Translations under genes and position numbers: made by a program | Shown here: positions 1 to 64,000 of the stretch, piece after piece | Position numbering within the stretch: position 1 is the stretch's first letter | Layout: the number at the start of each line of letters is the position of its first letter | The notes under the pieces: model-generated | The model's database searches: none | Seen by the model: only the letters and a program-made list of their open reading frames with translations | Told to the model about the DNA's origin: nothing | NCBI GenBank assembly: GCA_020444175.1 | Contig: JAHLLM010000032.1 | Coordinates: 186-64,185, forward strand | Direction of reading: 5' to 3' | From: Desulfobulbaceae bacterium | GTDB lineage: Bacteria > Desulfobacterota > Desulfobulbia > Desulfobulbales > SURF-16 | DNA: 64,000 bases

Positions 1-1
1 A

Positions 2-865
2 GTAAATTCATGCCAGGGAAGCTCCTGCTTTGAGCACATCAATACAGACCCTCTGCCTTCACGCCAACGGACAATTGACCTGATTGAACGTTGCCGCGAC
101 ATACTCTTTCCAGGCTACTTCCGCTGCCAGGACATTGACAAGACCAGCCTGAAGTATAAACTCGGCATGGATATTTCCATTTTTTACGATCTGCTTGCCG
201 CGGAAATAACGTACAGTATTCGCCATGAGTGCATGCGGCATGAACAATCATGCCAGCACTGCGAGGGCCAGGGAAAGGAAATTGCCTTTCAGTTCATCGA
301 AAAAATTACCGAACTGCGATCCATATTGGCAACTGATGTTCGGGCGGCCTATGACGGAGACCCGGCTGCCACCAATTACGATGAAATTATCTTCTGCTAC
401 CCAGGCATCTTTGCCATCACAGTCTATCGCATCGCCCACAGGCTCTATGAGCTGGCGGTTCCCGTGCTGCCGCGCATTATGACGGAATACGCCCACGGCA
501 TTACGGGTATTGATATTCATCCCGGAGCAAACATTGGTGAATCCTTTTTTATCGATCACGGTACAGGGGTGGTTATTGGAGAGACCTCCCAGATCGGCAA
601 AAGAGTAAAAATTTATCAGGGTGTCACTCTGGGGGCTTTGTCTTTCAAAAGAACCGAAACAGGGGAGCTTGACCGCAACAGCAAAAGGCACCCCACCCTG
701 GAAGACGATGTAACGGTTTATGCGGGTTCAACTATTCTCGGCGGCGAAACAGTCATCGGCGCCCGCTCCGTTGTTGGCGGCAACGTCTGGCTTACCGAGT
801 CCATTCCACCCGACACCAAGGTTCTGCTCAATCCTCCGGACCTGATATTGAAAAAAAGAGGATGA
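2..865 (+). CDS. cysE: serine O-acetyltransferase (CysE/EpsC type), 5' end outside window
   Basis: GIDIHPGA, FFIDHGTGVVIGET, IYQGVTLG and KRHPT motifs. The frame is open from base 2 (PLPSR...ILFPGYF), so the true start lies upstream of the window. Confidence 0.9.
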   Translation, partial: VNSCQGSSCFEHINTDPLPSRQRTIDLIERCRDILFPGYFRCQDIDKTSLKYKLGMDISIFYDLLAAEITYSIRHECMRHEQSCQHCEGQGKEIAFQFIEKITELRSILATDVRAAYDGDPAATNYDEIIFCYPGIFAITVYRIAHRLYELAVPVLPRIMTEYAHGITGIDIHPGANIGESFFIDHGTGVVIGETSQIGKRVKIYQGVTLGALSFKRTETGELDRNSKRHPTLEDDVTVYAGSTILGGETVIGARSVVGGNVWLTESIPPDTKVLLNPPDLILKKRG

Positions 866-869
866 ATTA

Positions 870-972
870 TGATGGTCTCGCAAAAAGCTCTCAAGCTGAC
901 CATCCGCCAACGCAATATCAACAAGTTACATACTTGTCGGCGGCGGTTGAGGGGGTTTTTACGAAACCGTCA
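870..972 (+). mobile_element. MITE family A, copy 1 (103 bp)
   Basis: Imperfect terminal inverted repeats TGATGGTCTCGCAAAAA / TTTTTACGAAACCGTCA; 4-bp flanking duplication ATTA; similar to five other copies in the window. Confidence 0.8.
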
Positions 973-1204
973 ATTATAAAGTCAGGATTTACAGAAAGTA
1001 AAGGAGTTAGAGAAGTTAGAGAAGTTAGAAAATTTCAGGATGGAATCAGTCTACTCTTCATTTTCAACGCAAAAACAACTGGAAATTATTCTTTTTATAT
1101 ATTATGAATACAGAATTTTGCTGTTATTGGTGCCTCCCCGGCACCCCGAATTCTGATATTCTTATCCCTTTCTAACTAACCTATAAACACGTTAAGGAGA
1201 AGTC

Positions 1205-4200
1205 ATGTCCAGAAAAATGGTCACCATTGATGGTAATCAGGCCTGCACCCACGTAGCCTATGCCACCAGCGAAATCATTACAATTTATCCCATCACCCCT
1301 TCTTCACCGATGGCAGCTGAGGCCGATGCCAAGGCAACAGCCGGCCAGAAAAACATCTGGGGCAGCGTCCCTGTTGTCACCCAGATGCAATCTGAAGGCG
1401 GTGTGGCAGGTTCTCTGCACGGTTCTTTAACCACAGGCGCTCTCTGTACAACTTTTACCGCTTCACAGGGACTTCTTCTGATGCTCCCCAACATGTACAA
1501 ACTTGCCGGTGAATTGACTCCGACAGTTTTTCATGTTACCGCGCGCTCACTTGCCTGCCAGGGTTTGTCCATTTTCGGTGACCACGGCGACGTTATGGCC
1601 GCCCGCCAGACCGGCTGGGGCATGCTCTGTTCTCAGAACGTTCAAGAATGCCAGGACATGGCACTCATTTCGACCCAGGCAGCACTGAAATCCCGTGTTC
1701 CGTTCATGCATTTCTTTGACGGCTTCCGTACCTCCCATGAGATCCAGAAAGTAGAGCAGCTTACAAACGACGACATGCACGCCATACTTGATGAGGATCT
1801 GGTCATTGATCACCGTTTACGCGGCCTGACTCCGGACCGCCCAAGAATGCGCGGTACCGCCCAGAACCCTGATGTTTATTTCACCGGTCGCGAGACAGTA
1901 AACAAATACTACAACGCAATTCCGGGCATCATCCAGGAAACCATGGACAAATTTGCCGCCCTTACCGGTCGTCAATACAACCTGTTCGATTACCACGGAG
2001 CCCCGGATGCAGAGGAAGTTGTCGTCATGATGGGTTCCGGTGCCGAGACTGTTGCCGCAACCGTTGACTACCTTGCTTCCCAGGGAAGAAAAGTCGGTCT
2101 TGTTATCGTTCGTCTCTTCCGCCCCTTTGACATGAAAGCAATGGTAAATGCCCTGCCTGCAACGGTCAACAGAATCACAGTTCTTGACCGCACCAAAGAG
2201 CCCGGAAGCGCCGGCGAGCCTCTGTACCTCGATGTCCGCGCCGCCGTTGGTGAAGCAGTTGAAACAAATACTTCAGCCTACATGCCCATTATCCTTTCCG
2301 GCCGTTACGGCCTCGGTTCTGCCGAGTTTACTCCGGCAATGGTCAAAGCTGTGTTTGACAACATGGCAGCCATGGCGCCGAAAAATCACTTCTGCGTCGG
2401 CCCCAACGATGACGTTACCTTCACCAGCCTGAACTATGACAAGAACTTCAACATCGAAGGTGATGATGTTTACCGCGCCATGTTCTACGGCCTCGGTTCC
2501 GACGGTACGGTTGGTGCCAACAAAAACACCATTAAAATCATTGGTGGAGAAACAGACAACAGCGCTCAGGGTTACTTTGTTTATGACTCCAAGAAATCAG
2601 GTTCCCTCACCGTCAGCCATCTGCGTTTCGGCGAGAACCAGGTTGTGGCCCCTTACCTTATCAACAAAGCAAGCTTCATTGCCTGCCACAACTTCACATT
2701 TCTCGATAAATACGACATGCTGTCCAACCTGGAGGAAGGCGGAACATTCCTGCTGACCACCTCGTACTCTGACAAACAGGTCTGGAAACAGCTGCCGGGA
2801 AGTGTTCAGAAACAGATCATCAACAAAAAAGCCAACTTCTACATTATTGATGCCATCAAACTTGCCGAAGCCATCGGTCTTGGCGGTCGCATCAATATGA
2901 TCATGCAGACTGCCTTCTTCCTTATCTCCGGTATTCTGACAGAGAAAGAGGCAATCAAAGCCATTAAGGACGCCATTAAGAAAACTTTCGGCAAAAAAGG
3001 CGACAAAGTCGTTAACATGAACTATGACGCTGTTGACGTTGCCGTAAAAAATATCGTTAAAGTGAAAGTACCAAAGAGCACTTCCGGCCACGAAATGCCT
3101 CCAACCGTTCCAGAGGATGCTCCTGATTTCGTTAAAAACGTCACTGCCAAAATGATTCAGGGCAAAGGCGAAGATATCAAGGTATCCGAGATGCCGGACG
3201 ACGGTACATGGCCCACAGCGACTACTCAGTACGAGAAACGCAACATCGCAGTCCATGTTCCCAACTGGATTCCTGAAAACTGCATCCAGTGCGGTCAGTG
3301 TTCCCTGATTTGTCCCCATGCTGCAATCCGCATGAAAGTTGTCAAAGCCGCTGATATGAAAAAAGCTCCCAAGGCTCTGAAATCAGTTGCTGCAGTGGGC
3401 AAACAGTTCAAAGGACGCAAGACCATAATTCAGGTTTTCACTGAAGACTGCTGTGGTTGTACCCTCTGTGCCAAAGTATGTCCTGCCAAGAAAAAAGCCC
3501 TTGAGATGGTTACCAACGACGAGACAATCCGCAAAACCGAGGCAGCAAATGTCAAATACTTCCTTGATCTGCCTGAAATGCCATACTCTGAAATCAACCC
3601 TTCCACCATTAAGGGAAGCCAGTTGATGCGTCCGCTGTTCGAGTTCTCCGGTGCCTGTGCAGGCTGCGGTGAAACACCGTATATCAAACTGGTTACCCAG
3701 ATGTTCGGAGATCGTATGTTTGTGGCCAATGCCACCGGCTGTTCCTCCATTTATGGCGGCAACCTGCCGACTACGCCGTACAGTAAACGTGCAGACGGTC
3801 GTGGACCAACCTGGTCAAACTCTCTGTTTGAAGATAATGCGGAATTTGGTCTCGGCATGCGTCAGACGGTGAACAAACTCTCCCTGCAGGCTGCAGAACT
3901 CCTTGATGAAGCTGTGAAGGCAAAACTGATCACCAAGAAGATGGCCACCGAGCTGCTGAAAGCATCCCAGAAAACCCAGGATGAAATCGAAGCACAGCGT
4001 GATCGTGTTGCCAAGCTGAAAGAAAAACTGGAAGAGGCAGGCAACAATGCCGTTGCGAAACGGCTCTACTACGTTGCCGACTATCTGGTGAAAAAATCAG
4101 TATGGATCTTTGGTGGCGACGGCTGGGCCTATGACATCGGCTACGGCGGACTTGACCATGTTCTTGCTTCCGGAGAGAACGTCAACGTCATGATCCTTGA

Positions 4201-4750
4201 CACCGAGGTTTACTCAAATACCGGCGGCCAGATGTCAAAATCAACACCCCGTGCGGCCACTGCGCAGTTTGCTGCCGGTGGAAAGAAAATGCCGAAAAAA
4301 GACATTGGTATGATTTTCTCCACCTATGGCAATGTTTATGTAGCCAAGGTATCCATGGGTGCCAATCCGGGACAGGTTGCCAAAGCGATTGCCGAGGCAG
4401 AGGCCTATGACGGGCCATCACTCATCATTGCCTACGCACACTGCATTAACCATGGCATCAACCTGGCTAATGGTGTTGAACAACAGAAAAAAGCGGTTGC
4501 CTCCGGTCACTGGCCGCTGTATCGCTACAATCCTGAACTCGAAGCAGAGGGCAAGAATCCTCTGCACATCGACAGCAAGGCTCCGTCCATTCCGTTTGCT
4601 GAATACGCTCTGGCTGAGAACCGTTACCGGATGCTGAAACTGACCAATCCGGCAATGGCTGACGAGCTTATGGAAATGTCCCAGAAGGATGTTATGAAAT
4701 CCTGGAAGTTCCTGGAAGGCCGGGCCAAAGCTCTTGAGCCGGAAAAATAA
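1205..4750 (+). CDS. nifJ: pyruvate:ferredoxin (flavodoxin) oxidoreductase, homodimeric type
   Basis: YPITPSS, GSDGTVGANK, two ferredoxin-type Cys clusters (CIQCGQC..CP, CCGCTLC..CP), GACAGCGE and GGDGWAYDIG TPP-binding motif; RBS AAGGAG. Confidence 0.97.
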   Translation: MSRKMVTIDGNQACTHVAYATSEIITIYPITPSSPMAAEADAKATAGQKNIWGSVPVVTQMQSEGGVAGSLHGSLTTGALCTTFTASQGLLLMLPNMYKLAGELTPTVFHVTARSLACQGLSIFGDHGDVMAARQTGWGMLCSQNVQECQDMALISTQAALKSRVPFMHFFDGFRTSHEIQKVEQLTNDDMHAILDEDLVIDHRLRGLTPDRPRMRGTAQNPDVYFTGRETVNKYYNAIPGIIQETMDKFAALTGRQYNLFDYHGAPDAEEVVVMMGSGAETVAATVDYLASQGRKVGLVIVRLFRPFDMKAMVNALPATVNRITVLDRTKEPGSAGEPLYLDVRAAVGEAVETNTSAYMPIILSGRYGLGSAEFTPAMVKAVFDNMAAMAPKNHFCVGPNDDVTFTSLNYDKNFNIEGDDVYRAMFYGLGSDGTVGANKNTIKIIGGETDNSAQGYFVYDSKKSGSLTVSHLRFGENQVVAPYLINKASFIACHNFTFLDKYDMLSNLEEGGTFLLTTSYSDKQVWKQLPGSVQKQIINKKANFYIIDAIKLAEAIGLGGRINMIMQTAFFLISGILTEKEAIKAIKDAIKKTFGKKGDKVVNMNYDAVDVAVKNIVKVKVPKSTSGHEMPPTVPEDAPDFVKNVTAKMIQGKGEDIKVSEMPDDGTWPTATTQYEKRNIAVHVPNWIPENCIQCGQCSLICPHAAIRMKVVKAADMKKAPKALKSVAAVGKQFKGRKTIIQVFTEDCCGCTLCAKVCPAKKKALEMVTNDETIRKTEAANVKYFLDLPEMPYSEINPSTIKGSQLMRPLFEFSGACAGCGETPYIKLVTQMFGDRMFVANATGCSSIYGGNLPTTPYSKRADGRGPTWSNSLFEDNAEFGLGMRQTVNKLSLQAAELLDEAVKAKLITKKMATELLKASQKTQDEIEAQRDRVAKLKEKLEEAGNNAVAKRLYYVADYLVKKSVWIFGGDGWAYDIGYGGLDHVLASGENVNVMILDTEVYSNTGGQMSKSTPRAATAQFAAGGKKMPKKDIGMIFSTYGNVYVAKVSMGANPGQVAKAIAEAEAYDGPSLIIAYAHCINHGINLANGVEQQKKAVASGHWPLYRYNPELEAEGKNPLHIDSKAPSIPFAEYALAENRYRMLKLTNPAMADELMEMSQKDVMKSWKFLEGRAKALEPEK

Positions 4751-4784
4751 AATGAGCTTGTCGTTCTAAAGCTTGTTTTGCAAT

Positions 4785-4817
4785 AAAAAAGCCGCTGGGT
4801 TCTCCAGCGGCTTTTTT
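4785..4817 (+). terminator. intrinsic terminator after nifJ
   Basis: AAAAAAGCCGCTGG-gttct-CCAGCGGCTTTTTT hairpin with U-tract. Confidence 0.85.
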
Positions 4818-4853
4818 ATTTTTGACTACCACTCATCTTCAGCCTTTTTAGAC

Positions 4854-4925
4854 GTCATTCCCGCGAAAGCGGGAATCTAGGCGGACGAGCCAACTACTCT
4901 GGATTCCCGCTTTCGCGGGAATGAC
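4854..4925. repeat. paired palindromic REP-like element (ATTCCC-N8-GGGAAT type)
   Basis: GTCATTCCCGCGAAAGCGGGAATC ... GATTCCCGCTTTCGCGGGAATGAC, two inverted copies. Confidence 0.8.
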
Positions 4926-5107
4926 TTTTGTGTAGACAGTATTTTTTGAATTATTAATGCATTACAGTACCTGCTGCAAGACTGGCTGAGTTTCAGTGGT
5001 AATCACATTTTTATTTGTCTTGCAAAAGTATGAAGCACCCCAACTTCGGAGTCTTGGGGTGGGGCGTGGTAAAAAAAACTCCTGTTACGTTATATTTTCT
5101 TTAATTT

Positions 5108-5210
5108 TGACGGTTTCGTAAAAACCCTCTCAACCGCCGCCGGAACGTGTGTAACTTGTTGATATTGCGCCGGCGGATGGTCAGTTACAGGACTTTTTGC
5201 GAGATTGTCA
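5108..5210 (-). mobile_element. MITE family A, copy 2 (103 bp)
   Basis: TGACGGTTTCGTAAAAA...TTTTTGCGAGATTGTCA; 4-bp duplication ATTT. Confidence 0.8.
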
Positions 5211-5230
5211 ATTTTCGCTCCCCGCCATTC

Positions 5231-5569
5231 TCACATTCCCGAAAAATTTGCCCGGATTGTTTCTCCTTCCAGGTTCAAAATCACATACAGAGTCTGTTTC
5301 TCCGTATCCTTTTCTTGCGGATTATGAAAGGCAACTTTCCAGTCACCATTATACTTATCCCGCATCCTCTTTTCGGCTTTTTCAGGTTTTACATCAGCCC
5401 AGGATGCATCGAGCTTGCCCTGTCGCACGAGTAAAGCAACGGTTTGGGAAGCGTTGGTGCGAAAAACTATCTCAGGGATCACCTCTTCACCGCCGCCGCC
5501 TCCTCCGGCATAGGACAGGACAGGCGAGACAGACAATAACATAATCAGCAAAACGATCATTCTGCGCAT
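5231..5569 (-). CDS. small exported protein, DUF6488-like
   Basis: Signal peptide; GKLDASW...W.V.F.N...QTLYV.L...G....ANFSG pattern recalled as DUF6488; last gene of the minus-strand cytochrome run. Confidence 0.6.
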   Translation of the reverse strand: MRRMIVLLIMLLSVSPVLSYAGGGGGGEEVIPEIVFRTNASQTVALLVRQGKLDASWADVKPEKAEKRMRDKYNGDWKVAFHNPQEKDTEKQTLYVILNLEGETIRANFSGM

Positions 5570-5600
5570 ACTCTTTTCCTTTTTTGATTTAAATGTGGAG

Positions 5601-7796
5601 TTAGGGTGCTTGGTCTCTCACTTCTTCTGTTACAATATCACTGGAATCGATTTCATCATCCCCTCCTGCAGACTCATCTACCTCCAACATTGTCAGTTTC
5701 AAATCCGCCTTGAAAACTTCAGGGGAGTCATCCTGTCCTTGCTCAGGGGATATTGAAAAATAAAAAACATATGTCCCCAACTCAAGCTCACTGGTGTCTC
5801 CATAGAAAATCGGTGATTCATCAAGATGAAAAAGTTTCCCATGGTACACCTGCGCTTCTTTTTCTTTTTCCCATTCGCCCTGCGGGGTAAGCCACCTTGC
5901 TATTCCGTCAGGAGCCACATACCATATCCTGAAAGTGGATGGTACTGGTCCGGTGACGTTCTCGATGGTCGCAGACAATGTGATCTTTTCACCCTGCCGG
6001 AGGACAATTTCACCTGTCTTTCCGTTCCCCAACAGAGAGGGCTGAGGCCGAACAGGCCCCGGGGCGTCCGGCTTCCTGACAGCCCAGACATGAAGCTCAA
6101 ATGATTCAGGATAATTTCGGGGCGTTCCCTGGCGAAAATTGTATGCCCAGGCATGATAAAGATTGAAAGTGTTCTCAACAGCTGTCCAATAGTCTCGGGG
6201 TATCAAATTCACAGCACCCTGACTGTTGAGCCATGCAGCCGGTTCGCCGTCTGCGGCTGCCATCAGATCTGCCAGCATGGACATCTCAGGAAGCTGCCAA
6301 TTTTCATAGCCGGCTGAATACTCCTCACACTTCAATTTCTCCGGAATGGTATTCAGCCACTCAATAACCTTGCCGGCATGCTTTTTCTTCTCCGGCTTAA
6401 AACAATTGCCGTCTTTAAGCCACATGAGTCCGGTAATATTATCCGTAAGCGTACCGTCACCGTTATCTGTAAAACGCTTGACCGGCCACTTCACTGCCAT
6501 GGCTGGCCCCAGGGTCTGGAGAAGATAGTAATCCGCCATTCTTGAAAGCGAGGTATCCACATCCTGCACTCTGGGTCGCTTGGTTCTTCCATCAGCATAT
6601 CGCACCGCCCAGACAGAACGTTTACTCATTTTATCAACGGCACTCAATTCACCTGACCCGAGAAAAACAGCATAGGCCGAGGAAGTCTGACTGGCAGCGG
6701 TTGTCGATGTCCAGTATCGGGGCTGCAGACCTATAAAAGGATTATCCGGTAGAGCGGGAAGGTCATTCCTGTGGTCAATAATGCTTCGCAATTCATTCCT
6801 GTTCGGCAAGGCCCAATCGGAAAAATTGACTGAAAGCTCCCGGCATTGAATTGTGTCCGCCCTCTTGTTAAAAAGGACAACTTCGCTCAAGGCTTCCTGC
6901 CAGGTACTCCTTCTTCCGAGGCAACCGGCATCTTTAAGCCACATGAGTCCGGTCCTGACATCAGTAACCGTACCATTGCCGTTATCAATAAAACGGGGTG
7001 TGTTATCCCGAGGAGCCGGAGTCGGTTCAAGGGTCTCATTCGGAGTTGTTGCCTCCCCTCTGCCGACAAGATCGGTTAATTTTTGCAGAATGCCGGAACC
7101 ATCCTTATCGTCCTGCACATCAACAGCATGGCCTCCTGCTTCTGCACTGTCATTTTTTTGCTGCTTTCGCACCAGAAGACAATAACGGAGTTCAACCCTG
7201 CTCACAGCTTCAACTCCTCCGGTATCAAAACGAAAGACCCATGAAGTATAGGGGTTGGGGGCAGTCGTTCGCGACCAGTAACCTGACGCCTGAATATTTC
7301 TGAAACGATGCCGGTTCAGCCAGTGGTCAGCAGAGGCTTCTTCTGCGTTAAACAAGGACTCAAGCTCTGTAATTTCCGGAACGGTCCAATCATCATAGAG
7401 AGAAACACCAGGGCAGGATTCACTCGTCATCTCAGTTGATTTTTCCGCAGTTTCCAAGGCACCATGCCAACTTAACCGCCCGAGACAGTTGCCGTTCTGA
7501 AGCCACATAAGTCCGGTGAGATTATCTGAAACAGTACCGTCCCCGTTATCCTTAAAGCGTGGCTCCGGCCAGACAACTCCGGCCTGCAGATCGCCATCCT
7601 GACCTGTTGCCGTATGCTCAACAACTTCTCCCTGCTGATCAAAACAGGAAAGCTGGCCGGTACGTGGAAGTTCGGCAAGGACATTTCCCACGCCAGAGAC
7701 AGTCATCAGGATGAAGCTGATTATGAAGGCCTTCAGAAGGCCGGGACAAAGACGTATCATTTTCAAGGCTATATACGCGTTTTGGCACCCGCGCAC
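5601..7796 (-). CDS. exported protein with three DUF1566 (Lcl C-terminal-like) repeats
   Basis: Three RF.DNG.GT..D..TGLMWL repeats, each followed by W..P...L and YW[ST] motifs; N-terminal hydrophobic segment; exact start uncertain. Confidence 0.8.
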   Translation of the reverse strand: MRGCQNAYIALKMIRLCPGLLKAFIISFILMTVSGVGNVLAELPRTGQLSCFDQQGEVVEHTATGQDGDLQAGVVWPEPRFKDNGDGTVSDNLTGLMWLQNGNCLGRLSWHGALETAEKSTEMTSESCPGVSLYDDWTVPEITELESLFNAEEASADHWLNRHRFRNIQASGYWSRTTAPNPYTSWVFRFDTGGVEAVSRVELRYCLLVRKQQKNDSAEAGGHAVDVQDDKDGSGILQKLTDLVGRGEATTPNETLEPTPAPRDNTPRFIDNGNGTVTDVRTGLMWLKDAGCLGRRSTWQEALSEVVLFNKRADTIQCRELSVNFSDWALPNRNELRSIIDHRNDLPALPDNPFIGLQPRYWTSTTAASQTSSAYAVFLGSGELSAVDKMSKRSVWAVRYADGRTKRPRVQDVDTSLSRMADYYLLQTLGPAMAVKWPVKRFTDNGDGTLTDNITGLMWLKDGNCFKPEKKKHAGKVIEWLNTIPEKLKCEEYSAGYENWQLPEMSMLADLMAAADGEPAAWLNSQGAVNLIPRDYWTAVENTFNLYHAWAYNFRQGTPRNYPESFELHVWAVRKPDAPGPVRPQPSLLGNGKTGEIVLRQGEKITLSATIENVTGPVPSTFRIWYVAPDGIARWLTPQGEWEKEKEAQVYHGKLFHLDESPIFYGDTSELELGTYVFYFSISPEQGQDDSPEVFKADLKLTMLEVDESAGGDDEIDSSDIVTEEVRDQAP

Positions 7797-7845
7797 TCTG
7801 CGGGGATCAATACATTCCTCTTCATGGTTACAAACACAAAAAAAC

Positions 7846-8268
7846 TCATCTCAATTTTCCATGACAGGCAAAACATAATTTCAACCCAGGGGAGCGACGA
7901 AGATAAGAGGGATACAGATCAACCGCTTTACCCGCTCCATCGTGAAATTTGTGACAGGTCATGCAACCCATTCTTTTCTCAGCATCCAGCGGCATATCGT
8001 CCGGAACTTCCAGGCTCGGAACAATACCAATGGGATGGCTGAAATAACTTGATTCTCCCCCGGTTTTGCAGGGATAGGCGTCATGGCACCTTAAACATAT
8101 ATCCGACACATCGTCATGCAAGGTAAGAGGTCGATTTTCCAGGGGCAATGCAATATGACAGTCAAGGCATCTCACTGCACTGTTGTCATGAACAGACCCT
8201 GCAAAAAGAAGCCCCGGCCAGCAAAACACCGCAAGCATCCCGAAAAGAAATCCCCACCGCATCCTCAT
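7846..8268 (-). CDS. tetraheme c-type cytochrome
   Basis: Signal peptide; CLDCH, CLRCH, CMTCH, CFACH. Confidence 0.9.
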   Translation of the reverse strand: MRMRWGFLFGMLAVFCWPGLLFAGSVHDNSAVRCLDCHIALPLENRPLTLHDDVSDICLRCHDAYPCKTGGESSYFSHPIGIVPSLEVPDDMPLDAEKRMGCMTCHKFHDGAGKAVDLYPSYLRRSPGLKLCFACHGKLR

Positions 8269-8825
8269 AGCTTCAGTGCCTTCATCTCGTACTTCAATGC
8301 GGCAAGATAAGATTTGAGCGGTCCCAGTTCAACATCTTTTCCAGACTCCATAGCCTGGCACCTTTCGCGCATTTTTTCCGCAGAATCATGTAGTTTTTGA
8401 AGTCTTGATCGCATACTGCCGACCATGGCATCCACTTCATTTGAGAAATCCTGAAACTCATCATTTTCTCTGAGTTTCACCTTGCTCTGCAAATCTCCGT
8501 CGCCAATATTGCCTATTGCTCCGGCCATTTTTTTAAGCGGACCATCAATGCGGGCGAAAATCATTTTTGCTGTGAGAGCAAAAAGCAGGATAACCAGAAA
8601 AGCAGTAATAAGGGACGTTATAAGCATTTCCTCCCGGAGCAGTGAACCAACAGGGACATCGGGCAACCGCATGGAGTAAAGTGTGGCAGCAAGTTTTTTG
8701 CGGGCAAGATATCTGAAACAAAAAACAGAAACAACGCCGCCAGCCATTGAAGCCAAGGCAAAGCCGGCCATAAAACGCCCCTGTGCACCCTTGTCGATAA
8801 AATAATTTCTGCGTTTAAAAGACAT
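8265..8825 (-). CDS. two-TM HAMP-domain membrane protein
   Basis: KRRNYFIDK N-terminus, two hydrophobic helices, HAMP-like GPL...IGDGDL...LRENDEF, short coiled coil; overlaps the next gene by 4 nt. Confidence 0.75.
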   Translation of the reverse strand: MSFKRRNYFIDKGAQGRFMAGFALASMAGGVVSVFCFRYLARKKLAATLYSMRLPDVPVGSLLREEMLITSLITAFLVILLFALTAKMIFARIDGPLKKMAGAIGNIGDGDLQSKVKLRENDEFQDFSNEVDAMVGSMRSRLQKLHDSAEKMRERCQAMESGKDVELGPLKSYLAALKYEMKALKL

Positions 8826-8894
8826 AATGAATTCTTGTTTTAAATTTAGTCTGTTGAGCCCTAAGTCCTCAGCACTCAGCCCTAAGCTCTTTTT

Positions 8895-9722
8895 TTATTG
8901 ATCCAACATATGGCAGGCAAAACACAGGGCACTGTGTTGGTTGGCCATGACAAGATCGTTATCAAGGTGCGAATAGGGATCATGACATGATCCACAACCG
9001 ATTTTGCCCTCAAAAAACTGAATACGCTGATCAACCTGTTCCACTGGGCGCAAATCAGTCTTTCTGCCGTAACGAAGCCGAGCCTGTTCATAATCTATGC
9101 CAATTGGGTGCTTTCGCCCCATGCCATCGCCGATATAATCACTGCTGTGCTGCCATACTCCGGTACTGATAGAAACAGAAGATGCATAGGAGCCATCATG
9201 GCATGAAATACAATTTTTCGAAGTTTCGTCTATTTCCTGACCATAACTGGAAGAAATATATTCCGATTGGAAATGCGCCTCACCCAAGGCAAATTCATGC
9301 CCCATGGTGCCAGACAAACCGCTTTGACTGTGACAGATCAAACAGAACTCCCGACCACGCAACTGCCGCCGCAGAAAATAGGTTTTTTCTGACAGAGGAT
9401 CCATATTGCCAGCATGGACGTCATGGCATGTGGTGCAGACAATCAGGCCGTTTGGGGAAAGAGGCATATCCATGGGAATCACCACCTTGTCCGGACGAAC
9501 ATCATAGGGGTGCATAAATCCTGATTCCAGAATAGCGGCATGACAGTTATTACAGGCAAGTGTAGGACTTGATTGTCCGAGGGAAAGAGTAGATGACGGA
9601 TCTCCCTGATGGCAGATGACACACTGATTTTCATTGAAATCATGGGGATTCTTCTCCAGGCAAAAAACTATCAGCCACAGGAAGGCGACAAATAAAAGAG
9701 AAAAGAAGAATATTTTTTTCAT
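8895..9722 (-). CDS. heptaheme c-type cytochrome
   Basis: N-terminal hydrophobic helix; CVICH, CNNCH, CTTCH, CLICH, CISCH, CGSCH, CFACH. Confidence 0.92.
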   Translation of the reverse strand: MKKIFFFSLLFVAFLWLIVFCLEKNPHDFNENQCVICHQGDPSSTLSLGQSSPTLACNNCHAAILESGFMHPYDVRPDKVVIPMDMPLSPNGLIVCTTCHDVHAGNMDPLSEKTYFLRRQLRGREFCLICHSQSGLSGTMGHEFALGEAHFQSEYISSSYGQEIDETSKNCISCHDGSYASSVSISTGVWQHSSDYIGDGMGRKHPIGIDYEQARLRYGRKTDLRPVEQVDQRIQFFEGKIGCGSCHDPYSHLDNDLVMANQHSALCFACHMLDQ

Positions 9723-9756
9723 GTTAAAATCGAGTTGTCTATCTTAAAAATTATGT

Positions 9757-9931
9757 ATCTATTCAGCGAGGGCTCGAAATGGGCCTCTACTCCAGGCCGT
9801 AACTATTCAGATGTGCCTTAGATTTGGACAAGCAGGCCTGCGAGGCAGGTAAGCGAGCTTGCGAGACTCCGATAGCCCGTCTATGTGAGCAGGCCTGATC
9901 GTTCAAAGATGAGGTGCAGCTGAATAGTTAC
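9757..9931 (+). mobile_element. MITE family B (GTAACTATTCAG ends)
   Basis: GTAACTATTCAG (9799) ... CTGAATAGTTAC (ends 9931) plus a 5' extension; near-identical inverted copy at 53905-54055. Confidence 0.75.
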
Positions 9932-9935
9932 GAAA

Positions 9936-10520
9936 TTATAACTTATACTTCCCGGTCAGAGCGGAAATCATCTCTGCGCCCGCTCCGATTTTTTCTAAAA
10001 TCTCCCGGCGAGGCTGATCATCTTTCTCAAGAAGTGCAATTTGATTTTCAAGCTCCTCAATCTGCTGGTTGATATTTCCCAGACTTTGCCTGAAATTATC
10101 TGCCATGTTGTTCATCTCAAGTGCCAGAGGATGTATGACGTCACTCCGGCGCAGGGTTACATTTGTACTGATATCCCCATTACGGATCTGGCCGGCAAAG
10201 AGACCTAATCGGTAAATAGGCCCGGCGACACGATGGGAGTAGAGCATGGTCATCAGTACAATGCAGCACAGAGCCACCAGAACCGTACTGCCATAAATGA
10301 TCAGGGATTTATAAAAGATTTCCTGATCCAATTGAGCCAACATACGAAATCCCTCGCCATACGTCGGACCAATGGGCTCCTTCATCATCAGATAGAAAAT
10401 GACTGCGGTAGCCATGAGACCAGCAATAATGACAAGTGTGCATTTTATAACCACACTGCGCAGATAGGAACTATCAACAACCTGATTTGCTCTGGTATCA
10501 CTCACAATAGAATCTCCCAC
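9936..10520 (-). CDS. two-TM HAMP-domain membrane protein
   Basis: Two hydrophobic helices, SHRVAGPIYRL...GDI...LRRSDV HAMP-like segment, short coiled coil. Confidence 0.75.
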   Translation of the reverse strand: MGDSIVSDTRANQVVDSSYLRSVVIKCTLVIIAGLMATAVIFYLMMKEPIGPTYGEGFRMLAQLDQEIFYKSLIIYGSTVLVALCCIVLMTMLYSHRVAGPIYRLGLFAGQIRNGDISTNVTLRRSDVIHPLALEMNNMADNFRQSLGNINQQIEELENQIALLEKDDQPRREILEKIGAGAEMISALTGKYKL

Positions 10521-10649
10521 ATTTCAGTCTTTCAGCGTTAAGACTATCAGCAAAGGCCAGTTTGACCTCTTTTGCCGCTTGCACTCTTCAGGCAAACTTA
10601 ATATCGATTTGATATCCGGTTTTCCCATTCGAAACCAGCTTCAGACTCT

Positions 10650-11336
10650 TTATTTCCTTGCCTTACGGTCATAACTCCGGGGATCATGGCAACCGGGAGC
10701 ACAACTGCCCCCTGTTTCTGTCTTGGTAAAATTCACCGGCATTTCCCAATTTCCAAAAGCAACGACGTCTGCCATCATCTTGGGTTTATTTGCCCCATGC
10801 ACTCCATGACAAAGCTTGCAGCTTCTCCCCCTGTTTTCCTTGTTCACATGGAAAAAATGAAGATTTTTTGTGCCATCGCGAAAACCTGTTGAATACGAGG
10901 TGTCAGGAAACATCAACAGGTCCCTCTTATGGCAGGAAAAGCACAGCTTATAGGAATCCTCCTCTTTATAGTCGACGAACAATCTGACAAAACTACAATC
11001 AGCTAATAACAACTGTTTCAGTTCACCGTGGGGATTGTGGCATAAGTGGCAGCTTTTTTTGGTTACAGGCTCATGATTGTATTTAAAATCAAGGACAGAA
11101 TCATGGCATGGCGTACACATTTTTTCACTTAAAACGGTTTTTTTCTTTCCTTCCGCATGGCTGTCCTGAACATCAAGGTGACAGTCGGCGCAGGTAAATT
11201 CTGCGGGATGGGCTCCGTTCTTTGCTTGAAAATCAGCATGGCAGTCAGATGTCACACAACTCTGCTGAGCAAAGACAAAGCTGTTCAGCAGAAAGAAAAA
11301 AATAAAAGAAATGTTTATCAAAAGTAATTTTGGCAT
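10650..11336 (-). CDS. multiheme c-type cytochrome (5 CxxCH + CX4CH + CX3CH)
   Basis: Signal peptide; CVTSDCH, CADCH, CTPCH, CHLCH, CFSCH, CKLCH, CAPGCH; C-terminal half is paralogous to 12114-13430. Confidence 0.92.
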   Translation of the reverse strand: MPKLLLINISFIFFFLLNSFVFAQQSCVTSDCHADFQAKNGAHPAEFTCADCHLDVQDSHAEGKKKTVLSEKMCTPCHDSVLDFKYNHEPVTKKSCHLCHNPHGELKQLLLADCSFVRLFVDYKEEDSYKLCFSCHKRDLLMFPDTSYSTGFRDGTKNLHFFHVNKENRGRSCKLCHGVHGANKPKMMADVVAFGNWEMPVNFTKTETGGSCAPGCHDPRSYDRKARK

Positions 11337-11403
11337 AATGTAACTTCTCTGAATTCTTTAAATTCCCTGACTTCTTTAAATTCTCTACCGTCTTCCCATC
11401 ATC

Positions 11404-12018
11404 CTACTTCAAGAAATACGGGGTGTCGCCACCATGGGCATCATGGCAGTTGACACACTCCATGTTGTTTTTCATGACAAGTTTATGCATTTCAGAAGCC
11501 AACCTTTCTTCCTGGTGGCACTTGGAGCAGATATCGCTGACACTCTCTTTAAGCAAAGATTTATACCCGGAACTGTGGGGAAGATGACAGGCAAGGCAAT
11601 CCCTTACAGAGACTGGCCCATGCACGAATTTTCCCTGGACGAAATCCACATGACATATTTCACACAGCTGATCAGGGGGTGCGATAAGAAGATTCTTCTG
11701 CTTAAAATTATGGCAGCCCTGGCAATTTTTTTCCGCATAGGGGCGATGACTGGAGCCGGCAAAAACAACCTTTTCTTCTTCAATGTCTCCGGCTTCGGCC
11801 TCGGCGAGACGCTTTTCATAATAGGTATTAAACATATCCGCCATATTGTCCTCGCACAGCTGTTCCAAAGGAGGCAGATCAGGGACCCCATCAAAAGCGT
11901 TCGTCAATATTTTATGCCGTTTCAGGGGATCATGAGAGCAACCGACCAGGACAAGAACTCCTGAGCATATGAGTGCAAATAGAGGCAGTAAGCGTTTCAT
12001 GTATTTTATATATCGCAT
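11404..12018 (-). CDS. pentaheme c-type cytochrome lipoprotein
   Basis: Lipobox LVGC; CQGCH, CEICH, CLACH, CSKCH, CVNCH. Confidence 0.9.
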   Translation of the reverse strand: MRYIKYMKRLLPLFALICSGVLVLVGCSHDPLKRHKILTNAFDGVPDLPPLEQLCEDNMADMFNTYYEKRLAEAEAGDIEEEKVVFAGSSHRPYAEKNCQGCHNFKQKNLLIAPPDQLCEICHVDFVQGKFVHGPVSVRDCLACHLPHSSGYKSLLKESVSDICSKCHQEERLASEMHKLVMKNNMECVNCHDAHGGDTPYFLK

Positions 12019-12113
12019 GTTAATTTATATAAAAATTTCGGTTTTCAGATTCTTCACTCCGAACTCAGAACTTTCAGAAACCGTTGTGATCCTTTTCATG
12101 AAGAAACCATACA

Positions 12114-13430
12114 TCACTTGGTTGGCGGCGGGGTATAGATAATCTTGCGTTCCTTTTTCTCCCCGTCCGCCTTGTCACTATTATCGATATACTCCGCCCG
12201 GTCATAGCTCATCCCACGATGACAACCCGGCATACAGCTCCCTCCTGTTTCAGTGGTCTCGAAACGTATAGGAATTTTCCAATCACCGAATTTTATTCCA
12301 TCCGGATTGATCAATTTTTGCCCATTGCTTGCATGAACACTATGACAGGAACGGCAGGTACGACCTTTTTGAGCTCGTGCCACATGCCGGTAATGAAGGT
12401 TTTCGTCTCCATTTCGGAAATCAGTTTGATTTGTTGCCGTTTCCGAGGTCAGCAACTCTTTATCATGGCATTGAAAACAGAAATCATACAAATTTTCCTC
12501 ATAGGCAGCATAAAATGACTGAGGATACGATCCCTTTAAAATACTTGCATAGCTGTTCCCGTGGGGATCATGACAGGCAATGCACTCGCCGTCGGCAACA
12601 GGACCATGCACAACTTCCTTATCTTCGATATCGTTCCGGATATTCCTCAAGCCTTCGGAACGGTTTGAATTATCTTCTCCGTGACATCCGTAACAAAGAT
12701 TCTCCCCTTCCCGCATGAGCAGAGAGGAATAAGTCGAATAATGAGCAAGATGGCAGTTTCCGCATTGTCTCTCTATATACAGGGCCTTATGCTTGTTAAG
12801 AGAGCTGTCGTATTTGGCCTTTAAATTCTTATGGCAATCAAAACAAAGTTCGGTTCCCTTTTTCTTCAGGAGTTTCGGTTCAACGCTGCTATGGGGCATA
12901 TGGCAGGAACTGCAATCCAGTTTCTGGATGGCACTGTGAATAAATTTTGCATCACGCATACTCTGGTCAAAATCACTGTGACAGCCAAGGCATATTTCCT
13001 GGAGAGGCATTCTCAGCAGGCTCTTCTGCTCGGAATCATGAGGATCGTGACAGGTCATGCAGGCACCCGACGCAGCCGGTCCATGTTTGTATCGGTTATT
13101 GAATTCAGTGTCGTCATGGCATGTAAAACAGAGAGAACCGCCCTTCGAAGTCAGGATAAAATCCCCCCCCTGTCCGGATGGATGGACTTCCTTCTGCTTC
13201 TGGTGGCAGCTAAGGCATTCATCTTCGGCTACCGGAGAATGTACAAACTGCTTTTGGCCTATTTCAGTATGGCAGCCATTAGAAATACATGCCGCCTGAA
13301 CCGGAAGCGGCAATGTAATAAAACAAACCACAAAGACACAAAGGCACAAAGAAAAAACGAACAGGCTTTGTGGCTGTGTGTCTTTGTGGTAACGCAGAGT
13401 CTTATATTTCAGATGGATATCAAAATGCAT
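12114..13430 (-). CDS. multiheme c-type cytochrome (11 CxxCH + CX4CH + CX3CH)
   Basis: Start moved to ATG 13430 (AAGGAAG upstream, removes overlap with the preceding gene); signal ending VQA; paired CxxCH..H motifs. Confidence 0.9.
   Translation of the reverse strand: MHFDIHLKYKTLRYHKDTQPQSLFVFSLCLCVFVVCFITLPLPVQAACISNGCHTEIGQKQFVHSPVAEDECLSCHQKQKEVHPSGQGGDFILTSKGGSLCFTCHDDTEFNNRYKHGPAASGACMTCHDPHDSEQKSLLRMPLQEICLGCHSDFDQSMRDAKFIHSAIQKLDCSSCHMPHSSVEPKLLKKKGTELCFDCHKNLKAKYDSSLNKHKALYIERQCGNCHLAHYSTYSSLLMREGENLCYGCHGEDNSNRSEGLRNIRNDIEDKEVVHGPVADGECIACHDPHGNSYASILKGSYPQSFYAAYEENLYDFCFQCHDKELLTSETATNQTDFRNGDENLHYRHVARAQKGRTCRSCHSVHASNGQKLINPDGIKFGDWKIPIRFETTETGGSCMPGCHRGMSYDRAEYIDNSDKADGEKKERKIIYTPPPTK
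13327..13390. repeat. 64-bp palindromic element inside a signal-peptide coding region
   Basis: ACCACAAAGACACAAAGGCACAAAG ... CTTTGTGGCTGTGTGTCTTTGTGGT; arms pair at 23 of 25 positions. Confidence 0.7.
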
Positions 13431-13440
13431 ACTGACTTCC

Positions 13441-14403
13441 TTATTTCTTATTTTTCCGCCTGTCCTCAATGACAAATCTATTTGTACTTGCCTCAGAGGC
13501 CCAAAGGTCGTGGGCAATATCATGACAATCGTTACATTGATCAAATTTTCCCCAGATATCTTCAGGATGCGGTATCCCGTGACAATCCTGACATTGCGGG
13601 ATCTTTCCATGGCTGCCGGCATGACAACGCACACATTTCACGTTTCTGTGTTTTGACCATGTCACAGCTATTGTTGCATAAACCTCTTCGTGACATGAAC
13701 CGCAATAATCAGAAGGGATATCCTCCCCGTAGGTAACGGCAAGAGGCATATGAGCCTTATGGCAGAAAAGACAGCTTTCCTGCCCCATGGTATCAGAGTG
13801 AGGGAGATGACAGTTCCGGCACGGTTGAATTTGACCATGATAGTAATGACATGCCGTACATTGGAGAAGTGAATGAATACTGGGATTGGCTTTCAGCTGT
13901 TCAGCCTGCTCTGAATGGCAGGTCAAACAAGGGGCGGTTATCTTTTTGGTCAGATGAATTTCCAGTGGTTTATGGGGATCGGCGTGGCAGTTAATGCAGC
14001 CTTGAAGAGAAAAATGCTCTTCTCCCTGATGACAACGGCTGCAGGCAGGGACGATCTCCATATCTGCAGGAGGATGTCCCTGGTGACACTGCATGCACAG
14101 CTGCTTATGGGCCTCCCCCTTCCTTTCCAGAATGAGAACTATATTCTCATGACATTTGCGGCAATCTTCTTCTGTAACAGTTGACTGGACAGTCACCGCT
14201 TCTGCAGTCTGAAATTCTGCAGCCTGTAAGGGATAGAAACCTCCGGAAGCTATAAGGCAGAAAACAAACAAAAGAGAGATAATAGTTTGATGATTTCTCA
14301 AAAAAAGGCTTCCCCCCCGCCAAGTACGTAACCTACTGATATTGCGCGGCCGGATGGTCAAATGCGTATTTTTTGGCGACTTGATCATATTTTGAGGTTT
14401 CAT
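13441..14403 (-). CDS. dodecaheme c-type cytochrome
   Basis: 12 closely spaced CxxCH (CRKCH to CNDCH). Start placed at ATG 14403 (MKPQ...); the signal peptide is interrupted by an in-frame MITE. Confidence 0.88.
   Translation of the reverse strand: MKPQNMIKSPKNTHLTIRPRNISRLRTWRGGSLFLRNHQTIISLLFVFCLIASGGFYPLQAAEFQTAEAVTVQSTVTEEDCRKCHENIVLILERKGEAHKQLCMQCHQGHPPADMEIVPACSRCHQGEEHFSLQGCINCHADPHKPLEIHLTKKITAPCLTCHSEQAEQLKANPSIHSLLQCTACHYYHGQIQPCRNCHLPHSDTMGQESCLFCHKAHMPLAVTYGEDIPSDYCGSCHEEVYATIAVTWSKHRNVKCVRCHAGSHGKIPQCQDCHGIPHPEDIWGKFDQCNDCHDIAHDLWASEASTNRFVIEDRRKNKK
14288..14387 (-). mobile_element. MITE family A, copy 3 (degenerate, in frame within a CDS)
   Basis: TGA...TCA ends and internal GATATTGCGCGGCCGGATGGTCA shared with other copies; 5-bp flanks AAATA/AACTA on the minus strand. 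Confidence 0.7.
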
Positions 14404-14566
14404 CACATGATTGTTGACAAAAAAACAAGGTAATGTCAAGTTTATAGCAATATGAAAGCGGTTTTTAAAACTCTGATTTCACATGCTAACTTTGACTTGA
14501 GTTCTCAATTTCGTATACTGTATTTATGGCAGCATATTTTCCACTTAACACATGTAAAGAGATCCC

Positions 14567-15544
14567 ATGAAAAAATATTCTTTCCTCATTCTGACTCTGT
14601 TTCTGGCCAGCGGTTGCTCCTGGTTCAAGGGAAACGATAAAACAACTGATTCCGCTCAAACATCCTCCAAAAAAATTGACGGCAGCTGTGCCAGCGGCGA
14701 CTGCCAGAACGGACAGGGCACCTGGCGTTATACTGACGGCAGAAGGTATGAAGGCTCCTTTATAGCCGGAAAGCCAAGTGGCACAGGGACACTTTTCATG
14801 CCTTCAGGATCAACCTATGAAGGCAAATTCAAATACGGTTTGTACGACGGCGACGGCTATGTCCTTTTTGCCGACGGCAGCGATGCAGAATGTGAACGCG
14901 GCAACTGTATCAATGGCCGCGGTGTTATGCTCTGGGACGACGGATCCCGATACAGCGGCGAATTCAAAAATGAAATCCGCGAAGGCTACGGCGGTATGGT
15001 TTTTGACGACGGCTCGAACTACTCAGGCGATTTTGCCGATAACAGCTACAATGGGGACGGAACCTTGACCTTGGCCGACGGCACCCAATACCGCGGAACA
15101 TTCAAAAACGGCAAAGCACATGGTGAAATTAAGGTTACTTTCCCTTCCCGGCACGAGTATTTTGGTCAGTTCAAAAACGGTGACGTCGTCAAAGGCCAGG
15201 GCCGAGTCACATTCCCGAACAACACAAGGGGAGAATGCAGCAAAGGCAACTGCATTAATGGAATCGGCACCCTGAAGCTGGAAGACGGCTCAAAGTATGA
15301 GGGTGAATTCCACAACTGCCGGCGCCACGGCTACGGAGTCTACACCTTTGCAAGCGGAGCAAGCTATGAAGGCGAATTCTTTGAGGGAAAACGCAACGGC
15401 AAAGGCATTTTCACATTCTCCACCGGTTTAAAATACGAGGGAACCTTCAAGGATGGCAAACGCCATGGGCAAGGAGTGTTTACCTTTCCCAACGGCGACA
15501 CCATCGAGGTTCTTTTCATAGATGGAGAAATGATAAAGAACTGA
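14567..15544 (+). CDS. MORN-repeat lipoprotein
   Basis: Lipobox LASGC; many YEGxFxxGxxxGxG repeats with interspersed C..G.C.NG.G units. Confidence 0.9.
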   Translation: MKKYSFLILTLFLASGCSWFKGNDKTTDSAQTSSKKIDGSCASGDCQNGQGTWRYTDGRRYEGSFIAGKPSGTGTLFMPSGSTYEGKFKYGLYDGDGYVLFADGSDAECERGNCINGRGVMLWDDGSRYSGEFKNEIREGYGGMVFDDGSNYSGDFADNSYNGDGTLTLADGTQYRGTFKNGKAHGEIKVTFPSRHEYFGQFKNGDVVKGQGRVTFPNNTRGECSKGNCINGIGTLKLEDGSKYEGEFHNCRRHGYGVYTFASGASYEGEFFEGKRNGKGIFTFSTGLKYEGTFKDGKRHGQGVFTFPNGDTIEVLFIDGEMIKN

Positions 15545-15711
15545 CGGTGTTCCATTTATGCCCTTTGCTGGTGTTTATCCCACTGCGGCTAAAAAATTAC
15601 CCAACAGACTGTATGATTCATTGAGAGTACACAACAGACGGTCGATACATTCCATGGCATTTTCCCGAGTTCAACAAGGTTGAATTTTGCCTTGCCCACA
15701 CTCCGTCTCTG

Positions 15712-16800
15712 TTATTCTCCTTTTTTCCCAGCCTGTTTATCTTCTTTCAAGTCATCAAGTAATATTTCAACGTCTGCGCCGTCTCGTAACTCCTTCATCC
15801 ATGCCTGACGCCGCTCCTCCTGAAAATAAGGGGCAAGCCGGTCCTCAATAAATCCCCTGGCCTCTTCAACAGTCATATCACGGGCAAGCTCATTCTTCGT
15901 TACCTCAAAAATATGGAAAGTGCCGTTATCCTCGACAACACCGCTGAAATCGCCAACTTTCATCTCAAGCATTTTTTCGTAAATAACAGGATATTTAGCT
16001 TTGCTGATTTTGCTCTTGCGAACAATAAAAGTGCCATCGAGAACGAGCTTGCCAAAATCATAATTTTTCGCTTTTAACTCGGCAAGAAGTGCCTGAGCAC
16101 GTTCGTGGGTGGCTTTTTCATTTTCAGCGTCCATAACTAGGATTTCTTTGACAAAAAACTCATCGGCTTTTTTTAATTTTCCCTCTTCCTTGTACTGGTC
16201 ATACATTTTTTGGACAACATCTTCCCTCTTGCCCACCTTCTGATATACTTCACGCCCGGTAATGCCTTCCAGGCGCCTGCTGCGGATAATTCTTTCCCGC
16301 AGTCCATCTTCAGTCAGTCCGGTCCCGTCAAGATAGCGCTGAAAACCTTCCGGGGTTTCATAGGCCTCTTTAATCTGGTCAATCACTTTCTGGACATCTT
16401 CCGGTTTGGGTTCGATACCCTGTTTCACAGCCTCCTTGACAGCCAGCTCTTCAAAAATGAGCCGATCCAGGGCACGCTGTTCAATCTCGCGGGTTACTTC
16501 CGCCGACGGTTCCTTAATATGTGAATAAAAGGCACTGTGAACCCGGTTCATCATACCTGTCAGGTCGTACATATTGATCGGAACTCCGTTCACTCTGGCG
16601 ACGACTTGTTTACGGGCCTCTTCGATTTTCTTTTTTTCATCGGCTGGAACAGCAGGAACATCATCCTGAATCATATCTGCCTGCTGTTCAGTGACTGCAG
16701 TTTCAGTTTTTGTATCATGGAGGGCGGTTGCCATAACCGGAGAGACAGCAAAGAAAGTACCGAAAAGTATTGCGGCAGCTGTATATCGCATGCGTTTCAT
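15712..16800 (-). CDS. SurA/PpiC-like exported foldase (degenerate parvulin domain)
   Basis: Signal peptide; VVARVNGVPI, ALDRLIFEEL SurA-N-like helices; VGDFSGVVE..GTFHIF parvulin tail. Confidence 0.75.
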   Translation of the reverse strand: MKRMRYTAAAILFGTFFAVSPVMATALHDTKTETAVTEQQADMIQDDVPAVPADEKKKIEEARKQVVARVNGVPINMYDLTGMMNRVHSAFYSHIKEPSAEVTREIEQRALDRLIFEELAVKEAVKQGIEPKPEDVQKVIDQIKEAYETPEGFQRYLDGTGLTEDGLRERIIRSRRLEGITGREVYQKVGKREDVVQKMYDQYKEEGKLKKADEFFVKEILVMDAENEKATHERAQALLAELKAKNYDFGKLVLDGTFIVRKSKISKAKYPVIYEKMLEMKVGDFSGVVEDNGTFHIFEVTKNELARDMTVEEARGFIEDRLAPYFQEERRQAWMKELRDGADVEILLDDLKEDKQAGKKGE

Positions 16801-16974
16801 AAGGACCCCTTGTGAAAATTAAGGTTATTTATCTGCAGACTCTTTACTTTGCAACTATGCTTTTAAGTTAGACAAAGGCCTACGCGAAAGGTTCGCGATT
16901 ATCATACTGAAATAATGTGCATGAACGTTAATTCGTAAAACTTTGTCTAATTTAAATCTTCAAGCAGAATTTTC

Positions 16975-17008
16975 AGAAAAAAGGCTGGGCGGAAAATCCG
17001 CCCAGCCT
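16975..17008 (-). terminator. intrinsic terminator after Sec cytochrome 1
   Basis: AGGCTGGGCGGA-N3-TCCGCCCAGCCT hairpin followed by a U-run on the minus strand. Confidence 0.85.
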
Positions 17009-17044
17009 GTTATGAGTTATAGGTTATATAACTTCTTTAAAGTT

Positions 17045-20000
17045 TTAGTTAATCGTTACTTGCAGATCACCGTCTTCGTTAAAAGTGTAATCGGTTCTGT
17101 TATGAAGTGAATCAAGAATCATAATCCTGATTCGGTAATCACCGGCACGATTATAGGAGTGATCGATTCCAGCGGCAATATCAGCTACAGGATCATTTGA
17201 AATGGTACGTGACCTGTCGCCCCAGTAAATGTAGGCGCGATATGCGGATGCATCAACTGTTCCTGAAAGAGTTACAGTATCAGCGGCAACTGCGGTAGCG
17301 AAATCTGCGGCCGCAACCGGATCTTCAACAACAACAGCGTTTGCGTCAACGCTTGCTGTATCACATACTGCTGACTCATCTGCACCAGTGGTAGCGTCAT
17401 CATTCAGACATACTGTAACGCTTGCCGGGTAAGCTCCTTCAGCAGAATACTGCATGATCTGAGTTGAACCAGCCGGGAAGAGCGGATTTTCACCAAGTAC
17501 GGATATACCAAGTGTTCCAGCGTTTGTATCCCAACTGTAGTTACAACCCTGTCCCCATGGAGTAAGCACACCGTCAATGAGTACAGAACAGCTTGAACGG
17601 CTTGCATTCAGCTCAACGACCATGTCATATTCCGTAGAAGAAAGAGCACTGAGCTGCGCTGTTGCCTGGTAGGTATTCTGAGCTTGAGCAACTCCAGGAG
17701 TCATCAACAGGTCAAGTGTCTGCTGCGGATAACCGAGGAACTGGTTGGCGCTCATAGCAGTAGCAATGTGACGTTTGCCGTCCATGGCAGTGGCTGCTGC
17801 GGAGTTACACGGAACAACCGCCGGAGTCATGGGATTAGGTCCGCCCAGGTAATCATAGCAGTAGGAAGCCTGATCCCAAGCTGCAACATGGTTCGGGTTA
17901 CTCGGATTCTGAGCACCACTTACACCCCATTTCACTTTCGGAGTACCGTCTGCCTTGTAAGACTGCTGCAGGTCGACCTTGAAGTGAGAAACTGCCTCGG
18001 CGCGGCCAAGCAGAAGACCCATAGGATTGTGTCCGATCTCTGCCATATCAGTCATGGCGCCTTCACAATCACCATCTTGCATACAGGCACCGTTGTTGCG
18101 GAAACCGCCAGTACATGCTCCAGGAATACCGTTACCAGGATCAGCACCAACACAGGTACCATTGATCATGCCAGCATACATTGCTGCAGAACCGGCACCC
18201 ATCATACCGTCGATAGCGGCTTCAACACCGGCATCTGCGTAGTTCGGCATACAGTTATTGACGCTCTGTCCAGCCATGGGGCTGAAGCTGATAGGACCTG
18301 CGAAAGGATTACATCCAAGTGTTCCACTTGTCTGCAGTTCTTTCAGAGCAAAGCCCTGGATACCGGCAACACCGTCATACATACCCATCTGCATTGCTGT
18401 TCCAGCCGGGAAGCCCATGGCCTGATCAAAGGTCGTAGACATCATACCGATTACATGCTGCAGTTGAGCGTTGCCGCCTGTTGTACCGAACATCGCGTTA
18501 TTGGAGAACCAGGACCATGAAGCACATTCTGCTGTCATGTTCGGCTCACCGGTCATGGGATTGAAGTAGAAATTATGATGGTCGGTATTTGGGTTAGCCA
18601 TTCCGCCCAAACCGTCATCAGCCATTTTGGATGGATCGCCTGCGCCACACATGGCGGCTGCATCGAAATCAGCAAACATGGCCATCCAGTTTTTAACGAT
18701 CTCATAACCGCCTACACCAAAGCCAGGAAGACCGGCATTGGCTACAGGCTGGGTGTAGCCTTCAAAGAAGCCCACTGAGAACGGTGAGTAGTTGGGGCTT
18801 GCAGCGTTCATTGAAGAGTGACAGCTTACGCAACCGCCGCGCTCGGAACCGCCAAGGGCCCATTCTTTCGGAACAACACCGTGGGTTACGTCAAAGTCAG
18901 CCTGAATAACGTTCAGGAAGGTGACGAAACGTGCATCAGAACCGTTTGCACCACTGTCAAAGGCAGCCATCATGGCATCGATCTCTTCTTCAGTGTCGAT
19001 TTCCCAGGAGTCAACAATCTGGAAACCGTCAAAAAGAGGTACGGTGTTGCCGCCGTTCAGACGCATATCAAACTGCGGGTTATTATCGCGAACAAATTCA
19101 GCAACACGCTGCAGGTCACGGTTTTTAACTGGTGACGGGAAAGCGGCTGTTGTAGCGTCAAGGATATTGTCCATCGGCTCGCCAGCGGCAACCATTCCGG
19201 CGTCGTCTTGTACCAATACGCCGCTGTTCGGCACCATCTCATACCAGGTGGGAAGCAGTGAAGGCAGAACAGGATAGATCTTGGTCTCGCCATTCTTGGT
19301 GGCCCATTTACGTACGGAAGGTACGCTGTTATGGGTACCGGTGACAAGGTCAAAGTTCCAGTCAAGAACGTTTCTGAAAGTTCCACGGGCAAAACCAGCG
19401 GTCCAGTCACGATATTTCAAACGGCCGGGAGCTGAATAAGTCTCAGGCACATGACAGGTCACACAACCGATTCTGTCAAGATGGAGCTGAGGCAGACCGT
19501 TATGCAGCGGAGTAGGAGCATCAAGAGTTCCGCCGTTGTCTACCAGTTTTGGGTTGTCTCGTTCAGTATGACAACCGCTGCAGCGAATCTTGGCATCCAG
19601 GTTGTTCTTTCCTTTGGTATCAGGGAAGGAATCCGCCTGGGCAAACTGATGATCCATGGCGTAAATACGCTCGGCAGGATAATCATAGCCATGATGCTCG
19701 CCGGCTGGGATATCTTCATAACCGGTTCCTGTTGTCGAACCAACTGCGTAATGACAGGTGGCACATTCCATACCGTTTTGGTCATGCACATCGATATCAG
19801 GCATCTTACCCTGAATCGGATCGCCGAAGTTCGGTACGGTATTAGGATCAGCATCAAGGGTTGAAGGAGCAAACATTGACATGCCCCAGCGACCGTTAAC
19901 ACCATAAGCATCGTTTTCTGCAGTTACTTTATGTGCACGTTTACCCATACCGGTCTTACAACCGAAATCGAACCAGTAATCGTCGTTTACAGCACCAGGA

Positions 20001-21433
20001 CCGTTGTCGGTATCAAGATCACTGCTTGCACCCATGTTTCCTGAAGGCATTGGATTTGAAGGATCATGAATAAGGCCGTAGTTACCATAACCGGTCTTCA
20101 TGGCCATCATGCCGGGGAGTCCCATGGTATTATCATCACGGGCGTGACATACGGAACAGTTCTCGCTCTTCGGTGTACCGGCGATTTGTGCGGATTCAAT
20201 CTTCACACAGTCTACGGAAGGACCGTTTACATAATAAGGTGTGGCATACTGGCCGGCACATTGGCCACCAGTAAAGGCCTGGTAGGAGTAGTCACCACAA
20301 CCGGAAACATTATATATAACGTCGCCGCTTACACATGTTCCAACGCCTGTTGTATCTCCACCAGGAGAAACAGCGCCTGCACCCCAGTCAACACCGGTCA
20401 AGTCATCAACAGCACCATCACCATCAGCATCAGTAAATGTACCTTTCGCACCGGCACCCATGGAAGCGATAAGGTCAAGACGACGCTGTTTCAGACCGAA
20501 GTTACGGTTATACATATCATATTCCGTAACACCATCGCCGATGGTAACTGTCCGGCCAGGACCTTGAGGTGTTCCTGAACATGTAGGATCAACCATCGGG
20601 CCGATTGGATTGGAAGGACCACAATCAAGGGTCTTCAACCAGGCGGAACCAGCGTTTGAACCGTCAAGATGACACATCAAACAGTCCATCTCGGCTTTAT
20701 TTGTTGCACTCATGTTGCCAACAGTGACGTTGGTCCATGATGTTTCGTCTTCAGCAGTGTTTGGATCATCGGGGCGTGCATATTTCAGAACATAGGTGTC
20801 GCCTGGTCCTTCACCTGCAGAGCCGTAGGCATTGAGATCGCGGTTATATTCCATCTGACCGCCACCAACATGACAAACGCCACAGGTGTTTACCCAGGAC
20901 TGGGCTCCCATCTCAACTGAAAGAGGATTTGTTAAAGGATCAGCATTTTTAGCCGCCAACTGGCGGTTTGAGGGAGGTCAGTACTTGCCGAACATACCGG
21001 GCGAGTTGGCCCAGAACTTACCATGAACTGCATGACGCAAATGATTGCCGTAGTCTTCATTACGACCTTCCTGGGAATGACGGCCAACAACGAAACCATG
21101 CTCATATGCGGTTGTTTCAAAGCTTACCCATTCAACTTCACCAGTTGTCTCATTCTGGATACCCTGTGTCTTAACAACTGTCCTTGTAGCTCCACCACCA
21201 TCGTAACTACCACGAGGTCCTGAAAGGCTTGTGCTGCCATCTGCCTCAACAACATGATCATGACACGCGCCACAGGTCATTTTAGGGCTGTAGGGTGTCG
21301 TAGAATCAGCAATGATAGTACCAGCAGTATCCCGCAAAGGAACTGACGGATGGGCAAATGCATTGCTGCCGGCCATCAGAGCTGCGGTTGCCAGGGCTGA
21401 AACAACTAAGCCACTTTTATACCTTTTTTTCAT
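17045..21433 (-). CDS. putative selenocysteine-containing exported octaheme cytochrome c, 1462 aa (U152), with C-terminal PKD-like domains
   Basis: ORFs 20978-21433 and 17045-20959 are in one frame joined by TGA at 20978-20980, reading GMFGKY*PPSNRQLAAKN. Signal peptide and CGACH lie upstream, 7 CxxCH downstream; SECIS-like hairpin; same junction in the paralog. Confidence 0.85.
20951..20980 (-). promoter_or_regulatory. UGA codon plus candidate bacterial SECIS element
   Basis: UGA-CCUCCCUCAAA-CCGCC-AGUU-GGCGG; the stem starts after an 11-nt spacer. Confidence 0.75.
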
Positions 21434-21599
21434 TTTTAACTCCTTCGGTTAACTTCTTCTTAGTTCGATTTTCCCAGTCACTCAATTCGGCTTGGGGGAG
21501 CCGCGGGAATTTTCGTTTTAGATCCCGACTATCAAGTTAACTGTGGACTATCTCATTCTTGTAACGCAAATCACAATTTGGGAATGTGCTTGCATAAGT

Positions 21600-21616
21600 A
21601 GCAATCTGTGTGCCCA
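21600..21616 (-). promoter_or_regulatory. sigma54 (-24/-12) promoter
   Basis: TGGGCACACAGATTGCT = GG-N10-GC, ~165 nt upstream of ATG 21433. Confidence 0.75.
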
Positions 21617-22501
21617 GTCTCAAAAAAAATATTTTTTTCTCGCTTAATACTATTCCAACATGTTGATAATTAAGAAATTATAAAAAAACCACCCTTTGTC
21701 AAATGGGGCGTATTCCCCCAACTACCACAAAGCGGCATTGGGTAGATCAACCCTGCCATTTCACACAAAATGACACCACTCACCCGGGGCATTTGCCCCG
21801 ATTTATGCATTTTCCCCCTTTAATTGGAAAAAATCCCCCTTCCTTCTCTTTCTCCATCTAGAAGGCCACACTCCTTGGCAATGAGGTTCCCAGCCATTTT
21901 CCACAACAAACAATCTTCCAGACAACAACCCGTAATAACGTAGAAAATACATTCTCCCTCCTCTCAGCACATGCGGGTCAAATTCCCCACCCAACAATCA
22001 AGTCCTCCACTTTCCCATCTTACGATGCATATTGCCTGAAAACGGAGTTTCTGATTTTTTTCAGGGGCAAATCAATTCCCATGGAACAGTGTCCTTCTTT
22101 CTTCAAACTCACTTTGAGACATACTCTGCCTCTCTCCATGGCATCTCAAGGCCGACCTGTTTCCCAAAGAACTGCAAATTCCAATTGGCACTAAAACCCA
22201 TAAACCTGTTTCTTTCGGTGTGATTTTTGCTTATCTTTGCTTATCTATAGAGCTGTTCAGCTGTACCGCACGGAGCATGCGCTTCACTCGTCGTGTGCTC
22301 AAGGGGCCGCTTACACGACCACATCTGAACAGCTGCAGTCCTGCATTCTGGTCAAACACACGTGCCCTTTTGACACGAAGGCAACCTGTCAGATATACGT
22401 TTTGGACTGTTGGTCAGCTTTGTAACTTTTAGAAAGTCCGTCAATTTTTCATAGAGTGAACGTAAAATCGGTCTATCATTTTCCGGAAGCAAGCAATGTG
22501 A

Positions 22502-24142
22502 ATGAGGAAAACTTTGAGTCTCAGAAACCTGAAGAGAAAGAAAATAAAATCGAAAAAAAACGACCAGCAAGAAGCCCAACGTTTTTTTAGTATCGCCATG
22601 GCTCATAAAACCGATGGTCGTCTTGATGAGGCAATCCTGTTTTTCAAGAAGACGCTGCAATTCAACCCCGAGCATGCCGAGGCCAGCAACAATCTCGGCA
22701 ACACCTTGCATCTCCAGGGTAAAACACATGATGCCCTCCCCTATTACCAGTCAGCCTGTGATCTTGTGCCGCTTGCCCCTGAGGTCCTTTTCAACTATGG
22801 CAGCGCCCTTTATCAGGAAGGTTATATAAACAAATCCATAGAAATACTTACCCAGGCAACCCGGATTGACGCCTCGCATTTTAAAGCCTTTGCCTCTCTG
22901 GGAGTTGCCTATCAGGCGCAAAACAACCTTGACAAAGCCTTCTCGTGTCTTGAACGCGCCATAGAGCTCAATCCACATTACCAGGAAGCCCACCGCTTTC
23001 TTGGACTTGTTTTAAAAGACCAGGGAAACATGGATGGAGCGCTTCACAAATTTCGCAGCATCCTGCGAGACGATCCTCAAGATGCATTCACCAGGTATCT
23101 GTTGTCCCGTTATACGAAATACACTTCCGAAGATGAAGCTGAAGTCCCTTTTCTGCTTTCTCTCCTTGATGCACATGATACGAGCAATGATGACGCCATT
23201 TTCCTGCACTTCAGCCTCGGTAAAATTTTTGATGACTTGAAACAGTATGAAAAGGCTTTTCATCATTATACACTTGCCAACCGAAAAAAAAGGGAGTCGC
23301 TTAACCGGATTTCAATTTCTCCGGGCATAGATCTTAAAGGCATAAAAGAGGTATTCACACCCCAGCTTTTTTCCCGCTATCACCCTGTAAGCAGTTCTGA
23401 GCTCCCGGTTTTCATCATTGGCATGCCGCGTTCCGGCACCACACTGGTTGAACAGATTTGCGCCAGCCATTCCCTGGTCCACGGGGCAGGTGAATTGAAA
23501 ATGATTCGAGGAGTGGTTGAGGGCCTTAAGGCGCAATATAAAAAGAAAGGCTACCCACACTGCTTGAATTCCCTGGCTCCGGAAACCCTGGATACAATAG
23601 CCAATACCTATCTGGAGGAGCTCAAAGCAGGCTGCCCGAAAAATATCAGCAGAATAACAGACAAGATGCCCACTAATTTTATTGAGCTTGGCTTGATACG
23701 CCTCATCTTTCCCCGGACCAAAATTATTCACTGCCTGCGTGATCCGCTGGACACATGCCTTTCCAATTTTTTCCAGAATTTTGAAGAGGGAAACGAATGT
23801 TCGTTTGACCTTGTTGAACTTGCCTACTACTACCGAAAATACAGAGAAGTGATGCAATTCTGGCAGACGGCGCTGCCAGGCAGAATTTTTGAAATTCGTT
23901 ATGAAAACCTGGTGGAAAACGTGGAGGAGGAATCAAAAAGACTTATTGACTTCCTCGGCCTGGAATGGCAGGAGAGTTGCCTTGCTTTTTTCAAGACAAA
24001 ACGGATGGTCCACACCTCAAGCGACTGGCAGGTCAGACAACCTATTTACAATAAATCCGTGCGCCGCTGGAAAAATTATGAAAAATTCCTGGAACCACTG
24101 AGCAAAGGACTGGGAGAGTATGCCGGCACGGTTGCCGGTTAA
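22502..24142 (+). CDS. TPR-repeat sulfotransferase family protein
   Basis: N-terminal TPRs; FIIGMPRSGTTLVEQI PAPS-binding loop, DKMPTNF, RDPLDTCLS, RYENLV, QVRQPIY. Confidence 0.92.
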   Translation: MRKTLSLRNLKRKKIKSKKNDQQEAQRFFSIAMAHKTDGRLDEAILFFKKTLQFNPEHAEASNNLGNTLHLQGKTHDALPYYQSACDLVPLAPEVLFNYGSALYQEGYINKSIEILTQATRIDASHFKAFASLGVAYQAQNNLDKAFSCLERAIELNPHYQEAHRFLGLVLKDQGNMDGALHKFRSILRDDPQDAFTRYLLSRYTKYTSEDEAEVPFLLSLLDAHDTSNDDAIFLHFSLGKIFDDLKQYEKAFHHYTLANRKKRESLNRISISPGIDLKGIKEVFTPQLFSRYHPVSSSELPVFIIGMPRSGTTLVEQICASHSLVHGAGELKMIRGVVEGLKAQYKKKGYPHCLNSLAPETLDTIANTYLEELKAGCPKNISRITDKMPTNFIELGLIRLIFPRTKIIHCLRDPLDTCLSNFFQNFEEGNECSFDLVELAYYYRKYREVMQFWQTALPGRIFEIRYENLVENVEEESKRLIDFLGLEWQESCLAFFKTKRMVHTSSDWQVRQPIYNKSVRRWKNYEKFLEPLSKGLGEYAGTVAG

Positions 24143-24148
24143 GATATT

Positions 24149-24251
24149 TGACGGTTTCGCAAAAACCCGCTCAACCGCCGCCGACACGTATGTAACTTGT
24201 TGATATTGCGTTGGCGGATGGTCAGCTTCAGGATTTTTTGCGAGATTGTCA
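24149..24251 (-). mobile_element. MITE family A, copy 4 (103 bp)
   Basis: TGACGGTTTCGCAAAAA...TTTTTGCGAGATTGTCA; 4-bp duplication TATT. Confidence 0.8.
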
Positions 24252-24326
24252 TATTTGCTTGTTTGCTTCGAATTTTATTTATGCATGGATAAATAAAGCT
24301 GTCCCAAAGCCGCGCATACATTTTTT

Positions 24327-24386
24327 GTAACTATTCAGCAAGAGCAAGGAATTGCTCTTAGCTCCAGAGTGTAACTGAATAGTTAC
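24327..24386. mobile_element. MITE family B, short copy
   Basis: Perfect 12-bp ends GTAACTATTCAG / CTGAATAGTTAC; ATTTTTT on both sides. Confidence 0.7.
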
Positions 24387-24415
24387 ATTTTTTTAACAAT
24401 AAAAGAGACCCAATC

Positions 24416-25858
24416 ATGACCCGAGAAAATGATCTTCTTTATTACCTGACCTGCTTTACCACCGGATTTGCCATCCTGGTCTTTGAACTCTTATCCTTTC
24501 GAATGCTGTCGCCCTATTTCGGCAACTCAAGTATTGTTATCGGCACAATTATCAACAGCATCCTGCTGGCCCTGTCTCTTGGTTATTATCTGGGCGGATA
24601 CATTGCTGACAAAAAAAAATCGAGCAAACTCATTTACTATGTCATCATATCCTCTTCCGCCTATATGTTTCTCGTCTACCTCACCTACCCCATCTTATTA
24701 AAAAGCATCGCCAAAATACCTGTTATAGCAGGATCGCTGCTTGCCATCATCATGCTCTTTTTTCTGCCCATGATACTTCTTTCTTTTGTGCCGCCTTATC
24801 TGATCAAGGTAATCTCCTCAAAGGACAATATCGGGGTAAGTTCAGGGAAAATTTTCTCCATCTCCACCTTGGGATCAATCATGGGGGGAATCTTTACCAC
24901 CTTTTTTCTCATACCCTATGCGGGAACAAAAGAAAGTATCCTGCTGACCTCAGTCCTTCTTTTTCTTCTGGGATGTGCCGGACTGAAAAGCGTCAAGCTC
25001 ATGCCGGTCCCGGCGGCCTTCTTACTTCTGGCCCCTTACGGACTTTCGGCAGGTTATGACCTGGATATCATTTATGAAGACGAATCAGTTTACAATATCA
25101 TTGCCGTGGAAGAGTATGATGGCAATAACTATTTAAAACTCAATGATCTTGCCGGACACCATTCGGTTTCAATTAATAAAAAGACCTGCCTGGCTGGAAC
25201 CTACACGGACATGCATTTATTTCCGCATATCTTTATTGATGCAGAGAAAACTCTCATATTGGGAAACGGCGCCGGCAACATCATGGAACAAGTTTCCTGT
25301 TTTTCCGGGACAAGCATTGACGGGGTTGAAATTGACAGGGAGATAACACAGGTGGGCAAGGAGTATTTCGGGCTTACTCTCAACGGCAAGAAAAAAGTCT
25401 ATCATGAAGATGCACGGGTTTTTTTACAAAAGAGCCAGACAAGATATGACGTTATCCACGTTGACCTTTTCGCCGGCAATCCATACATTCCCTTCCACCT
25501 CTCAACAGTGGAGTTTTTCCAGCAGATACACGACGCCCTTGAAGACCAAGGAGCCATGGTGGTCAATTACCCGAAGTTTCTGGCAAAGGATAAAGAGTTA
25601 TCCGACTTTTATCTGGGAACCATAGCCCAAGTATTTCCAACAACATTTCTTTCAGATGAGGCATTATTTTCTTTTAAAACGGATATTTCCGCACAGCAAG
25701 TCATGGACCAAGTGAGCTCGCGGCAACCAAGCGGCAGTCTTTTCATCGTTGCCAGAGATGCACTTGCCAAATTTGAGAAAATAGAACCAGGATCAAAGTC
25801 TTTCACCGACGACTATGCCCCAATTGAAATGCTGACCTACAAAGCATTGAAGAGATAG
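24416..25858 (+). CDS. fused membrane domain / spermidine-synthase-like SAM-dependent enzyme
   Basis: About seven hydrophobic helices (ELLSFRMLSPYFG, STLGSIMG), then LILGNGAG, GVEID, EDARVFL, YDVIHVDLF, FTDDYAP. Confidence 0.88.
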   Translation: MTRENDLLYYLTCFTTGFAILVFELLSFRMLSPYFGNSSIVIGTIINSILLALSLGYYLGGYIADKKKSSKLIYYVIISSSAYMFLVYLTYPILLKSIAKIPVIAGSLLAIIMLFFLPMILLSFVPPYLIKVISSKDNIGVSSGKIFSISTLGSIMGGIFTTFFLIPYAGTKESILLTSVLLFLLGCAGLKSVKLMPVPAAFLLLAPYGLSAGYDLDIIYEDESVYNIIAVEEYDGNNYLKLNDLAGHHSVSINKKTCLAGTYTDMHLFPHIFIDAEKTLILGNGAGNIMEQVSCFSGTSIDGVEIDREITQVGKEYFGLTLNGKKKVYHEDARVFLQKSQTRYDVIHVDLFAGNPYIPFHLSTVEFFQQIHDALEDQGAMVVNYPKFLAKDKELSDFYLGTIAQVFPTTFLSDEALFSFKTDISAQQVMDQVSSRQPSGSLFIVARDALAKFEKIEPGSKSFTDDYAPIEMLTYKALKR

Positions 25859-25967
25859 GGAGGGGAAGAGAATATCGAATGTTGAACAAGGAATGTCGAA
25901 TGTCAAAGTGAAATATCACTTCTGCTGTTCGACATCCCCTGTTCATTATTCTGCGGGTCGTTTCTTG

Positions 25968-26963
25968 TTAACTCAGGGTCCGCTCAATCTTGGCATTCTT
26001 TTTCAGATCTTCCAGGTAGGTATTGAATTTTTTCTCAATCTCCTGTTGTTTGAGCCACGGTATCAATTTTTCTTTAACCTCATCAAAAGTCATTGTGCCT
26101 TCAGCTTTCTTGTCGGTCAGTTTGATAATATGGTAGCCGAATTTCGTTTCCACCACATCGCTCACATCACCCACATTCATTGAGAAAGCGGCATCCTCAA
26201 AAGGTTTGACCATCTGGCCTTTGCCGAAAAAGCCGAGGTCGCCGCCATTGGCACTGCTGGGACAGGAAGAATTGGTTTTAGCAAGCTCTGCAAAATCACC
26301 GCCATCCTTAATCTGCTTGCCAACGCTCTCAATCTTTTCATGAGCTTCTTTCTTTGTGGCTTCATCCGCATTTTCATCTACGGAAACAAGGATATGACTG
26401 GCCTTAACCTGCTCAGGCTGTTTGAACATATCCTGGTTCTCGGCATAAAATTTCTCTGCATCTTTATCAGTGACAACCGTGGTTTCGGTAAATTCAACTT
26501 TTAAAATATCCTGCAGTTTTTTCAGGGCCATGCTTTTTTCTATTTCAGCCTTCATCTCTTCTTCAGAAACCTGTTTCTCTTTTAAAAAGTCCTGAAACGC
26601 GGCCTCATCGGGAAACTGTTTTTTAAACCCGGCAACCGTATCGTCAACCTCTTTTGGATCAATAACGATACCCTGCTTGCTGCTCTGCTGATGAAGCAGT
26701 TCAACATTGATTAAGCGATCAAGGACCTTATCGTTCAGCTCAGTCATTTTAGCAGGATCCGATTCCTGCCAGCCGACTTTGGCAAACTGCTCTTTGGCGG
26801 CTAAAAGATTCCTGTCAAATTCCTCTTTACTGATTTTTACACCGTTGACAGTGGCCACACTGTCATCCTCTGCAGCACCAGCTCCTGTCACGCTCACAAC
26901 AAAAAACATTGAGAGCATAAGAAGGGTTGCTATCAGATTTTTTCTCCAGACTGTTTTTTTCAT
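25968..26963 (-). CDS. peptidyl-prolyl cis-trans isomerase, PpiC/SurA-PrsA type
   Basis: Start ATG 26963 (AGGAG RBS); signal peptide; canonical ASHILV, GGDLGFF, MVKPFEDAAF, FGYHII. Confidence 0.93.
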   Translation of the reverse strand: MKKTVWRKNLIATLLMLSMFFVVSVTGAGAAEDDSVATVNGVKISKEEFDRNLLAAKEQFAKVGWQESDPAKMTELNDKVLDRLINVELLHQQSSKQGIVIDPKEVDDTVAGFKKQFPDEAAFQDFLKEKQVSEEEMKAEIEKSMALKKLQDILKVEFTETTVVTDKDAEKFYAENQDMFKQPEQVKASHILVSVDENADEATKKEAHEKIESVGKQIKDGGDFAELAKTNSSCPSSANGGDLGFFGKGQMVKPFEDAAFSMNVGDVSDVVETKFGYHIIKLTDKKAEGTMTFDEVKEKLIPWLKQQEIEKKFNTYLEDLKKNAKIERTLS

Positions 26964-27367
26964 GATTTCTCCTAACCCAGATGAACTGGTTGATTGAGAT
27001 TTGGTTCTTTTCAGTTTGTGCAGTTGGAGAATAGGATCATCCAAAAATGCCCAGGCAACTGAAACGCAAAAAGCTTTAGTGTCTCATAACGAAACTGAAT
27101 GCCATAAATTCCTAATGGATTCGCACTGTCAATCCATGATCCTTCCCTCTTCAAAAAAAGCAAGAGGAGCCCCCCAACATTGGCTTGACACTTAACTCTG
27201 CGAAATGATAGAAAATGAAAGACATCAGCAAAAAAGATATTTATACATAGTTACTTATGTTGTGGAAATAGACAACATTTTCCGTTAAAGGTTTCAAGTT
27301 CTACAAAAAAAGATACAGAACATCAATACGGAGTGTGAAGTTAAGATTCAACAGGAGGGAACTTTCA

Positions 27368-28546
27368 ATGGTATCACTTTCGCAAATGCTTTGTTTTATT
27401 TTCACTTTTTTTCTTTCAGGTGCTCTGGCCTCAACGGGATTTGCCCATAACCCTATTCTTGACAAAGGAAAAGACAAACACAAAGACCCAGAGAAGCTGA
27501 TGAACAAGAGTTCCTTCTGTATTGAATGCCATCAAGAAGAAACTCCTGGAATTTTTGAAGAATGGCTGAAATCAACCCATGCCAGAACAGGAGTGGGCTG
27601 TGCCGATTGTCATGCCACAGACGCGAAAGAATATGATACTTTTCTCCATGCAGAAAAACATTATATACGGACCGTTGTCAGCCCGATAATTTGCGCCAAA
27701 TGCCACAAAGACATACAGCGCGACTACTTCACAAGCGGTCATGCACAAGCTCTTGAGGTTCTGAAAACTATAAAAGAGGATGATCCCAGGTTTCCAGTCG
27801 TCTCTCTTTATAAGGATGATAACTTCCAGCAATGCTCCGGTTGTCACGGCGGCGAGGTCGCACTTGACGACAACCATCTTCCGGATGAGGCTACCTGGCC
27901 TGATAGCGGAGCCGGACGCATCAACCCCAATACAAGTCACGGCAACTGCTCTTCATGTCATCTCGGTCACCGCTTCTCCTCTGCAGCCGCCCGCCAGCCG
28001 GAAACATGCCTTCGCTGCCACGACGGCAGGAACTACCCGGAAGGAGATATCTACCGCAGTTCTGCCCACGGAATGGTTTATGCCACTCAGACAGACAAAG
28101 AAAACCTTGGAAAACTTGGATTTTACTTTACCGGCAAAGACATGGTTGCCCCCACCTGCGCTTTTTGCCATTTCAACGGATCAGGACATGGCCAGCGGAC
28201 CCGCCACAATGGAGCATGGCGTCTGCCCCGGGATCTCACCCACCCGGAAGCCCCCATGGCCCCTAAAAATGCCGACAAACTGCGAAGCAACATGAAAGCA
28301 GTGTGCAACCAGTGCCATGCCAAAACTGTTATTAATCGCTTTTTTGATAATGCGGACAAAAGACTTGCCGAATATCAGGAAAAAACGGTACAGCCAAAAC
28401 TGAAAGAATACCGCCGCAAACTTGCGGAAGTAAAAGAAGGGACTGAGCGGGAAAATATCATTAAAGAGTACACACGATTTCTTGCTGAGGGTAAACGCTA
28501 TCGCATGAATCTCTATATGGGAAATATCGGGCGCACCCAGAGATAG
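27368..28546 (+). CDS. octaheme cytochrome of the hydroxylamine oxidoreductase (HAO)-like family, short C-terminus
   Basis: Start ATG 27368 after AGGAGG; signal peptide; CIECH, CADCH, CAKCH, CSGCH, CSSCH, CLRCH, CAFCH, CNQCH with WP.SG.GRINP, HRFS...AR.PETC and APTCA spacing. Confidence 0.82.
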   Translation: MVSLSQMLCFIFTFFLSGALASTGFAHNPILDKGKDKHKDPEKLMNKSSFCIECHQEETPGIFEEWLKSTHARTGVGCADCHATDAKEYDTFLHAEKHYIRTVVSPIICAKCHKDIQRDYFTSGHAQALEVLKTIKEDDPRFPVVSLYKDDNFQQCSGCHGGEVALDDNHLPDEATWPDSGAGRINPNTSHGNCSSCHLGHRFSSAAARQPETCLRCHDGRNYPEGDIYRSSAHGMVYATQTDKENLGKLGFYFTGKDMVAPTCAFCHFNGSGHGQRTRHNGAWRLPRDLTHPEAPMAPKNADKLRSNMKAVCNQCHAKTVINRFFDNADKRLAEYQEKTVQPKLKEYRRKLAEVKEGTERENIIKEYTRFLAEGKRYRMNLYMGNIGRTQR

Positions 28547-28647
28547 GTCACAAGGCTTCTCAGCCTGCAACTCTGTTTTTACCACCAAGTTCACGAAGAG
28601 AAAAACTCGTATTCTTCGTGGGCTTGGTGTTTTTTAAGCATATTCGT

Positions 28648-28701
28648 ATCTATTCTGCGAAGGCTCGAAATGGGCCTCAACTCCAGGCCGTAACTATTCA
28701 G
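28648..28701 (+). repeat. partial MITE family B
   Basis: Matches 9757-9810 and ends in GTAACTATTCAG. Confidence 0.65.
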
Positions 28702-28706
28702 CTTAA

Positions 28707-30440
28707 ATGAACGGCAATGAGACGTGCATGTCAAAAAAGATAAAAAAGCTTGCCCGAAAAAAAAATCTCAGAAAACCTATCTTGCCGGATGGCAAAACGG
28801 ATACGCTCTTTCAACTGGCCGTACAGCACCACCAGGCAGGAAGATTCCTGGAAGCTGAGCAGCTTTATCAAAAGGTGCTTGCCAGCCATCCAAACCATGC
28901 CGATGCCAATCATTTTCTTGGACTTATTGCCCATCAGATGGATAAGAACGACACAGCTGTGCGGCTTATCAAAAAGGCAATTCGTGCCAACCCCCGCCTT
29001 GCTAATGCCCATAACAGCCTGGGTGCCGTTTATAGAAAAACAGGCAAACTGAAAGATGCGCTCACCCATTACAAAAGAGCCATCACACTACAGGCCGATT
29101 TTGCCGAGGCTCACAGCAACCTTGGCAACGTTTTTAACGAACTTGGACTTTTCGATGAGGCAATTGACTCGTACCGAAAAGCGCTGGCCATAAATCCCAA
29201 TGACAGTGAGGCCCACTCCAGCCTTATTTTTGCCTTAAACTATCACCCCGACGTCAGCCCTGAAGATATCTACAAGGAATCAGTGAGCTGGTCAAAACAT
29301 CACAGCAGACAACGAAATGACAATGAAACCACAACAGAGAAGCGGGCTTCCAAACGACTATTAAGGATAGGCTACGTATCCCCTGATTTTTATCATCACC
29401 CGGTAGGCCGCTTTCTCCTGCCTGTTCTGCAAGAACACGACCGCAGCGCATTTGAAATTTTCTGTTATTCAAACACCTCAAAAAATGATGCCTGGACAGA
29501 AAAAATAAGAGCAAACTGCGATCACTGGTTTGACATCACCAGTAAAACTGATGACGCAACGTGCAAGCAAATAACAGAAGACAGGATAGATTTACTTATT
29601 GATCTTGCCGGCCACAGCGGAGGAAACCGGCTCGGCATTTTTTCGGGCAGGGCGGCACCTGTTCAGGCCAACTGGCTTGGCTACGTGAATACAACCGGCC
29701 TTGCTGCCATGGATTACCGAATTACGGATGACATTGTCGACCCTCCGGGCAGTTCCGAGAATCATTACACCGAAAGCCTGATACGTCTCCCTGACGGTTT
29801 CTTTTGTTTTTCGCCACCCGAACAATCCCCGAAAATAGTGGAACCGCCTGCCCAGAAAACAGGCATGGTTACCTTTGGCTCAACAAATAACATCAGCAAA
29901 CTCAACTCAAATGTTATTTCTCTCTGGTCACAAATTCTGGTCTCAATCCCTAAGTCCAGGCTGCTGATAAGAAGCAAGGCCTGTACAGATGCTGCAGTGA
30001 GGAAAAACCTCCTTGCCCAATTCTGCAGAAGAGGAGTGGCCGCCCATTGTATTGAATTTCTGCAAGGGACCACCTTTGACAATTACCTCAGAGCCTATAA
30101 CGAAATCGATATTTGCCTCGATACTTTCCCCCATAACGGACACACAGTCTCATGTGACGCACTGTGGATGGGGTGCCCCATCATTACCTTGCGGGGAAAC
30201 CGTTATGCTGGACGAATGGGGGCCGATCTGCTCAGCCGGCTCGATCTTGCTGAGCTTATAGCGGAAACAGAAAAACAATACATCGACATTGCAACGGCAC
30301 TTGCTGGTGATCTCAACCGACTTGCCATGTTAAGGAGTGAAATACGCCCCCGCTTTCTCCATTCTTCACTTTGTGATGCAAAACGTTTTACCCATTCTCT
30401 TGAGACGGCGTTTCAAAAGATAATTAAAGAGAAATATTAA
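28707..30440 (+). CDS. TPR-repeat O-GlcNAc transferase-like glycosyltransferase (GT41/SPINDLY family)
   Basis: TPRs, then RIGYVSPDF..HPVG, DLAGHS, APVQANWLGY..TTGL, LDTFP.NG..DALWMGCP; start could be 28728. Confidence 0.9.
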   Translation: MNGNETCMSKKIKKLARKKNLRKPILPDGKTDTLFQLAVQHHQAGRFLEAEQLYQKVLASHPNHADANHFLGLIAHQMDKNDTAVRLIKKAIRANPRLANAHNSLGAVYRKTGKLKDALTHYKRAITLQADFAEAHSNLGNVFNELGLFDEAIDSYRKALAINPNDSEAHSSLIFALNYHPDVSPEDIYKESVSWSKHHSRQRNDNETTTEKRASKRLLRIGYVSPDFYHHPVGRFLLPVLQEHDRSAFEIFCYSNTSKNDAWTEKIRANCDHWFDITSKTDDATCKQITEDRIDLLIDLAGHSGGNRLGIFSGRAAPVQANWLGYVNTTGLAAMDYRITDDIVDPPGSSENHYTESLIRLPDGFFCFSPPEQSPKIVEPPAQKTGMVTFGSTNNISKLNSNVISLWSQILVSIPKSRLLIRSKACTDAAVRKNLLAQFCRRGVAAHCIEFLQGTTFDNYLRAYNEIDICLDTFPHNGHTVSCDALWMGCPIITLRGNRYAGRMGADLLSRLDLAELIAETEKQYIDIATALAGDLNRLAMLRSEIRPRFLHSSLCDAKRFTHSLETAFQKIIKEKY

Positions 30441-30653
30441 ATTTGGGTATTTCACCCCTATTTTTTTCAAATTGGGCAATTAACCCGCCAAGCATTGCGG
30501 ACATTCCCCCTACATGATACCCTGTGGCATGCCCAACAAAGCGTGAAATGAAGCTTATTGTGTTGAAAAAATTTTTTTCCCCGCCTCTAACCCCCTGACA
30601 TAAAAAGACAAGACAAAAACCATTGGGTAATTCACCCGCCACCTTCCCATCCA

Positions 30654-30669
30654 AGGCACACTGCTTGCT
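30654..30669 (+). promoter_or_regulatory. sigma54 (-24/-12) promoter
   Basis: AGGCACACTGCTTGCT = GG-N10-GC, ~170 nt upstream of ATG 30839. Confidence 0.75.
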
Positions 30670-30838
30670 ATAAAGCTCATGTGAGTTCCCCACTCATGAA
30701 GTGCGCGTTACTAGTTGTGTGATTTCTCTACACCAATTGGATTGGGTGCAAAATGAATGGACCCGGTCGGCACACCCCCCAAAGCTGCTATCAAATGGTG
30801 TTGAAAAATCAAAAAAAAGAAAACTTAAGGAGTTAAAA

Positions 30839-33800
30839 ATGAAAAAAAGCTATAAAAGCGGTCTGATAGTCTCAGTCATAGCCGCAGCAGCGTTTATGGT
30901 GAGTGCCTCAGCTCAGGCCTTTACCCATGATCGTGTCACCTTGCGGGATGCCTCAGGTGCTGCTCTTGCCGCTGTTGATACTGATGCTGACGGCATCGGC
31001 GATGCAGTTCCGGCTACTGCTCCTGCGTACAGCGCCAAAGAAACGTGTGGCGCGTGTCATGCCTATGATGCTATTGAGCGTCATTCTTTCCATGCTCAGC
31101 TCGGGGCCAACGAGCACAAAGGTTGGAATGCCTGGGCAATGGGTAACTGGAACTCTATTGCTACGAAAGGAAAACCCTGGGTTCAGTCGCCAGGACATGC
31201 AGGCAAGTGGTGACCTCCTTCTGCTCGGCAGTTTGCTCGAGTATTCGGAAATGATATGTCATCCTTTAACGCTGCTGATAAAGGCAAGTACTACAGTGAT
31301 AACGACAATGATGGTTCTTATGATGGCGGCACTGTAGATAAAATGTGTAACCCTTTTGGTGTCCAGATGGTTCCAGGCTGGCCAAAACCTGGCTGTGTCA
31401 ACGTTAAACCTCTGACCCAGGCCCCGGTCGACTTTGCTGCCGGACCTTTTGACTTTGGTTCAACCACTGCCTTTGCAGCCAAGGTGGACAACTCAGTAGC
31501 CGGCCAGATGCGTGACTGTGCTGAATGTCACGTTGGTGGCGGCATGATGGAATACATCCCAGTATCCGGCTCCACTGATCTATCCGCCGGAACATGCGAA
31601 ACCAGGACAGAATTCTTTGACTCAGACAAAGACGGTGTTGCTGAGCAATATGACTCTAACGGCGGCGTAGCATGTGATGCCTCTGATCAGGGCACGCAAA
31701 TCTGCGGAACCTATCCCTACACATATGGCACCAAAAACTTTCAGTGCATCCCTGCCAACAGTCGTCAGGAACTGCGTAGCGCAACCCTTACCGGCGTCAA
31801 TACCTTTAATTATTTCATCGACCAGTATGATGAGAACAACGACGGTTCTATCGGCGAGGTTATTGCTCAGGACTATAATGACACCGGTGTTCTGGAGATG
31901 GACTGCCTGATGTGCCATCTTGACGGATATTCCTGGGAAGACAGGAAAGAAGCCATACGCAAAGGCCGCTTTGATGCGTCCCGTGCCCAAGGTGCCGGGA
32001 TTGGTGTCGTTGTTGACGCAAGCGGCGACGGCATGATCGGTGCCGGTGACGGCAATGTAGTTTCCTATGATGCCGCGGCTATCAGCGTAAATTCAAGCGG
32101 CGAGTTGACCCTGGGCGCCACCGGACTTAACGTTCACGGCTCAACTCCAAGTGAAAACTGTAACAGCTGTCATGGTGACCTGCACCAGGTTGACTGGAAG
32201 AAACGCGGTGACTCATGGACCGGCGACTACGGCAACGATGTCCATGCTGCAATCGGCTGTATCGGTTGTCATGATCCTTCAGTTAAATGGGCTGCAGACG
32301 GTACTGACGCTGACCACGGCTGGCGTGACTACATGGAAAGCCTGAACCTTGACGGTAAGGGATCCAGCGCAGTACTTGGCCACGACCCTGCTAAAGGAAA
32401 TGCCCCATACAGTTCACTGTGGAACAAGACAGACAACTCAATCGTTGGCTGTGCGGGCTGTCACTCCGGTGCTCCTACAGCAGCTGAAACCTTTGATGCT
32501 GCCGATCCAACTGCAAAGCATGAGGCTTTGGGCCTGACTTCCATCATCGCCCAGGACGGCCGTGACGGTGTCCGCGATATAAGCCATATCGAGCTCCTCG
32601 ACTGCTCCGTCTGCCATGTGCGCAAACTTGGCCGCGGGCCTTCCGCAGTTGAAGGCGGCACAACACACGGTTCACTCTACGAGTGGGGTACCGGTGGCGC
32701 CATGGTTGACTCCACCGGCACCGACGCTGATGGACGCCTGACCGACCACGAGAACCTCTATGTAGAGCGTACCATGGAAGACAACCTGTGCTACTCATGG
32801 CAGGGTTCCAAGCTCACAGCGAGAAACGCCCTGGTTACCATGTTCTGGCGTGACAAAGACGACAACTTTGCAAATGGCGGAGATCCGGCTTACTTTGACG
32901 TCAATGCTGATGGCCAGACAGGTGCTATGGATGCGGTTAATCCATCCCATGTCCGTGATGCCATGGCTGCTGCGAATCTTGATGTTCTGACCCACGATGG
33001 TATTATCGATGACGCTGAAATAGCTGCCCAGCAGACTGCACTGGCTAACTACCTTGCTGATAACGATGCAGATGGATACAGTGACATTCTTGGCACCTGT
33101 ATGTCCACCTCCTGTGGTAATGTTGCAGACTGGACAAAAGGCAAATTAAAACTGTCCTTCATGGGTGTTACATTCAAGGTTAACCATAACATCAGTCCTG
33201 CGGGTACTGCCCTGGGTAAAGGTGGTTGTCTTGACTGTCATGGTGCCGGTACTGTTTACAGCGGCTCCTACGATCTCAAGCCACGCGACCTGGATGCAAG
33301 CTGGGACAACACCTCTCCAACAGGCGAGAACAAATGGGTTGTTCCTTTCACCAAGGTTAACAATGCTGATTACGACGGCGACGGCGTAGTTGAAGGCGGC
33401 GACAAAGGGGACTGGCAGTTTTCTGACTTCCATCCAACTCTGTTTGCCAAAGGCCTGAAAGGACGTTCCATTGCTGTAACTGCTGCTAAAGGCGGCGCGG
33501 ACACTATTCGAACCATCGATCGTTCCGAGCTTCTTTATGAAGGCGACTCCACAGTAACTGGTGGTCCTGGTGCACGTACCATGGTTGACGGTACAGTGGC
33601 CACTGGTCGTGCAGCAATCGTTGCGGCTCTTGACAACGTTACCGACGCTATGCATAACCGTCATGTTGCTGCCGGCTATGGTAAGTGTTCAACCTGTCAT
33701 GACAACGGTGCAGGCGGACTGAATCTGTCCAAAGCGGGCGTATCTGATCTCGGATCCCTGTATGCTTTTACAGTAGTTGATGACGGTCTTGGCAACCCGC

Positions 33801-34450
33801 TGACCTGTTCAGCCAATGCCTGTCATGGCGACAACGGTTTCTCTGATGATGTTGCCTGGGAACTGGCAAGTGAAGTCAGTGTAACCCCGTACCTCAGCGC
33901 TCTTGCCGACCAGGATTATGATATGGTTGTTGAGCTCAACGCCAGCAGGTCAAACTGCGATAACGGTTGCGTGAGTTACAGTTGGGACACTTCAGGCGGT
34001 ACTGTACTTGGTGAACCGACGGACGAATTTGGCGCTCTCCTTTATCCCGCCGGTTCCGCGCTAGTTGTCCAGTACGGAGACACCAGTCAACACACTGCGT
34101 CTATTACGGTTACGGATGCTTCTGGTGAAATGAGGGCAACAAGCGTCAGCTTTACTCCTCAGATCGTTACTGATCCGGTAACAGGAGCTGATTTTACTTC
34201 TGCGGTTGCCGGGAATGACGTGACTCTTTCAGCAACAGTTGATGCATCTGCTTATCGCGCCTACATTTACTGGGGCGACAGGTCACGTACCATTTCCAAT
34301 GATCCTGTAGCCGATCTTGCTGCTGGAATCGCTCACACCTATAATCGTGTCGGCGATTACCGAATCAGGGTTATGGTTCTTGATTCACTTCATAACAGAA
34401 CCGATTACACTTTTAACGAGGACGGTGATCTGGAAGTAACGATTAATTAA
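30839..34450 (+). CDS. putative selenocysteine-containing exported multiheme cytochrome c, 1203 aa (U125; 9 CxxCH + CX4CH), with C-terminal PKD-like domains
   Basis: Start ATG 30839 (AAGGAG). TGA at 31211-31213 is in frame with ORF 31256-34450, reading SPGHAGKW*PPSARQFARVF. Signal peptide occurs only upstream of the TGA; SECIS-like hairpin follows. Confidence 0.85.
31211..31242 (+). promoter_or_regulatory. UGA codon plus candidate bacterial SECIS element
   Basis: UGA-CCUCCUUCU-GCUCG-GC-AGUUU-GC-U-CGAGU; hairpin with a bulged U. Confidence 0.75.
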
Positions 34451-34487
34451 CCTTCTCATACGCTAGATAAAACTTAAAACCTTTATC

Positions 34488-34522
34488 AAACAAGGCAGGC
34501 GGAATATCCGCCTGCCTTGTTT
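34488..34522 (+). terminator. intrinsic terminator after Sec cytochrome 2
   Basis: AAACAAGGCAGGCGGA-ata-TCCGCCTGCCTTGTTT. Confidence 0.85.
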
Positions 34523-34648
34523 TGTTTAGGGTTGGCTTTATAGAGCATGTTGAGTATAAAGTTTATTGTAAGAATTACGTATTAAGCTGGTGGATGAGAA
34601 TAATCCATGACTCTCATCTTACACCTTACCCCTCATTCCTCGCACATT

Positions 34649-36724
34649 ATGAGCCTCAGAAAACTCAAACGCAAACGTTCAAAAAGTGCCCAGAAAAATC
34701 TGACCAGATCCTTTGGGACAGCCGACCCGGACCAGCTTCTTCAAATCGCCCAAAAACACCATCATGCCGGGGATCTTGGGCAGGCTGAAAAGGCTTACAG
34801 GGAATTACTCCGGGCCTTTCCGAATCATGCGGCGGGCCACAATGATCTTGGTGTTCTTTTTCACAGCCTGAACCAACCCCAAAAAGCTCTTTTCCACTAC
34901 AAAAAAGCTGTATCTCTCAAGGCGGATTACCCACAGGCTCTTATCAACTCAGGCATCATCCTCATGGACCAGGGAGAATTTGATGAAGCGGTTGGCCTTT
35001 TTCAGCGAGTGCTCGACTCCGCCCCCACCGACATAGCAGCCCTGACCAACTTAGGCACAGCACAACACAGGCAGGGTAAACTTAGCGAGGCACTTGACTC
35101 GTTTCGTCAGGTTTTGGCCCTTGACCCCAATGATCTTTACGGGCTGAACAATCTGGCCCTTGTTTTGAAAGACCTTGGCGAGCTTGAGGAGGCCGAATCG
35201 ATCTTTAGTAAGGTAATCAGGCTGCAGCCCAGCGCAGAAGCCCATCATGGTCTTGGCCTTATCCACCGCAAACAGGGCAAACAGAATGATGCTGTTCAGT
35301 CCTTTCAGAAAGCCCTTGAGATAAACCCGGACGGAATTGATTCCTGGAGAAACATCGGCATTATTTATACCGAAAAAATGGAATTCGAAAAGGCCATTGA
35401 CGTTTATGAAAAAATCATCAACCAAAAACCTGATGATACGGAAAGCCTGAATAAACTTGGCTTGTTACACCAGAAATGCGGGAAACTGGAGGAGGCTGTT
35501 TCCTTCTTTCGGAAGGCCCTGCAGCTACAACCCGATTTTCTTGAAGCCCGAGCAAGTTTTGCCGAAACATTAGAAAAATACAACAAACCCGAAGAAGCCT
35601 ATCAAGAGGTCCTTAACGGTCTTGAAATCGCCCCACACGATATAGAACTGCAAACCATCGCGGCAACCTGCGAGAGGCGTCTCGGCAAGCAAACTGAGGC
35701 CCTTGAACGCCTCAGCCGACTGGAAACATCGGACCTGCAACCGGATCTGCAGAGAATGCTTTTCTTTGAGCTCGGTTATCTCCATAATAAATCCGGCAAT
35801 ACGGAAAAGGCATACAGTGCTTTTGCCGCAGCCAACCGTGCCTCGCAAACCATTAACAGCACTATTGATAAAGATTTTTTTACGCGCCGCATCGATCTGC
35901 TGCAGGAAGAATTTCAAAACATTACCTCCTTGCCCGAAATTGCTCCCGAGCTCCTGGGCAGAGCCCCTGTCTTCCTGGTCGGTTTTCCACGCTCAGGCAC
36001 CACACTGCTTGATCAAATTCTTGACAGCCATCCCCTGGTGCAGACCATGGAGGAAAAAGACATTCTTGCCCGGCTTGAAAACAAAGTGGCTGCCCCTTTT
36101 GAAAACTACCTTGCAGCCTGGCAGAAACTGACAAAAGAAAATATCACCGAACTGCAGGAAGAGTATTATCAGGGGGCTGCCCAGTATCTCACACATGAAC
36201 CTGGAACGATTTTAATTGACAGAAACCCCTACAATACCATGCGATCCTCGCTCATATGGCGGCTTTTCCCTGATGCGAAAATCATACTGGCCATACGGCA
36301 TCCTTTGGATGTCTGTCTCAGTTGTTTTATGCAGAATTTTAAAATCAATGTTGCCAATGCAAATTTCTTCACCATCGACGATGCAGCTGAATTCTACCGA
36401 AAAATCATGCAATTATGGCAGCTTTTCGAGAAAACGCTTCCCCTGAATTATCACATTGTCAGATATGAAGACCTGGTTGCTGATCTTGAAGGAGAAGCAC
36501 GAAAAGTCATTGATTTTCTTGAACTGGAATGGGACGAAAGAAGCCTTGCCTTTCATGAACACGCCCAAGCTAAAAGCCGCATCAAGACAGCGAGCTATCA
36601 TCAGGTGACGCAACCGATATATAAAGATGCAAGATACCGCTGGCTCAGGTATGAAAAATACGTTGGGGCTGCCAGGGAAAAGCTGGCGCCATTTATAACG
36701 TATTTTGGCTATGAGAATGTGTGA
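34649..36724 (+). CDS. TPR-repeat sulfotransferase family protein
   Basis: Long TPR array; FLVGFPRSGTTLLDQI, RHPLDVCLS, RYEDLV, QVTQPIY; start 34649 or 34607. Confidence 0.92.
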   Translation: MSLRKLKRKRSKSAQKNLTRSFGTADPDQLLQIAQKHHHAGDLGQAEKAYRELLRAFPNHAAGHNDLGVLFHSLNQPQKALFHYKKAVSLKADYPQALINSGIILMDQGEFDEAVGLFQRVLDSAPTDIAALTNLGTAQHRQGKLSEALDSFRQVLALDPNDLYGLNNLALVLKDLGELEEAESIFSKVIRLQPSAEAHHGLGLIHRKQGKQNDAVQSFQKALEINPDGIDSWRNIGIIYTEKMEFEKAIDVYEKIINQKPDDTESLNKLGLLHQKCGKLEEAVSFFRKALQLQPDFLEARASFAETLEKYNKPEEAYQEVLNGLEIAPHDIELQTIAATCERRLGKQTEALERLSRLETSDLQPDLQRMLFFELGYLHNKSGNTEKAYSAFAAANRASQTINSTIDKDFFTRRIDLLQEEFQNITSLPEIAPELLGRAPVFLVGFPRSGTTLLDQILDSHPLVQTMEEKDILARLENKVAAPFENYLAAWQKLTKENITELQEEYYQGAAQYLTHEPGTILIDRNPYNTMRSSLIWRLFPDAKIILAIRHPLDVCLSCFMQNFKINVANANFFTIDDAAEFYRKIMQLWQLFEKTLPLNYHIVRYEDLVADLEGEARKVIDFLELEWDERSLAFHEHAQAKSRIKTASYHQVTQPIYKDARYRWLRYEKYVGAAREKLAPFITYFGYENV

Positions 36725-36922
36725 AGGTCCGGCAAGTATGTGCTAAATGAGCCGGGGCAATACGGCAAATCAACAAATCAGGAGGCCGGAGACTGGCATA
36801 ACCGTATTTCTTCAATTGTGCAATGGTTGCTCCTCGCTTCCCTGGCCGCAAGCGAAAATGCATAGCCTGATGAGCTGAAAAATAAAGAGAAGAGTTCCCA
36901 CGAGGGGAAGAAAAGTAAAAAT

Positions 36923-36954
36923 AAAAAAAGGGAACCCAATGGGCTCCCTTTTTT
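36923..36954 (-). terminator. intrinsic terminator after the OmcE-like gene (possibly bidirectional)
   Basis: AAAAAAAGGGAACCC-aat-GGGCTCCCTTTTTT. Confidence 0.75.
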
Positions 36955-36978
36955 GTTTCTATCTTAAATTGATTCTGC

Positions 36979-37806
36979 TTATTTAAGATGACAGGTCAGA
37001 CAGAAACCACTGTTGCGGTCAGACTTCCACAGGAAGGTCTCACCGGTGTTTTTGGTGTTATGTACGTCATGACATGTTACACATTCCATCATCTCGCCCC
37101 CATAAAGCAGGGATTTGATGGTGGTCATCTCTTTTGCGCCTGCACCGGCACCATTAATGACGGTATCAGGATCGGCAATTTCGTCGTCCACGCTTGCTAC
37201 ATCAAGATAGCTGAAGCCGATTGGATGATGGTTGACCAGGTTACCGCCGCCACCGATTTTAAACTGATCAGCGATGAAATGGGTACCGGCGCTCTGTGAA
37301 TTTGAACGCTGCGGATCAAAACCATACTCGTTAACTGCTACAGTACCATCATGACAGCTCAGACAGAGACGTGAAACAGAGCCCGGCTCGCCTTGTGTAT
37401 CCCTGCCGTTGAACAGGTGACGATCTGCAAATTGTTCCGTATCACTCACTGTTCCAACACCAGCAAGACCAGAGGCGGTTGGTCCTTCGCCGAAATCACT
37501 CTCATACAGGTTATAGAACTGTGTGGTTACACCATGGTTCCACAGGGGCAGATATTTGATACCTGCAGCATCAGCTTCCTGAAGAGCGTGATGAGGTGCA
37601 TGACAGTAAATACAGATACGATCCAGAGAATCAGTCTGACCGTAAGAGCCACCAATACCGGTAGCAATACTCAGGTCATGCTTGGAACCAACAATGCCTG
37701 TACCAGCAGCAGCATTAAAAGAACCAGTAGTTGAATTCTGAGCTTGAGCAGTCCCAACGACAAGAAGTCCAAAGGCGGCTGCTAAGAGAATACTTTTTTT
37801 CATCAT
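36979..37806 (-). CDS. OmcE-like tetraheme c-type cytochrome
   Basis: Start ATG 37806/37803 after GGAGG; signal ending AQA; SKHDLS, ICIYCHAPH, PLWN, LCLSCHDG, NHHPIGF, ECVTCHDVH, FCLTCH in the order recalled for Geobacter OmcE. Confidence 0.8.
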   Translation of the reverse strand: MMKKSILLAAAFGLLVVGTAQAQNSTTGSFNAAAGTGIVGSKHDLSIATGIGGSYGQTDSLDRICIYCHAPHHALQEADAAGIKYLPLWNHGVTTQFYNLYESDFGEGPTASGLAGVGTVSDTEQFADRHLFNGRDTQGEPGSVSRLCLSCHDGTVAVNEYGFDPQRSNSQSAGTHFIADQFKIGGGGNLVNHHPIGFSYLDVASVDDEIADPDTVINGAGAGAKEMTTIKSLLYGGEMMECVTCHDVHNTKNTGETFLWKSDRNSGFCLTCHLK

Positions 37807-37958
37807 CTTTCCTCCAACTTGCGACATTAGTCATTTTGACATTTGTCACTTTTTTACAATTAGCTGTTCTCAAATAGAACAGCTTCCCATGAATTTCCCC
37901 AAATTACATGAGCGCGTTACAAGTATGATCACGTAAAGATCATTCTGCGGAGGAGTAT

Positions 37959-37974
37959 TGCACACTTTGTGCCA
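37959..37974 (-). promoter_or_regulatory. sigma54 (-24/-12) promoter
   Basis: TGGCACAAAGTGTGCA = GG-N10-GC upstream of the OmcE-like gene. Confidence 0.75.
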
Positions 37975-38434
37975 CAGCACAGCAGCCAAAAGGCCTCGAG
38001 ATGAAAACCTCGAAAGAACAGCAAGTTAGACAGAGAAACACGATCACCGGAATTACTAACAATGAATTTTATAGGGGGGTTTCCCCCTATGAATGCGTTT
38101 TATCACCCAAGAGGCCGGAATCATGAGTATGTACAACTATCGCGAACACGACGCACCTTCCCATAAAGATCTTGATTTTTTTGCGTTTTGACAGCATCAT
38201 TGTTAGAAATGTGGTGATTTTTCAAAAAAGATTGTGCATCAGGCACATTTTTTGAATACAAAAGGACCTTAACGCAAAATTTGCATTACTCATTTTTTTT
38301 ACATTCATGCCTTTCAATTCTCCTTACTGCCGGGTTTATTTAAAAAATACCTGGAACTAATTTTGGACAAAGGGCACCTTAACTACTACAGAGTCGGAAC
38401 TTTCTTGAGATTAACATTCAACATGGTTGGGCAA

Positions 38435-39703
38435 ATGAGCAGAATTAATAATTTCTTGTATCAAAGTTTGATGAAGTCGCAAAAAGTCCTGAGGTTGACC
38501 ATCCGCCAACGAAATATCAACAACTTACACACGTTTCGGCGGCGGTCGAAAGGTTTTTTACGAGACCGTCAAAGTTTGTTACTTGTATTTCTGATGACAT
38601 TTACGATTCTCAGTGGCTGCGTGTCAACTCCTGAACCAGTTGAGAACGACGAAGCTGTTTTCTTCCCCGATCCCCCTGCTCCTCCCCGGGTCCAATTTCT
38701 GACAAGTTTTACCTCTTCTACCGATATAACTGAAGAAGGAAGCGCTTTTGACTCATTTTTAACCGGCAGCACAAGCGAGGGGTATCACCTTGTTAAACCT
38801 TATGGAGCAACCATTCATGATGGCAAAATTTATGTTTGCGATTCTCAATCAACGGTTGTTGTTTTTGATGTAAAAAATAAAAAATTCCATCAGCTTGAAG
38901 GCGCAAAAGGACTGGGGAAAGTTGTTCAGCCGTTAAATATTTATCTTGATGCAGACAATAACAAGTTTGTGGCCGATCCTGTCCGCGGTGAAGTGCTCAT
39001 GTATGACAAAAACGACTTCTATGTCAAAAGCTTCGGACTCCCAGGCAGTTGGAAACCCGTTGATGCAGTTTCCTATGAAGGGCTTCTCTATGTCGTTGAT
39101 TCAGAGGCTCGAGAAATAAAGGTTTTTGATATTGAGACAGGTGAAAAAATCACTTCCTTTGGCAGAAACAACAAACCGGAAGAAAATCTTGGCTTACCAA
39201 CAGGCATAACAATAGGGCCGGACGAACTTCTCTATATCAGCGACTCCGGAAGATTCCAGGTTGTCATCTATGACCGGGACGGCCATGAAAGGGGAGCCAT
39301 CGGCAAACCGGGCGCTAATCTCGGCCATTTTGCCAGACCAAGGGGAGTTGCTGTTGATCGAACAGGTCGTGTTTTTGCTGTGGATGCAGCCTTTGAAAAT
39401 GTGCAGATTTTCCGCAATGACGGACAGCTTCTTCTCTTCTTCGGCGGCTCAGGAACCACTCCGGGAAGACTTTTTCTCCCTGCCGACGTTTCCATCGACT
39501 ATGACAATATTGAATATTTCAAACAGTACGCCGACCCTAACTTTGACATCGAATTTCTTGTCATCGTAACAAGCCAGTTTGGTCAACGCCTTGTCAATGT
39601 CTACGGTTTTGGTAAAGAAAGAGGGAGAACCTACCCCAGCGAAGATGAGCTGCTGCAAAAATCGGAAGAAAAACTGCAGAAATGGTTGAAACAGAGCAAG
39701 TAA
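38435..39703 (+). CDS. NHL-repeat beta-propeller lipoprotein
   Basis: Lipobox LSGC; FPDPP.PPRVQFL; P.G...D/G..YV.D repeats, GHFARPRGVAVD. Start uncertain; the signal peptide is interrupted by an in-frame MITE. Confidence 0.85.
   Translation: MSRINNFLYQSLMKSQKVLRLTIRQRNINNLHTFRRRSKGFLRDRQSLLLVFLMTFTILSGCVSTPEPVENDEAVFFPDPPAPPRVQFLTSFTSSTDITEEGSAFDSFLTGSTSEGYHLVKPYGATIHDGKIYVCDSQSTVVVFDVKNKKFHQLEGAKGLGKVVQPLNIYLDADNNKFVADPVRGEVLMYDKNDFYVKSFGLPGSWKPVDAVSYEGLLYVVDSEAREIKVFDIETGEKITSFGRNNKPEENLGLPTGITIGPDELLYISDSGRFQVVIYDRDGHERGAIGKPGANLGHFARPRGVAVDRTGRVFAVDAAFENVQIFRNDGQLLLFFGGSGTTPGRLFLPADVSIDYDNIEYFKQYADPNFDIEFLVIVTSQFGQRLVNVYGFGKERGRTYPSEDELLQKSEEKLQKWLKQSK
38469..38571 (+). mobile_element. 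MITE family A, copy 5 (103 bp, in frame within a CDS)
   Basis: TGATGAAGTCGCAAAAA...TTTTTACGAGACCGTCA; 5-bp duplication AAGTT. Confidence 0.8.
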
Positions 39704-39721
39704 AATATTGGTTTATTGCAA

Positions 39722-41815
39722 ATGGAGGCCTCGTCAGCCTGGGATAAAGAAACCAGGATAGAATTTATAATTTTTCTAGCGGCAATACTCGGCTGCATTC
39801 TTTTTGCCCAAAATGCCTGGGGCAGCTACAGGCAATTTATTCCGAAGTATCTTGATTTTTCAGCAGAAATGGGGGTCAATTCACTTTATGAGTGGAACAA
39901 GAATGAATCTGATTCTTCATCTTCCACCAGAAGCGACCTTACCCTTTTTGAAGGGATGAAAGTTACGGGTCTTGGCTATATCTACAGCCCTCTCTTTGTC
40001 AGCCTGAAAACAGTTGTCGGACTCGGTCTGATTCAGGAAAGAATTGAAAGAGACGGGGAAACTTACACTGCCCGGGGCGATGGGCATTCTTTTCTGCAGG
40101 AGGCAAAAATCCTGCCCACCCATCCTTATAATCTGGATTTATTTTTTCAGAGGGCAATTCCCATTACAGCCGGACAGGAAGGAGAAAGCGGCACCGTTGT
40201 CATATACAGTTACGGGGCTGACGCGCGCTATGAAAAGCGCCCATGGGCAACGACCCTGACCTACACTGGTCGCAAAAGGGAAGCTGTCACCACTGCAGAA
40301 ACAAATTCTCTGCTCTACAACTTTCATTACTTTCATTCCGGCGCAAGCTTTTCCGGCTTATTCCACCATTCTGAAGGCTTTCGCGATGACGGGAATGACA
40401 CCACCGAGCGCGACATGTACAGCCTCTCGCTTCTCAAAGAACTTGAAAAAATTCGTTTTTCCTCCCGCTGGACCCATGACCAGGAGGATGAAGACAACAC
40501 GGGAGGAGTCAATTATTTCTCCTCCAATATTGAAAGCGATGAGTTTACAGGAGAAGTATCCTTTGATCTGCCTTACAAATTTAAATCCCACATATCCTAT
40601 ATTAATCTTGACAGAAGGACAAACACGTCACTCAATGATCGCTCCCAGCAATCCTACAGCAAGTCGGAAAATTACAATTTCAGACTCTCCCACCGGCTCT
40701 ATGAAAGTCTGCAATCAGCTATCCAGGCCGGATATAATACAATCGACTCCGTCAGTGGACAAACAAACCTGGACAACTACCGGCTGACCCTGGATTACAC
40801 AAAGAAAATTCCATGGGGAAGCGTTTCTCTCGGATTCTCAAACAGTCTCTCCCTGCTTGACAACACAGGGGCTCCCTTGACAATTGCTCCTCAAACAATT
40901 GCCCAATCCGCAACCTCAGTAGCCACCAAATTCGGGCCGGCTTTTTTAATTAACATCAATGACCAGACTGTTGACGAGTCAACCATACTCGTTCGGGCGT
41001 CTGATCCTGAATTCCCCGGCAGGCAGATATTTTTAACAAGAGGGATCGACTATGAATATGATGATGTCGACAAAATCCTCTATATCCTGGACACAGGCAT
41101 TACCCCCCCCGGACTCGACCCGGATACAGACTACCCTCGAGGCTATTCATTTACCCTGGAGTACTCCTCTATCTGGGCTGAATATGAACTGCAGACCGAT
41201 GCGTGGGGGACAACCCTGCAGCTCCCCCTGTTCGACAATTTAATTACTCCGCATTATTCCTATATGCAGAGCGACCAGAAAGTCACATCCGGGAATTATC
41301 CGGGCGAACCGGCAAACTCAAAAATACATTCCATAGGCCTCTCCCTGATCAAAGTCCCATTCAAGGCAGACATATCACGAAGCTGGCTCAGATCGAACAC
41401 CAATTCAGAGGACAGGTTGCTTTTCAGCACAAGTTACAGCAAAGCGATAACTCCGTTCACAACAGGATTCCTCAGCTTTTCTTTTGAAGACTCCCAAACA
41501 GAACAGCACGAAACCGGAACCACAGAGGAACAGACGACAAACCTTTCAGAACAAATTTATAATTTCCAGGCCCAGATACAAACCATTATTCCCGAAAAAA
41601 ACATAACGGCTTCACTTACCTCAAATTACTCGCTTTACATGGGGACAGGAGAAACCACAAACTTTTCTTTATACTCTACCCTCATATGGCATGTCGGCAA
41701 ACTTGATGTTGACCTGTCTGCAACGTATTCCACGACAGACTCCAAAGTGGCCGACAGTGAAACGCAGAGACAAAATGCTCTTGTAAAATTAATGATACGA
41801 AGGGAATTATTTTAA
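39722..41815 (+). CDS. putative outer-membrane beta-barrel protein
   Basis: Signal peptide; S/T/Y/N-rich alternating amphipathic strands; C-terminal ...KLMIRRELF ending in Phe; located between NHL and foldase genes. Confidence 0.7.
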   Translation: MEASSAWDKETRIEFIIFLAAILGCILFAQNAWGSYRQFIPKYLDFSAEMGVNSLYEWNKNESDSSSSTRSDLTLFEGMKVTGLGYIYSPLFVSLKTVVGLGLIQERIERDGETYTARGDGHSFLQEAKILPTHPYNLDLFFQRAIPITAGQEGESGTVVIYSYGADARYEKRPWATTLTYTGRKREAVTTAETNSLLYNFHYFHSGASFSGLFHHSEGFRDDGNDTTERDMYSLSLLKELEKIRFSSRWTHDQEDEDNTGGVNYFSSNIESDEFTGEVSFDLPYKFKSHISYINLDRRTNTSLNDRSQQSYSKSENYNFRLSHRLYESLQSAIQAGYNTIDSVSGQTNLDNYRLTLDYTKKIPWGSVSLGFSNSLSLLDNTGAPLTIAPQTIAQSATSVATKFGPAFLININDQTVDESTILVRASDPEFPGRQIFLTRGIDYEYDDVDKILYILDTGITPPGLDPDTDYPRGYSFTLEYSSIWAEYELQTDAWGTTLQLPLFDNLITPHYSYMQSDQKVTSGNYPGEPANSKIHSIGLSLIKVPFKADISRSWLRSNTNSEDRLLFSTSYSKAITPFTTGFLSFSFEDSQTEQHETGTTEEQTTNLSEQIYNFQAQIQTIIPEKNITASLTSNYSLYMGTGETTNFSLYSTLIWHVGKLDVDLSATYSTTDSKVADSETQRQNALVKLMIRRELF

Positions 41816-41825
41816 AAAAAACTCA

Positions 41826-41942
41826 TAGTGTCATGTCAAATGCCTTTTGACGCCTGCTGTAGGTCGGGAACCCATTCCCGACACTGAAGAGTCGCCATGG
41901 GTACGGCGATCTACACGACAATTGAAGCTTGACATGACACTA
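41826..41942. mobile_element. MITE with 14-bp perfect inverted ends (TA-bounded, IS630-like)
   Basis: TAGTGTCATGTCAA ... TTGACATGACACTA; internal GTAG-GTCGGGAA-ccca-TTCCCGAC hairpin. Confidence 0.65.
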
Positions 41943-41996
41943 GCTGTAAACGGCGTTTTACCAGCTGACAAAAAATTACTTTTAAGGATTATCCAG

Positions 41997-43058
41997 ATGA
42001 AACTCATTCGCACCACCTGTACAGGAATTCTAACGGCCCTCTTTTGCAGCCTTGTTATTGCAACAGTCACTCCAGTTCATGCCTTCAAAGGAATCGGCTC
42101 CAGCGGTGGGGCAATGATGAACCAGGATGACGGCACCCCCCAGAACATTACCATCGAGGGGCATGGGGAAAACGCCGATGTGGTTGTTGCGACTGTCAAC
42201 GGCGTCAAGATCACCATGGGAACACTGATGAATTCCATGATGGAGAACATCGTGCAAAAAGGGTACAGCATGGACAATCTCTCTTCAGAGCTGACCAGAC
42301 GTATCCGCAGTGAATCCCTTGAGCAGCTTGCCCTGGAGGAATTGGCCTACCAACGCGCCATATCTCTGGGCATTTCCGCTGATCCGGCTGTTGTCCAGGC
42401 TCAACTTGATGCCCAGATACAAAGCAAGGGAAGCCGCGAAGCACTGGATGCTGACCTGTCTAAAAAGAATAAAAGCTTTGACGATTTGAAAAATGAAATC
42501 ACCCGTTATATGATCATCAAGCAACTGATCAGGCAGGAAGTTAACGACAATGTTACGGTTTCACCAGAGGAAATTGATACTGTATACCAAAATAACAGAG
42601 ACGAGTTTGTCACCAAAGAACGGGTTGTAGTGACTGACATCACCTTTTTTCTTGATCCCGCCGACCCTGCTTCAAGAGAGAGAGTTCTGGCTGTAAAAAA
42701 AGAAATCTTGCAGGAGCATGGGGGCGACCCAACTGCATTAACACCTCAAGGCTTTGTAGTGCGGAATCAGATCAATGTTTCTACAGAGAACCAAAACCCG
42801 CTTTACGATGCGGCAAAAAAGCTTGAGGTGGGCTCTTTCTCCGACCCACTGGTAATCGACGGCACGCTGCACCTTATAAAATTTGATTTCCATGAACCCC
42901 GCACAGAAAAACCTGTTAAAGAAGCAAAGGCCTATGTTGCACAAAAGATAAAAGCGGCCAAACACCGGGAACTCCTAGCCAACTGGCGCAAAAGCCTTAT
43001 CGACGAAGCTGACATTAAAATTGTCCACGAAATGCTGCAGGATAAGCACGAGGACTGA
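41997..43058 (+). CDS. SurA/PpiC-like exported foldase (degenerate parvulin domain)
   Basis: Start ATG 41997 (the upstream extension runs through a MITE); signal peptide; VVATVNGVKIT, LEQLALEELAYQRA, VGSFSDPL..DGTLHLI. Confidence 0.78.
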   Translation: MKLIRTTCTGILTALFCSLVIATVTPVHAFKGIGSSGGAMMNQDDGTPQNITIEGHGENADVVVATVNGVKITMGTLMNSMMENIVQKGYSMDNLSSELTRRIRSESLEQLALEELAYQRAISLGISADPAVVQAQLDAQIQSKGSREALDADLSKKNKSFDDLKNEITRYMIIKQLIRQEVNDNVTVSPEEIDTVYQNNRDEFVTKERVVVTDITFFLDPADPASRERVLAVKKEILQEHGGDPTALTPQGFVVRNQINVSTENQNPLYDAAKKLEVGSFSDPLVIDGTLHLIKFDFHEPRTEKPVKEAKAYVAQKIKAAKHRELLANWRKSLIDEADIKIVHEMLQDKHED

Positions 43059-43077
43059 GGACTGAGAGTAAAATATT

Positions 43078-44157
43078 ATGGAAATTACTGCAAAGAGCAA
43101 AACGCCATTTATCCGCTTATTTAGTCTTTTAATACTGCTTGCGGCGTTTACAGGTTGCGCCTCCACCGAATGGCAACCCGTTACCCTCAAAATGGGTGAG
43201 ATATCCTGGCCGCCCCCACCGAATACAAAGGTGCGCTATTTAGGCGAAATAACAGAATTTGAACAAACAAGCAAATCCTTAAAAACAATACTTATCGGCA
43301 AAAGTCAGGCAGGTAGAATTCTCAAACCGGTTGCCGTAACATCCGGACCGGGAAACCGCATGGCCATTGCCGATCAGGACAGAAAAGGCGTTCATTTTTA
43401 TGACCCAGCCAGCAAGACGTATAAGTTTCTTTTCATAGCAGGCAAGGAAAAAATTGAAACTCCGGTTGGTGTTGCCTTTGACGATGCCGGCAACCTCTAT
43501 GTCACGGATTCGCAGCTAAAAAAAATAATCATATACGACTCCCAGGCTACTTTTCTTAAATCCCTGGACCATGCCGGGGAACTGCCGCTGCTCAGACCAT
43601 CAGGTATTACCTTTAATCAGTTTGACAGCCGAATCTATGTTTCCGACACTCTGCGCCACCAGATTCTGGTCTTCAGCAGACTTGGTGAATTCATAACCCG
43701 CATCGGCCAGAGAGGAGAGAGTATTGGATCTCTCAACTTTCCCACCCACATCAGTTCTGACCTGTATGGCAAGATTTACATTACTGATTCCATGAACTTT
43801 CGCACCCAGATCCTTTCGCCTAAAACCCTTAAATGGCAGACATTCGGTCGCCATGGAAACGGCTCCGGCGATTTTGCCAGTCCCAAAGGAATCGGGGTTG
43901 ACAGCAACGGCTACATCTATGTAGCCGAAACCTTGTTTGATAATATACAAATTTTTACTGACGCAGGAACCTACATGCTGCCCGTTGGTTCGCAAGGAAC
44001 CGGCCCAGGTCAGTTCTGGATGCCGTCCGGTCTTTTTATCGACAAGAGTGACAAACTTTTTGTCTGCGATACCTACAACGCAAGGGTTCAAATCTTCCAG
44101 CTTTCAACAGGTTCATCCATTGATCGGAAGCAGACGAAAGGGAGTACGGAAATATGA
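43078..44157 (+). CDS. NHL-repeat beta-propeller lipoprotein
   Basis: Lipobox FTGC; WPPPP; P.G.AFD..GNLYVTD, GDFASPKGIGVD, GQFWMPSGL repeats. Confidence 0.9.
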   Translation: MEITAKSKTPFIRLFSLLILLAAFTGCASTEWQPVTLKMGEISWPPPPNTKVRYLGEITEFEQTSKSLKTILIGKSQAGRILKPVAVTSGPGNRMAIADQDRKGVHFYDPASKTYKFLFIAGKEKIETPVGVAFDDAGNLYVTDSQLKKIIIYDSQATFLKSLDHAGELPLLRPSGITFNQFDSRIYVSDTLRHQILVFSRLGEFITRIGQRGESIGSLNFPTHISSDLYGKIYITDSMNFRTQILSPKTLKWQTFGRHGNGSGDFASPKGIGVDSNGYIYVAETLFDNIQIFTDAGTYMLPVGSQGTGPGQFWMPSGLFIDKSDKLFVCDTYNARVQIFQLSTGSSIDRKQTKGSTEI

Positions 44158-45866
44158 GACTTTTCAATGGAATTCGCCTTCTGCTTTTCATCCATTTCAT
44201 GGCAGGATATGCCATGGCTGATATGAGCATAGTGAATTCAAAACATAACCTCTCGGTCAGCGGACCCGGAGAAGTACGGGCACTTAACGAGGACCGCATC
44301 TGCATTTTCTGCCATACTCCTCATAGCGCCACACCGTACACGCCCCTCTGGAATAAGAAACTGGAACCGACCAATTATATCCTCTATCAAAGCAGCACAT
44401 TAAGCGCCTCACCCCAGCAGCCTTCCGGCCCTACCCGGCTCTGTCTGAGCTGCCACGACGGGACAATCGCTCTGGGTGACGTCCTGAAACCGGCCGAAGG
44501 AATACTGATGACAATGGAAATCACGGCAAGTCGAAGAACCTACCTCGACACCGACATATCCGATGACCATCCTGTTTCCTTCAACTATTATGACGCCCTG
44601 CCAAATCCTGAATTGGCCCCTGCTATTCCTCAGGGTCTGATTACCTATGGCGAAGGCAATATCCACTGTACGACCTGTCATGACCCCCACGATGATACAT
44701 ATGGAAATTTTCTGATTAAGGACAACAAGTATTCCGCCCTCTGCACAACCTGCCATGTCAACATTGCCGGCTGGAATACTTCAAGTCACTCATTATCCAC
44801 CAAGATCTGGAGTGATCCTGCAAACAAAGTGCAGACTGTTGCGGAGCATGGCTGTGAAAGCTGTCACACCCCCCATGGAGCAGGAGGCCCGCAACGTCTT
44901 CTTTATCAACTGGAAGAGGAAAAAAACTGCTATCCTTGCCACGACGGAACAGTTGCCAGTCAAAACATCAAAGCCCAGTTTTCAAAATTTTCGCATCATC
45001 CCATTGAAGCAACGACCATTGACGTGACAGGCAACGCCCATGATCCGGCAGAAGATGTCAGTTTTCTGCAATGGCATGTTGAGTGTGTTGACTGCCACAA
45101 CCCCCATGCAGGCAACAGTAGCGAAGCTGCACCCCCTACTGCGTCGGGAAGGCTTAACCTGATTGCCGGGATAGACCAGAGTGGCGCGGTTGTTGATCCA
45201 CTTGTCTATGAATACGAACTCTGCTTTAAATGCCATGGAGACTCCAGCAGCTCCGTTCCTGTCATTAGCCGCTGGATCAATGAAAACAATACATTACTTG
45301 AGTTTGCGCCATCGAACCCTTCATATCACCCTGTTATTGCCATGGGACGCAATACAGATATGCCGAGCCTGCCGAGCACCTACGAACCAGAGCTGACTTC
45401 GACAAGCATAATCACCTGCATCGACTGTCACGACAGCGACGCAACGAGCACTCTGGGCGGCAGTGGGCCTCGTGGACCGCATGGTTCCATTTACAGGCCT
45501 ATCCTGAGACAGCGCTATGACACAATTGACAGACTGCCGGAAAGTGAGGCATCCTACGCGCTCTGTTACCGATGTCATGACCGCACCAAACTTCTTGACG
45601 ATCAAGGAATTTACAACGCCAGCGGACACAAACAGCATGTCGTTGATGCAAGGGCTCCCTGCTCAGTCTGCCATGATCCACATGGTGTCCAGGCAGACGG
45701 CAATGGAGATCATACCCATCTTATCAACTTTGACAGGGTCATTGTCCAACCCTATGGAAGCAACTCCACTCCCATCTTCACAGATCTCGGTCTCAGGGCA
45801 GGAAGATGCACCCTGGTATGCCATGGCGTTGTCCATGATGGCAGTTCGGCTTACACCTATCCCTAA
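44154..45866 (+). CDS. multiheme c-type cytochrome (11 CxxCH + CX3CH) with an OmcE-like N-terminal module
   Basis: Signal peptide; SKHNLS, ICIFCHTPH, PLWN, LCLSCHDG, DDHPV, then further heme motifs; 4-nt overlap with the NHL gene. Confidence 0.92.
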   Translation: MRLFNGIRLLLFIHFMAGYAMADMSIVNSKHNLSVSGPGEVRALNEDRICIFCHTPHSATPYTPLWNKKLEPTNYILYQSSTLSASPQQPSGPTRLCLSCHDGTIALGDVLKPAEGILMTMEITASRRTYLDTDISDDHPVSFNYYDALPNPELAPAIPQGLITYGEGNIHCTTCHDPHDDTYGNFLIKDNKYSALCTTCHVNIAGWNTSSHSLSTKIWSDPANKVQTVAEHGCESCHTPHGAGGPQRLLYQLEEEKNCYPCHDGTVASQNIKAQFSKFSHHPIEATTIDVTGNAHDPAEDVSFLQWHVECVDCHNPHAGNSSEAAPPTASGRLNLIAGIDQSGAVVDPLVYEYELCFKCHGDSSSSVPVISRWINENNTLLEFAPSNPSYHPVIAMGRNTDMPSLPSTYEPELTSTSIITCIDCHDSDATSTLGGSGPRGPHGSIYRPILRQRYDTIDRLPESEASYALCYRCHDRTKLLDDQGIYNASGHKQHVVDARAPCSVCHDPHGVQADGNGDHTHLINFDRVIVQPYGSNSTPIFTDLGLRAGRCTLVCHGVVHDGSSAYTYP

Positions 45867-46134
45867 TCTTGGAGTTCTGCGTTCTGCGTTTTAAATTGAT
45901 GCCCGTTGTCTTTTTCTAATGGCAACGGGCCTTAACGCAGAACACACGGAACTCAGGTCTTTTTTCTTCACAGGCTTTTCCTGACCACCATTGGGTCAAA
46001 CAACCCACACTTGGGGTATCTAACCCTAACACCTTCCTTTACCCCACTTTTTTTCGTGTAAAAAATAATTCCTGACAAGCCAAAAAGCATGCCCTATCAA
46101 AAGGTTACGAAGCAGCAATGTTTCCGCGTACTTT

Positions 46135-46150
46135 CGGCATATTTTTTGCA
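46135..46150 (+). promoter_or_regulatory. sigma54 (-24/-12) promoter
   Basis: CGGCATATTTTTTGCA = GG-N10-GC, ~125 nt upstream of 46275. Confidence 0.7.
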
Positions 46151-46274
46151 AGAATAATACAGACTTACCCTTTAAAAGGGAAAAGATTATCAATTTTGAC
46201 TTTTCAGTCAAATATTTAATGACTTCTTTATCTTCTAGGAGGAGAAGAGAGGGAAGGAGGAGGAGGGAGAAAAC

Positions 46275-48449
46275 GTGAGGAAAACAAATTTTATTCAAAT
46301 CTTCAGTATTGTCGGGCTGCTCATGACGACAATACCTGCTGCCGGTTCAGGCGGTTGCCTGGACTGCCACGAAACAACCGGCTGCCTGACGCCGACGAAA
46401 CCGCAAGGCACTTGCGCAAGCTGCCATCTCGACAGTGCAGACGTAAATGACTACCTGATGAACTTTACCGCTGCTACCATTGACAGCGGGGAATGGCAGA
46501 CCGAAGGCCATGGCCAATCAGGGATCGCCATGGAATGTGAATACTGTCATGATTATGATGTAAGACACGGTGAACCGACAAACCCTTTCCGGCTGGCCAA
46601 CACTTCCACTCCTGGGGCTGCCGGACAAAATACGAATTGCCTGGCATGCCACGGAACAGATTCCGCAGGTTTTGATCCGGACGGAGCGGACACGACATTT
46701 TCTCTTTTCAACTCAGTTGTTAAAATTGATTCTAATCATGCAGGAAGTCGGCATAATGATCTCACCGACGGAGGATATTTCTGCTGGGACTGTCACGACC
46801 CCCATGGAGACACCAACAGAAGCATGATCCACGACGAAGTCTCCCGGCAAACCGACGGAGAATTCGGCATTCCGACACTTACTGCCCCAGTCAGTTTTAT
46901 TGCCAATCTAACGGGCACGGATTATGCCGGTTCAACAGCACCTTTCGACGGGATATGTCAAGCCTGCCATACATCAGCCAATCATTACACGTCAACTTCC
47001 GGGGACAGGCATAATGAACAATACAGATGCGTAACCTGCCACGAGCATCAGGATGGCTTCAAACCAAACTGTAACGCCTGTCACGGCTATCCTCCGGAAG
47101 TCGATACTCCACAGGGCGTGGACGGACTGGTGGTTATTCCTCAAGCAACAGGTTCTTTTACAGCGGGAGCCCACGCCACCCATGCTGTCGATTATGGCTA
47201 CTCCTGTTACACCTGTCATTTTGACGGCATGCCGGACACGCCGATTTTTGACGATTACCGCATCCAGATGGGTTTTGACATTTTAGGCTTCAACGGGGCC
47301 GGCTCAACCTACAATGGCCAATCCTCCCTGAACGCCGCATACTCATACCAGGGCACCAACGGTACTGCTATCTCAAACACCGGCACACCAACAACCTGTA
47401 CAAATATTTATTGCCATAGCAATGGTACGGCAGTAGCAACCAGTTTTGCCGACCCGACTAATTTTCCTGGTCCGAACCAGAGTTCTCCAGCATGGGATGG
47501 ATCAACGGGCTGCACCTCCTGTCACAATTACGGGCCAGCCTATGCCGAAGACCAACCCAAAGCAAATAAACATGGGCGACATCTCAATCTCTTTACCAAT
47601 CTGCAGTTAAACTATGATGAGAACCCCTGCCACTTCTGTCACTACAATACCACAACTGACGGAATGACAATCACCAACCGCGCCAACCATGTCAACCGCC
47701 AGTATGATGTTACACCAGACACAGGGGCCATTTTTTTCCAGAATGCAACAACCCCGATTCCCGTGAATTTCAGCTACAGTTTTGATCCCGGCGGAGGCAC
47801 ATGCTCGAATATCAGCTGCCATCAGGGAATCATGACGGAAACAGCCAACTGGGGCAGCAATATTGAAGCAAGCTATTCCTGGTCAGCAGGAAGCGGCTGC
47901 GGATCGGTCAGTTTCACAATATTCGTCACATCGGCCAATGCCGAACCGCCCTACCAGTACAAAATCGACTGGGAAAGTGACGGAGTTTGGGATTACGAAG
48001 GCCCTGATAATCAGAACCTGCACACGTATTCCGATACAGCAACGCAATATATTACTTTCTCGGTCAGAGATGCTAACGGTCGTACTTTAGCAGGTGATGG
48101 TTCAGAACAGACGGGGCCAATTAACCCACCGTCAACCAATGCCCTGCCTGTGGTAGCAGTGAGTGCTTCGACAAGCGGTTATACCGTCACCCTTACAGAT
48201 CAATCATTCGATCCGGATTATAACAGCTGCGGCCACACTGGATCAGGCCGCGTCATGATTGACTGGGGTCCGGGAGGCTATGTCTATTATGATTTTGATC
48301 CTCCCCTTTCAGACAGCCCGTCAGGCCAACAGTTCTCCCACACGTACTCCAGCAGCGGGCCTTTCACCATCCGTTACGGGGTCTATGATAATGTCATCAC
48401 CTATCCCGTGTTCCATGACAACATCAGAGTGACTGTTCCTCAAAACTGA
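46275..48449 (+). CDS. CxxxxCH/CxxCH-type multiheme cytochrome (11 CxxCH + 2 CX4CH) with C-terminal PKD-like domains
   Basis: GTG start after GGAGG; signal peptide; CTNIYCHSNG...W...CTSCH and CSNISCH; IDW..DG..HTY repeats. Confidence 0.9.
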   Translation: MRKTNFIQIFSIVGLLMTTIPAAGSGGCLDCHETTGCLTPTKPQGTCASCHLDSADVNDYLMNFTAATIDSGEWQTEGHGQSGIAMECEYCHDYDVRHGEPTNPFRLANTSTPGAAGQNTNCLACHGTDSAGFDPDGADTTFSLFNSVVKIDSNHAGSRHNDLTDGGYFCWDCHDPHGDTNRSMIHDEVSRQTDGEFGIPTLTAPVSFIANLTGTDYAGSTAPFDGICQACHTSANHYTSTSGDRHNEQYRCVTCHEHQDGFKPNCNACHGYPPEVDTPQGVDGLVVIPQATGSFTAGAHATHAVDYGYSCYTCHFDGMPDTPIFDDYRIQMGFDILGFNGAGSTYNGQSSLNAAYSYQGTNGTAISNTGTPTTCTNIYCHSNGTAVATSFADPTNFPGPNQSSPAWDGSTGCTSCHNYGPAYAEDQPKANKHGRHLNLFTNLQLNYDENPCHFCHYNTTTDGMTITNRANHVNRQYDVTPDTGAIFFQNATTPIPVNFSYSFDPGGGTCSNISCHQGIMTETANWGSNIEASYSWSAGSGCGSVSFTIFVTSANAEPPYQYKIDWESDGVWDYEGPDNQNLHTYSDTATQYITFSVRDANGRTLAGDGSEQTGPINPPSTNALPVVAVSASTSGYTVTLTDQSFDPDYNSCGHTGSGRVMIDWGPGGYVYYDFDPPLSDSPSGQQFSHTYSSSGPFTIRYGVYDNVITYPVFHDNIRVTVPQN

Positions 48450-48468
48450 TCTGAAAAGGAGAAAAAAC

Positions 48469-50601
48469 ATGAAAAAGATCATCGCGAATAGCCTGCTGGT
48501 GCTGGGAACAATAACTTTGCCGCAGATTGCCCTTGGCAATGCGGCACCGCATTGGACGGTTAATAATATAGACTGTATTGACTGCCACCAGAACCACATG
48601 GGCCCCAAAACGGCCTGTGAGTTCTGCCACAACAACGACACAGGTGCTCAGTTTTCAAAAACAAGCGCCCCGGAAATGCTGACCCATTCAAGTGCCGTCA
48701 TCGGGAGCAATCGATATGGCTCATGGGAACGACAATGTGTTGATTGTCACGACCCCCATGTTTCCGCCCAATGCGACACGCCTCTGGTAAGCGGAAATTT
48801 TGCCGGCTACAGCCCAGGGGCAGGCACAACGACATTTATTCTGGACAGCACAACAGTGCATGACATCAGCTGGCAGAACCCGGAGGACTGGAATTCCAAA
48901 ACAGGACCCGAACGGGGTCTCATTTTCCTTGTTGAAGGAATGCTATGGGATGCTGAACAAAATCGCTACGTTGATTTTTCATCAGAAATTATCAGTGCGA
49001 CGGCAACAAGTATTACGGTTCAAGGTGAAGTGACGGAAATTTCTCTTGCCAGGGATTTTAAAATCTTATACGGACAGTACATTAAAACCGAGATCGATAA
49101 CAGGACCGTTACTTTTAACAGCAGCCCAGCCGGGCTTGCCTTTAATGATGCAGCGCCGTCCGCCGACCCGACTCCTGACGGTGTATGCCAGGTATGCCAC
49201 ACCCAGACCAAATACTGGCGTAACGACGGAAGCCGGGCTGTTCATTTCAACGGTGAAGACTGCACAACCTGCCATGAACATGAACTCGGCTTCCGGCCAA
49301 GCTGCAATGCCTGTCACGGATATCCTCCTGTAATTGATACACCGGGTCAAATTGACGGACTTGTCTGGACCCCGGAAGAAACAGGAGCAAGCAGCGCAGG
49401 GGCCCATGGGGTCCATGCCGTTGAAAATGGTATCCCATGCGAAAGCTGCCATGACAGCGGCATGCCGGTAACACCTATTGTTGATGATTACAAATTACAG
49501 ATTGGATTTAATATCGCCGGCCAGTATACAGCCGGAAACTCCTACGACGGTCAAGCCCTGAATCCGGCATACTGCTATGAAGGAACCAATGGCACCACTG
49601 TAACCACAGGGGGTTCCATGAGTTGCGTTGTCTACTGTCACAGTGACGGCACCTCGATCTCCACGGGCTCCCTTGGCAGTCAACCATCACCATCATGGGT
49701 CACAGGCAACACCGACTGCAACACCTGTCATAGTTATCCGCCTGCCTATGCCCAGGATGCACCAAAATCCAATAGCCACCAGCGTCATATAAATGCGGGC
49801 TTCAGCTGTGAAACATGCCACAACGCCACAACAACAGACGGAACCACCATTGTTTCAACCGGCAATCACGGCAATGGGCAATATGATATTGTCGGTGCCC
49901 CCACATTTTTGGCTAATAATCAGGAGCACCAACTCGACCTTGTCTATGTTTTTGACGCAGGAGGAGGCACCTGTTCCCTGAACTCATGCCATGGTTACTT
50001 CGGTTTCAATACACCCATACGCTGGGGCAATTTCTACCTCTATGCTTCACCGTCAATACATCTTGGGGATGAATCAAATGAAATAGACTTCCAGGTTACG
50101 GTGACGGATTGCGGCAATACAGGGACATGCAATACCCCCTTCACCTGTTCTTTTGACTGGGGAGACGGCACCAGCGAAACAGGAATCAGCTGTTCTGCCA
50201 GTCATATCTATCCAGCCCCAGGTGATTATCTTGTTACCTGGAACGTCTGGGATTCCAAAAATCATTCCATGGCAAACGACAAAACAAATCCCGTTACAGT
50301 GGAAGAGGTCATCCCTGACCCGGACGTTACTCTCGGGGCTGTTGTTGATGCCGCAACCGGAATTGTCACGGTGTCTGTACCCGAGACCACCACGGCAGGG
50401 GTACCGGTTGCCAGGGTATACATTTACTGGGGAGACCGCTCGCGAACAATTATTTCACCGCCAATCCTTCCAGCCGAACACGCCTATGCAAATAATGGCA
50501 TTTACCAGATCAAAGTCATTGTCTATGATCAGAATTACGGCAAGATAACTTACACCTATCAGGAAGAGCCGTCACTGGAAGTAACCATTACAAACCCATA
50601 A
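48469..50601 (+). CDS. CxxxxCH/CxxCH-type multiheme cytochrome (9 CxxCH + CX3CH + CX4CH) with C-terminal PKD-like domains
   Basis: Signal peptide; core paralogous to 46275-48449 (CNACHGYPP..DTP...DGLV); FDWGDG..HIY and YIYWGDRSR..HAY. Confidence 0.9.
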   Translation: MKKIIANSLLVLGTITLPQIALGNAAPHWTVNNIDCIDCHQNHMGPKTACEFCHNNDTGAQFSKTSAPEMLTHSSAVIGSNRYGSWERQCVDCHDPHVSAQCDTPLVSGNFAGYSPGAGTTTFILDSTTVHDISWQNPEDWNSKTGPERGLIFLVEGMLWDAEQNRYVDFSSEIISATATSITVQGEVTEISLARDFKILYGQYIKTEIDNRTVTFNSSPAGLAFNDAAPSADPTPDGVCQVCHTQTKYWRNDGSRAVHFNGEDCTTCHEHELGFRPSCNACHGYPPVIDTPGQIDGLVWTPEETGASSAGAHGVHAVENGIPCESCHDSGMPVTPIVDDYKLQIGFNIAGQYTAGNSYDGQALNPAYCYEGTNGTTVTTGGSMSCVVYCHSDGTSISTGSLGSQPSPSWVTGNTDCNTCHSYPPAYAQDAPKSNSHQRHINAGFSCETCHNATTTDGTTIVSTGNHGNGQYDIVGAPTFLANNQEHQLDLVYVFDAGGGTCSLNSCHGYFGFNTPIRWGNFYLYASPSIHLGDESNEIDFQVTVTDCGNTGTCNTPFTCSFDWGDGTSETGISCSASHIYPAPGDYLVTWNVWDSKNHSMANDKTNPVTVEEVIPDPDVTLGAVVDAATGIVTVSVPETTTAGVPVARVYIYWGDRSRTIISPPILPAEHAYANNGIYQIKVIVYDQNYGKITYTYQEEPSLEVTITNP

Positions 50602-50765
50602 AACAAGAGGGCTTTACTGTGCAGATTCCCCAGAAAGCCCTCATATAAAAAAATATAAGAATAAAACCGACTTTTCCCCAAATTCAAGCGCCAGGCTATC
50701 CTGTCTGCTACGCGGCAGGACAGGCCGTTTTAAGAGGTAATTCTATGACTTAAACAGGAGTAAAA

Positions 50766-51821
50766 ATGAAAAAAAGATATCTATCGATGCTGGCAGCCGG
50801 GCTGTTTGTGGCTGCAGGTGTACTTTCGGCCCAGGCCGATGTCATCCTGATGCCCAATTTTAATGGTACGGCGGATGATACAATTGATTTAATTGTAAAC
50901 TTTGACGCCACACAAGCATCCTGCTACCAGAAGACATATCCGGTAACCGACGACGGAATTGACATATCCTGCGATGCCGGATTTTGTGCAAATGCCGCAA
51001 CCGCGAGCTGCAATACCTACAGGGACTGTCTCGCCACCTGTGGAGGCAACTCAACCTGTATCGATGCAAACGGCAGTGATACAGGATTTTCCTGCGTCGC
51101 AGACGGCGATTGCTGGGGTGTTATCGAGTTTGACAAAGACAACCCGATTATCACTCAGCTTGGCTGCGATTATAATTGGGACACGTCTGCCGGAACGGGT
51201 GTACAGGTAGGCGGCAGCGGAACTGACACCATCGTAGTACAATACGGTGCTCCGGGCACATATGAGGCCATCCTCACTATGTCAGTTGCCGACCCCGAAA
51301 ACCCAGGCGAAACTGTTACCGCCAGCAGGACAACACAGGTTAGCCCGGTTGACCTGCCAGATCCTCCAGTACTAGGCGCTACTTTCACCTTGAACTACAC
51401 AGCTGCAACATGTGGAAACATGACCTGCTTCGGCGGCCTTAATCCAGGCAGTGCATGTTCCGCCCACGCAGACTGTTTGGGGAACGGAGAAGACATTGCT
51501 GACGGACGCTGTTATGGTGAATGCGTTGGCGGCACAAAGGATGGAATAGGCTGCGATGACATTCTGGCTGCCGATGAACTCCCTGGACCGGAATGCCCTG
51601 GGGCGGATGTTACCCTTACCATTGACAGCATGGATTCTTCCGGCGGAGGGATTGCCCGTGCCTATGTCAACTGGGGTGACAGATCGAGGAAGATTCTCAA
51701 TTATCCGGCGGTAAACGATGCAACCGCGCACACCTATAATCGAGATCGGCATTACAATGGAAGGGTTACCCTTATTGATTATGATCGGAACAAAACGATA
51801 ATTCCGCTTTCAATTAATTAA
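50766..51821 (+). CDS. exported heme-free Cys-rich protein with two PKD-like domains
   Basis: Signal peptide; 18 Cys, no CxxCH; CDYNWDT and RAYVNWGDRSR...HTYNR motifs shared with the Sec cytochromes. Confidence 0.8.
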   Translation: MKKRYLSMLAAGLFVAAGVLSAQADVILMPNFNGTADDTIDLIVNFDATQASCYQKTYPVTDDGIDISCDAGFCANAATASCNTYRDCLATCGGNSTCIDANGSDTGFSCVADGDCWGVIEFDKDNPIITQLGCDYNWDTSAGTGVQVGGSGTDTIVVQYGAPGTYEAILTMSVADPENPGETVTASRTTQVSPVDLPDPPVLGATFTLNYTAATCGNMTCFGGLNPGSACSAHADCLGNGEDIADGRCYGECVGGTKDGIGCDDILAADELPGPECPGADVTLTIDSMDSSGGGIARAYVNWGDRSRKILNYPAVNDATAHTYNRDRHYNGRVTLIDYDRNKTIIPLSIN

Positions 51822-51835
51822 GTTACTTCCTTGTT

Positions 51836-51880
51836 AAAGAGAGCTGGCGGGGCAATTTTTTGCTCAACCAGCTCTCTTTT
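51836..51880. terminator. hairpin between convergent genes
   Basis: AAAGAGAGCTGG...CCAGCTCTCTTT. Confidence 0.6.
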
Positions 51881-51910
51881 CTATCAAAAACCCAACGCTA
51901 ACCGGATGCC

Positions 51911-52744
51911 TTATCTAGCAGGCTGCAAGACATCCTTTATTCGAATCTCAAACAGCCTGCTCCATCGCTTCCCGGTAACGTAGATCCGCTCATGATCCGC
52001 ATCATAAGCTATGCCGTTCAAAACGTTGTCATTTCCGTCAGGGGCAGCCTCCGCAACAAGCTTTTCAAGATCAATCCAGCCTGTAACCTTCCCGGTACCA
52101 GGATCAATGCGGACAATGCGATTTTCCTGCCATATATTCGCCCACACTTCATTATGAATATATTCGAGCTCATTAAGTCGAGTCAGAGGGATATCATTTT
52201 CAGTGACTAAAATTTTCTTTTCCAATTCAAACCTGTCCGGATCCAGAAAAAAAAGCATTGAGCTCCCATCACTCATGATTAAATGACGACCATCATGGGT
52301 AATTCCCCATCCCTCTCCAGGGTAGGAAAAGAGCCTGATAAGCTCCAACTTTTTTTTATCCCAGACAAGACCCACCTTTGATTTCCATGTGAGCTGTATG
52401 ATTGTATCTTTAAAAACCGTTATCCCTTCACCAAAAAAATGCTTTGGCAGCAAACGAATCTGCAAATCTTCACCGGTTAATTTCATCCGCCGAAGAGATG
52501 AGAATCCATACAGCCCTGTCCCCTCATAGAGCACACCATCAGCAAAACAAAGCCCCTGGGTGAAAGCTCCCTGATCATGGGGTTTGGATGAAATCACCTC
52601 ATAGTCATACTGGACCGGGACGCTTGCTTCTCCTTGTGCCACAGGACAGCCTCCCCACGGTAAAAACATCCAAAACAGGAGGTGAAAAAAGTAAAACAGG
52701 GTGGTTCTTCTCCAAGTCATCAAACATTTAGGTCCAGTTAACAT
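51911..52744 (-). CDS. glutaminyl-peptide cyclotransferase (bacterial/plant-type glutaminyl cyclase)
   Basis: HD..AFTQGL, LYEGTGLYG, FFGEGIT, GEGWGIT, LNELEY, VLNGIAYD, VTGKRW. Confidence 0.93.
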   Translation of the reverse strand: MLTGPKCLMTWRRTTLFYFFHLLFWMFLPWGGCPVAQGEASVPVQYDYEVISSKPHDQGAFTQGLCFADGVLYEGTGLYGFSSLRRMKLTGEDLQIRLLPKHFFGEGITVFKDTIIQLTWKSKVGLVWDKKKLELIRLFSYPGEGWGITHDGRHLIMSDGSSMLFFLDPDRFELEKKILVTENDIPLTRLNELEYIHNEVWANIWQENRIVRIDPGTGKVTGWIDLEKLVAEAAPDGNDNVLNGIAYDADHERIYVTGKRWSRLFEIRIKDVLQPAR

Positions 52745-52804
52745 ATGAGAATCTGCTTGATTTGCTTTCAGGAGTTGGGCGTATTATCCAAGAGAAAGAG
52801 CGAT

Positions 52805-52843
52805 TTTGAAAGACAGGGCGGAGCCGCATCCTGTCTTTCAAAA
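52805..52843. terminator. intrinsic terminator-like hairpin
   Basis: TTTTGAAAGACAGG...CCTGTCTTTCAAAA downstream of the VPLPA-CTERM gene. Confidence 0.65.
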
Positions 52844-52880
52844 TCAACGTAAAAAAAGAAATGACGGTAAAACGAACATC

Positions 52881-53480
52881 TTATTTATTCTTACCGCGCA
52901 GACCTCTAAGACCAAGCAAGCCTGCTCCCAACATCCAGACCGCACCTGGCAGAGGAACAGGGGAGGTACTTCCCGGCGCCGGAAGGTTAAGACTTGCCTC
53001 TATCCAATCGAGGCCTTCAAGAGAAAAATCTGCAAGCTCAAAATAAATATCACCTGTTTGACTGAAACCGTAAAATGGGTCGGTTGTAGCATAGATTGAC
53101 CAATCAGTGCCTGCGACACCATCAACAGTGGCACCCCACCAATCCAGTTCAAAACCGTCAATAACGCCATCGCTAAAATGAGCAGTTGGATTATCCCCAG
53201 TATGCGGTGATGATTGAGTCAGCCTCAGACCATCAAAATCAATAGTCATGGAGCTCAATGTCAAAAATGTCTCCCCTACAGAACTGACGGCACCATCCGC
53301 CCACCCTAAGGTCACGGAGAGAGGGGAACTATATGTAATTCCAGTCAGTGTACTGTCCCAGATGTCGTCGACCTGGCCATTTAAAGTTACAGACCCGGCA
53401 CTGGCCTGTGAGGCAGAGAGAAGCATCAGGACTGCGATTGTGGAAAAAATCTTTTTTGTACTGATTTTTTTTGTATTCAT
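52881..53480 (-). CDS. exported protein with VPLPA-CTERM (PEP-CTERM-like) sorting signal
   Basis: Start ATG 53480 (GGAG); signal peptide; C-terminal PVPLPGAVWMLGAGLLGL-RGLRGKNK. Confidence 0.88.
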   Translation of the reverse strand: MNTKKISTKKIFSTIAVLMLLSASQASAGSVTLNGQVDDIWDSTLTGITYSSPLSVTLGWADGAVSSVGETFLTLSSMTIDFDGLRLTQSSPHTGDNPTAHFSDGVIDGFELDWWGATVDGVAGTDWSIYATTDPFYGFSQTGDIYFELADFSLEGLDWIEASLNLPAPGSTSPVPLPGAVWMLGAGLLGLRGLRGKNK

Positions 53481-53554
53481 TTTAGTCTCCTTCTTTTTCT
53501 TTTGTATCAAACGAATAATGTCTTTATACCCTTGGTCATTTTTCATTGTGTAAA

Positions 53555-53570
53555 TGCACTATTCATACCA
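53555..53570 (-). promoter_or_regulatory. possible sigma54 promoter
   Basis: TGGTATGAATAGTGCA = GG-N10-GC, ~75 nt upstream of ATG 53480. Confidence 0.55.
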
Positions 53571-53852
53571 CCAACAACTCAAAACACATTCCCACTGCAA
53601 AAGAGCCTTAATATAAAGAGATTATCGTTCAAATTTGCTCCCTTCAGATAATCCCCTCATAATAAACGAACATATATTCAGTTCTGCGGAAACAGCATGC
53701 AGCACAACCCAAAGACAGCCAGATGCGGATACCAGCGGGGATATCTGCTTTTTTCCGCCAATAGCAGGAGAGGGTCTTTTCCCCCACTTTTATCTCCCGC
53801 AGTGCCGAACAAAACGGGGCAAATCACCCTCGCGCGTCAGAAAAAACACAAA

Positions 53853-53882
53853 AAAAAGGCGACGTTTTAAGGTCGCCTTTTT
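53853..53882 (-). terminator. intrinsic terminator
   Basis: AAAAAGGCGAC-N8-GTCGCCTTTTT. Confidence 0.7.
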
Positions 53883-53904
53883 CCCTCACAAGATTAAAAA
53901 AACT

Positions 53905-54055
53905 GTAACTATTCAGCTGCACCTCATCTTTGAACGATCAGGCCTGCTCACATAGACGGGCTATAGCCTTGCAGGCCTGCTTGTTCAAATCTAAGGCACA
54001 TCTGAATAGTTACGGCCTGGAGTTGAGGCCCATTTCGAGCCCTCGCTGAATAGAT
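53905..54055 (-). mobile_element. MITE family B
   Basis: Inverted copy of 9757-9931 with an internal deletion; TAAAAAAACT on both sides. Confidence 0.75.
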
Positions 54056-54084
54056 TAAAAAAACTTAGCCTTCTTTCATATGTC

Positions 54085-54729
54085 CTACCAGACACCGCCA
54101 AAATTAAAGGCAACATCTTCAAGGAGGTCTCCACCTGCACTCCATAACGCGAGGTCGACTCCATCAACATCCTGATCAGTATCCTGATCACCAGCCACAA
54201 GGGGAGGCACAGCACCAGGAGGGAATTCAAGATGGCCTTCAAACCAGGCACTCGTGGCTGAATATTCATCAATAAATTCCCATTGCATCTGGGTATCCCC
54301 ACCACTTGCCAGCCCAGAAACATAAACCAGCCAGGTGTTACGAGTCGATCCATTTACTGAAGCGTCATACCAATACAATTGAAACTCATCAAGAATGCCA
54401 TCAACAAATGTGGCATACGGAAGCGCTCCTATGTGCGAATGAGAGCTGGTCAAGGACAATCCGCCAACTGTGAAATTAAAAGTATTCCCCCAATCAGGGT
54501 TGAAATTAACCACTGAGACACCTTGAGCTGCTATAATGGAATCATTGTTCCAGCTTAACTCCAGAGACACAGGAGAAGCCAACGTTACGCCCGTCGTTCC
54601 CGGGCTCTCGATATAATCGACGGCACCATCCAGAATAAGACTACCGGCACCAGCGTTCGTGGCAACGAGAAACATCAAAGTGCTGATAAAGGCAAACAGC
54701 TTCACTTCAGAAAATTTTCTCAACTTCAT
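54085..54729 (-). CDS. exported protein, paralog of 52881-53480, with a dockerin/EF-hand-like tail
   Basis: Signal peptide; GAGG RBS; C-terminal GDQDTDQDVDGVDLAL...NFG. Confidence 0.8.
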   Translation of the reverse strand: MKLRKFSEVKLFAFISTLMFLVATNAGAGSLILDGAVDYIESPGTTGVTLASPVSLELSWNNDSIIAAQGVSVVNFNPDWGNTFNFTVGGLSLTSSHSHIGALPYATFVDGILDEFQLYWYDASVNGSTRNTWLVYVSGLASGGDTQMQWEFIDEYSATSAWFEGHLEFPPGAVPPLVAGDQDTDQDVDGVDLALWSAGGDLLEDVAFNFGGVW

Positions 54730-54821
54730 GAGGTATTCCTCCTTTATTTATTTCATCAAAGCTTCATCCCAAAAGCATCTTAACAGGCATCAACCTGTAA
54801 GACCTTTCAACAAGGGGGTAA

Positions 54822-54837
54822 TGCAAATTCGAAACCA
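54822..54837 (-). promoter_or_regulatory. possible sigma54 promoter
   Basis: TGGTTTCGAATTTGCA = GG-N10-GC, ~90 nt upstream of 54729. Confidence 0.55.
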
Positions 54838-55208
54838 TGCAGACAAAGCTGATAAAAAAAAAGGATATTCATCTGAGATGATAAATTGTCAGGCACGTAT
54901 ACTCTGTTGAAAGTATATGAAAAAATATGACTTTCGATCTGTCCATTTCAGACCAGAAATAGAATTCAAACGACGGGTGTTTTGGAGATGTTCCGAAAAA
55001 CCCACCCCTGCAGAAGGGTGAAAAAACCCATTTTGCATTAATGGAGCAGAAAGAAGTGATGAAACAGGTGAATTGGCAAAAAACGTGAAGAAGCCTGGCA
55101 ACAGGGGCTATACGGTGCGGGACGGCGAATTTCGTACCCACCCGAAACCAGGTGTATTTGATATGCGGAGAATTTTTTCGTTCAGACTGATAAGAAACGT
55201 ACTGCGTT

Positions 55209-56639
55209 TTACATGCTTCTCCCTATGTCCTGCATGCCAAACTTTTTGATGCGATAGCGAAGTGTGTCACGGGACATCTTTAAACACTGGGCAGCTTTTG
55301 TCTGGTTGCCGTTATAACGCTCAAGAGCCTGCTCAATGAGCTGCCTTTCAACCTCTTCGATGGAGATTCCTTCGGGCGGCAGATTGATATAACCGTCTTT
55401 CCCCACCGCAAATGCCTGTCCGCCTTCCCCTGCTATCGCCGGCCCGGAAACTTCAGAAACACAGTCCCGGATCTCACGGCTGAAATAATCAGGGGTCAGC
55501 TGTGCTTCAATTTCAAGCATCATGGCCCTTTCCATGGCATTGCGCAGTTCACGAACATTGCCGGGCCACTCATAGCGCTGCAGGCAACGAAGGGCTTCCG
55601 GAGTAATTCCTTCAACACCGCGGCCATACTCTTCATTAAGCCTGCCGATAAAGTAATTTGCCAGGGCCGGGATATCCTCTTTGCGTTCTCTCAGGGGAGC
55701 AAGAGGAAGGGTCATGACATTGAGGCGGAAAAAGAGATCCCCTCTAAAGGTGCCTTCCTTGACCATGCCGGGCAAATCCTGATTGGTTGCGGCAATAATC
55801 CTCACGTCAACATCAATATCCCGCGCACCACCGAGACGTCGAAACTGTTGGGAATCAATAACCTTTAAGATTTTGGCCTGCATGGGCAGAGGCATGTCAC
55901 CGATCTCATCTAAAAAGACCGTACCGCCTTCAGCCGCCTCAAATATTCCCTTATGACTTTTCGAGGCATCGGTATAAGCACCTCTTTCATGCCCAAAAAG
56001 CTCATTTTCCAGCAAATTATCGGGGATTGCCGCACAGTTCAGCTCAATAAAAGGCTCCTGGGACCTGGCGCTGTGATAATGCACGGCCCTGGCAACGAGC
56101 TGCTTGCCGGTACCAGACTCACCGAGCACCAGAACAATCTTGGCATCCGTTTCAGCGCAGACCTTGATCATCTTAAAGACTTCAATCATCTTTGAAGAAT
56201 TGCCGATAAGATTGTCATAATCATATTTCTTGCGCAATTCCCGTCTGAAAAAACTCACTTCCTTGCGCAGCTTTTTCTTTTCAAAAGACTGTTCAACAAC
56301 ATGCTTGATATTTTCAATATCAAAAGGCTTGCCAATGTAGTCATCCGCCCCGAGCTTCAGGGCGTTAACGGCTGAGTCGGCATCTGCATAAGCAGTAATC
56401 ATGACAACAACGACGTCTTCATCCAGCTCCTTGAATTCACCAAGCAACTCAACTCCATTGGCATCGGGGAGACGAACATCGAGCAGGACCATTTCCGGGT
56501 TGAATTCACTAAACGTTGCCCTGGCTTCAGCTCCACTCATTGCAGTCTGAACGGCAAAGCCAGCATCGGTGAGCATCTGGCTCAGTGACCAACAAACCAG
56601 TTTTTCGTCATCAACTACAAGTACACGATGTTCTCTCAT
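55209..56639 (-). CDS. sigma54-dependent response regulator (NtrC family: REC, AAA+, Fis-HTH)
   Basis: VLVVDDE..LLDVRLPD receiver; GESGTGKQ, ELFGHERGAYTDA, FLDEIGD, WPGNVREL; NQTKAA..L..SR.TLRY. Confidence 0.96.
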   Translation of the reverse strand: MREHRVLVVDDEKLVCWSLSQMLTDAGFAVQTAMSGAEARATFSEFNPEMVLLDVRLPDANGVELLGEFKELDEDVVVVMITAYADADSAVNALKLGADDYIGKPFDIENIKHVVEQSFEKKKLRKEVSFFRRELRKKYDYDNLIGNSSKMIEVFKMIKVCAETDAKIVLVLGESGTGKQLVARAVHYHSARSQEPFIELNCAAIPDNLLENELFGHERGAYTDASKSHKGIFEAAEGGTVFLDEIGDMPLPMQAKILKVIDSQQFRRLGGARDIDVDVRIIAATNQDLPGMVKEGTFRGDLFFRLNVMTLPLAPLRERKEDIPALANYFIGRLNEEYGRGVEGITPEALRCLQRYEWPGNVRELRNAMERAMMLEIEAQLTPDYFSREIRDCVSEVSGPAIAGEGGQAFAVGKDGYINLPPEGISIEEVERQLIEQALERYNGNQTKAAQCLKMSRDTLRYRIKKFGMQDIGRSM

Positions 56640-56804
56640 GAGTTCTCTCTGTATATAAATCACGCTCTTCTTCTCAAGCATGCAGTTCAAGGATTCTCAG
56701 CTACTGAGAAAAAAGCGTCTTTCACGGTTTGAGTGCTTTAACCAATTGATAATCTACGAGTTATCACATCACTCTATTATGATATATGAAGTTTACCATA
56801 AAGA

Positions 56805-58790
56805 TCAAGGTCTGCATACTGGAAGGCAGACAATAAAATTTGATCCCACCTCCGGCTCGCTCTCAACAATTATCGTCCCACCATGCTGCTCCAGAATACG
56901 ATGCGATATTGAGAGGCCAAGCCCTGTCCCATTGCCTTTTGTTGTATGAAATGGATTAAAAATCATTTCCATGGAGTCAGGATCAATACCGCTGCCGGTG
57001 TCCTGGACAGCTACTTTGAAATAGCCATTCATTGAACGGCACGAGGGACTCATGCACTCATTCCTGCTGCGGATAGTGCCTGACTCCTTATCCAGATAGC
57101 TGCGAATCGTCAGAACTCCATCCTTGCCCATGGAATCTATGGCATTCAAAACAATATTGAGAAAAACCTGCTGCAGCTGCCCGTCATCGCCTTGCACAAT
57201 AGGAGCATCCGACTCATAACTCTCAATCACCTTTATTTCTTTATCATCGATGCGGGGTGCTGAAAGGAAAAGAGCCTTTTTAACGATGGCAATCAAATCA
57301 ACCTCGGAAAACTGAGACTGGCCGGGCTTGGCAAATTGCAACAGGCTGTTAATGAAATTGTCGAGGCGCTTTACCTGACTCTGCACCTCATTAAATATAA
57401 GTTGATTTGTGTCGCCCTGGTCAAAATTGCGGGCCAGTATCTGCATGGCTCCGGAAATTCCAGCCAGCGGGTTTTTTATCTCATGGGCCATGCCGGCTGC
57501 CATCTCTCCAAGGGAAGCCAGCTTATCAACCCTGGCAAGATCCTGCTCAAGAACTTTTTTTGCCGTAATATCCCGGAAGATACAGCTTAATCCGGTAACA
57601 GTATCCGAACTGTCAGTAATGACGGAAAAACAGACCTCGGACGGAAAAAGATCGCCGCTCTTTTTCTTCATCGGCACCTCTGAAAGATGCCCCATTGTAT
57701 TATCCATTTCATCCGCAGCATCAAGAAAAAGGCATTTTTTCCCATCCATTGGTGAAAGAAAATCATCCAGAGGCTTTGACAGCATCTCTTCTCTTTTGTA
57801 GCCGAGTATTATCTCCGCAGCCTTATTGACATCAGTAATTTTCATGAATTGATCTACAGTTATCAAGCCACTGCGGAGATTCTGAATAATACTCTCATAA
57901 AAACTTTTCAGGTATTCAATCTCAGCCAGTTGCCGGGCAATCTTCCTGAGCATGCTTTTTTGCTTCAAAGCTCTGCCTATGGCCAAGGCAGAATGGCTGG
58001 CAATGGCAGAGGAAAGTCTGATTTCCTCATAACTCACTGGCTGGTTAGTAAATGCCTTGTCAGCAAGAACATACCCATAAAAATCGTTATTATCACAGAT
58101 TGGCAGGATGAGAAAAGAACTCACATCCCCCATGAGGAATTTAACCGTCTTATCATGGGCATCTAAATCCATCACCGAGAAATGACGAAAACGGGAATAC
58201 TTTTTAAGCTCTACATCTTCGGAAGCAAAATCAGGGACGCAGAGATTGACCCGCTGCCTTCTGTTCTGCCGGTTGCCACTTCCTCTGTAATCATCCCGAA
58301 GTATCCCGCAGGTGCGCGGTACTGTCTGGTCTGCCTCTGGCAAATCGGAAAAGCCGACAACATTGAGCGGTTCCTGTTCTGTGTACACTTTGCGCAACAA
58401 GCCGTTGACCTGTTGAAAATCAACACTGAAAGGACGCTTGCCAACCTCCTTGAAACCATAAAAAACCTGGGTTTCCAAATTCCTTCCCTGTTCGTCAAGC
58501 TTCAGGACCAAAACCCGTTCGAGCTCAGTACAACTGACAATATCCTCGACAAGATAATCCATCAATACCATTACTTCATCAGATCTGCCCATACGCCTTG
58601 CACTGCGGTAAAGCGAACGCAGATCAGTAACTGTTCTTTCCACGAGTCCTTCCCTCTTATCGTTAACTCTCAATAAACCAAGTAAATCCTGCAGCCATTC
58701 ATTCTTTCCTTCACAAAGAGACATTGCCTGTCTCTCATTTATGCGGCATGGATATATGGCAGCTTCACGACTTTTAGCAACCGCATTCAA
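56805..58790 (-). CDS. cytoplasmic sensor histidine kinase (GAF-like, PAS, HisKA, HATPase)
   Basis: AHEIKNPL H-box, QVFLNIVLNA, DTGSGI, IFNPFHTTK, GTGLGL; PAS VNKAAEIILGY; no obvious TM helix; start uncertain. Confidence 0.93.
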   Translation of the reverse strand: MNAVAKSREAAIYPCRINERQAMSLCEGKNEWLQDLLGLLRVNDKREGLVERTVTDLRSLYRSARRMGRSDEVMVLMDYLVEDIVSCTELERVLVLKLDEQGRNLETQVFYGFKEVGKRPFSVDFQQVNGLLRKVYTEQEPLNVVGFSDLPEADQTVPRTCGILRDDYRGSGNRQNRRQRVNLCVPDFASEDVELKKYSRFRHFSVMDLDAHDKTVKFLMGDVSSFLILPICDNNDFYGYVLADKAFTNQPVSYEEIRLSSAIASHSALAIGRALKQKSMLRKIARQLAEIEYLKSFYESIIQNLRSGLITVDQFMKITDVNKAAEIILGYKREEMLSKPLDDFLSPMDGKKCLFLDAADEMDNTMGHLSEVPMKKKSGDLFPSEVCFSVITDSSDTVTGLSCIFRDITAKKVLEQDLARVDKLASLGEMAAGMAHEIKNPLAGISGAMQILARNFDQGDTNQLIFNEVQSQVKRLDNFINSLLQFAKPGQSQFSEVDLIAIVKKALFLSAPRIDDKEIKVIESYESDAPIVQGDDGQLQQVFLNIVLNAIDSMGKDGVLTIRSYLDKESGTIRSRNECMSPSCRSMNGYFKVAVQDTGSGIDPDSMEMIFNPFHTTKGNGTGLGLSISHRILEQHGGTIIVESEPEVGSNFIVCLPVCRP

Positions 58791-58830
58791 AATCGTGTTT
58801 CAAAGACATGATGACGTGCTGAGAGTTAAC

Positions 58831-58846
58831 AGCAAGAAATGTACCT
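58831..58846 (-). promoter_or_regulatory. possible sigma54 promoter of the kinase/regulator pair
   Basis: AGGTACATTTCTTGCT = GG-N10-GC. Confidence 0.55.
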
Positions 58847-59192
58847 CACATTAAAACATATAAAATAAATGACACATTGCAGGACAAGAGAGGAAGGCAT
58901 CACCTCTGTTCAAGGCGAAGACAATGAAGTAAATTTTTTCCAGGAATACACCATATTCAACGACGGAAGGATTCAGACAAAATGGAACCGGGACAATTAC
59001 ACCGACATTGCCTATTTAATTATGGAAAGTGGAAAAAAATCAATTATGAACGCATGTCCCATGTTGCGATTTGCAGCAAGGGACTGATGATTTTTTTGAA
59101 CAACTTAAAAAAGCGGAGGTCACAAAAAGGGTGATTTGCCCCGGCCTGAAAAGCAGGGACAGAAAAAAAATGGGCCAAATGGCCCATAAAGT

Positions 59193-60410
59193 TCAGACAA
59201 ACTTTACTTTGCCGAATCTACGTTTACCAACTTTAAGAAGCACCTCTCCAGCTGCCTTAACATTGTAATTAACATCGTTAATTTTTTCACCGTCAACAGT
59301 AACAGCATTTTGCTTGATCATACGGCGTGCATCACCGGTACCATTGACGAGACCGGCATCAACAAGAAGCCGTGGGAGCCACATCGTCTCCTCTGCAATG
59401 GATATTTCTATTTCCGGCACATCTTCAGGAGTATCATGCTTTTTAAAAATCCTCTCAAAATTCTCTTCTGCGGCTTGAGCGGCATCGTCATCATAAAAAC
59501 GGGCCGTCAGTTCACGGGCAAGCCTCATTTTGACTTCTTTGGGATGAATGTCTCCATTCTCCATATCACGCTTCAGAGAAACTATTTCATCACTTGATAA
59601 ATCGCTGAGCAGTTCATAATAACGGAACATCAATTCGTCAGAGACGGAAAGCACCTTGCCATAGATATCGTCAGCCCTGTCAGTGATACCAATGTAATTA
59701 CCCAAGGATTTACTCATTTTATTAACCCCGTCAAGCCCTTCTAAAAGGGGCATGGTAACGACAACCTGGGGTTCCTGCCCCCATGTCCGCTGCAGGTCTC
59801 TCCCCATGAGCACATTAAAAAGCTGGTCAGTGCCCCCAAGCTCAACATCGGCCTTCATGGCCACGGAATCATATCCCTGAATGAGTGGATAAAGAAATTC
59901 ATGAATGCTGATTGGACGTTGATTTTCAAAGCGCTCCCGAAAGTCCTCCCTCTCAAGCATTCTGGCAACTGTTAATTGTGAAGCAAGTTGCACGAACTCA
60001 TGTGATGTCATATTGCCCAGCCAATCGCTGTTAAACATAATGGTGGTTCTTTCCGGGTCGAGAATCTTAAAAATCTGTTCTTTGTAGGTTTCGGCATTTC
60101 GGGCAACATCTTCAGGAGTAAGGGGCTTTCTTGTTTCAGATTTTCCGGTTGGGTCGCCGATCATGCCGGTAAAATCGCCGATCAGAAATAAAACATCATG
60201 CCCAAGGTCCTGGAAATGTTTCAACTTTTGAATAAGAACAGTATGACCGAGATGAAGATCAGGTGCCGTTGGATCGAACCCGGCCTTGACTCGTAAGGGC
60301 ACACCGGTTTCTTCGGATTTTTTCAGTTTTTTGACAAGATCGTCGCGAGAGATAACATCAACCGCTCCACGCTCAATAAGGGCAACCTGTTCTTCTATGG
60401 TGTATTTCAT
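59193..60410 (-). CDS. tyrS: tyrosine--tRNA ligase
   Basis: [29 protein letters not shown]-terminal S4 domain ending KVGKRRF. Confidence 0.97.
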
Positions 60411-60538
60411 TGGAATATTTAAAACCTGAATTTATTAAAGGATAAAAGTTAAAGAAGCTAGATGCTCCAGACAAGAACCCATCTCCAACTCTTTTACTTC
60501 TTTAACTCCTATTACTTCTCTAACTCCTGTTACTCCTG

Positions 60539-62113
60539 TTACTTCGCATATTCTACGGAGCGCATCTCCCGAATAACGGTTACGCGAATCTGTCCTGGAT
60601 ATGTCAGCTCTTTTTCTATTTTTTTGGCTATATCCTGACTCATGATTGCCGCTTCGCTGTCCGATACGTTTTCACTGTTAACAACAATACGGATCTCACG
60701 CCCGGCCTGGATGGCAAATGATTTTTCAACTCCCTTGAATGAATGAGCTATGTTTTCAAGATCCTCAAGTCGTTTAACGTAGGTCTCAAGCATCTCTTTA
60801 CGTGCCCCGGGTCGTGCTCCGGATAGAGCATCAGCAGACTGGACGAGGACATCAAGAATTCCCTCAGGGGGCACATCCTCGTGATGGGCGGCAATGGCGT
60901 GCACTATTGCAGGCGATTCGCCATATTTTGTAGCCAAATCAGCACCGATACTGGCATGTGAGCCTTCAACCTCGTGGTCAACCGCCTTCCCGATGTCATG
61001 AAGTAAACCGGCCCTCTTGGCCAGCTTTACATCAAGTCCGAGCTCAGCAGCCATAACACCACAAAGAAAGGCAACTTCAAGAGAGTGCTGCAAAACATTC
61101 TGCCCGTAGCTTGTACGATATTTCAAGCGACCAAGCAGCATAATCACTTCAAGGTGTACACCATGTGCACCAACATCAAAAGTGGCCTGCTCTCCAGCTT
61201 CACGCATTGTAACTTCAAGTTCTTTCTCAACTTTTTCAACAATTTCTTCAATACGGGCAGGATGGATACGACCATCAGCAATAAGTCTCTCAAGTGATTG
61301 TCGTGCAACTTCTCGCCGTACCGGGTTAAAGCCGGACAAGATAACGGCCTCGGGTGTGTCATCGATAATGACATCAATACCCGTTGCTGCCTCTATTGCA
61401 CGAATGTTACGCCCTTCACGACCGATTATGCGACCCTTCATCTCGTCGTTGGGTAACGAAACAACAGAAACCGTTTTTTCTGCCACATATTCACCGGCAT
61501 ATCGTGCAATAGCAAGGGCAAGAATATTTTTAGCCTTTCGGTCAGCCTGAATTTTCATCTCGTTCTCAATGCGAACGACTGACTTGGCAGCTTCCATCCG
61601 AGCTTCACTCTCGATACTCTCGGTCAGCAATTTCTTTGCTTCCTCCCGTGAAATACCGGATATTTTTTCCAGCTGTATACGCTGTTCCTCGACCAGGGAA
61701 TCGATTTTATGACGTCTTTCTCCAATCTTCTTTTCCTCAATTGCAAAAGTCTTTTCCTTACCGCGGAGATCAACTTCCCGTTTATCGAGTAAATCAATTT
61801 TGCGTTCAATCTGTTCAGCTTTTTGGGCAAGACGCTGCTCTTCACTAATAACACCGGACTTGAGTTGTTTAATCTCTGCCTCGGCTTCCTGCTTCAGTTT
61901 GAAGCCATCTTCTTTAGCCTGAAGCAAAGCTTCTTTTCTTATCTTTTCAGCCTCATCAAGGGCATTTGCAATGAGTTTTCTTCCCTGCTCTTCGATATTA
62001 TTCTGCCGATCTTCAATAAATTTTTTCCGAACTAAAAAACCAACATAGACTCCCACGGCAAGAGCCAGAAGAACACTTATTATTTGATATAGGGTCACGG
62101 AGATGAACCTCAC
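60539..62113 (-). CDS. rny: ribonuclease Y
   Basis: N-terminal TM helix, coiled coil, KH ([14 protein letters not shown]), HD (LLHDIGKA), [11 protein letters not shown]. Confidence 0.97.
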
Positions 62114-62520
62114 GATAAAATTAAAAAAAGAGTGAAACGGAGAGGTGACCCCAAGAGAAGGAAAAAAGATTGAAATTCAATAAAGGAGGAAATGTATACG
62201 CGGGATGGGCGGCACTACTAAAAAAAGTATACCCAAAAAAGCAGTCAGCTGGTGGCCCCAAAGGGATTTGCAGGATAATACACGTTATATAGAATCACAA
62301 ATCATCTTTTTGGATGTTAATTTTTTTATATAAACCTGAAATCCAGGGGTAACAAGGCTAAAGCGTAGTATCTTTCGTCCTTCAAAACATGAAAGAGGCA
62401 TCTTCCAACTCCCTCACCATATTCACGCATGAGGGGGCACATCCTGTTCACTACATATTTATTTATAAAAACTGCCTTTCCTTTAGTAACCCAGAGAAAA
62501 GGGCAGAGTATTAATAACAA

Positions 62521-62698
62521 ATCCCCCGCCAAAACCGTGTGAACAGCGACATCGAACCTAACTATGTAGGTGGGATAAGCTCTTATTCCACGCAAGTTCT
62601 TTCGCAAAAGCGAAACATCTTTTATGGAGCAGAGGAGACTCCCTCGATGCTCGTGTTGGCTCAATAATGCTGAACATCACCAATCAGGCAGGGGAACT
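62521..62698 (-). ncRNA. ssrS: 6S RNA
   Basis: ~180 nt between zapA and rny; complementary ends (TTCCCCTGCC / GGCGGGGGAT), internal TTGAGCC..GGGAG and CCCACC..GGTTCGA typical of 6S; ends approximate. Confidence 0.85.
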
Positions 62699-62720
62699 CT
62701 ATATATATAAATGAAAAAGC

Positions 62721-63008
62721 TTATGATTGATTTAAAGAATTATCAATCTTCGTTTTCATTAAGACTGCAGTCTCATCAACTTTAAGCTTGTACTTCTCAA
62801 AATCTCTTTTCAATTTAACATATTTTCCTGCCATATTTAAACTCGTTAATATGGCAAGCTTATTAGCAGGCAAAGTTGCTGATGACTTTGCATAACTTTC
62901 GATCTGATCTCTGACCAATGCCAGAATTTCTTGAACATCTTCTTCAGGTGCGTCAGTATAGAGAGGGTATTCCTGGCCGAGCACTTCAAATTTGACCAAC
63001 CGTTCCAA
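62721..63008 (-). CDS. zapA: cell division protein ZapA
   Basis: V.FEVLGQEY, KLAILTSLNMA, coiled coil; directly upstream of 6S RNA. Confidence 0.88.
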   Translation of the reverse strand: MERLVKFEVLGQEYPLYTDAPEEDVQEILALVRDQIESYAKSSATLPANKLAILTSLNMAGKYVKLKRDFEKYKLKVDETAVLMKTKIDNSLNQS

Positions 63009-63082
63009 AGCAGCACCTTTAAATACAAAATATCGGACAATAGTCGTTTAGTCAAATCAACAACAACGAACATACTCAATCT

Positions 63083-63205
63083 TGATGGATTCGCCTTTAT
63101 GCCCTCAAGAGTATAAAAGAGCCTGAAACAGTCAATCCGTCAGCTCAACAGCAGCAAGTCCAAATGCATGTCGGTGGCGGTTGACTGTTTTTTACGAAAC
63201 CGTCA
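63083..63205 (+). mobile_element. MITE family A, copy 6 (degenerate, 123 bp)
   Basis: TGATGGATTCGC...TTTTTACGAAACCGTCA; 4-bp duplication ATCT. Confidence 0.65.
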
Positions 63206-63255
63206 ATCTTAATTATTTGTTACCAAAATAAAGTCATAGAGGCAACTGTTTAAAT

Positions 63256-63582
63256 TTAAACATCCATGGAAAAAAGCTGTGAATCAGCATGAGTTGCCGT
63301 CTCAGATGTCTTTTCTTCCGGAGATTTTTTTTCTTCGGCAAGTTGGCTTTTTTCCCATTCATCTATTGACCCAAGTATACCGGAAACTCTTTCATAAACA
63401 TCCGACTTTTCTTCATTTAAAGAAGAAACTGATTCCTGAAGTTCTTTAATCTGCTCCTCTTTAGCCGCAAGTGTGAGCAAAAGATCTTCTTTTTCCTCTT
63501 TTAATTTGTTAAACCTGGAAAGCATATCCTCGACAACACTTGCAAGTTTTGTCAGATCATTATTTTGTTCCATACGTTGCAA
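63256..63582 (-). CDS. ZapB-like coiled-coil cell division protein
   Basis: Short all-helical heptad protein directly upstream of zapA. Confidence 0.7.
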   Translation of the reverse strand: MQRMEQNNDLTKLASVVEDMLSRFNKLKEEKEDLLLTLAAKEEQIKELQESVSSLNEEKSDVYERVSGILGSIDEWEKSQLAEEKKSPEEKTSETATHADSQLFSMDV

Positions 63583-63600
63583 CTCCTTATCTAAAATAGT

Positions 63601-63999
63601 TCATTCTTTATTATTTATAACTGTGTGAGGAGGGATATGCACGTCATCGGAGATAGATGCTCCGTTCAAAAAGGAGCCAGCTCCAATGAAGACATTATCA
63701 CCCACCTGACAATCATCAAGATAGGAAAATGGGAATATCCGACACCCTTCACCAATTTTTGTTTGCCCGCACAGGTGTACATTTGGTTCAATCACTGTAT
63801 CGCGTCCTATGCTTACGGAGTCCTGTACACTGATAGTTGCAGGTTGGAGCAAAGAGACACCAGAAGCCATCAATTGGCTATGAACCCGGGACTGAAGGCA
63901 GGAATGAGCCTGGGCCATTTCAATTCGTGAATTGACCCCAAGAACCTCATCTGCATTATCACATACGTACTTATTGACCTGCAAACCTGATGAATGAGC
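63601..63999 (-). CDS. glmU: GlmU-like protein, 3' part (short hexapeptide domain); 5' end outside window
   Basis: EVLGVNSR..M A...LM.SGV....P....V.IGRDTVIEPNV.L.G.T.IG..C.I linker and LbH start; frame open to the window edge. Confidence 0.75.
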   Translation of the reverse strand, partial: AHSSGLQVNKYVCDNADEVLGVNSRIEMAQAHSCLQSRVHSQLMASGVSLLQPATISVQDSVSIGRDTVIEPNVHLCGQTKIGEGCRIFPFSYLDDCQVGDNVFIGAGSFLNGASISDDVHIPPHTVINNKE

Positions 64000-64000
64000 A

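What the first reader, a model, noticed from the sequence alone, without database searches (positions are those of the whole stretch)
30839..34450. Hidden 1203-aa selenocysteine multiheme cytochrome (paralog 2)
Seen: GGC AAG TGG TGA CCT CCT TCT GCT CGG CAG TTT GCT reads GKW*PPSARQFA and continues in frame into the 1064-aa ORF. W..SPG..GK[YW]*PPS.RQ.A is conserved with paralog 1, followed by the same heme order (C..CHVGGG.MEY, EMDCLMCHLDG, P.SENC..CH, DVH...C..CH, GGC..CH). The signal peptide is only upstream of the TGA. Two independent copies with the same stop argue against sequencing error or pseudogenisation.
Basis: partly seen in the sequence, partly recalled or inferred. Interest (0 to 1): 0.93.

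Follow-up and report, generated by a model that had tools for sequence, protein, structure and literature searches.

The report
Unannotated selenocysteine ten-heme cytochrome family
The apparent stop codon inside this gene is almost certainly read as selenocysteine, giving one exported 1203-residue ten-heme cytochrome that belongs to a widespread family public databases hold only as two broken pieces.

Summary
Window 30839-34450 (+) is one frame of 1203 codons with a single in-frame TGA at codon 125 (31211-31213), in G-K-W-U-P-P-S-A-R-Q.

The signal peptide and heme 1 lie upstream of the TGA. Nine further heme motifs and two PKD/Ig-like domains lie downstream.

Paralog 1 (21433-17045, -) has the same layout.

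Among 76 distinct homologous sites fetched from other genomes, 74 carry TGA and 2 carry Cys codons. Thirteen non-TGA sites in all were read: 11 Cys and 2 Ser. One is a third, Cys-type paralog in this genome.

A hairpin with a C-AGUU-G type loop follows the UGA. It meets published bacterial SECIS criteria in 65 of 73 Sec-type loci, 2 of 13 non-Sec loci and 5.5% of synonymous recodings.

The genome has selA, selB, selD and tRNA-Sec. TGA is otherwise an ordinary stop here.

The family is not MccSep/ExtKL, GSU2204 or OTR; no model of those families matched. I found it in no paper or NCBIfam model searched.

What the selenocysteine does is inferred, not shown. It is probably a redox-active residue beside heme 1 or 2. 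The structure model is unreliable at that loop.

Verdict: real, a new selenoprotein family of a known kind.

The parts
30827..30832 (+). Ribosome-binding site AAGGAG, 6 nt before the ATG. The same AAGGAGTTAAAAATG precedes paralog 1.
   Evidence: Read directly from the sequence.
30839..34450 (+). Full coding sequence of paralog 2: 1203 codons including UGA-125, then TAA.
30839..30919 (+). Sec-type signal peptide, residues 1-27, ending AQA. No lipobox cysteine.
   Evidence: Read from the translation. All 70 read-through N-termini from other genomes also begin with a hydrophobic signal. No signal-peptide predictor was run.
31046..31060 (+). Heme 1 motif CGACH (residues 70-74), upstream of the UGA.
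   Evidence: C70 is conserved in 70 of 70, C73 in 69 of 70 and H74 in 69 of 69 Sec-type relatives.
31211..31213 (+). In-frame TGA, proposed selenocysteine 125, within G-K-W-U-P-P-S-A-R-Q.
31222..31243 (+). SECIS-like hairpin: a 9-bp stem with one bulged U and a GUU loop, starting 8 nt after the UGA. Its upper stem-loop (GGCA-GUU-UGC) starts 14 nt after the UGA. The 60-nt fold is -13.3 kcal/mol.
   Evidence: family comparison. Because of the bulge, this copy fails my strict rule of at least 4 contiguous base pairs.
31517..31531 (+). Heme 2 motif CAECH (residues 227-231), followed by the family-invariant GGG.
31904..33826 (+). Heme motifs 3-10: CLMCH 356, CNSCH 441, CIGCH 474, CAGCH 538, CSVCH 589, CLDCH 797, CSTCH 950, CSANACH 990.
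   Evidence: Pfam Cytochrome_C7 (41.7 bits) and MtrC/MtrF domain II/IV (40.5 bits) match over residues about 321-484.
33917..34405 (+). Two C-terminal PKD/Ig-like domains (residues 1027-1102 and 1120-1189).
   Evidence: Pfam PKD 31.8 bits (above cut-off) and PKD_4 20.4 bits (below cut-off). AF2 shows beta-sandwich strands with pLDDT about 85-95. Foldseek hits tandem Ig/FN3/PKD structures.
17045..21433 (-). Paralog 1: 1462 codons with TGA at codon 152 (nt 20980-20978) in G-K-Y-U-P-P-S-N-R-Q-L-A. It has the same signal peptide, heme 1, Sec site and heme order.
20953..20966 (-). SECIS-like hairpin of paralog 1, CCGCC-AGUU-GGCGG, starting 11 nt after the UGA (-9.4 kcal/mol).

Best explanation
Window 30839-34450 encodes one exported selenoprotein, not two ORFs.

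Proposed sequence of events:
- The ribosome reaches UGA-125. The hairpin that follows recruits SelB carrying Sec-tRNA(Sec), and selenocysteine is inserted.
- Translation continues to give a 1203-residue pre-protein.
- The N-terminal signal peptide sends it across the inner membrane, where ten c-type hemes are attached. It is a soluble, non-lipoprotein periplasmic or secreted ten-heme cytochrome with two C-terminal PKD/Ig-like domains.

It is one of three paralogs in this genome, two Sec-type and one Cys-type. It belongs to a large family of Desulfobacterota multiheme cytochromes whose N-terminal module is: heme 1, an invariant His, S-x-G-x-x-G-x-[WYHFM]-U-P-P-S-x-R-Q, then heme 2 followed by GGG.

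Shown here by computation: the single frame, the conserved TGA, the SECIS-type hairpin, the Sec machinery, the Cys/Ser replacements, and the export signal being upstream only.

Inferred, not shown: that the selenocysteine is a redox-active residue beside heme 1 or heme 2, at one end of the heme chain. There it would act as a nucleophile or electron relay towards an extracytoplasmic substrate such as polysulfide/S0, selenite or another chalcogen or metalloid species. This is an analogy with the unrelated five-heme selenoenzyme MccSep.
For: (1) Single frame. One TGA is the only interruption in 1203 codons. Sequence on both sides is conserved as protein with paralog 1 and with relatives.

(2) TGA conservation.
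- In 301 genomes of the same order, 26 have a match, and all 29 matches spanning residue 125 contain exactly one TGA.
- In 401 genomes sampled across the phylum, 46 have a match. By my count of the listing, 53 rows have one TGA and 10 rows spanning the site have none.
- A site HMM run on the fetched loci found 76 distinct sites: 74 TGA, 1 TGT, 1 TGC.
- Identity to the query falls to about 31-37% in the most distant TGA-bearing matches.

(3) Public protein sets carry the footprint of a stop at this codon.
- Fifteen cluster representatives of 108-167 aa end exactly at query residue 124.
- Most of the 97 near-length hits start after the site, covering about 55-73% of the first 500 residues.

(4) Sec/Cys alternation.
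- Eighteen database relatives have Cys at the aligned column.
- Eleven fetched loci have Cys codons and two have Ser codons.
- The genome's third paralog reads GKY-C-PPSNRQLAAK, against GKY-U-PPSNRQLAAK in paralog 1.

(5) SECIS.
- All Sec-type loci listed show a hairpin with a C-AG[U/G][U/C]-G type loop 11-14 nt after the UGA. It sits 6 nt further downstream in three variants that carry a two-residue insertion.
- 65 of 73 meet the bacterial SECIS criteria quoted in the review PMC13188914. This compares with 405 of 7300 synonymous recodings and 2 of 13 non-Sec loci.
- On a 27-sequence alignment, 79.4% of cells pair against 69.8% in shuffles (0 of 500 reach it), and 4 of 7 pairs show compensatory change. 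One of these is CGA...UCG, which changes Ala to Ser.
- The Cys paralog keeps the peptide NRQLAAK but codes it AGA CAG CUU GCG, and the hairpin is lost (-1.6 against -9.4 kcal/mol).

(6) Machinery in the same genome: selB 368 bits, selA 622 bits, selD 379 bits (itself with one TGA), and tRNA-Sec 67 bits with anticodon TCA.

(7) TGA is a normal stop here. It ends 9 of the 35 long ORFs in the window.

(8) Only the upstream part has a signal peptide. Nine of the ten CxxCH-type motifs lie downstream and cannot be matured without export (the export requirement of cytochrome c maturation is established knowledge).

(9) Sequence downstream of the UGA appears in RNA-library contigs from one sample with 0 differences, at 31499-31755, 32300-32589 and 32887-34151. 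That library may also hold DNA.
Against: - No protein-level evidence exists: no mass spectrometry, no 75Se labelling.
- RNAalifold predicted no consensus structure on the 45-nt alignment.
- Single-sequence fold z-scores are modest, -1.39 and -1.58.
- The window's own paralog 2 hairpin fails my strict rule of at least 4 contiguous base pairs because of a bulge.
- Eight of 73 Sec-type loci fail the criteria as I scored them.
- The hairpin lies in conserved coding sequence (R-Q-L-A), so part of its conservation is shared with the peptide.
- Close relatives P0027, P0100 and P0132 have Asp, not Cys, at the site. More distant ones have Asn, Ser, Tyr, Leu, Gln, Phe or Arg. The residue is therefore not indispensable for the fold, and this fits poorly with a strictly required heme ligand.
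- The AF2 model has pLDDT below 50 over the Sec loop (mature residues 77-96 and 98-102), so its surroundings are unknown.
- The functional analogy with MccSep has no homology behind it.
- My locus tallies are biased towards the best-scoring 30 loci per search plus hand-picked non-stop loci.
Confidence: 0.85

Rival explanations
1. The TGA is a true stop. The locus would then be a pseudogene, or two genes: a 124-residue exported monoheme cytochrome plus an independently translated 1064-residue protein.
For: Table-11 gene calling gives exactly this split, and public protein sets hold the two pieces separately. An ATG exists at 31256.
Against: - The TGA sits at the same codon in 74 of 76 distinct sites, down to about 31-37% identity. 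It is never TAA or TAG, and no frameshifts were seen in these loci.
- The 14 codons between the TGA and the first downstream ATG are conserved as PPSxRQxA.
- The downstream ORF has no signal peptide, yet carries nine heme-attachment motifs that need export.
- No Shine-Dalgarno-like sequence precedes 31256 (read directly).
- Cys codons replace the TGA in relatives.
Confidence: 0.03
2. The UGA is read through, but not as selenocysteine. It could be near-cognate read-through as Trp, Cys or Arg. Or it could be a selenium-sensing switch that mostly terminates, so the main product is the short monoheme protein.
For: All 74 sites have C after the UGA. From recall, UGA-C is a weak termination context in E. 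coli. Nothing here measures insertion efficiency.
Against: - A hairpin meeting bacterial SECIS criteria tracks the TGA state: 65 of 73 Sec-type loci, 2 of 13 non-Sec loci, and 5.5% of synonymous recodings.
- A complete Sec machinery is present.
- Replacements are mostly Cys: 11 of 13 fetched non-TGA loci.
Confidence: 0.05
3. Rival on mechanism: selenocysteine 125 is itself the distal axial ligand of heme 1 or heme 2 (His/selenolate ligation). It would tune that heme to a very low potential or form a dissociable ligand switch, rather than act as a free nucleophile.
For: - Across 70 Sec-type sequences, the only invariant non-motif histidines in the first roughly 630 residues are H85 and H469. 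At least four heme motifs (70, 227, 356, 538) are invariant over the same span.
- No conserved non-heme cysteine exists that could play the part of MccSep's heme-ligating Cys239.
- Cys is the commonest replacement. His/Cys-ligated hemes are known in TsdA, SoxAX and MccSep (paper PMC13510729, Results and Discussion read).
Against: - Asp, Asn, Ser, Tyr and Leu occur at the site in relatives, including close ones with Asp.
- Within the paralog 2 subfamily, 13 conserved non-motif histidines are available for 10 hemes.
- The structure model is uninformative at this loop.
Confidence: 0.15

Closest known systems
MccSep / ExtKL (GSU2937-2936), five-heme selenoprotein polysulfide reductase of Geobacter sulfurreducens (NCBIfam NF040886; paper PMC13510729)
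   Same: - Exported multiheme c-type cytochrome of the same phylum, with one UGA-encoded selenocysteine.
- The gene is annotated as two ORFs.
- A hairpin directly follows the UGA.
- Sec and Cys forms occur in one family, with Cys forms nested among Sec forms (paper, Results; my tree).
- The local motif looks alike: AGH-x-x-P-D-G-U-P-x-x-N-R in six ExtKL loci, against S-P-G-H-x-G-K-W-U-P-P-S-x-R-Q here.
   Different: - Size and position: about 450 residues and 5 hemes, with Sec at about residue 325 on a C-terminal Ig-like domain. Here there are 1203 residues and 10 hemes, with Sec at residue 125 between hemes 1 and 2.
- The NF040886 model does not match either paralog (at E<=0.01; one search has no match at their coordinates).
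- Profile comparison aligns only 24 columns around a heme motif (probability 55%), and the Sec sites do not align.
- There is no counterpart of the conserved heme-ligating Cys239.
Other heme-linked selenoprotein families listed in the 2026 review PMC13188914: GSU2204 family (NF041027) and tetrathionate-reductase-family octaheme cytochrome (TIGR04315)
   Same: They carry CxxCH motifs and have one selenocysteine (review table, passages seen).
   Different: Neither model matches the paralogs. NF041027 hits in this genome lie on other contigs and are below its cut-off.
MtrC/MtrF/OmcA-type decaheme surface cytochromes (Pfam PF22113, domains II/IV)
   Same: About ten hemes. Paralog 2 matches PF22113 at 40.5 bits (cut-off 30) over residues 321-483. 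The gene sits in an island of multiheme cytochromes with SurA-like PPIases and NHL-repeat proteins.
   Different: There is no lipobox, so it is not a lipoprotein. Paralog 1 scores only 22.8 bits, below the cut-off. The N-terminal Sec module and C-terminal PKD domains are not part of that family. No solved structure matched by sequence at E<=1.
Bacterial SECIS elements such as that of E. coli fdhF (model as summarised in review PMC13188914)
   Same: A stem-loop lies inside the coding sequence. [quoted passage not shown]
   Different: The upper stem is short, 5-8 bp, and built on the codons of a conserved R-Q-L-A peptide. No Rfam family matched at gathering score.

Membership tests
Bacterial selenoprotein gene (UGA recoded through a bSECIS) | In-frame UGA, with conserved coding sequence on both sides. 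| tested here: met
Bacterial selenoprotein gene (UGA recoded through a bSECIS) | Stem-loop after the UGA meeting the bSECIS model: loop 3-9 nt, stem at least 4 bp, G in the first two loop positions, spacing 16-37 nt, MFE of -7.5 kcal/mol or lower. | tested here: met
   65 of 73 Sec-type loci meet it, against 5.5% of synonymous recodings and 2 of 13 non-Sec loci. The window's paralog 2 copy meets it only if a bulged stem is allowed; paralog 1 meets it outright.
Bacterial selenoprotein gene (UGA recoded through a bSECIS) | selA, selB, selD and tRNA-Sec in the same genome. | tested here: met
Bacterial selenoprotein gene (UGA recoded through a bSECIS) | Homologues with Cys at the aligned position. 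| tested here: met
Bacterial selenoprotein gene (UGA recoded through a bSECIS) | Selenium found in the polypeptide. | not testable with these tools
   Needs 75Se labelling or mass spectrometry.
MccSep / ExtKL (NF040886) | Match to the family model above its cut-off of 250 bits. | tested here: not met
   No hit at E<=0.01. The genome search gives no match at the paralogs' coordinates.
MccSep / ExtKL (NF040886) | Five hemes, with Sec on a C-terminal Ig-like domain next to a His/Cys-ligated heme 2. | tested here: not met
   Ten heme motifs. Sec lies between hemes 1 and 2. There is no conserved non-heme Cys (paper PMC13510729, Results).
GSU2204 family selenoprotein (NF041027) | Match to the family model. 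| tested here: not met
Tetrathionate-reductase-family octaheme cytochrome (TIGR04315) | Match to the family model. | tested here: not met
   No hit at E<=0.01 in the NCBIfam scan.
Multiheme c-type cytochrome | Several CxxCH motifs plus an export signal. | tested here: met
   Nine CxxCH and one CxxxxCH motif. Pfam Cytochrome_C7 scores 41.7 bits. The signal peptide was read from the translation; no predictor was run.
MtrC/OmcA-type outer-surface decaheme lipoproteins | Lipoprotein signal (lipobox Cys) and the MtrC domain arrangement. | tested here: not met
   No Cys after the signal peptide. Only one partial PF22113 match.

The most novel reading that the evidence does not exclude
Selenocysteine 125 directly ligates a heme iron, or forms the catalytic centre with heme 1 or 2, at the end of a ten-heme wire. 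To my recollection, the ligand case would be the first natural selenolate-ligated heme. In either case this widespread family would be a second, independently evolved class of extracytoplasmic heme-selenium enzymes, acting on sulfur, selenium or metalloid species in anoxic sediments.
Probability: 0.15. Interest if true: 0.9.

Novelty: new variant of a known kind. Interest (0 to 1): 0.7.

Why it matters
Only one multiheme selenoenzyme, MccSep, has been characterised, and it was published in 2026. This finding defines a second, unrelated and much larger selenocysteine cytochrome family.

- It is widespread. It was found in 46 of 401 sampled genomes of the phylum, mostly in the TGA form.
- Public protein sets hold it only as a short stub plus an N-terminally truncated body. 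The body lacks its signal peptide, first heme and selenocysteine.
- Annotation, cytochrome counts and metabolic models for sulfur-cycling and electroactive Desulfobacterota are therefore wrong for these genes.
- The family gives a directly testable system for what selenium does next to a heme chain. It includes a natural three-way comparison in one genome: two Sec paralogs and one Cys paralog.
- It also offers a clean example of a SECIS built on a conserved peptide. The hairpin decays once TGA becomes a Cys codon.

Tried and rejected
- **Rfam, gathering threshold, whole window.** It found only 6S RNA and no SECIS family. ARAGORN found no tRNA in the window.
- **RNAalifold** on the 27-sequence, 45-nt alignment predicted no pairs. 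I therefore named the helix myself and counted pairs.
- **PDB sequence search** with the full protein gave 0 hits at E<=1.
- **AlphaFold2** of the mature protein with a 65-row alignment gave mean pLDDT 71.9 and pTM 0.67. The Sec loop is below 50, so I draw nothing about its surroundings.
- **Foldseek against the PDB** returned only Ig/FN3/PKD tandem domains in the listed top 50, with best E 1.8e-5. No heme-domain relative was listed. I did not fold the heme core alone (see the last paragraph).
- **selB across the order** was found over cut-off in 270 of 301 genomes. Co-occurrence with the TGA form therefore cannot discriminate. Two TGA-bearing genomes, G181 (88% complete) and G210 (85% complete), showed no selB match at E<=1e-60.
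- **Sequencing runs.** DNA contigs of a run that may be the source of this DNA cover 30600-34282 with no differences, which is not independent support. No RNA-library contig bridges the UGA at 31211, and bins 30868-31403 have no RNA cover. No conclusion is drawn from that gap.
- **Global TGA reassignment (codes 4 or 25)** is rejected, because TGA ends 9 of 35 long ORFs here.
- **Homology of the Sec loop with MccSep** is rejected after profile comparison.
- **Literature.** Seven full-text searches found only the MccSep paper and its preprint, plus a 2026 review, dealing with multiheme selenoproteins.
  - For the MccSep paper PMC13510729 I read the abstract, Introduction, Results and Discussion.
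  - For the review PMC13188914 I saw passages only.
  - Supplementary tables of the large selenoproteome screens cited in that review could not be seen and might list this family under another name.
- **The tree** is the quick IQ-TREE version. The careful search did not finish. Long branches are flagged there, and rooting is at the midpoint only.


Full report
**1. The observation**

Window 30839-34450 (+) translates to 1203 codons followed by TAA. There is one internal stop, a TGA at codon 125 (nt 31211-31213), reading SPGHAGKW*PPSARQFARVF. Table-11 ORF calling splits the frame at that point. The large piece is the 1064-aa ORF at 31256-34450.

It has 1462 codons, with TGA at codon 152 (nt 20980-20978) in SPGMFGKY*PPSNRQLAAK.

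Both genes start with the same AAGGAGTTAAAAATG and a hydrophobic signal peptide. Both have a first heme motif (CGACH) before the TGA and the same order of heme motifs after it.

Paralog 2 has nine CxxCH motifs and one CxxxxCH motif. Pfam finds Cytochrome_C7, MtrC/MtrF domain II/IV and PKD domains. NCBIfam finds no family, only a sub-threshold TIGR01904 match at 17.2 bits.

**2. Is the TGA real and conserved?**

I searched a sample of 301 genomes of the same order with the first 254 residues. Twenty-six genomes matched. All 29 matches spanning residue 125 contain exactly one TGA and continue as an open frame, most of roughly 1000-1460 aa and a few shorter.

I then searched 401 genomes spread over the phylum. 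Forty-six matched. By my count of the listing, 53 rows have one TGA and 10 rows spanning the site have no stop.

The N-terminus of paralog 1 found further TGA-type genes and four matches without a stop.

I built a small HMM of the 32 residues around the site and ran it on six-frame translations of the fetched loci. It gave 76 distinct sites: 74 TGA, one TGT and one TGC. No TAA or TAG was seen. These loci are the best-scoring 30 per search, so the ratio is not an unbiased frequency.

The ten no-stop rows from the phylum search and two from the order search were fetched separately. They resolved as nine Cys codons and two Ser codons. One locus, L124, gave no site.

Every one of 70 distinct read-through N-termini begins with a signal-peptide-like stretch.

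Public protein collections show the matching footprint.
- Fifteen cluster representatives of 108-167 aa end exactly at query residue 124.
- Eighteen relatives carry Cys at the aligned column.
- Ten carry Asp. Smaller numbers carry Asn, Ser, Tyr, Leu, Gln, Phe or Arg.
- These counts are 44 aligned sites plus 15 ends, among the 230 proteins then stored.
- Most of the 97 near-length hits are N-terminally truncated bodies. Where sources name them, the names are "hypothetical protein", "PKD domain-containing protein" or "cytochrome c3 family protein".

**3. SECIS**

The 48 nt after the UGA fold into a hairpin with a C-AGUU-G type loop in all Sec-type loci listed. Loop variants are AGGU, AGGC, AGAU, or GUU with a bulged stem. 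The stem starts 11-14 nt after the UGA. It starts 6 nt later in three variants whose peptide carries a two-residue insertion, and there the stem is rebuilt from AGC...GCU codons.

I applied the bacterial SECIS criteria quoted in the 2026 review, seen as passages. They are: loop 3-9 nt, stem at least 4 bp, G in the first two loop positions, 16-37 nt spacing, and MFE of -7.5 kcal/mol or lower.
- 65 of 73 Sec-type loci pass on their MFE structure.
- 405 of 7300 synonymous recodings of the same peptides pass (5.5%).
- 2 of 13 non-Sec loci pass.
- The eight failures include the window's own paralog 2. Its 9-bp stem has a bulge, so it fails my contiguous-stem rule, although it folds at -13 kcal/mol with a GUU loop.

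I also counted pairs for a helix that I named on a 27-sequence alignment.
- 79.4% of cells pair, against 69.8% in shuffles (0 of 500 reach it) and at most 65.6% for slid partners.
- Four of seven pairs show changes on both sides.
- One pair (U-A 13, C-G 7, G-C 3) links a third codon position to a first codon position.
- Another (C-G 16, U-G 6, A-U 2) includes CGA...UCG, where the compensating change turns Ala into Ser.

RNAalifold itself predicted nothing on this short alignment. Single-sequence z-scores are modest.

The clearest control is inside the genome. A third paralog on another contig reads GKY-C-PPSNRQLAAK, the same peptide as paralog 1 but with TGT. It codes RQLA as AGA CAG CUU GCG, which abolishes the hairpin: -1.6 against -9.4 kcal/mol.

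Two sites look recently converted and still keep the hairpin. One is a TGC in L097, sister to a TGA copy in the same genome. The other is a TCA in L126.

**4. Machinery and code**

The genome (5.42 Mb, 90 contigs) has the following.
- selB at 368 bits, selA at 622 bits, and selD at 379 bits. selD itself contains one TGA.
- A tRNA-Sec at 67 bits, which ARAGORN calls tRNA-SeC with anticodon TCA.

TGA ends 9 of the 35 long ORFs in the window, so it is not globally reassigned. selB is nearly universal in this order, found in 270 of 301 genomes. Its presence is necessary but not discriminating.

**5. What it is**

It is one exported polypeptide of 1203 residues.

After the signal peptide comes a module that is conserved across all five deep clades I sampled (70 sequences). 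It consists of:
- heme 1 (C70, C73, H74);
- H85;
- S117, G119 and G122;
- U125, followed by P126, P127, S128, R130 and Q131;
- heme 2 (C227, C230, H231), followed by an invariant GGG;
- then further hemes.

The C-terminus carries two PKD/Ig-like beta-sandwich domains. There is no lipobox.

The gene sits in an island of multiheme cytochrome genes. The island also holds SurA-like PPIases, NHL-repeat proteins, two TPR-sulfotransferase genes and a TPR-GT41 gene.

A quick maximum-likelihood tree of 84 rows (71 Sec, 11 Cys, 2 Ser) places Sec forms in every deep clade, with Cys and Ser forms nested among them. At least 6 changes of state are needed, and at least 4 are forced by well-supported branches. 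This is consistent with an old Sec state and repeated loss. The tree is midpoint-rooted, has flagged long branches, and the sampling is biased.

**6. How it probably works**

Shown by computation: UGA recoding through a SECIS-type hairpin, with a full Sec system present.

Inferred: the selenocysteine sits next to heme 1 or 2 and is the chemically active end of a ten-heme chain.

The reasons are indirect.
- Position 125 lies in the most conserved non-heme motif of the family, between the first two hemes.
- Its usual replacement is Cys.
- The only characterised multiheme selenoenzyme, MccSep, uses Sec beside a heme to attack polysulfide or selenite (PMC13510729; abstract, Introduction, Results and Discussion read).

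Several points weigh against a simple copy of that mechanism.
- There is no conserved second cysteine.
- Close relatives carry Asp at the site.
- The AF2 model is unreliable over the loop.
- I cannot say which substrate is used, or whether Sec is a free nucleophile or a heme ligand.

**7. Comparison with what is known**

The 2026 review's table, seen as passages, lists three heme-linked selenoprotein families:
- ExtKL (NF040886);
- the GSU2204 family (NF041027);
- a tetrathionate-reductase-family octaheme cytochrome (TIGR04315).

None of these models matches either paralog.

I fetched ExtKL genes from other genomes of the phylum. Six of the eight loci gave clean frames. Their Sec motif is AGH-x-x-PDG-U-P-x-x-NR. 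It looks superficially like the motif here. However, profile-profile comparison aligns only 24 columns around a heme motif at 55% probability, and the Sec sites do not align.

The family is therefore not MccSep. It is a different and much larger architecture that has arrived at the same general solution.

Seven literature searches found no description of it.

**8. Verdict**

I rate selenocysteine decoding at about 0.85-0.9. The functional reading is much less certain. It is a new, unannotated selenoprotein family within a known kind, Sec-containing multiheme cytochromes. Interest: 0.7.

Noticed in passing
L024:1501-3195 (G000 contig C37, about 146118 onward): A third paralog in the same genome is Cys-type (TGT). 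It has the same peptide as paralog 1 around the site (GKY-C-PPSNRQLAAK) but different codons, and no hairpin. Orthologous Cys forms occur in two related genomes (L116, L117).
   Followed up: partly
window 34160-34450 (+) and 17045-17335 (-): The last roughly 230 nt of the two Sec paralogs are very similar at DNA level (93% mean column identity over the 291 nt aligned). Their N-terminal regions share only about a third of residues (63 of 183). This suggests gene conversion or a shared constraint on the final PKD-like domain. Assembly contigs fork at 34223-34227.
   Followed up: partly
Proteins P0027, P0100, P0132: Close relatives read W-D-PPSARQ, with Asp rather than Cys at the selenocysteine position. 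No explanation so far accounts for an acidic replacement.
   Followed up: no
L097 and L126: Two apparently recent conversions keep the SECIS-like hairpin. One is a TGC copy, sister to a TGA copy in the same genome (G143). The other is a TCA (Ser) codon one base away from TGA.
   Followed up: partly
window 12114-14439 (-), 27335-28546 (+), 36979-37827 (-), 44154-50601 (+): At least seven further multiheme cytochrome genes lie in the window. They are interspersed with SurA-like PPIases (15712-16800, 25968-27044, 41847-43058) and NHL-repeat proteins (38363-39703, 43078-44157). Together they form a large cytochrome island.
   Followed up: partly
window 22502-24142, 34607-36724, 28707-30440 (+): Two TPR-sulfotransferase genes and one TPR-glycosyltransferase-41 gene flank the Sec cytochrome. 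Whether they modify it or a surface polymer is unknown.
   Followed up: no
window 39716-41815 (+) and 50766-51821 (+): ORFs of 699 and 351 aa inside the cytochrome island have no Pfam match at E<=1e-5.
   Followed up: no
window 62519-62697 (-): 6S RNA (Rfam RF00013, 54.1 bits against a gathering score of 46.4).
   Followed up: no
G000 contig C79:89271-90194 (-) (L010): The genome's selD itself contains one in-frame TGA. The Sec system therefore probably makes one of its own enzymes as a selenoprotein.
   Followed up: no
Proteins P0108, P0124, P0131 and 12 more; P0002-P0096: Public protein sets hold this family as short N-terminal stubs ending at the TGA, plus bodies that lack the signal peptide, heme 1 and the Sec site. 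This is a systematic annotation error across many genomes.
   Followed up: partly
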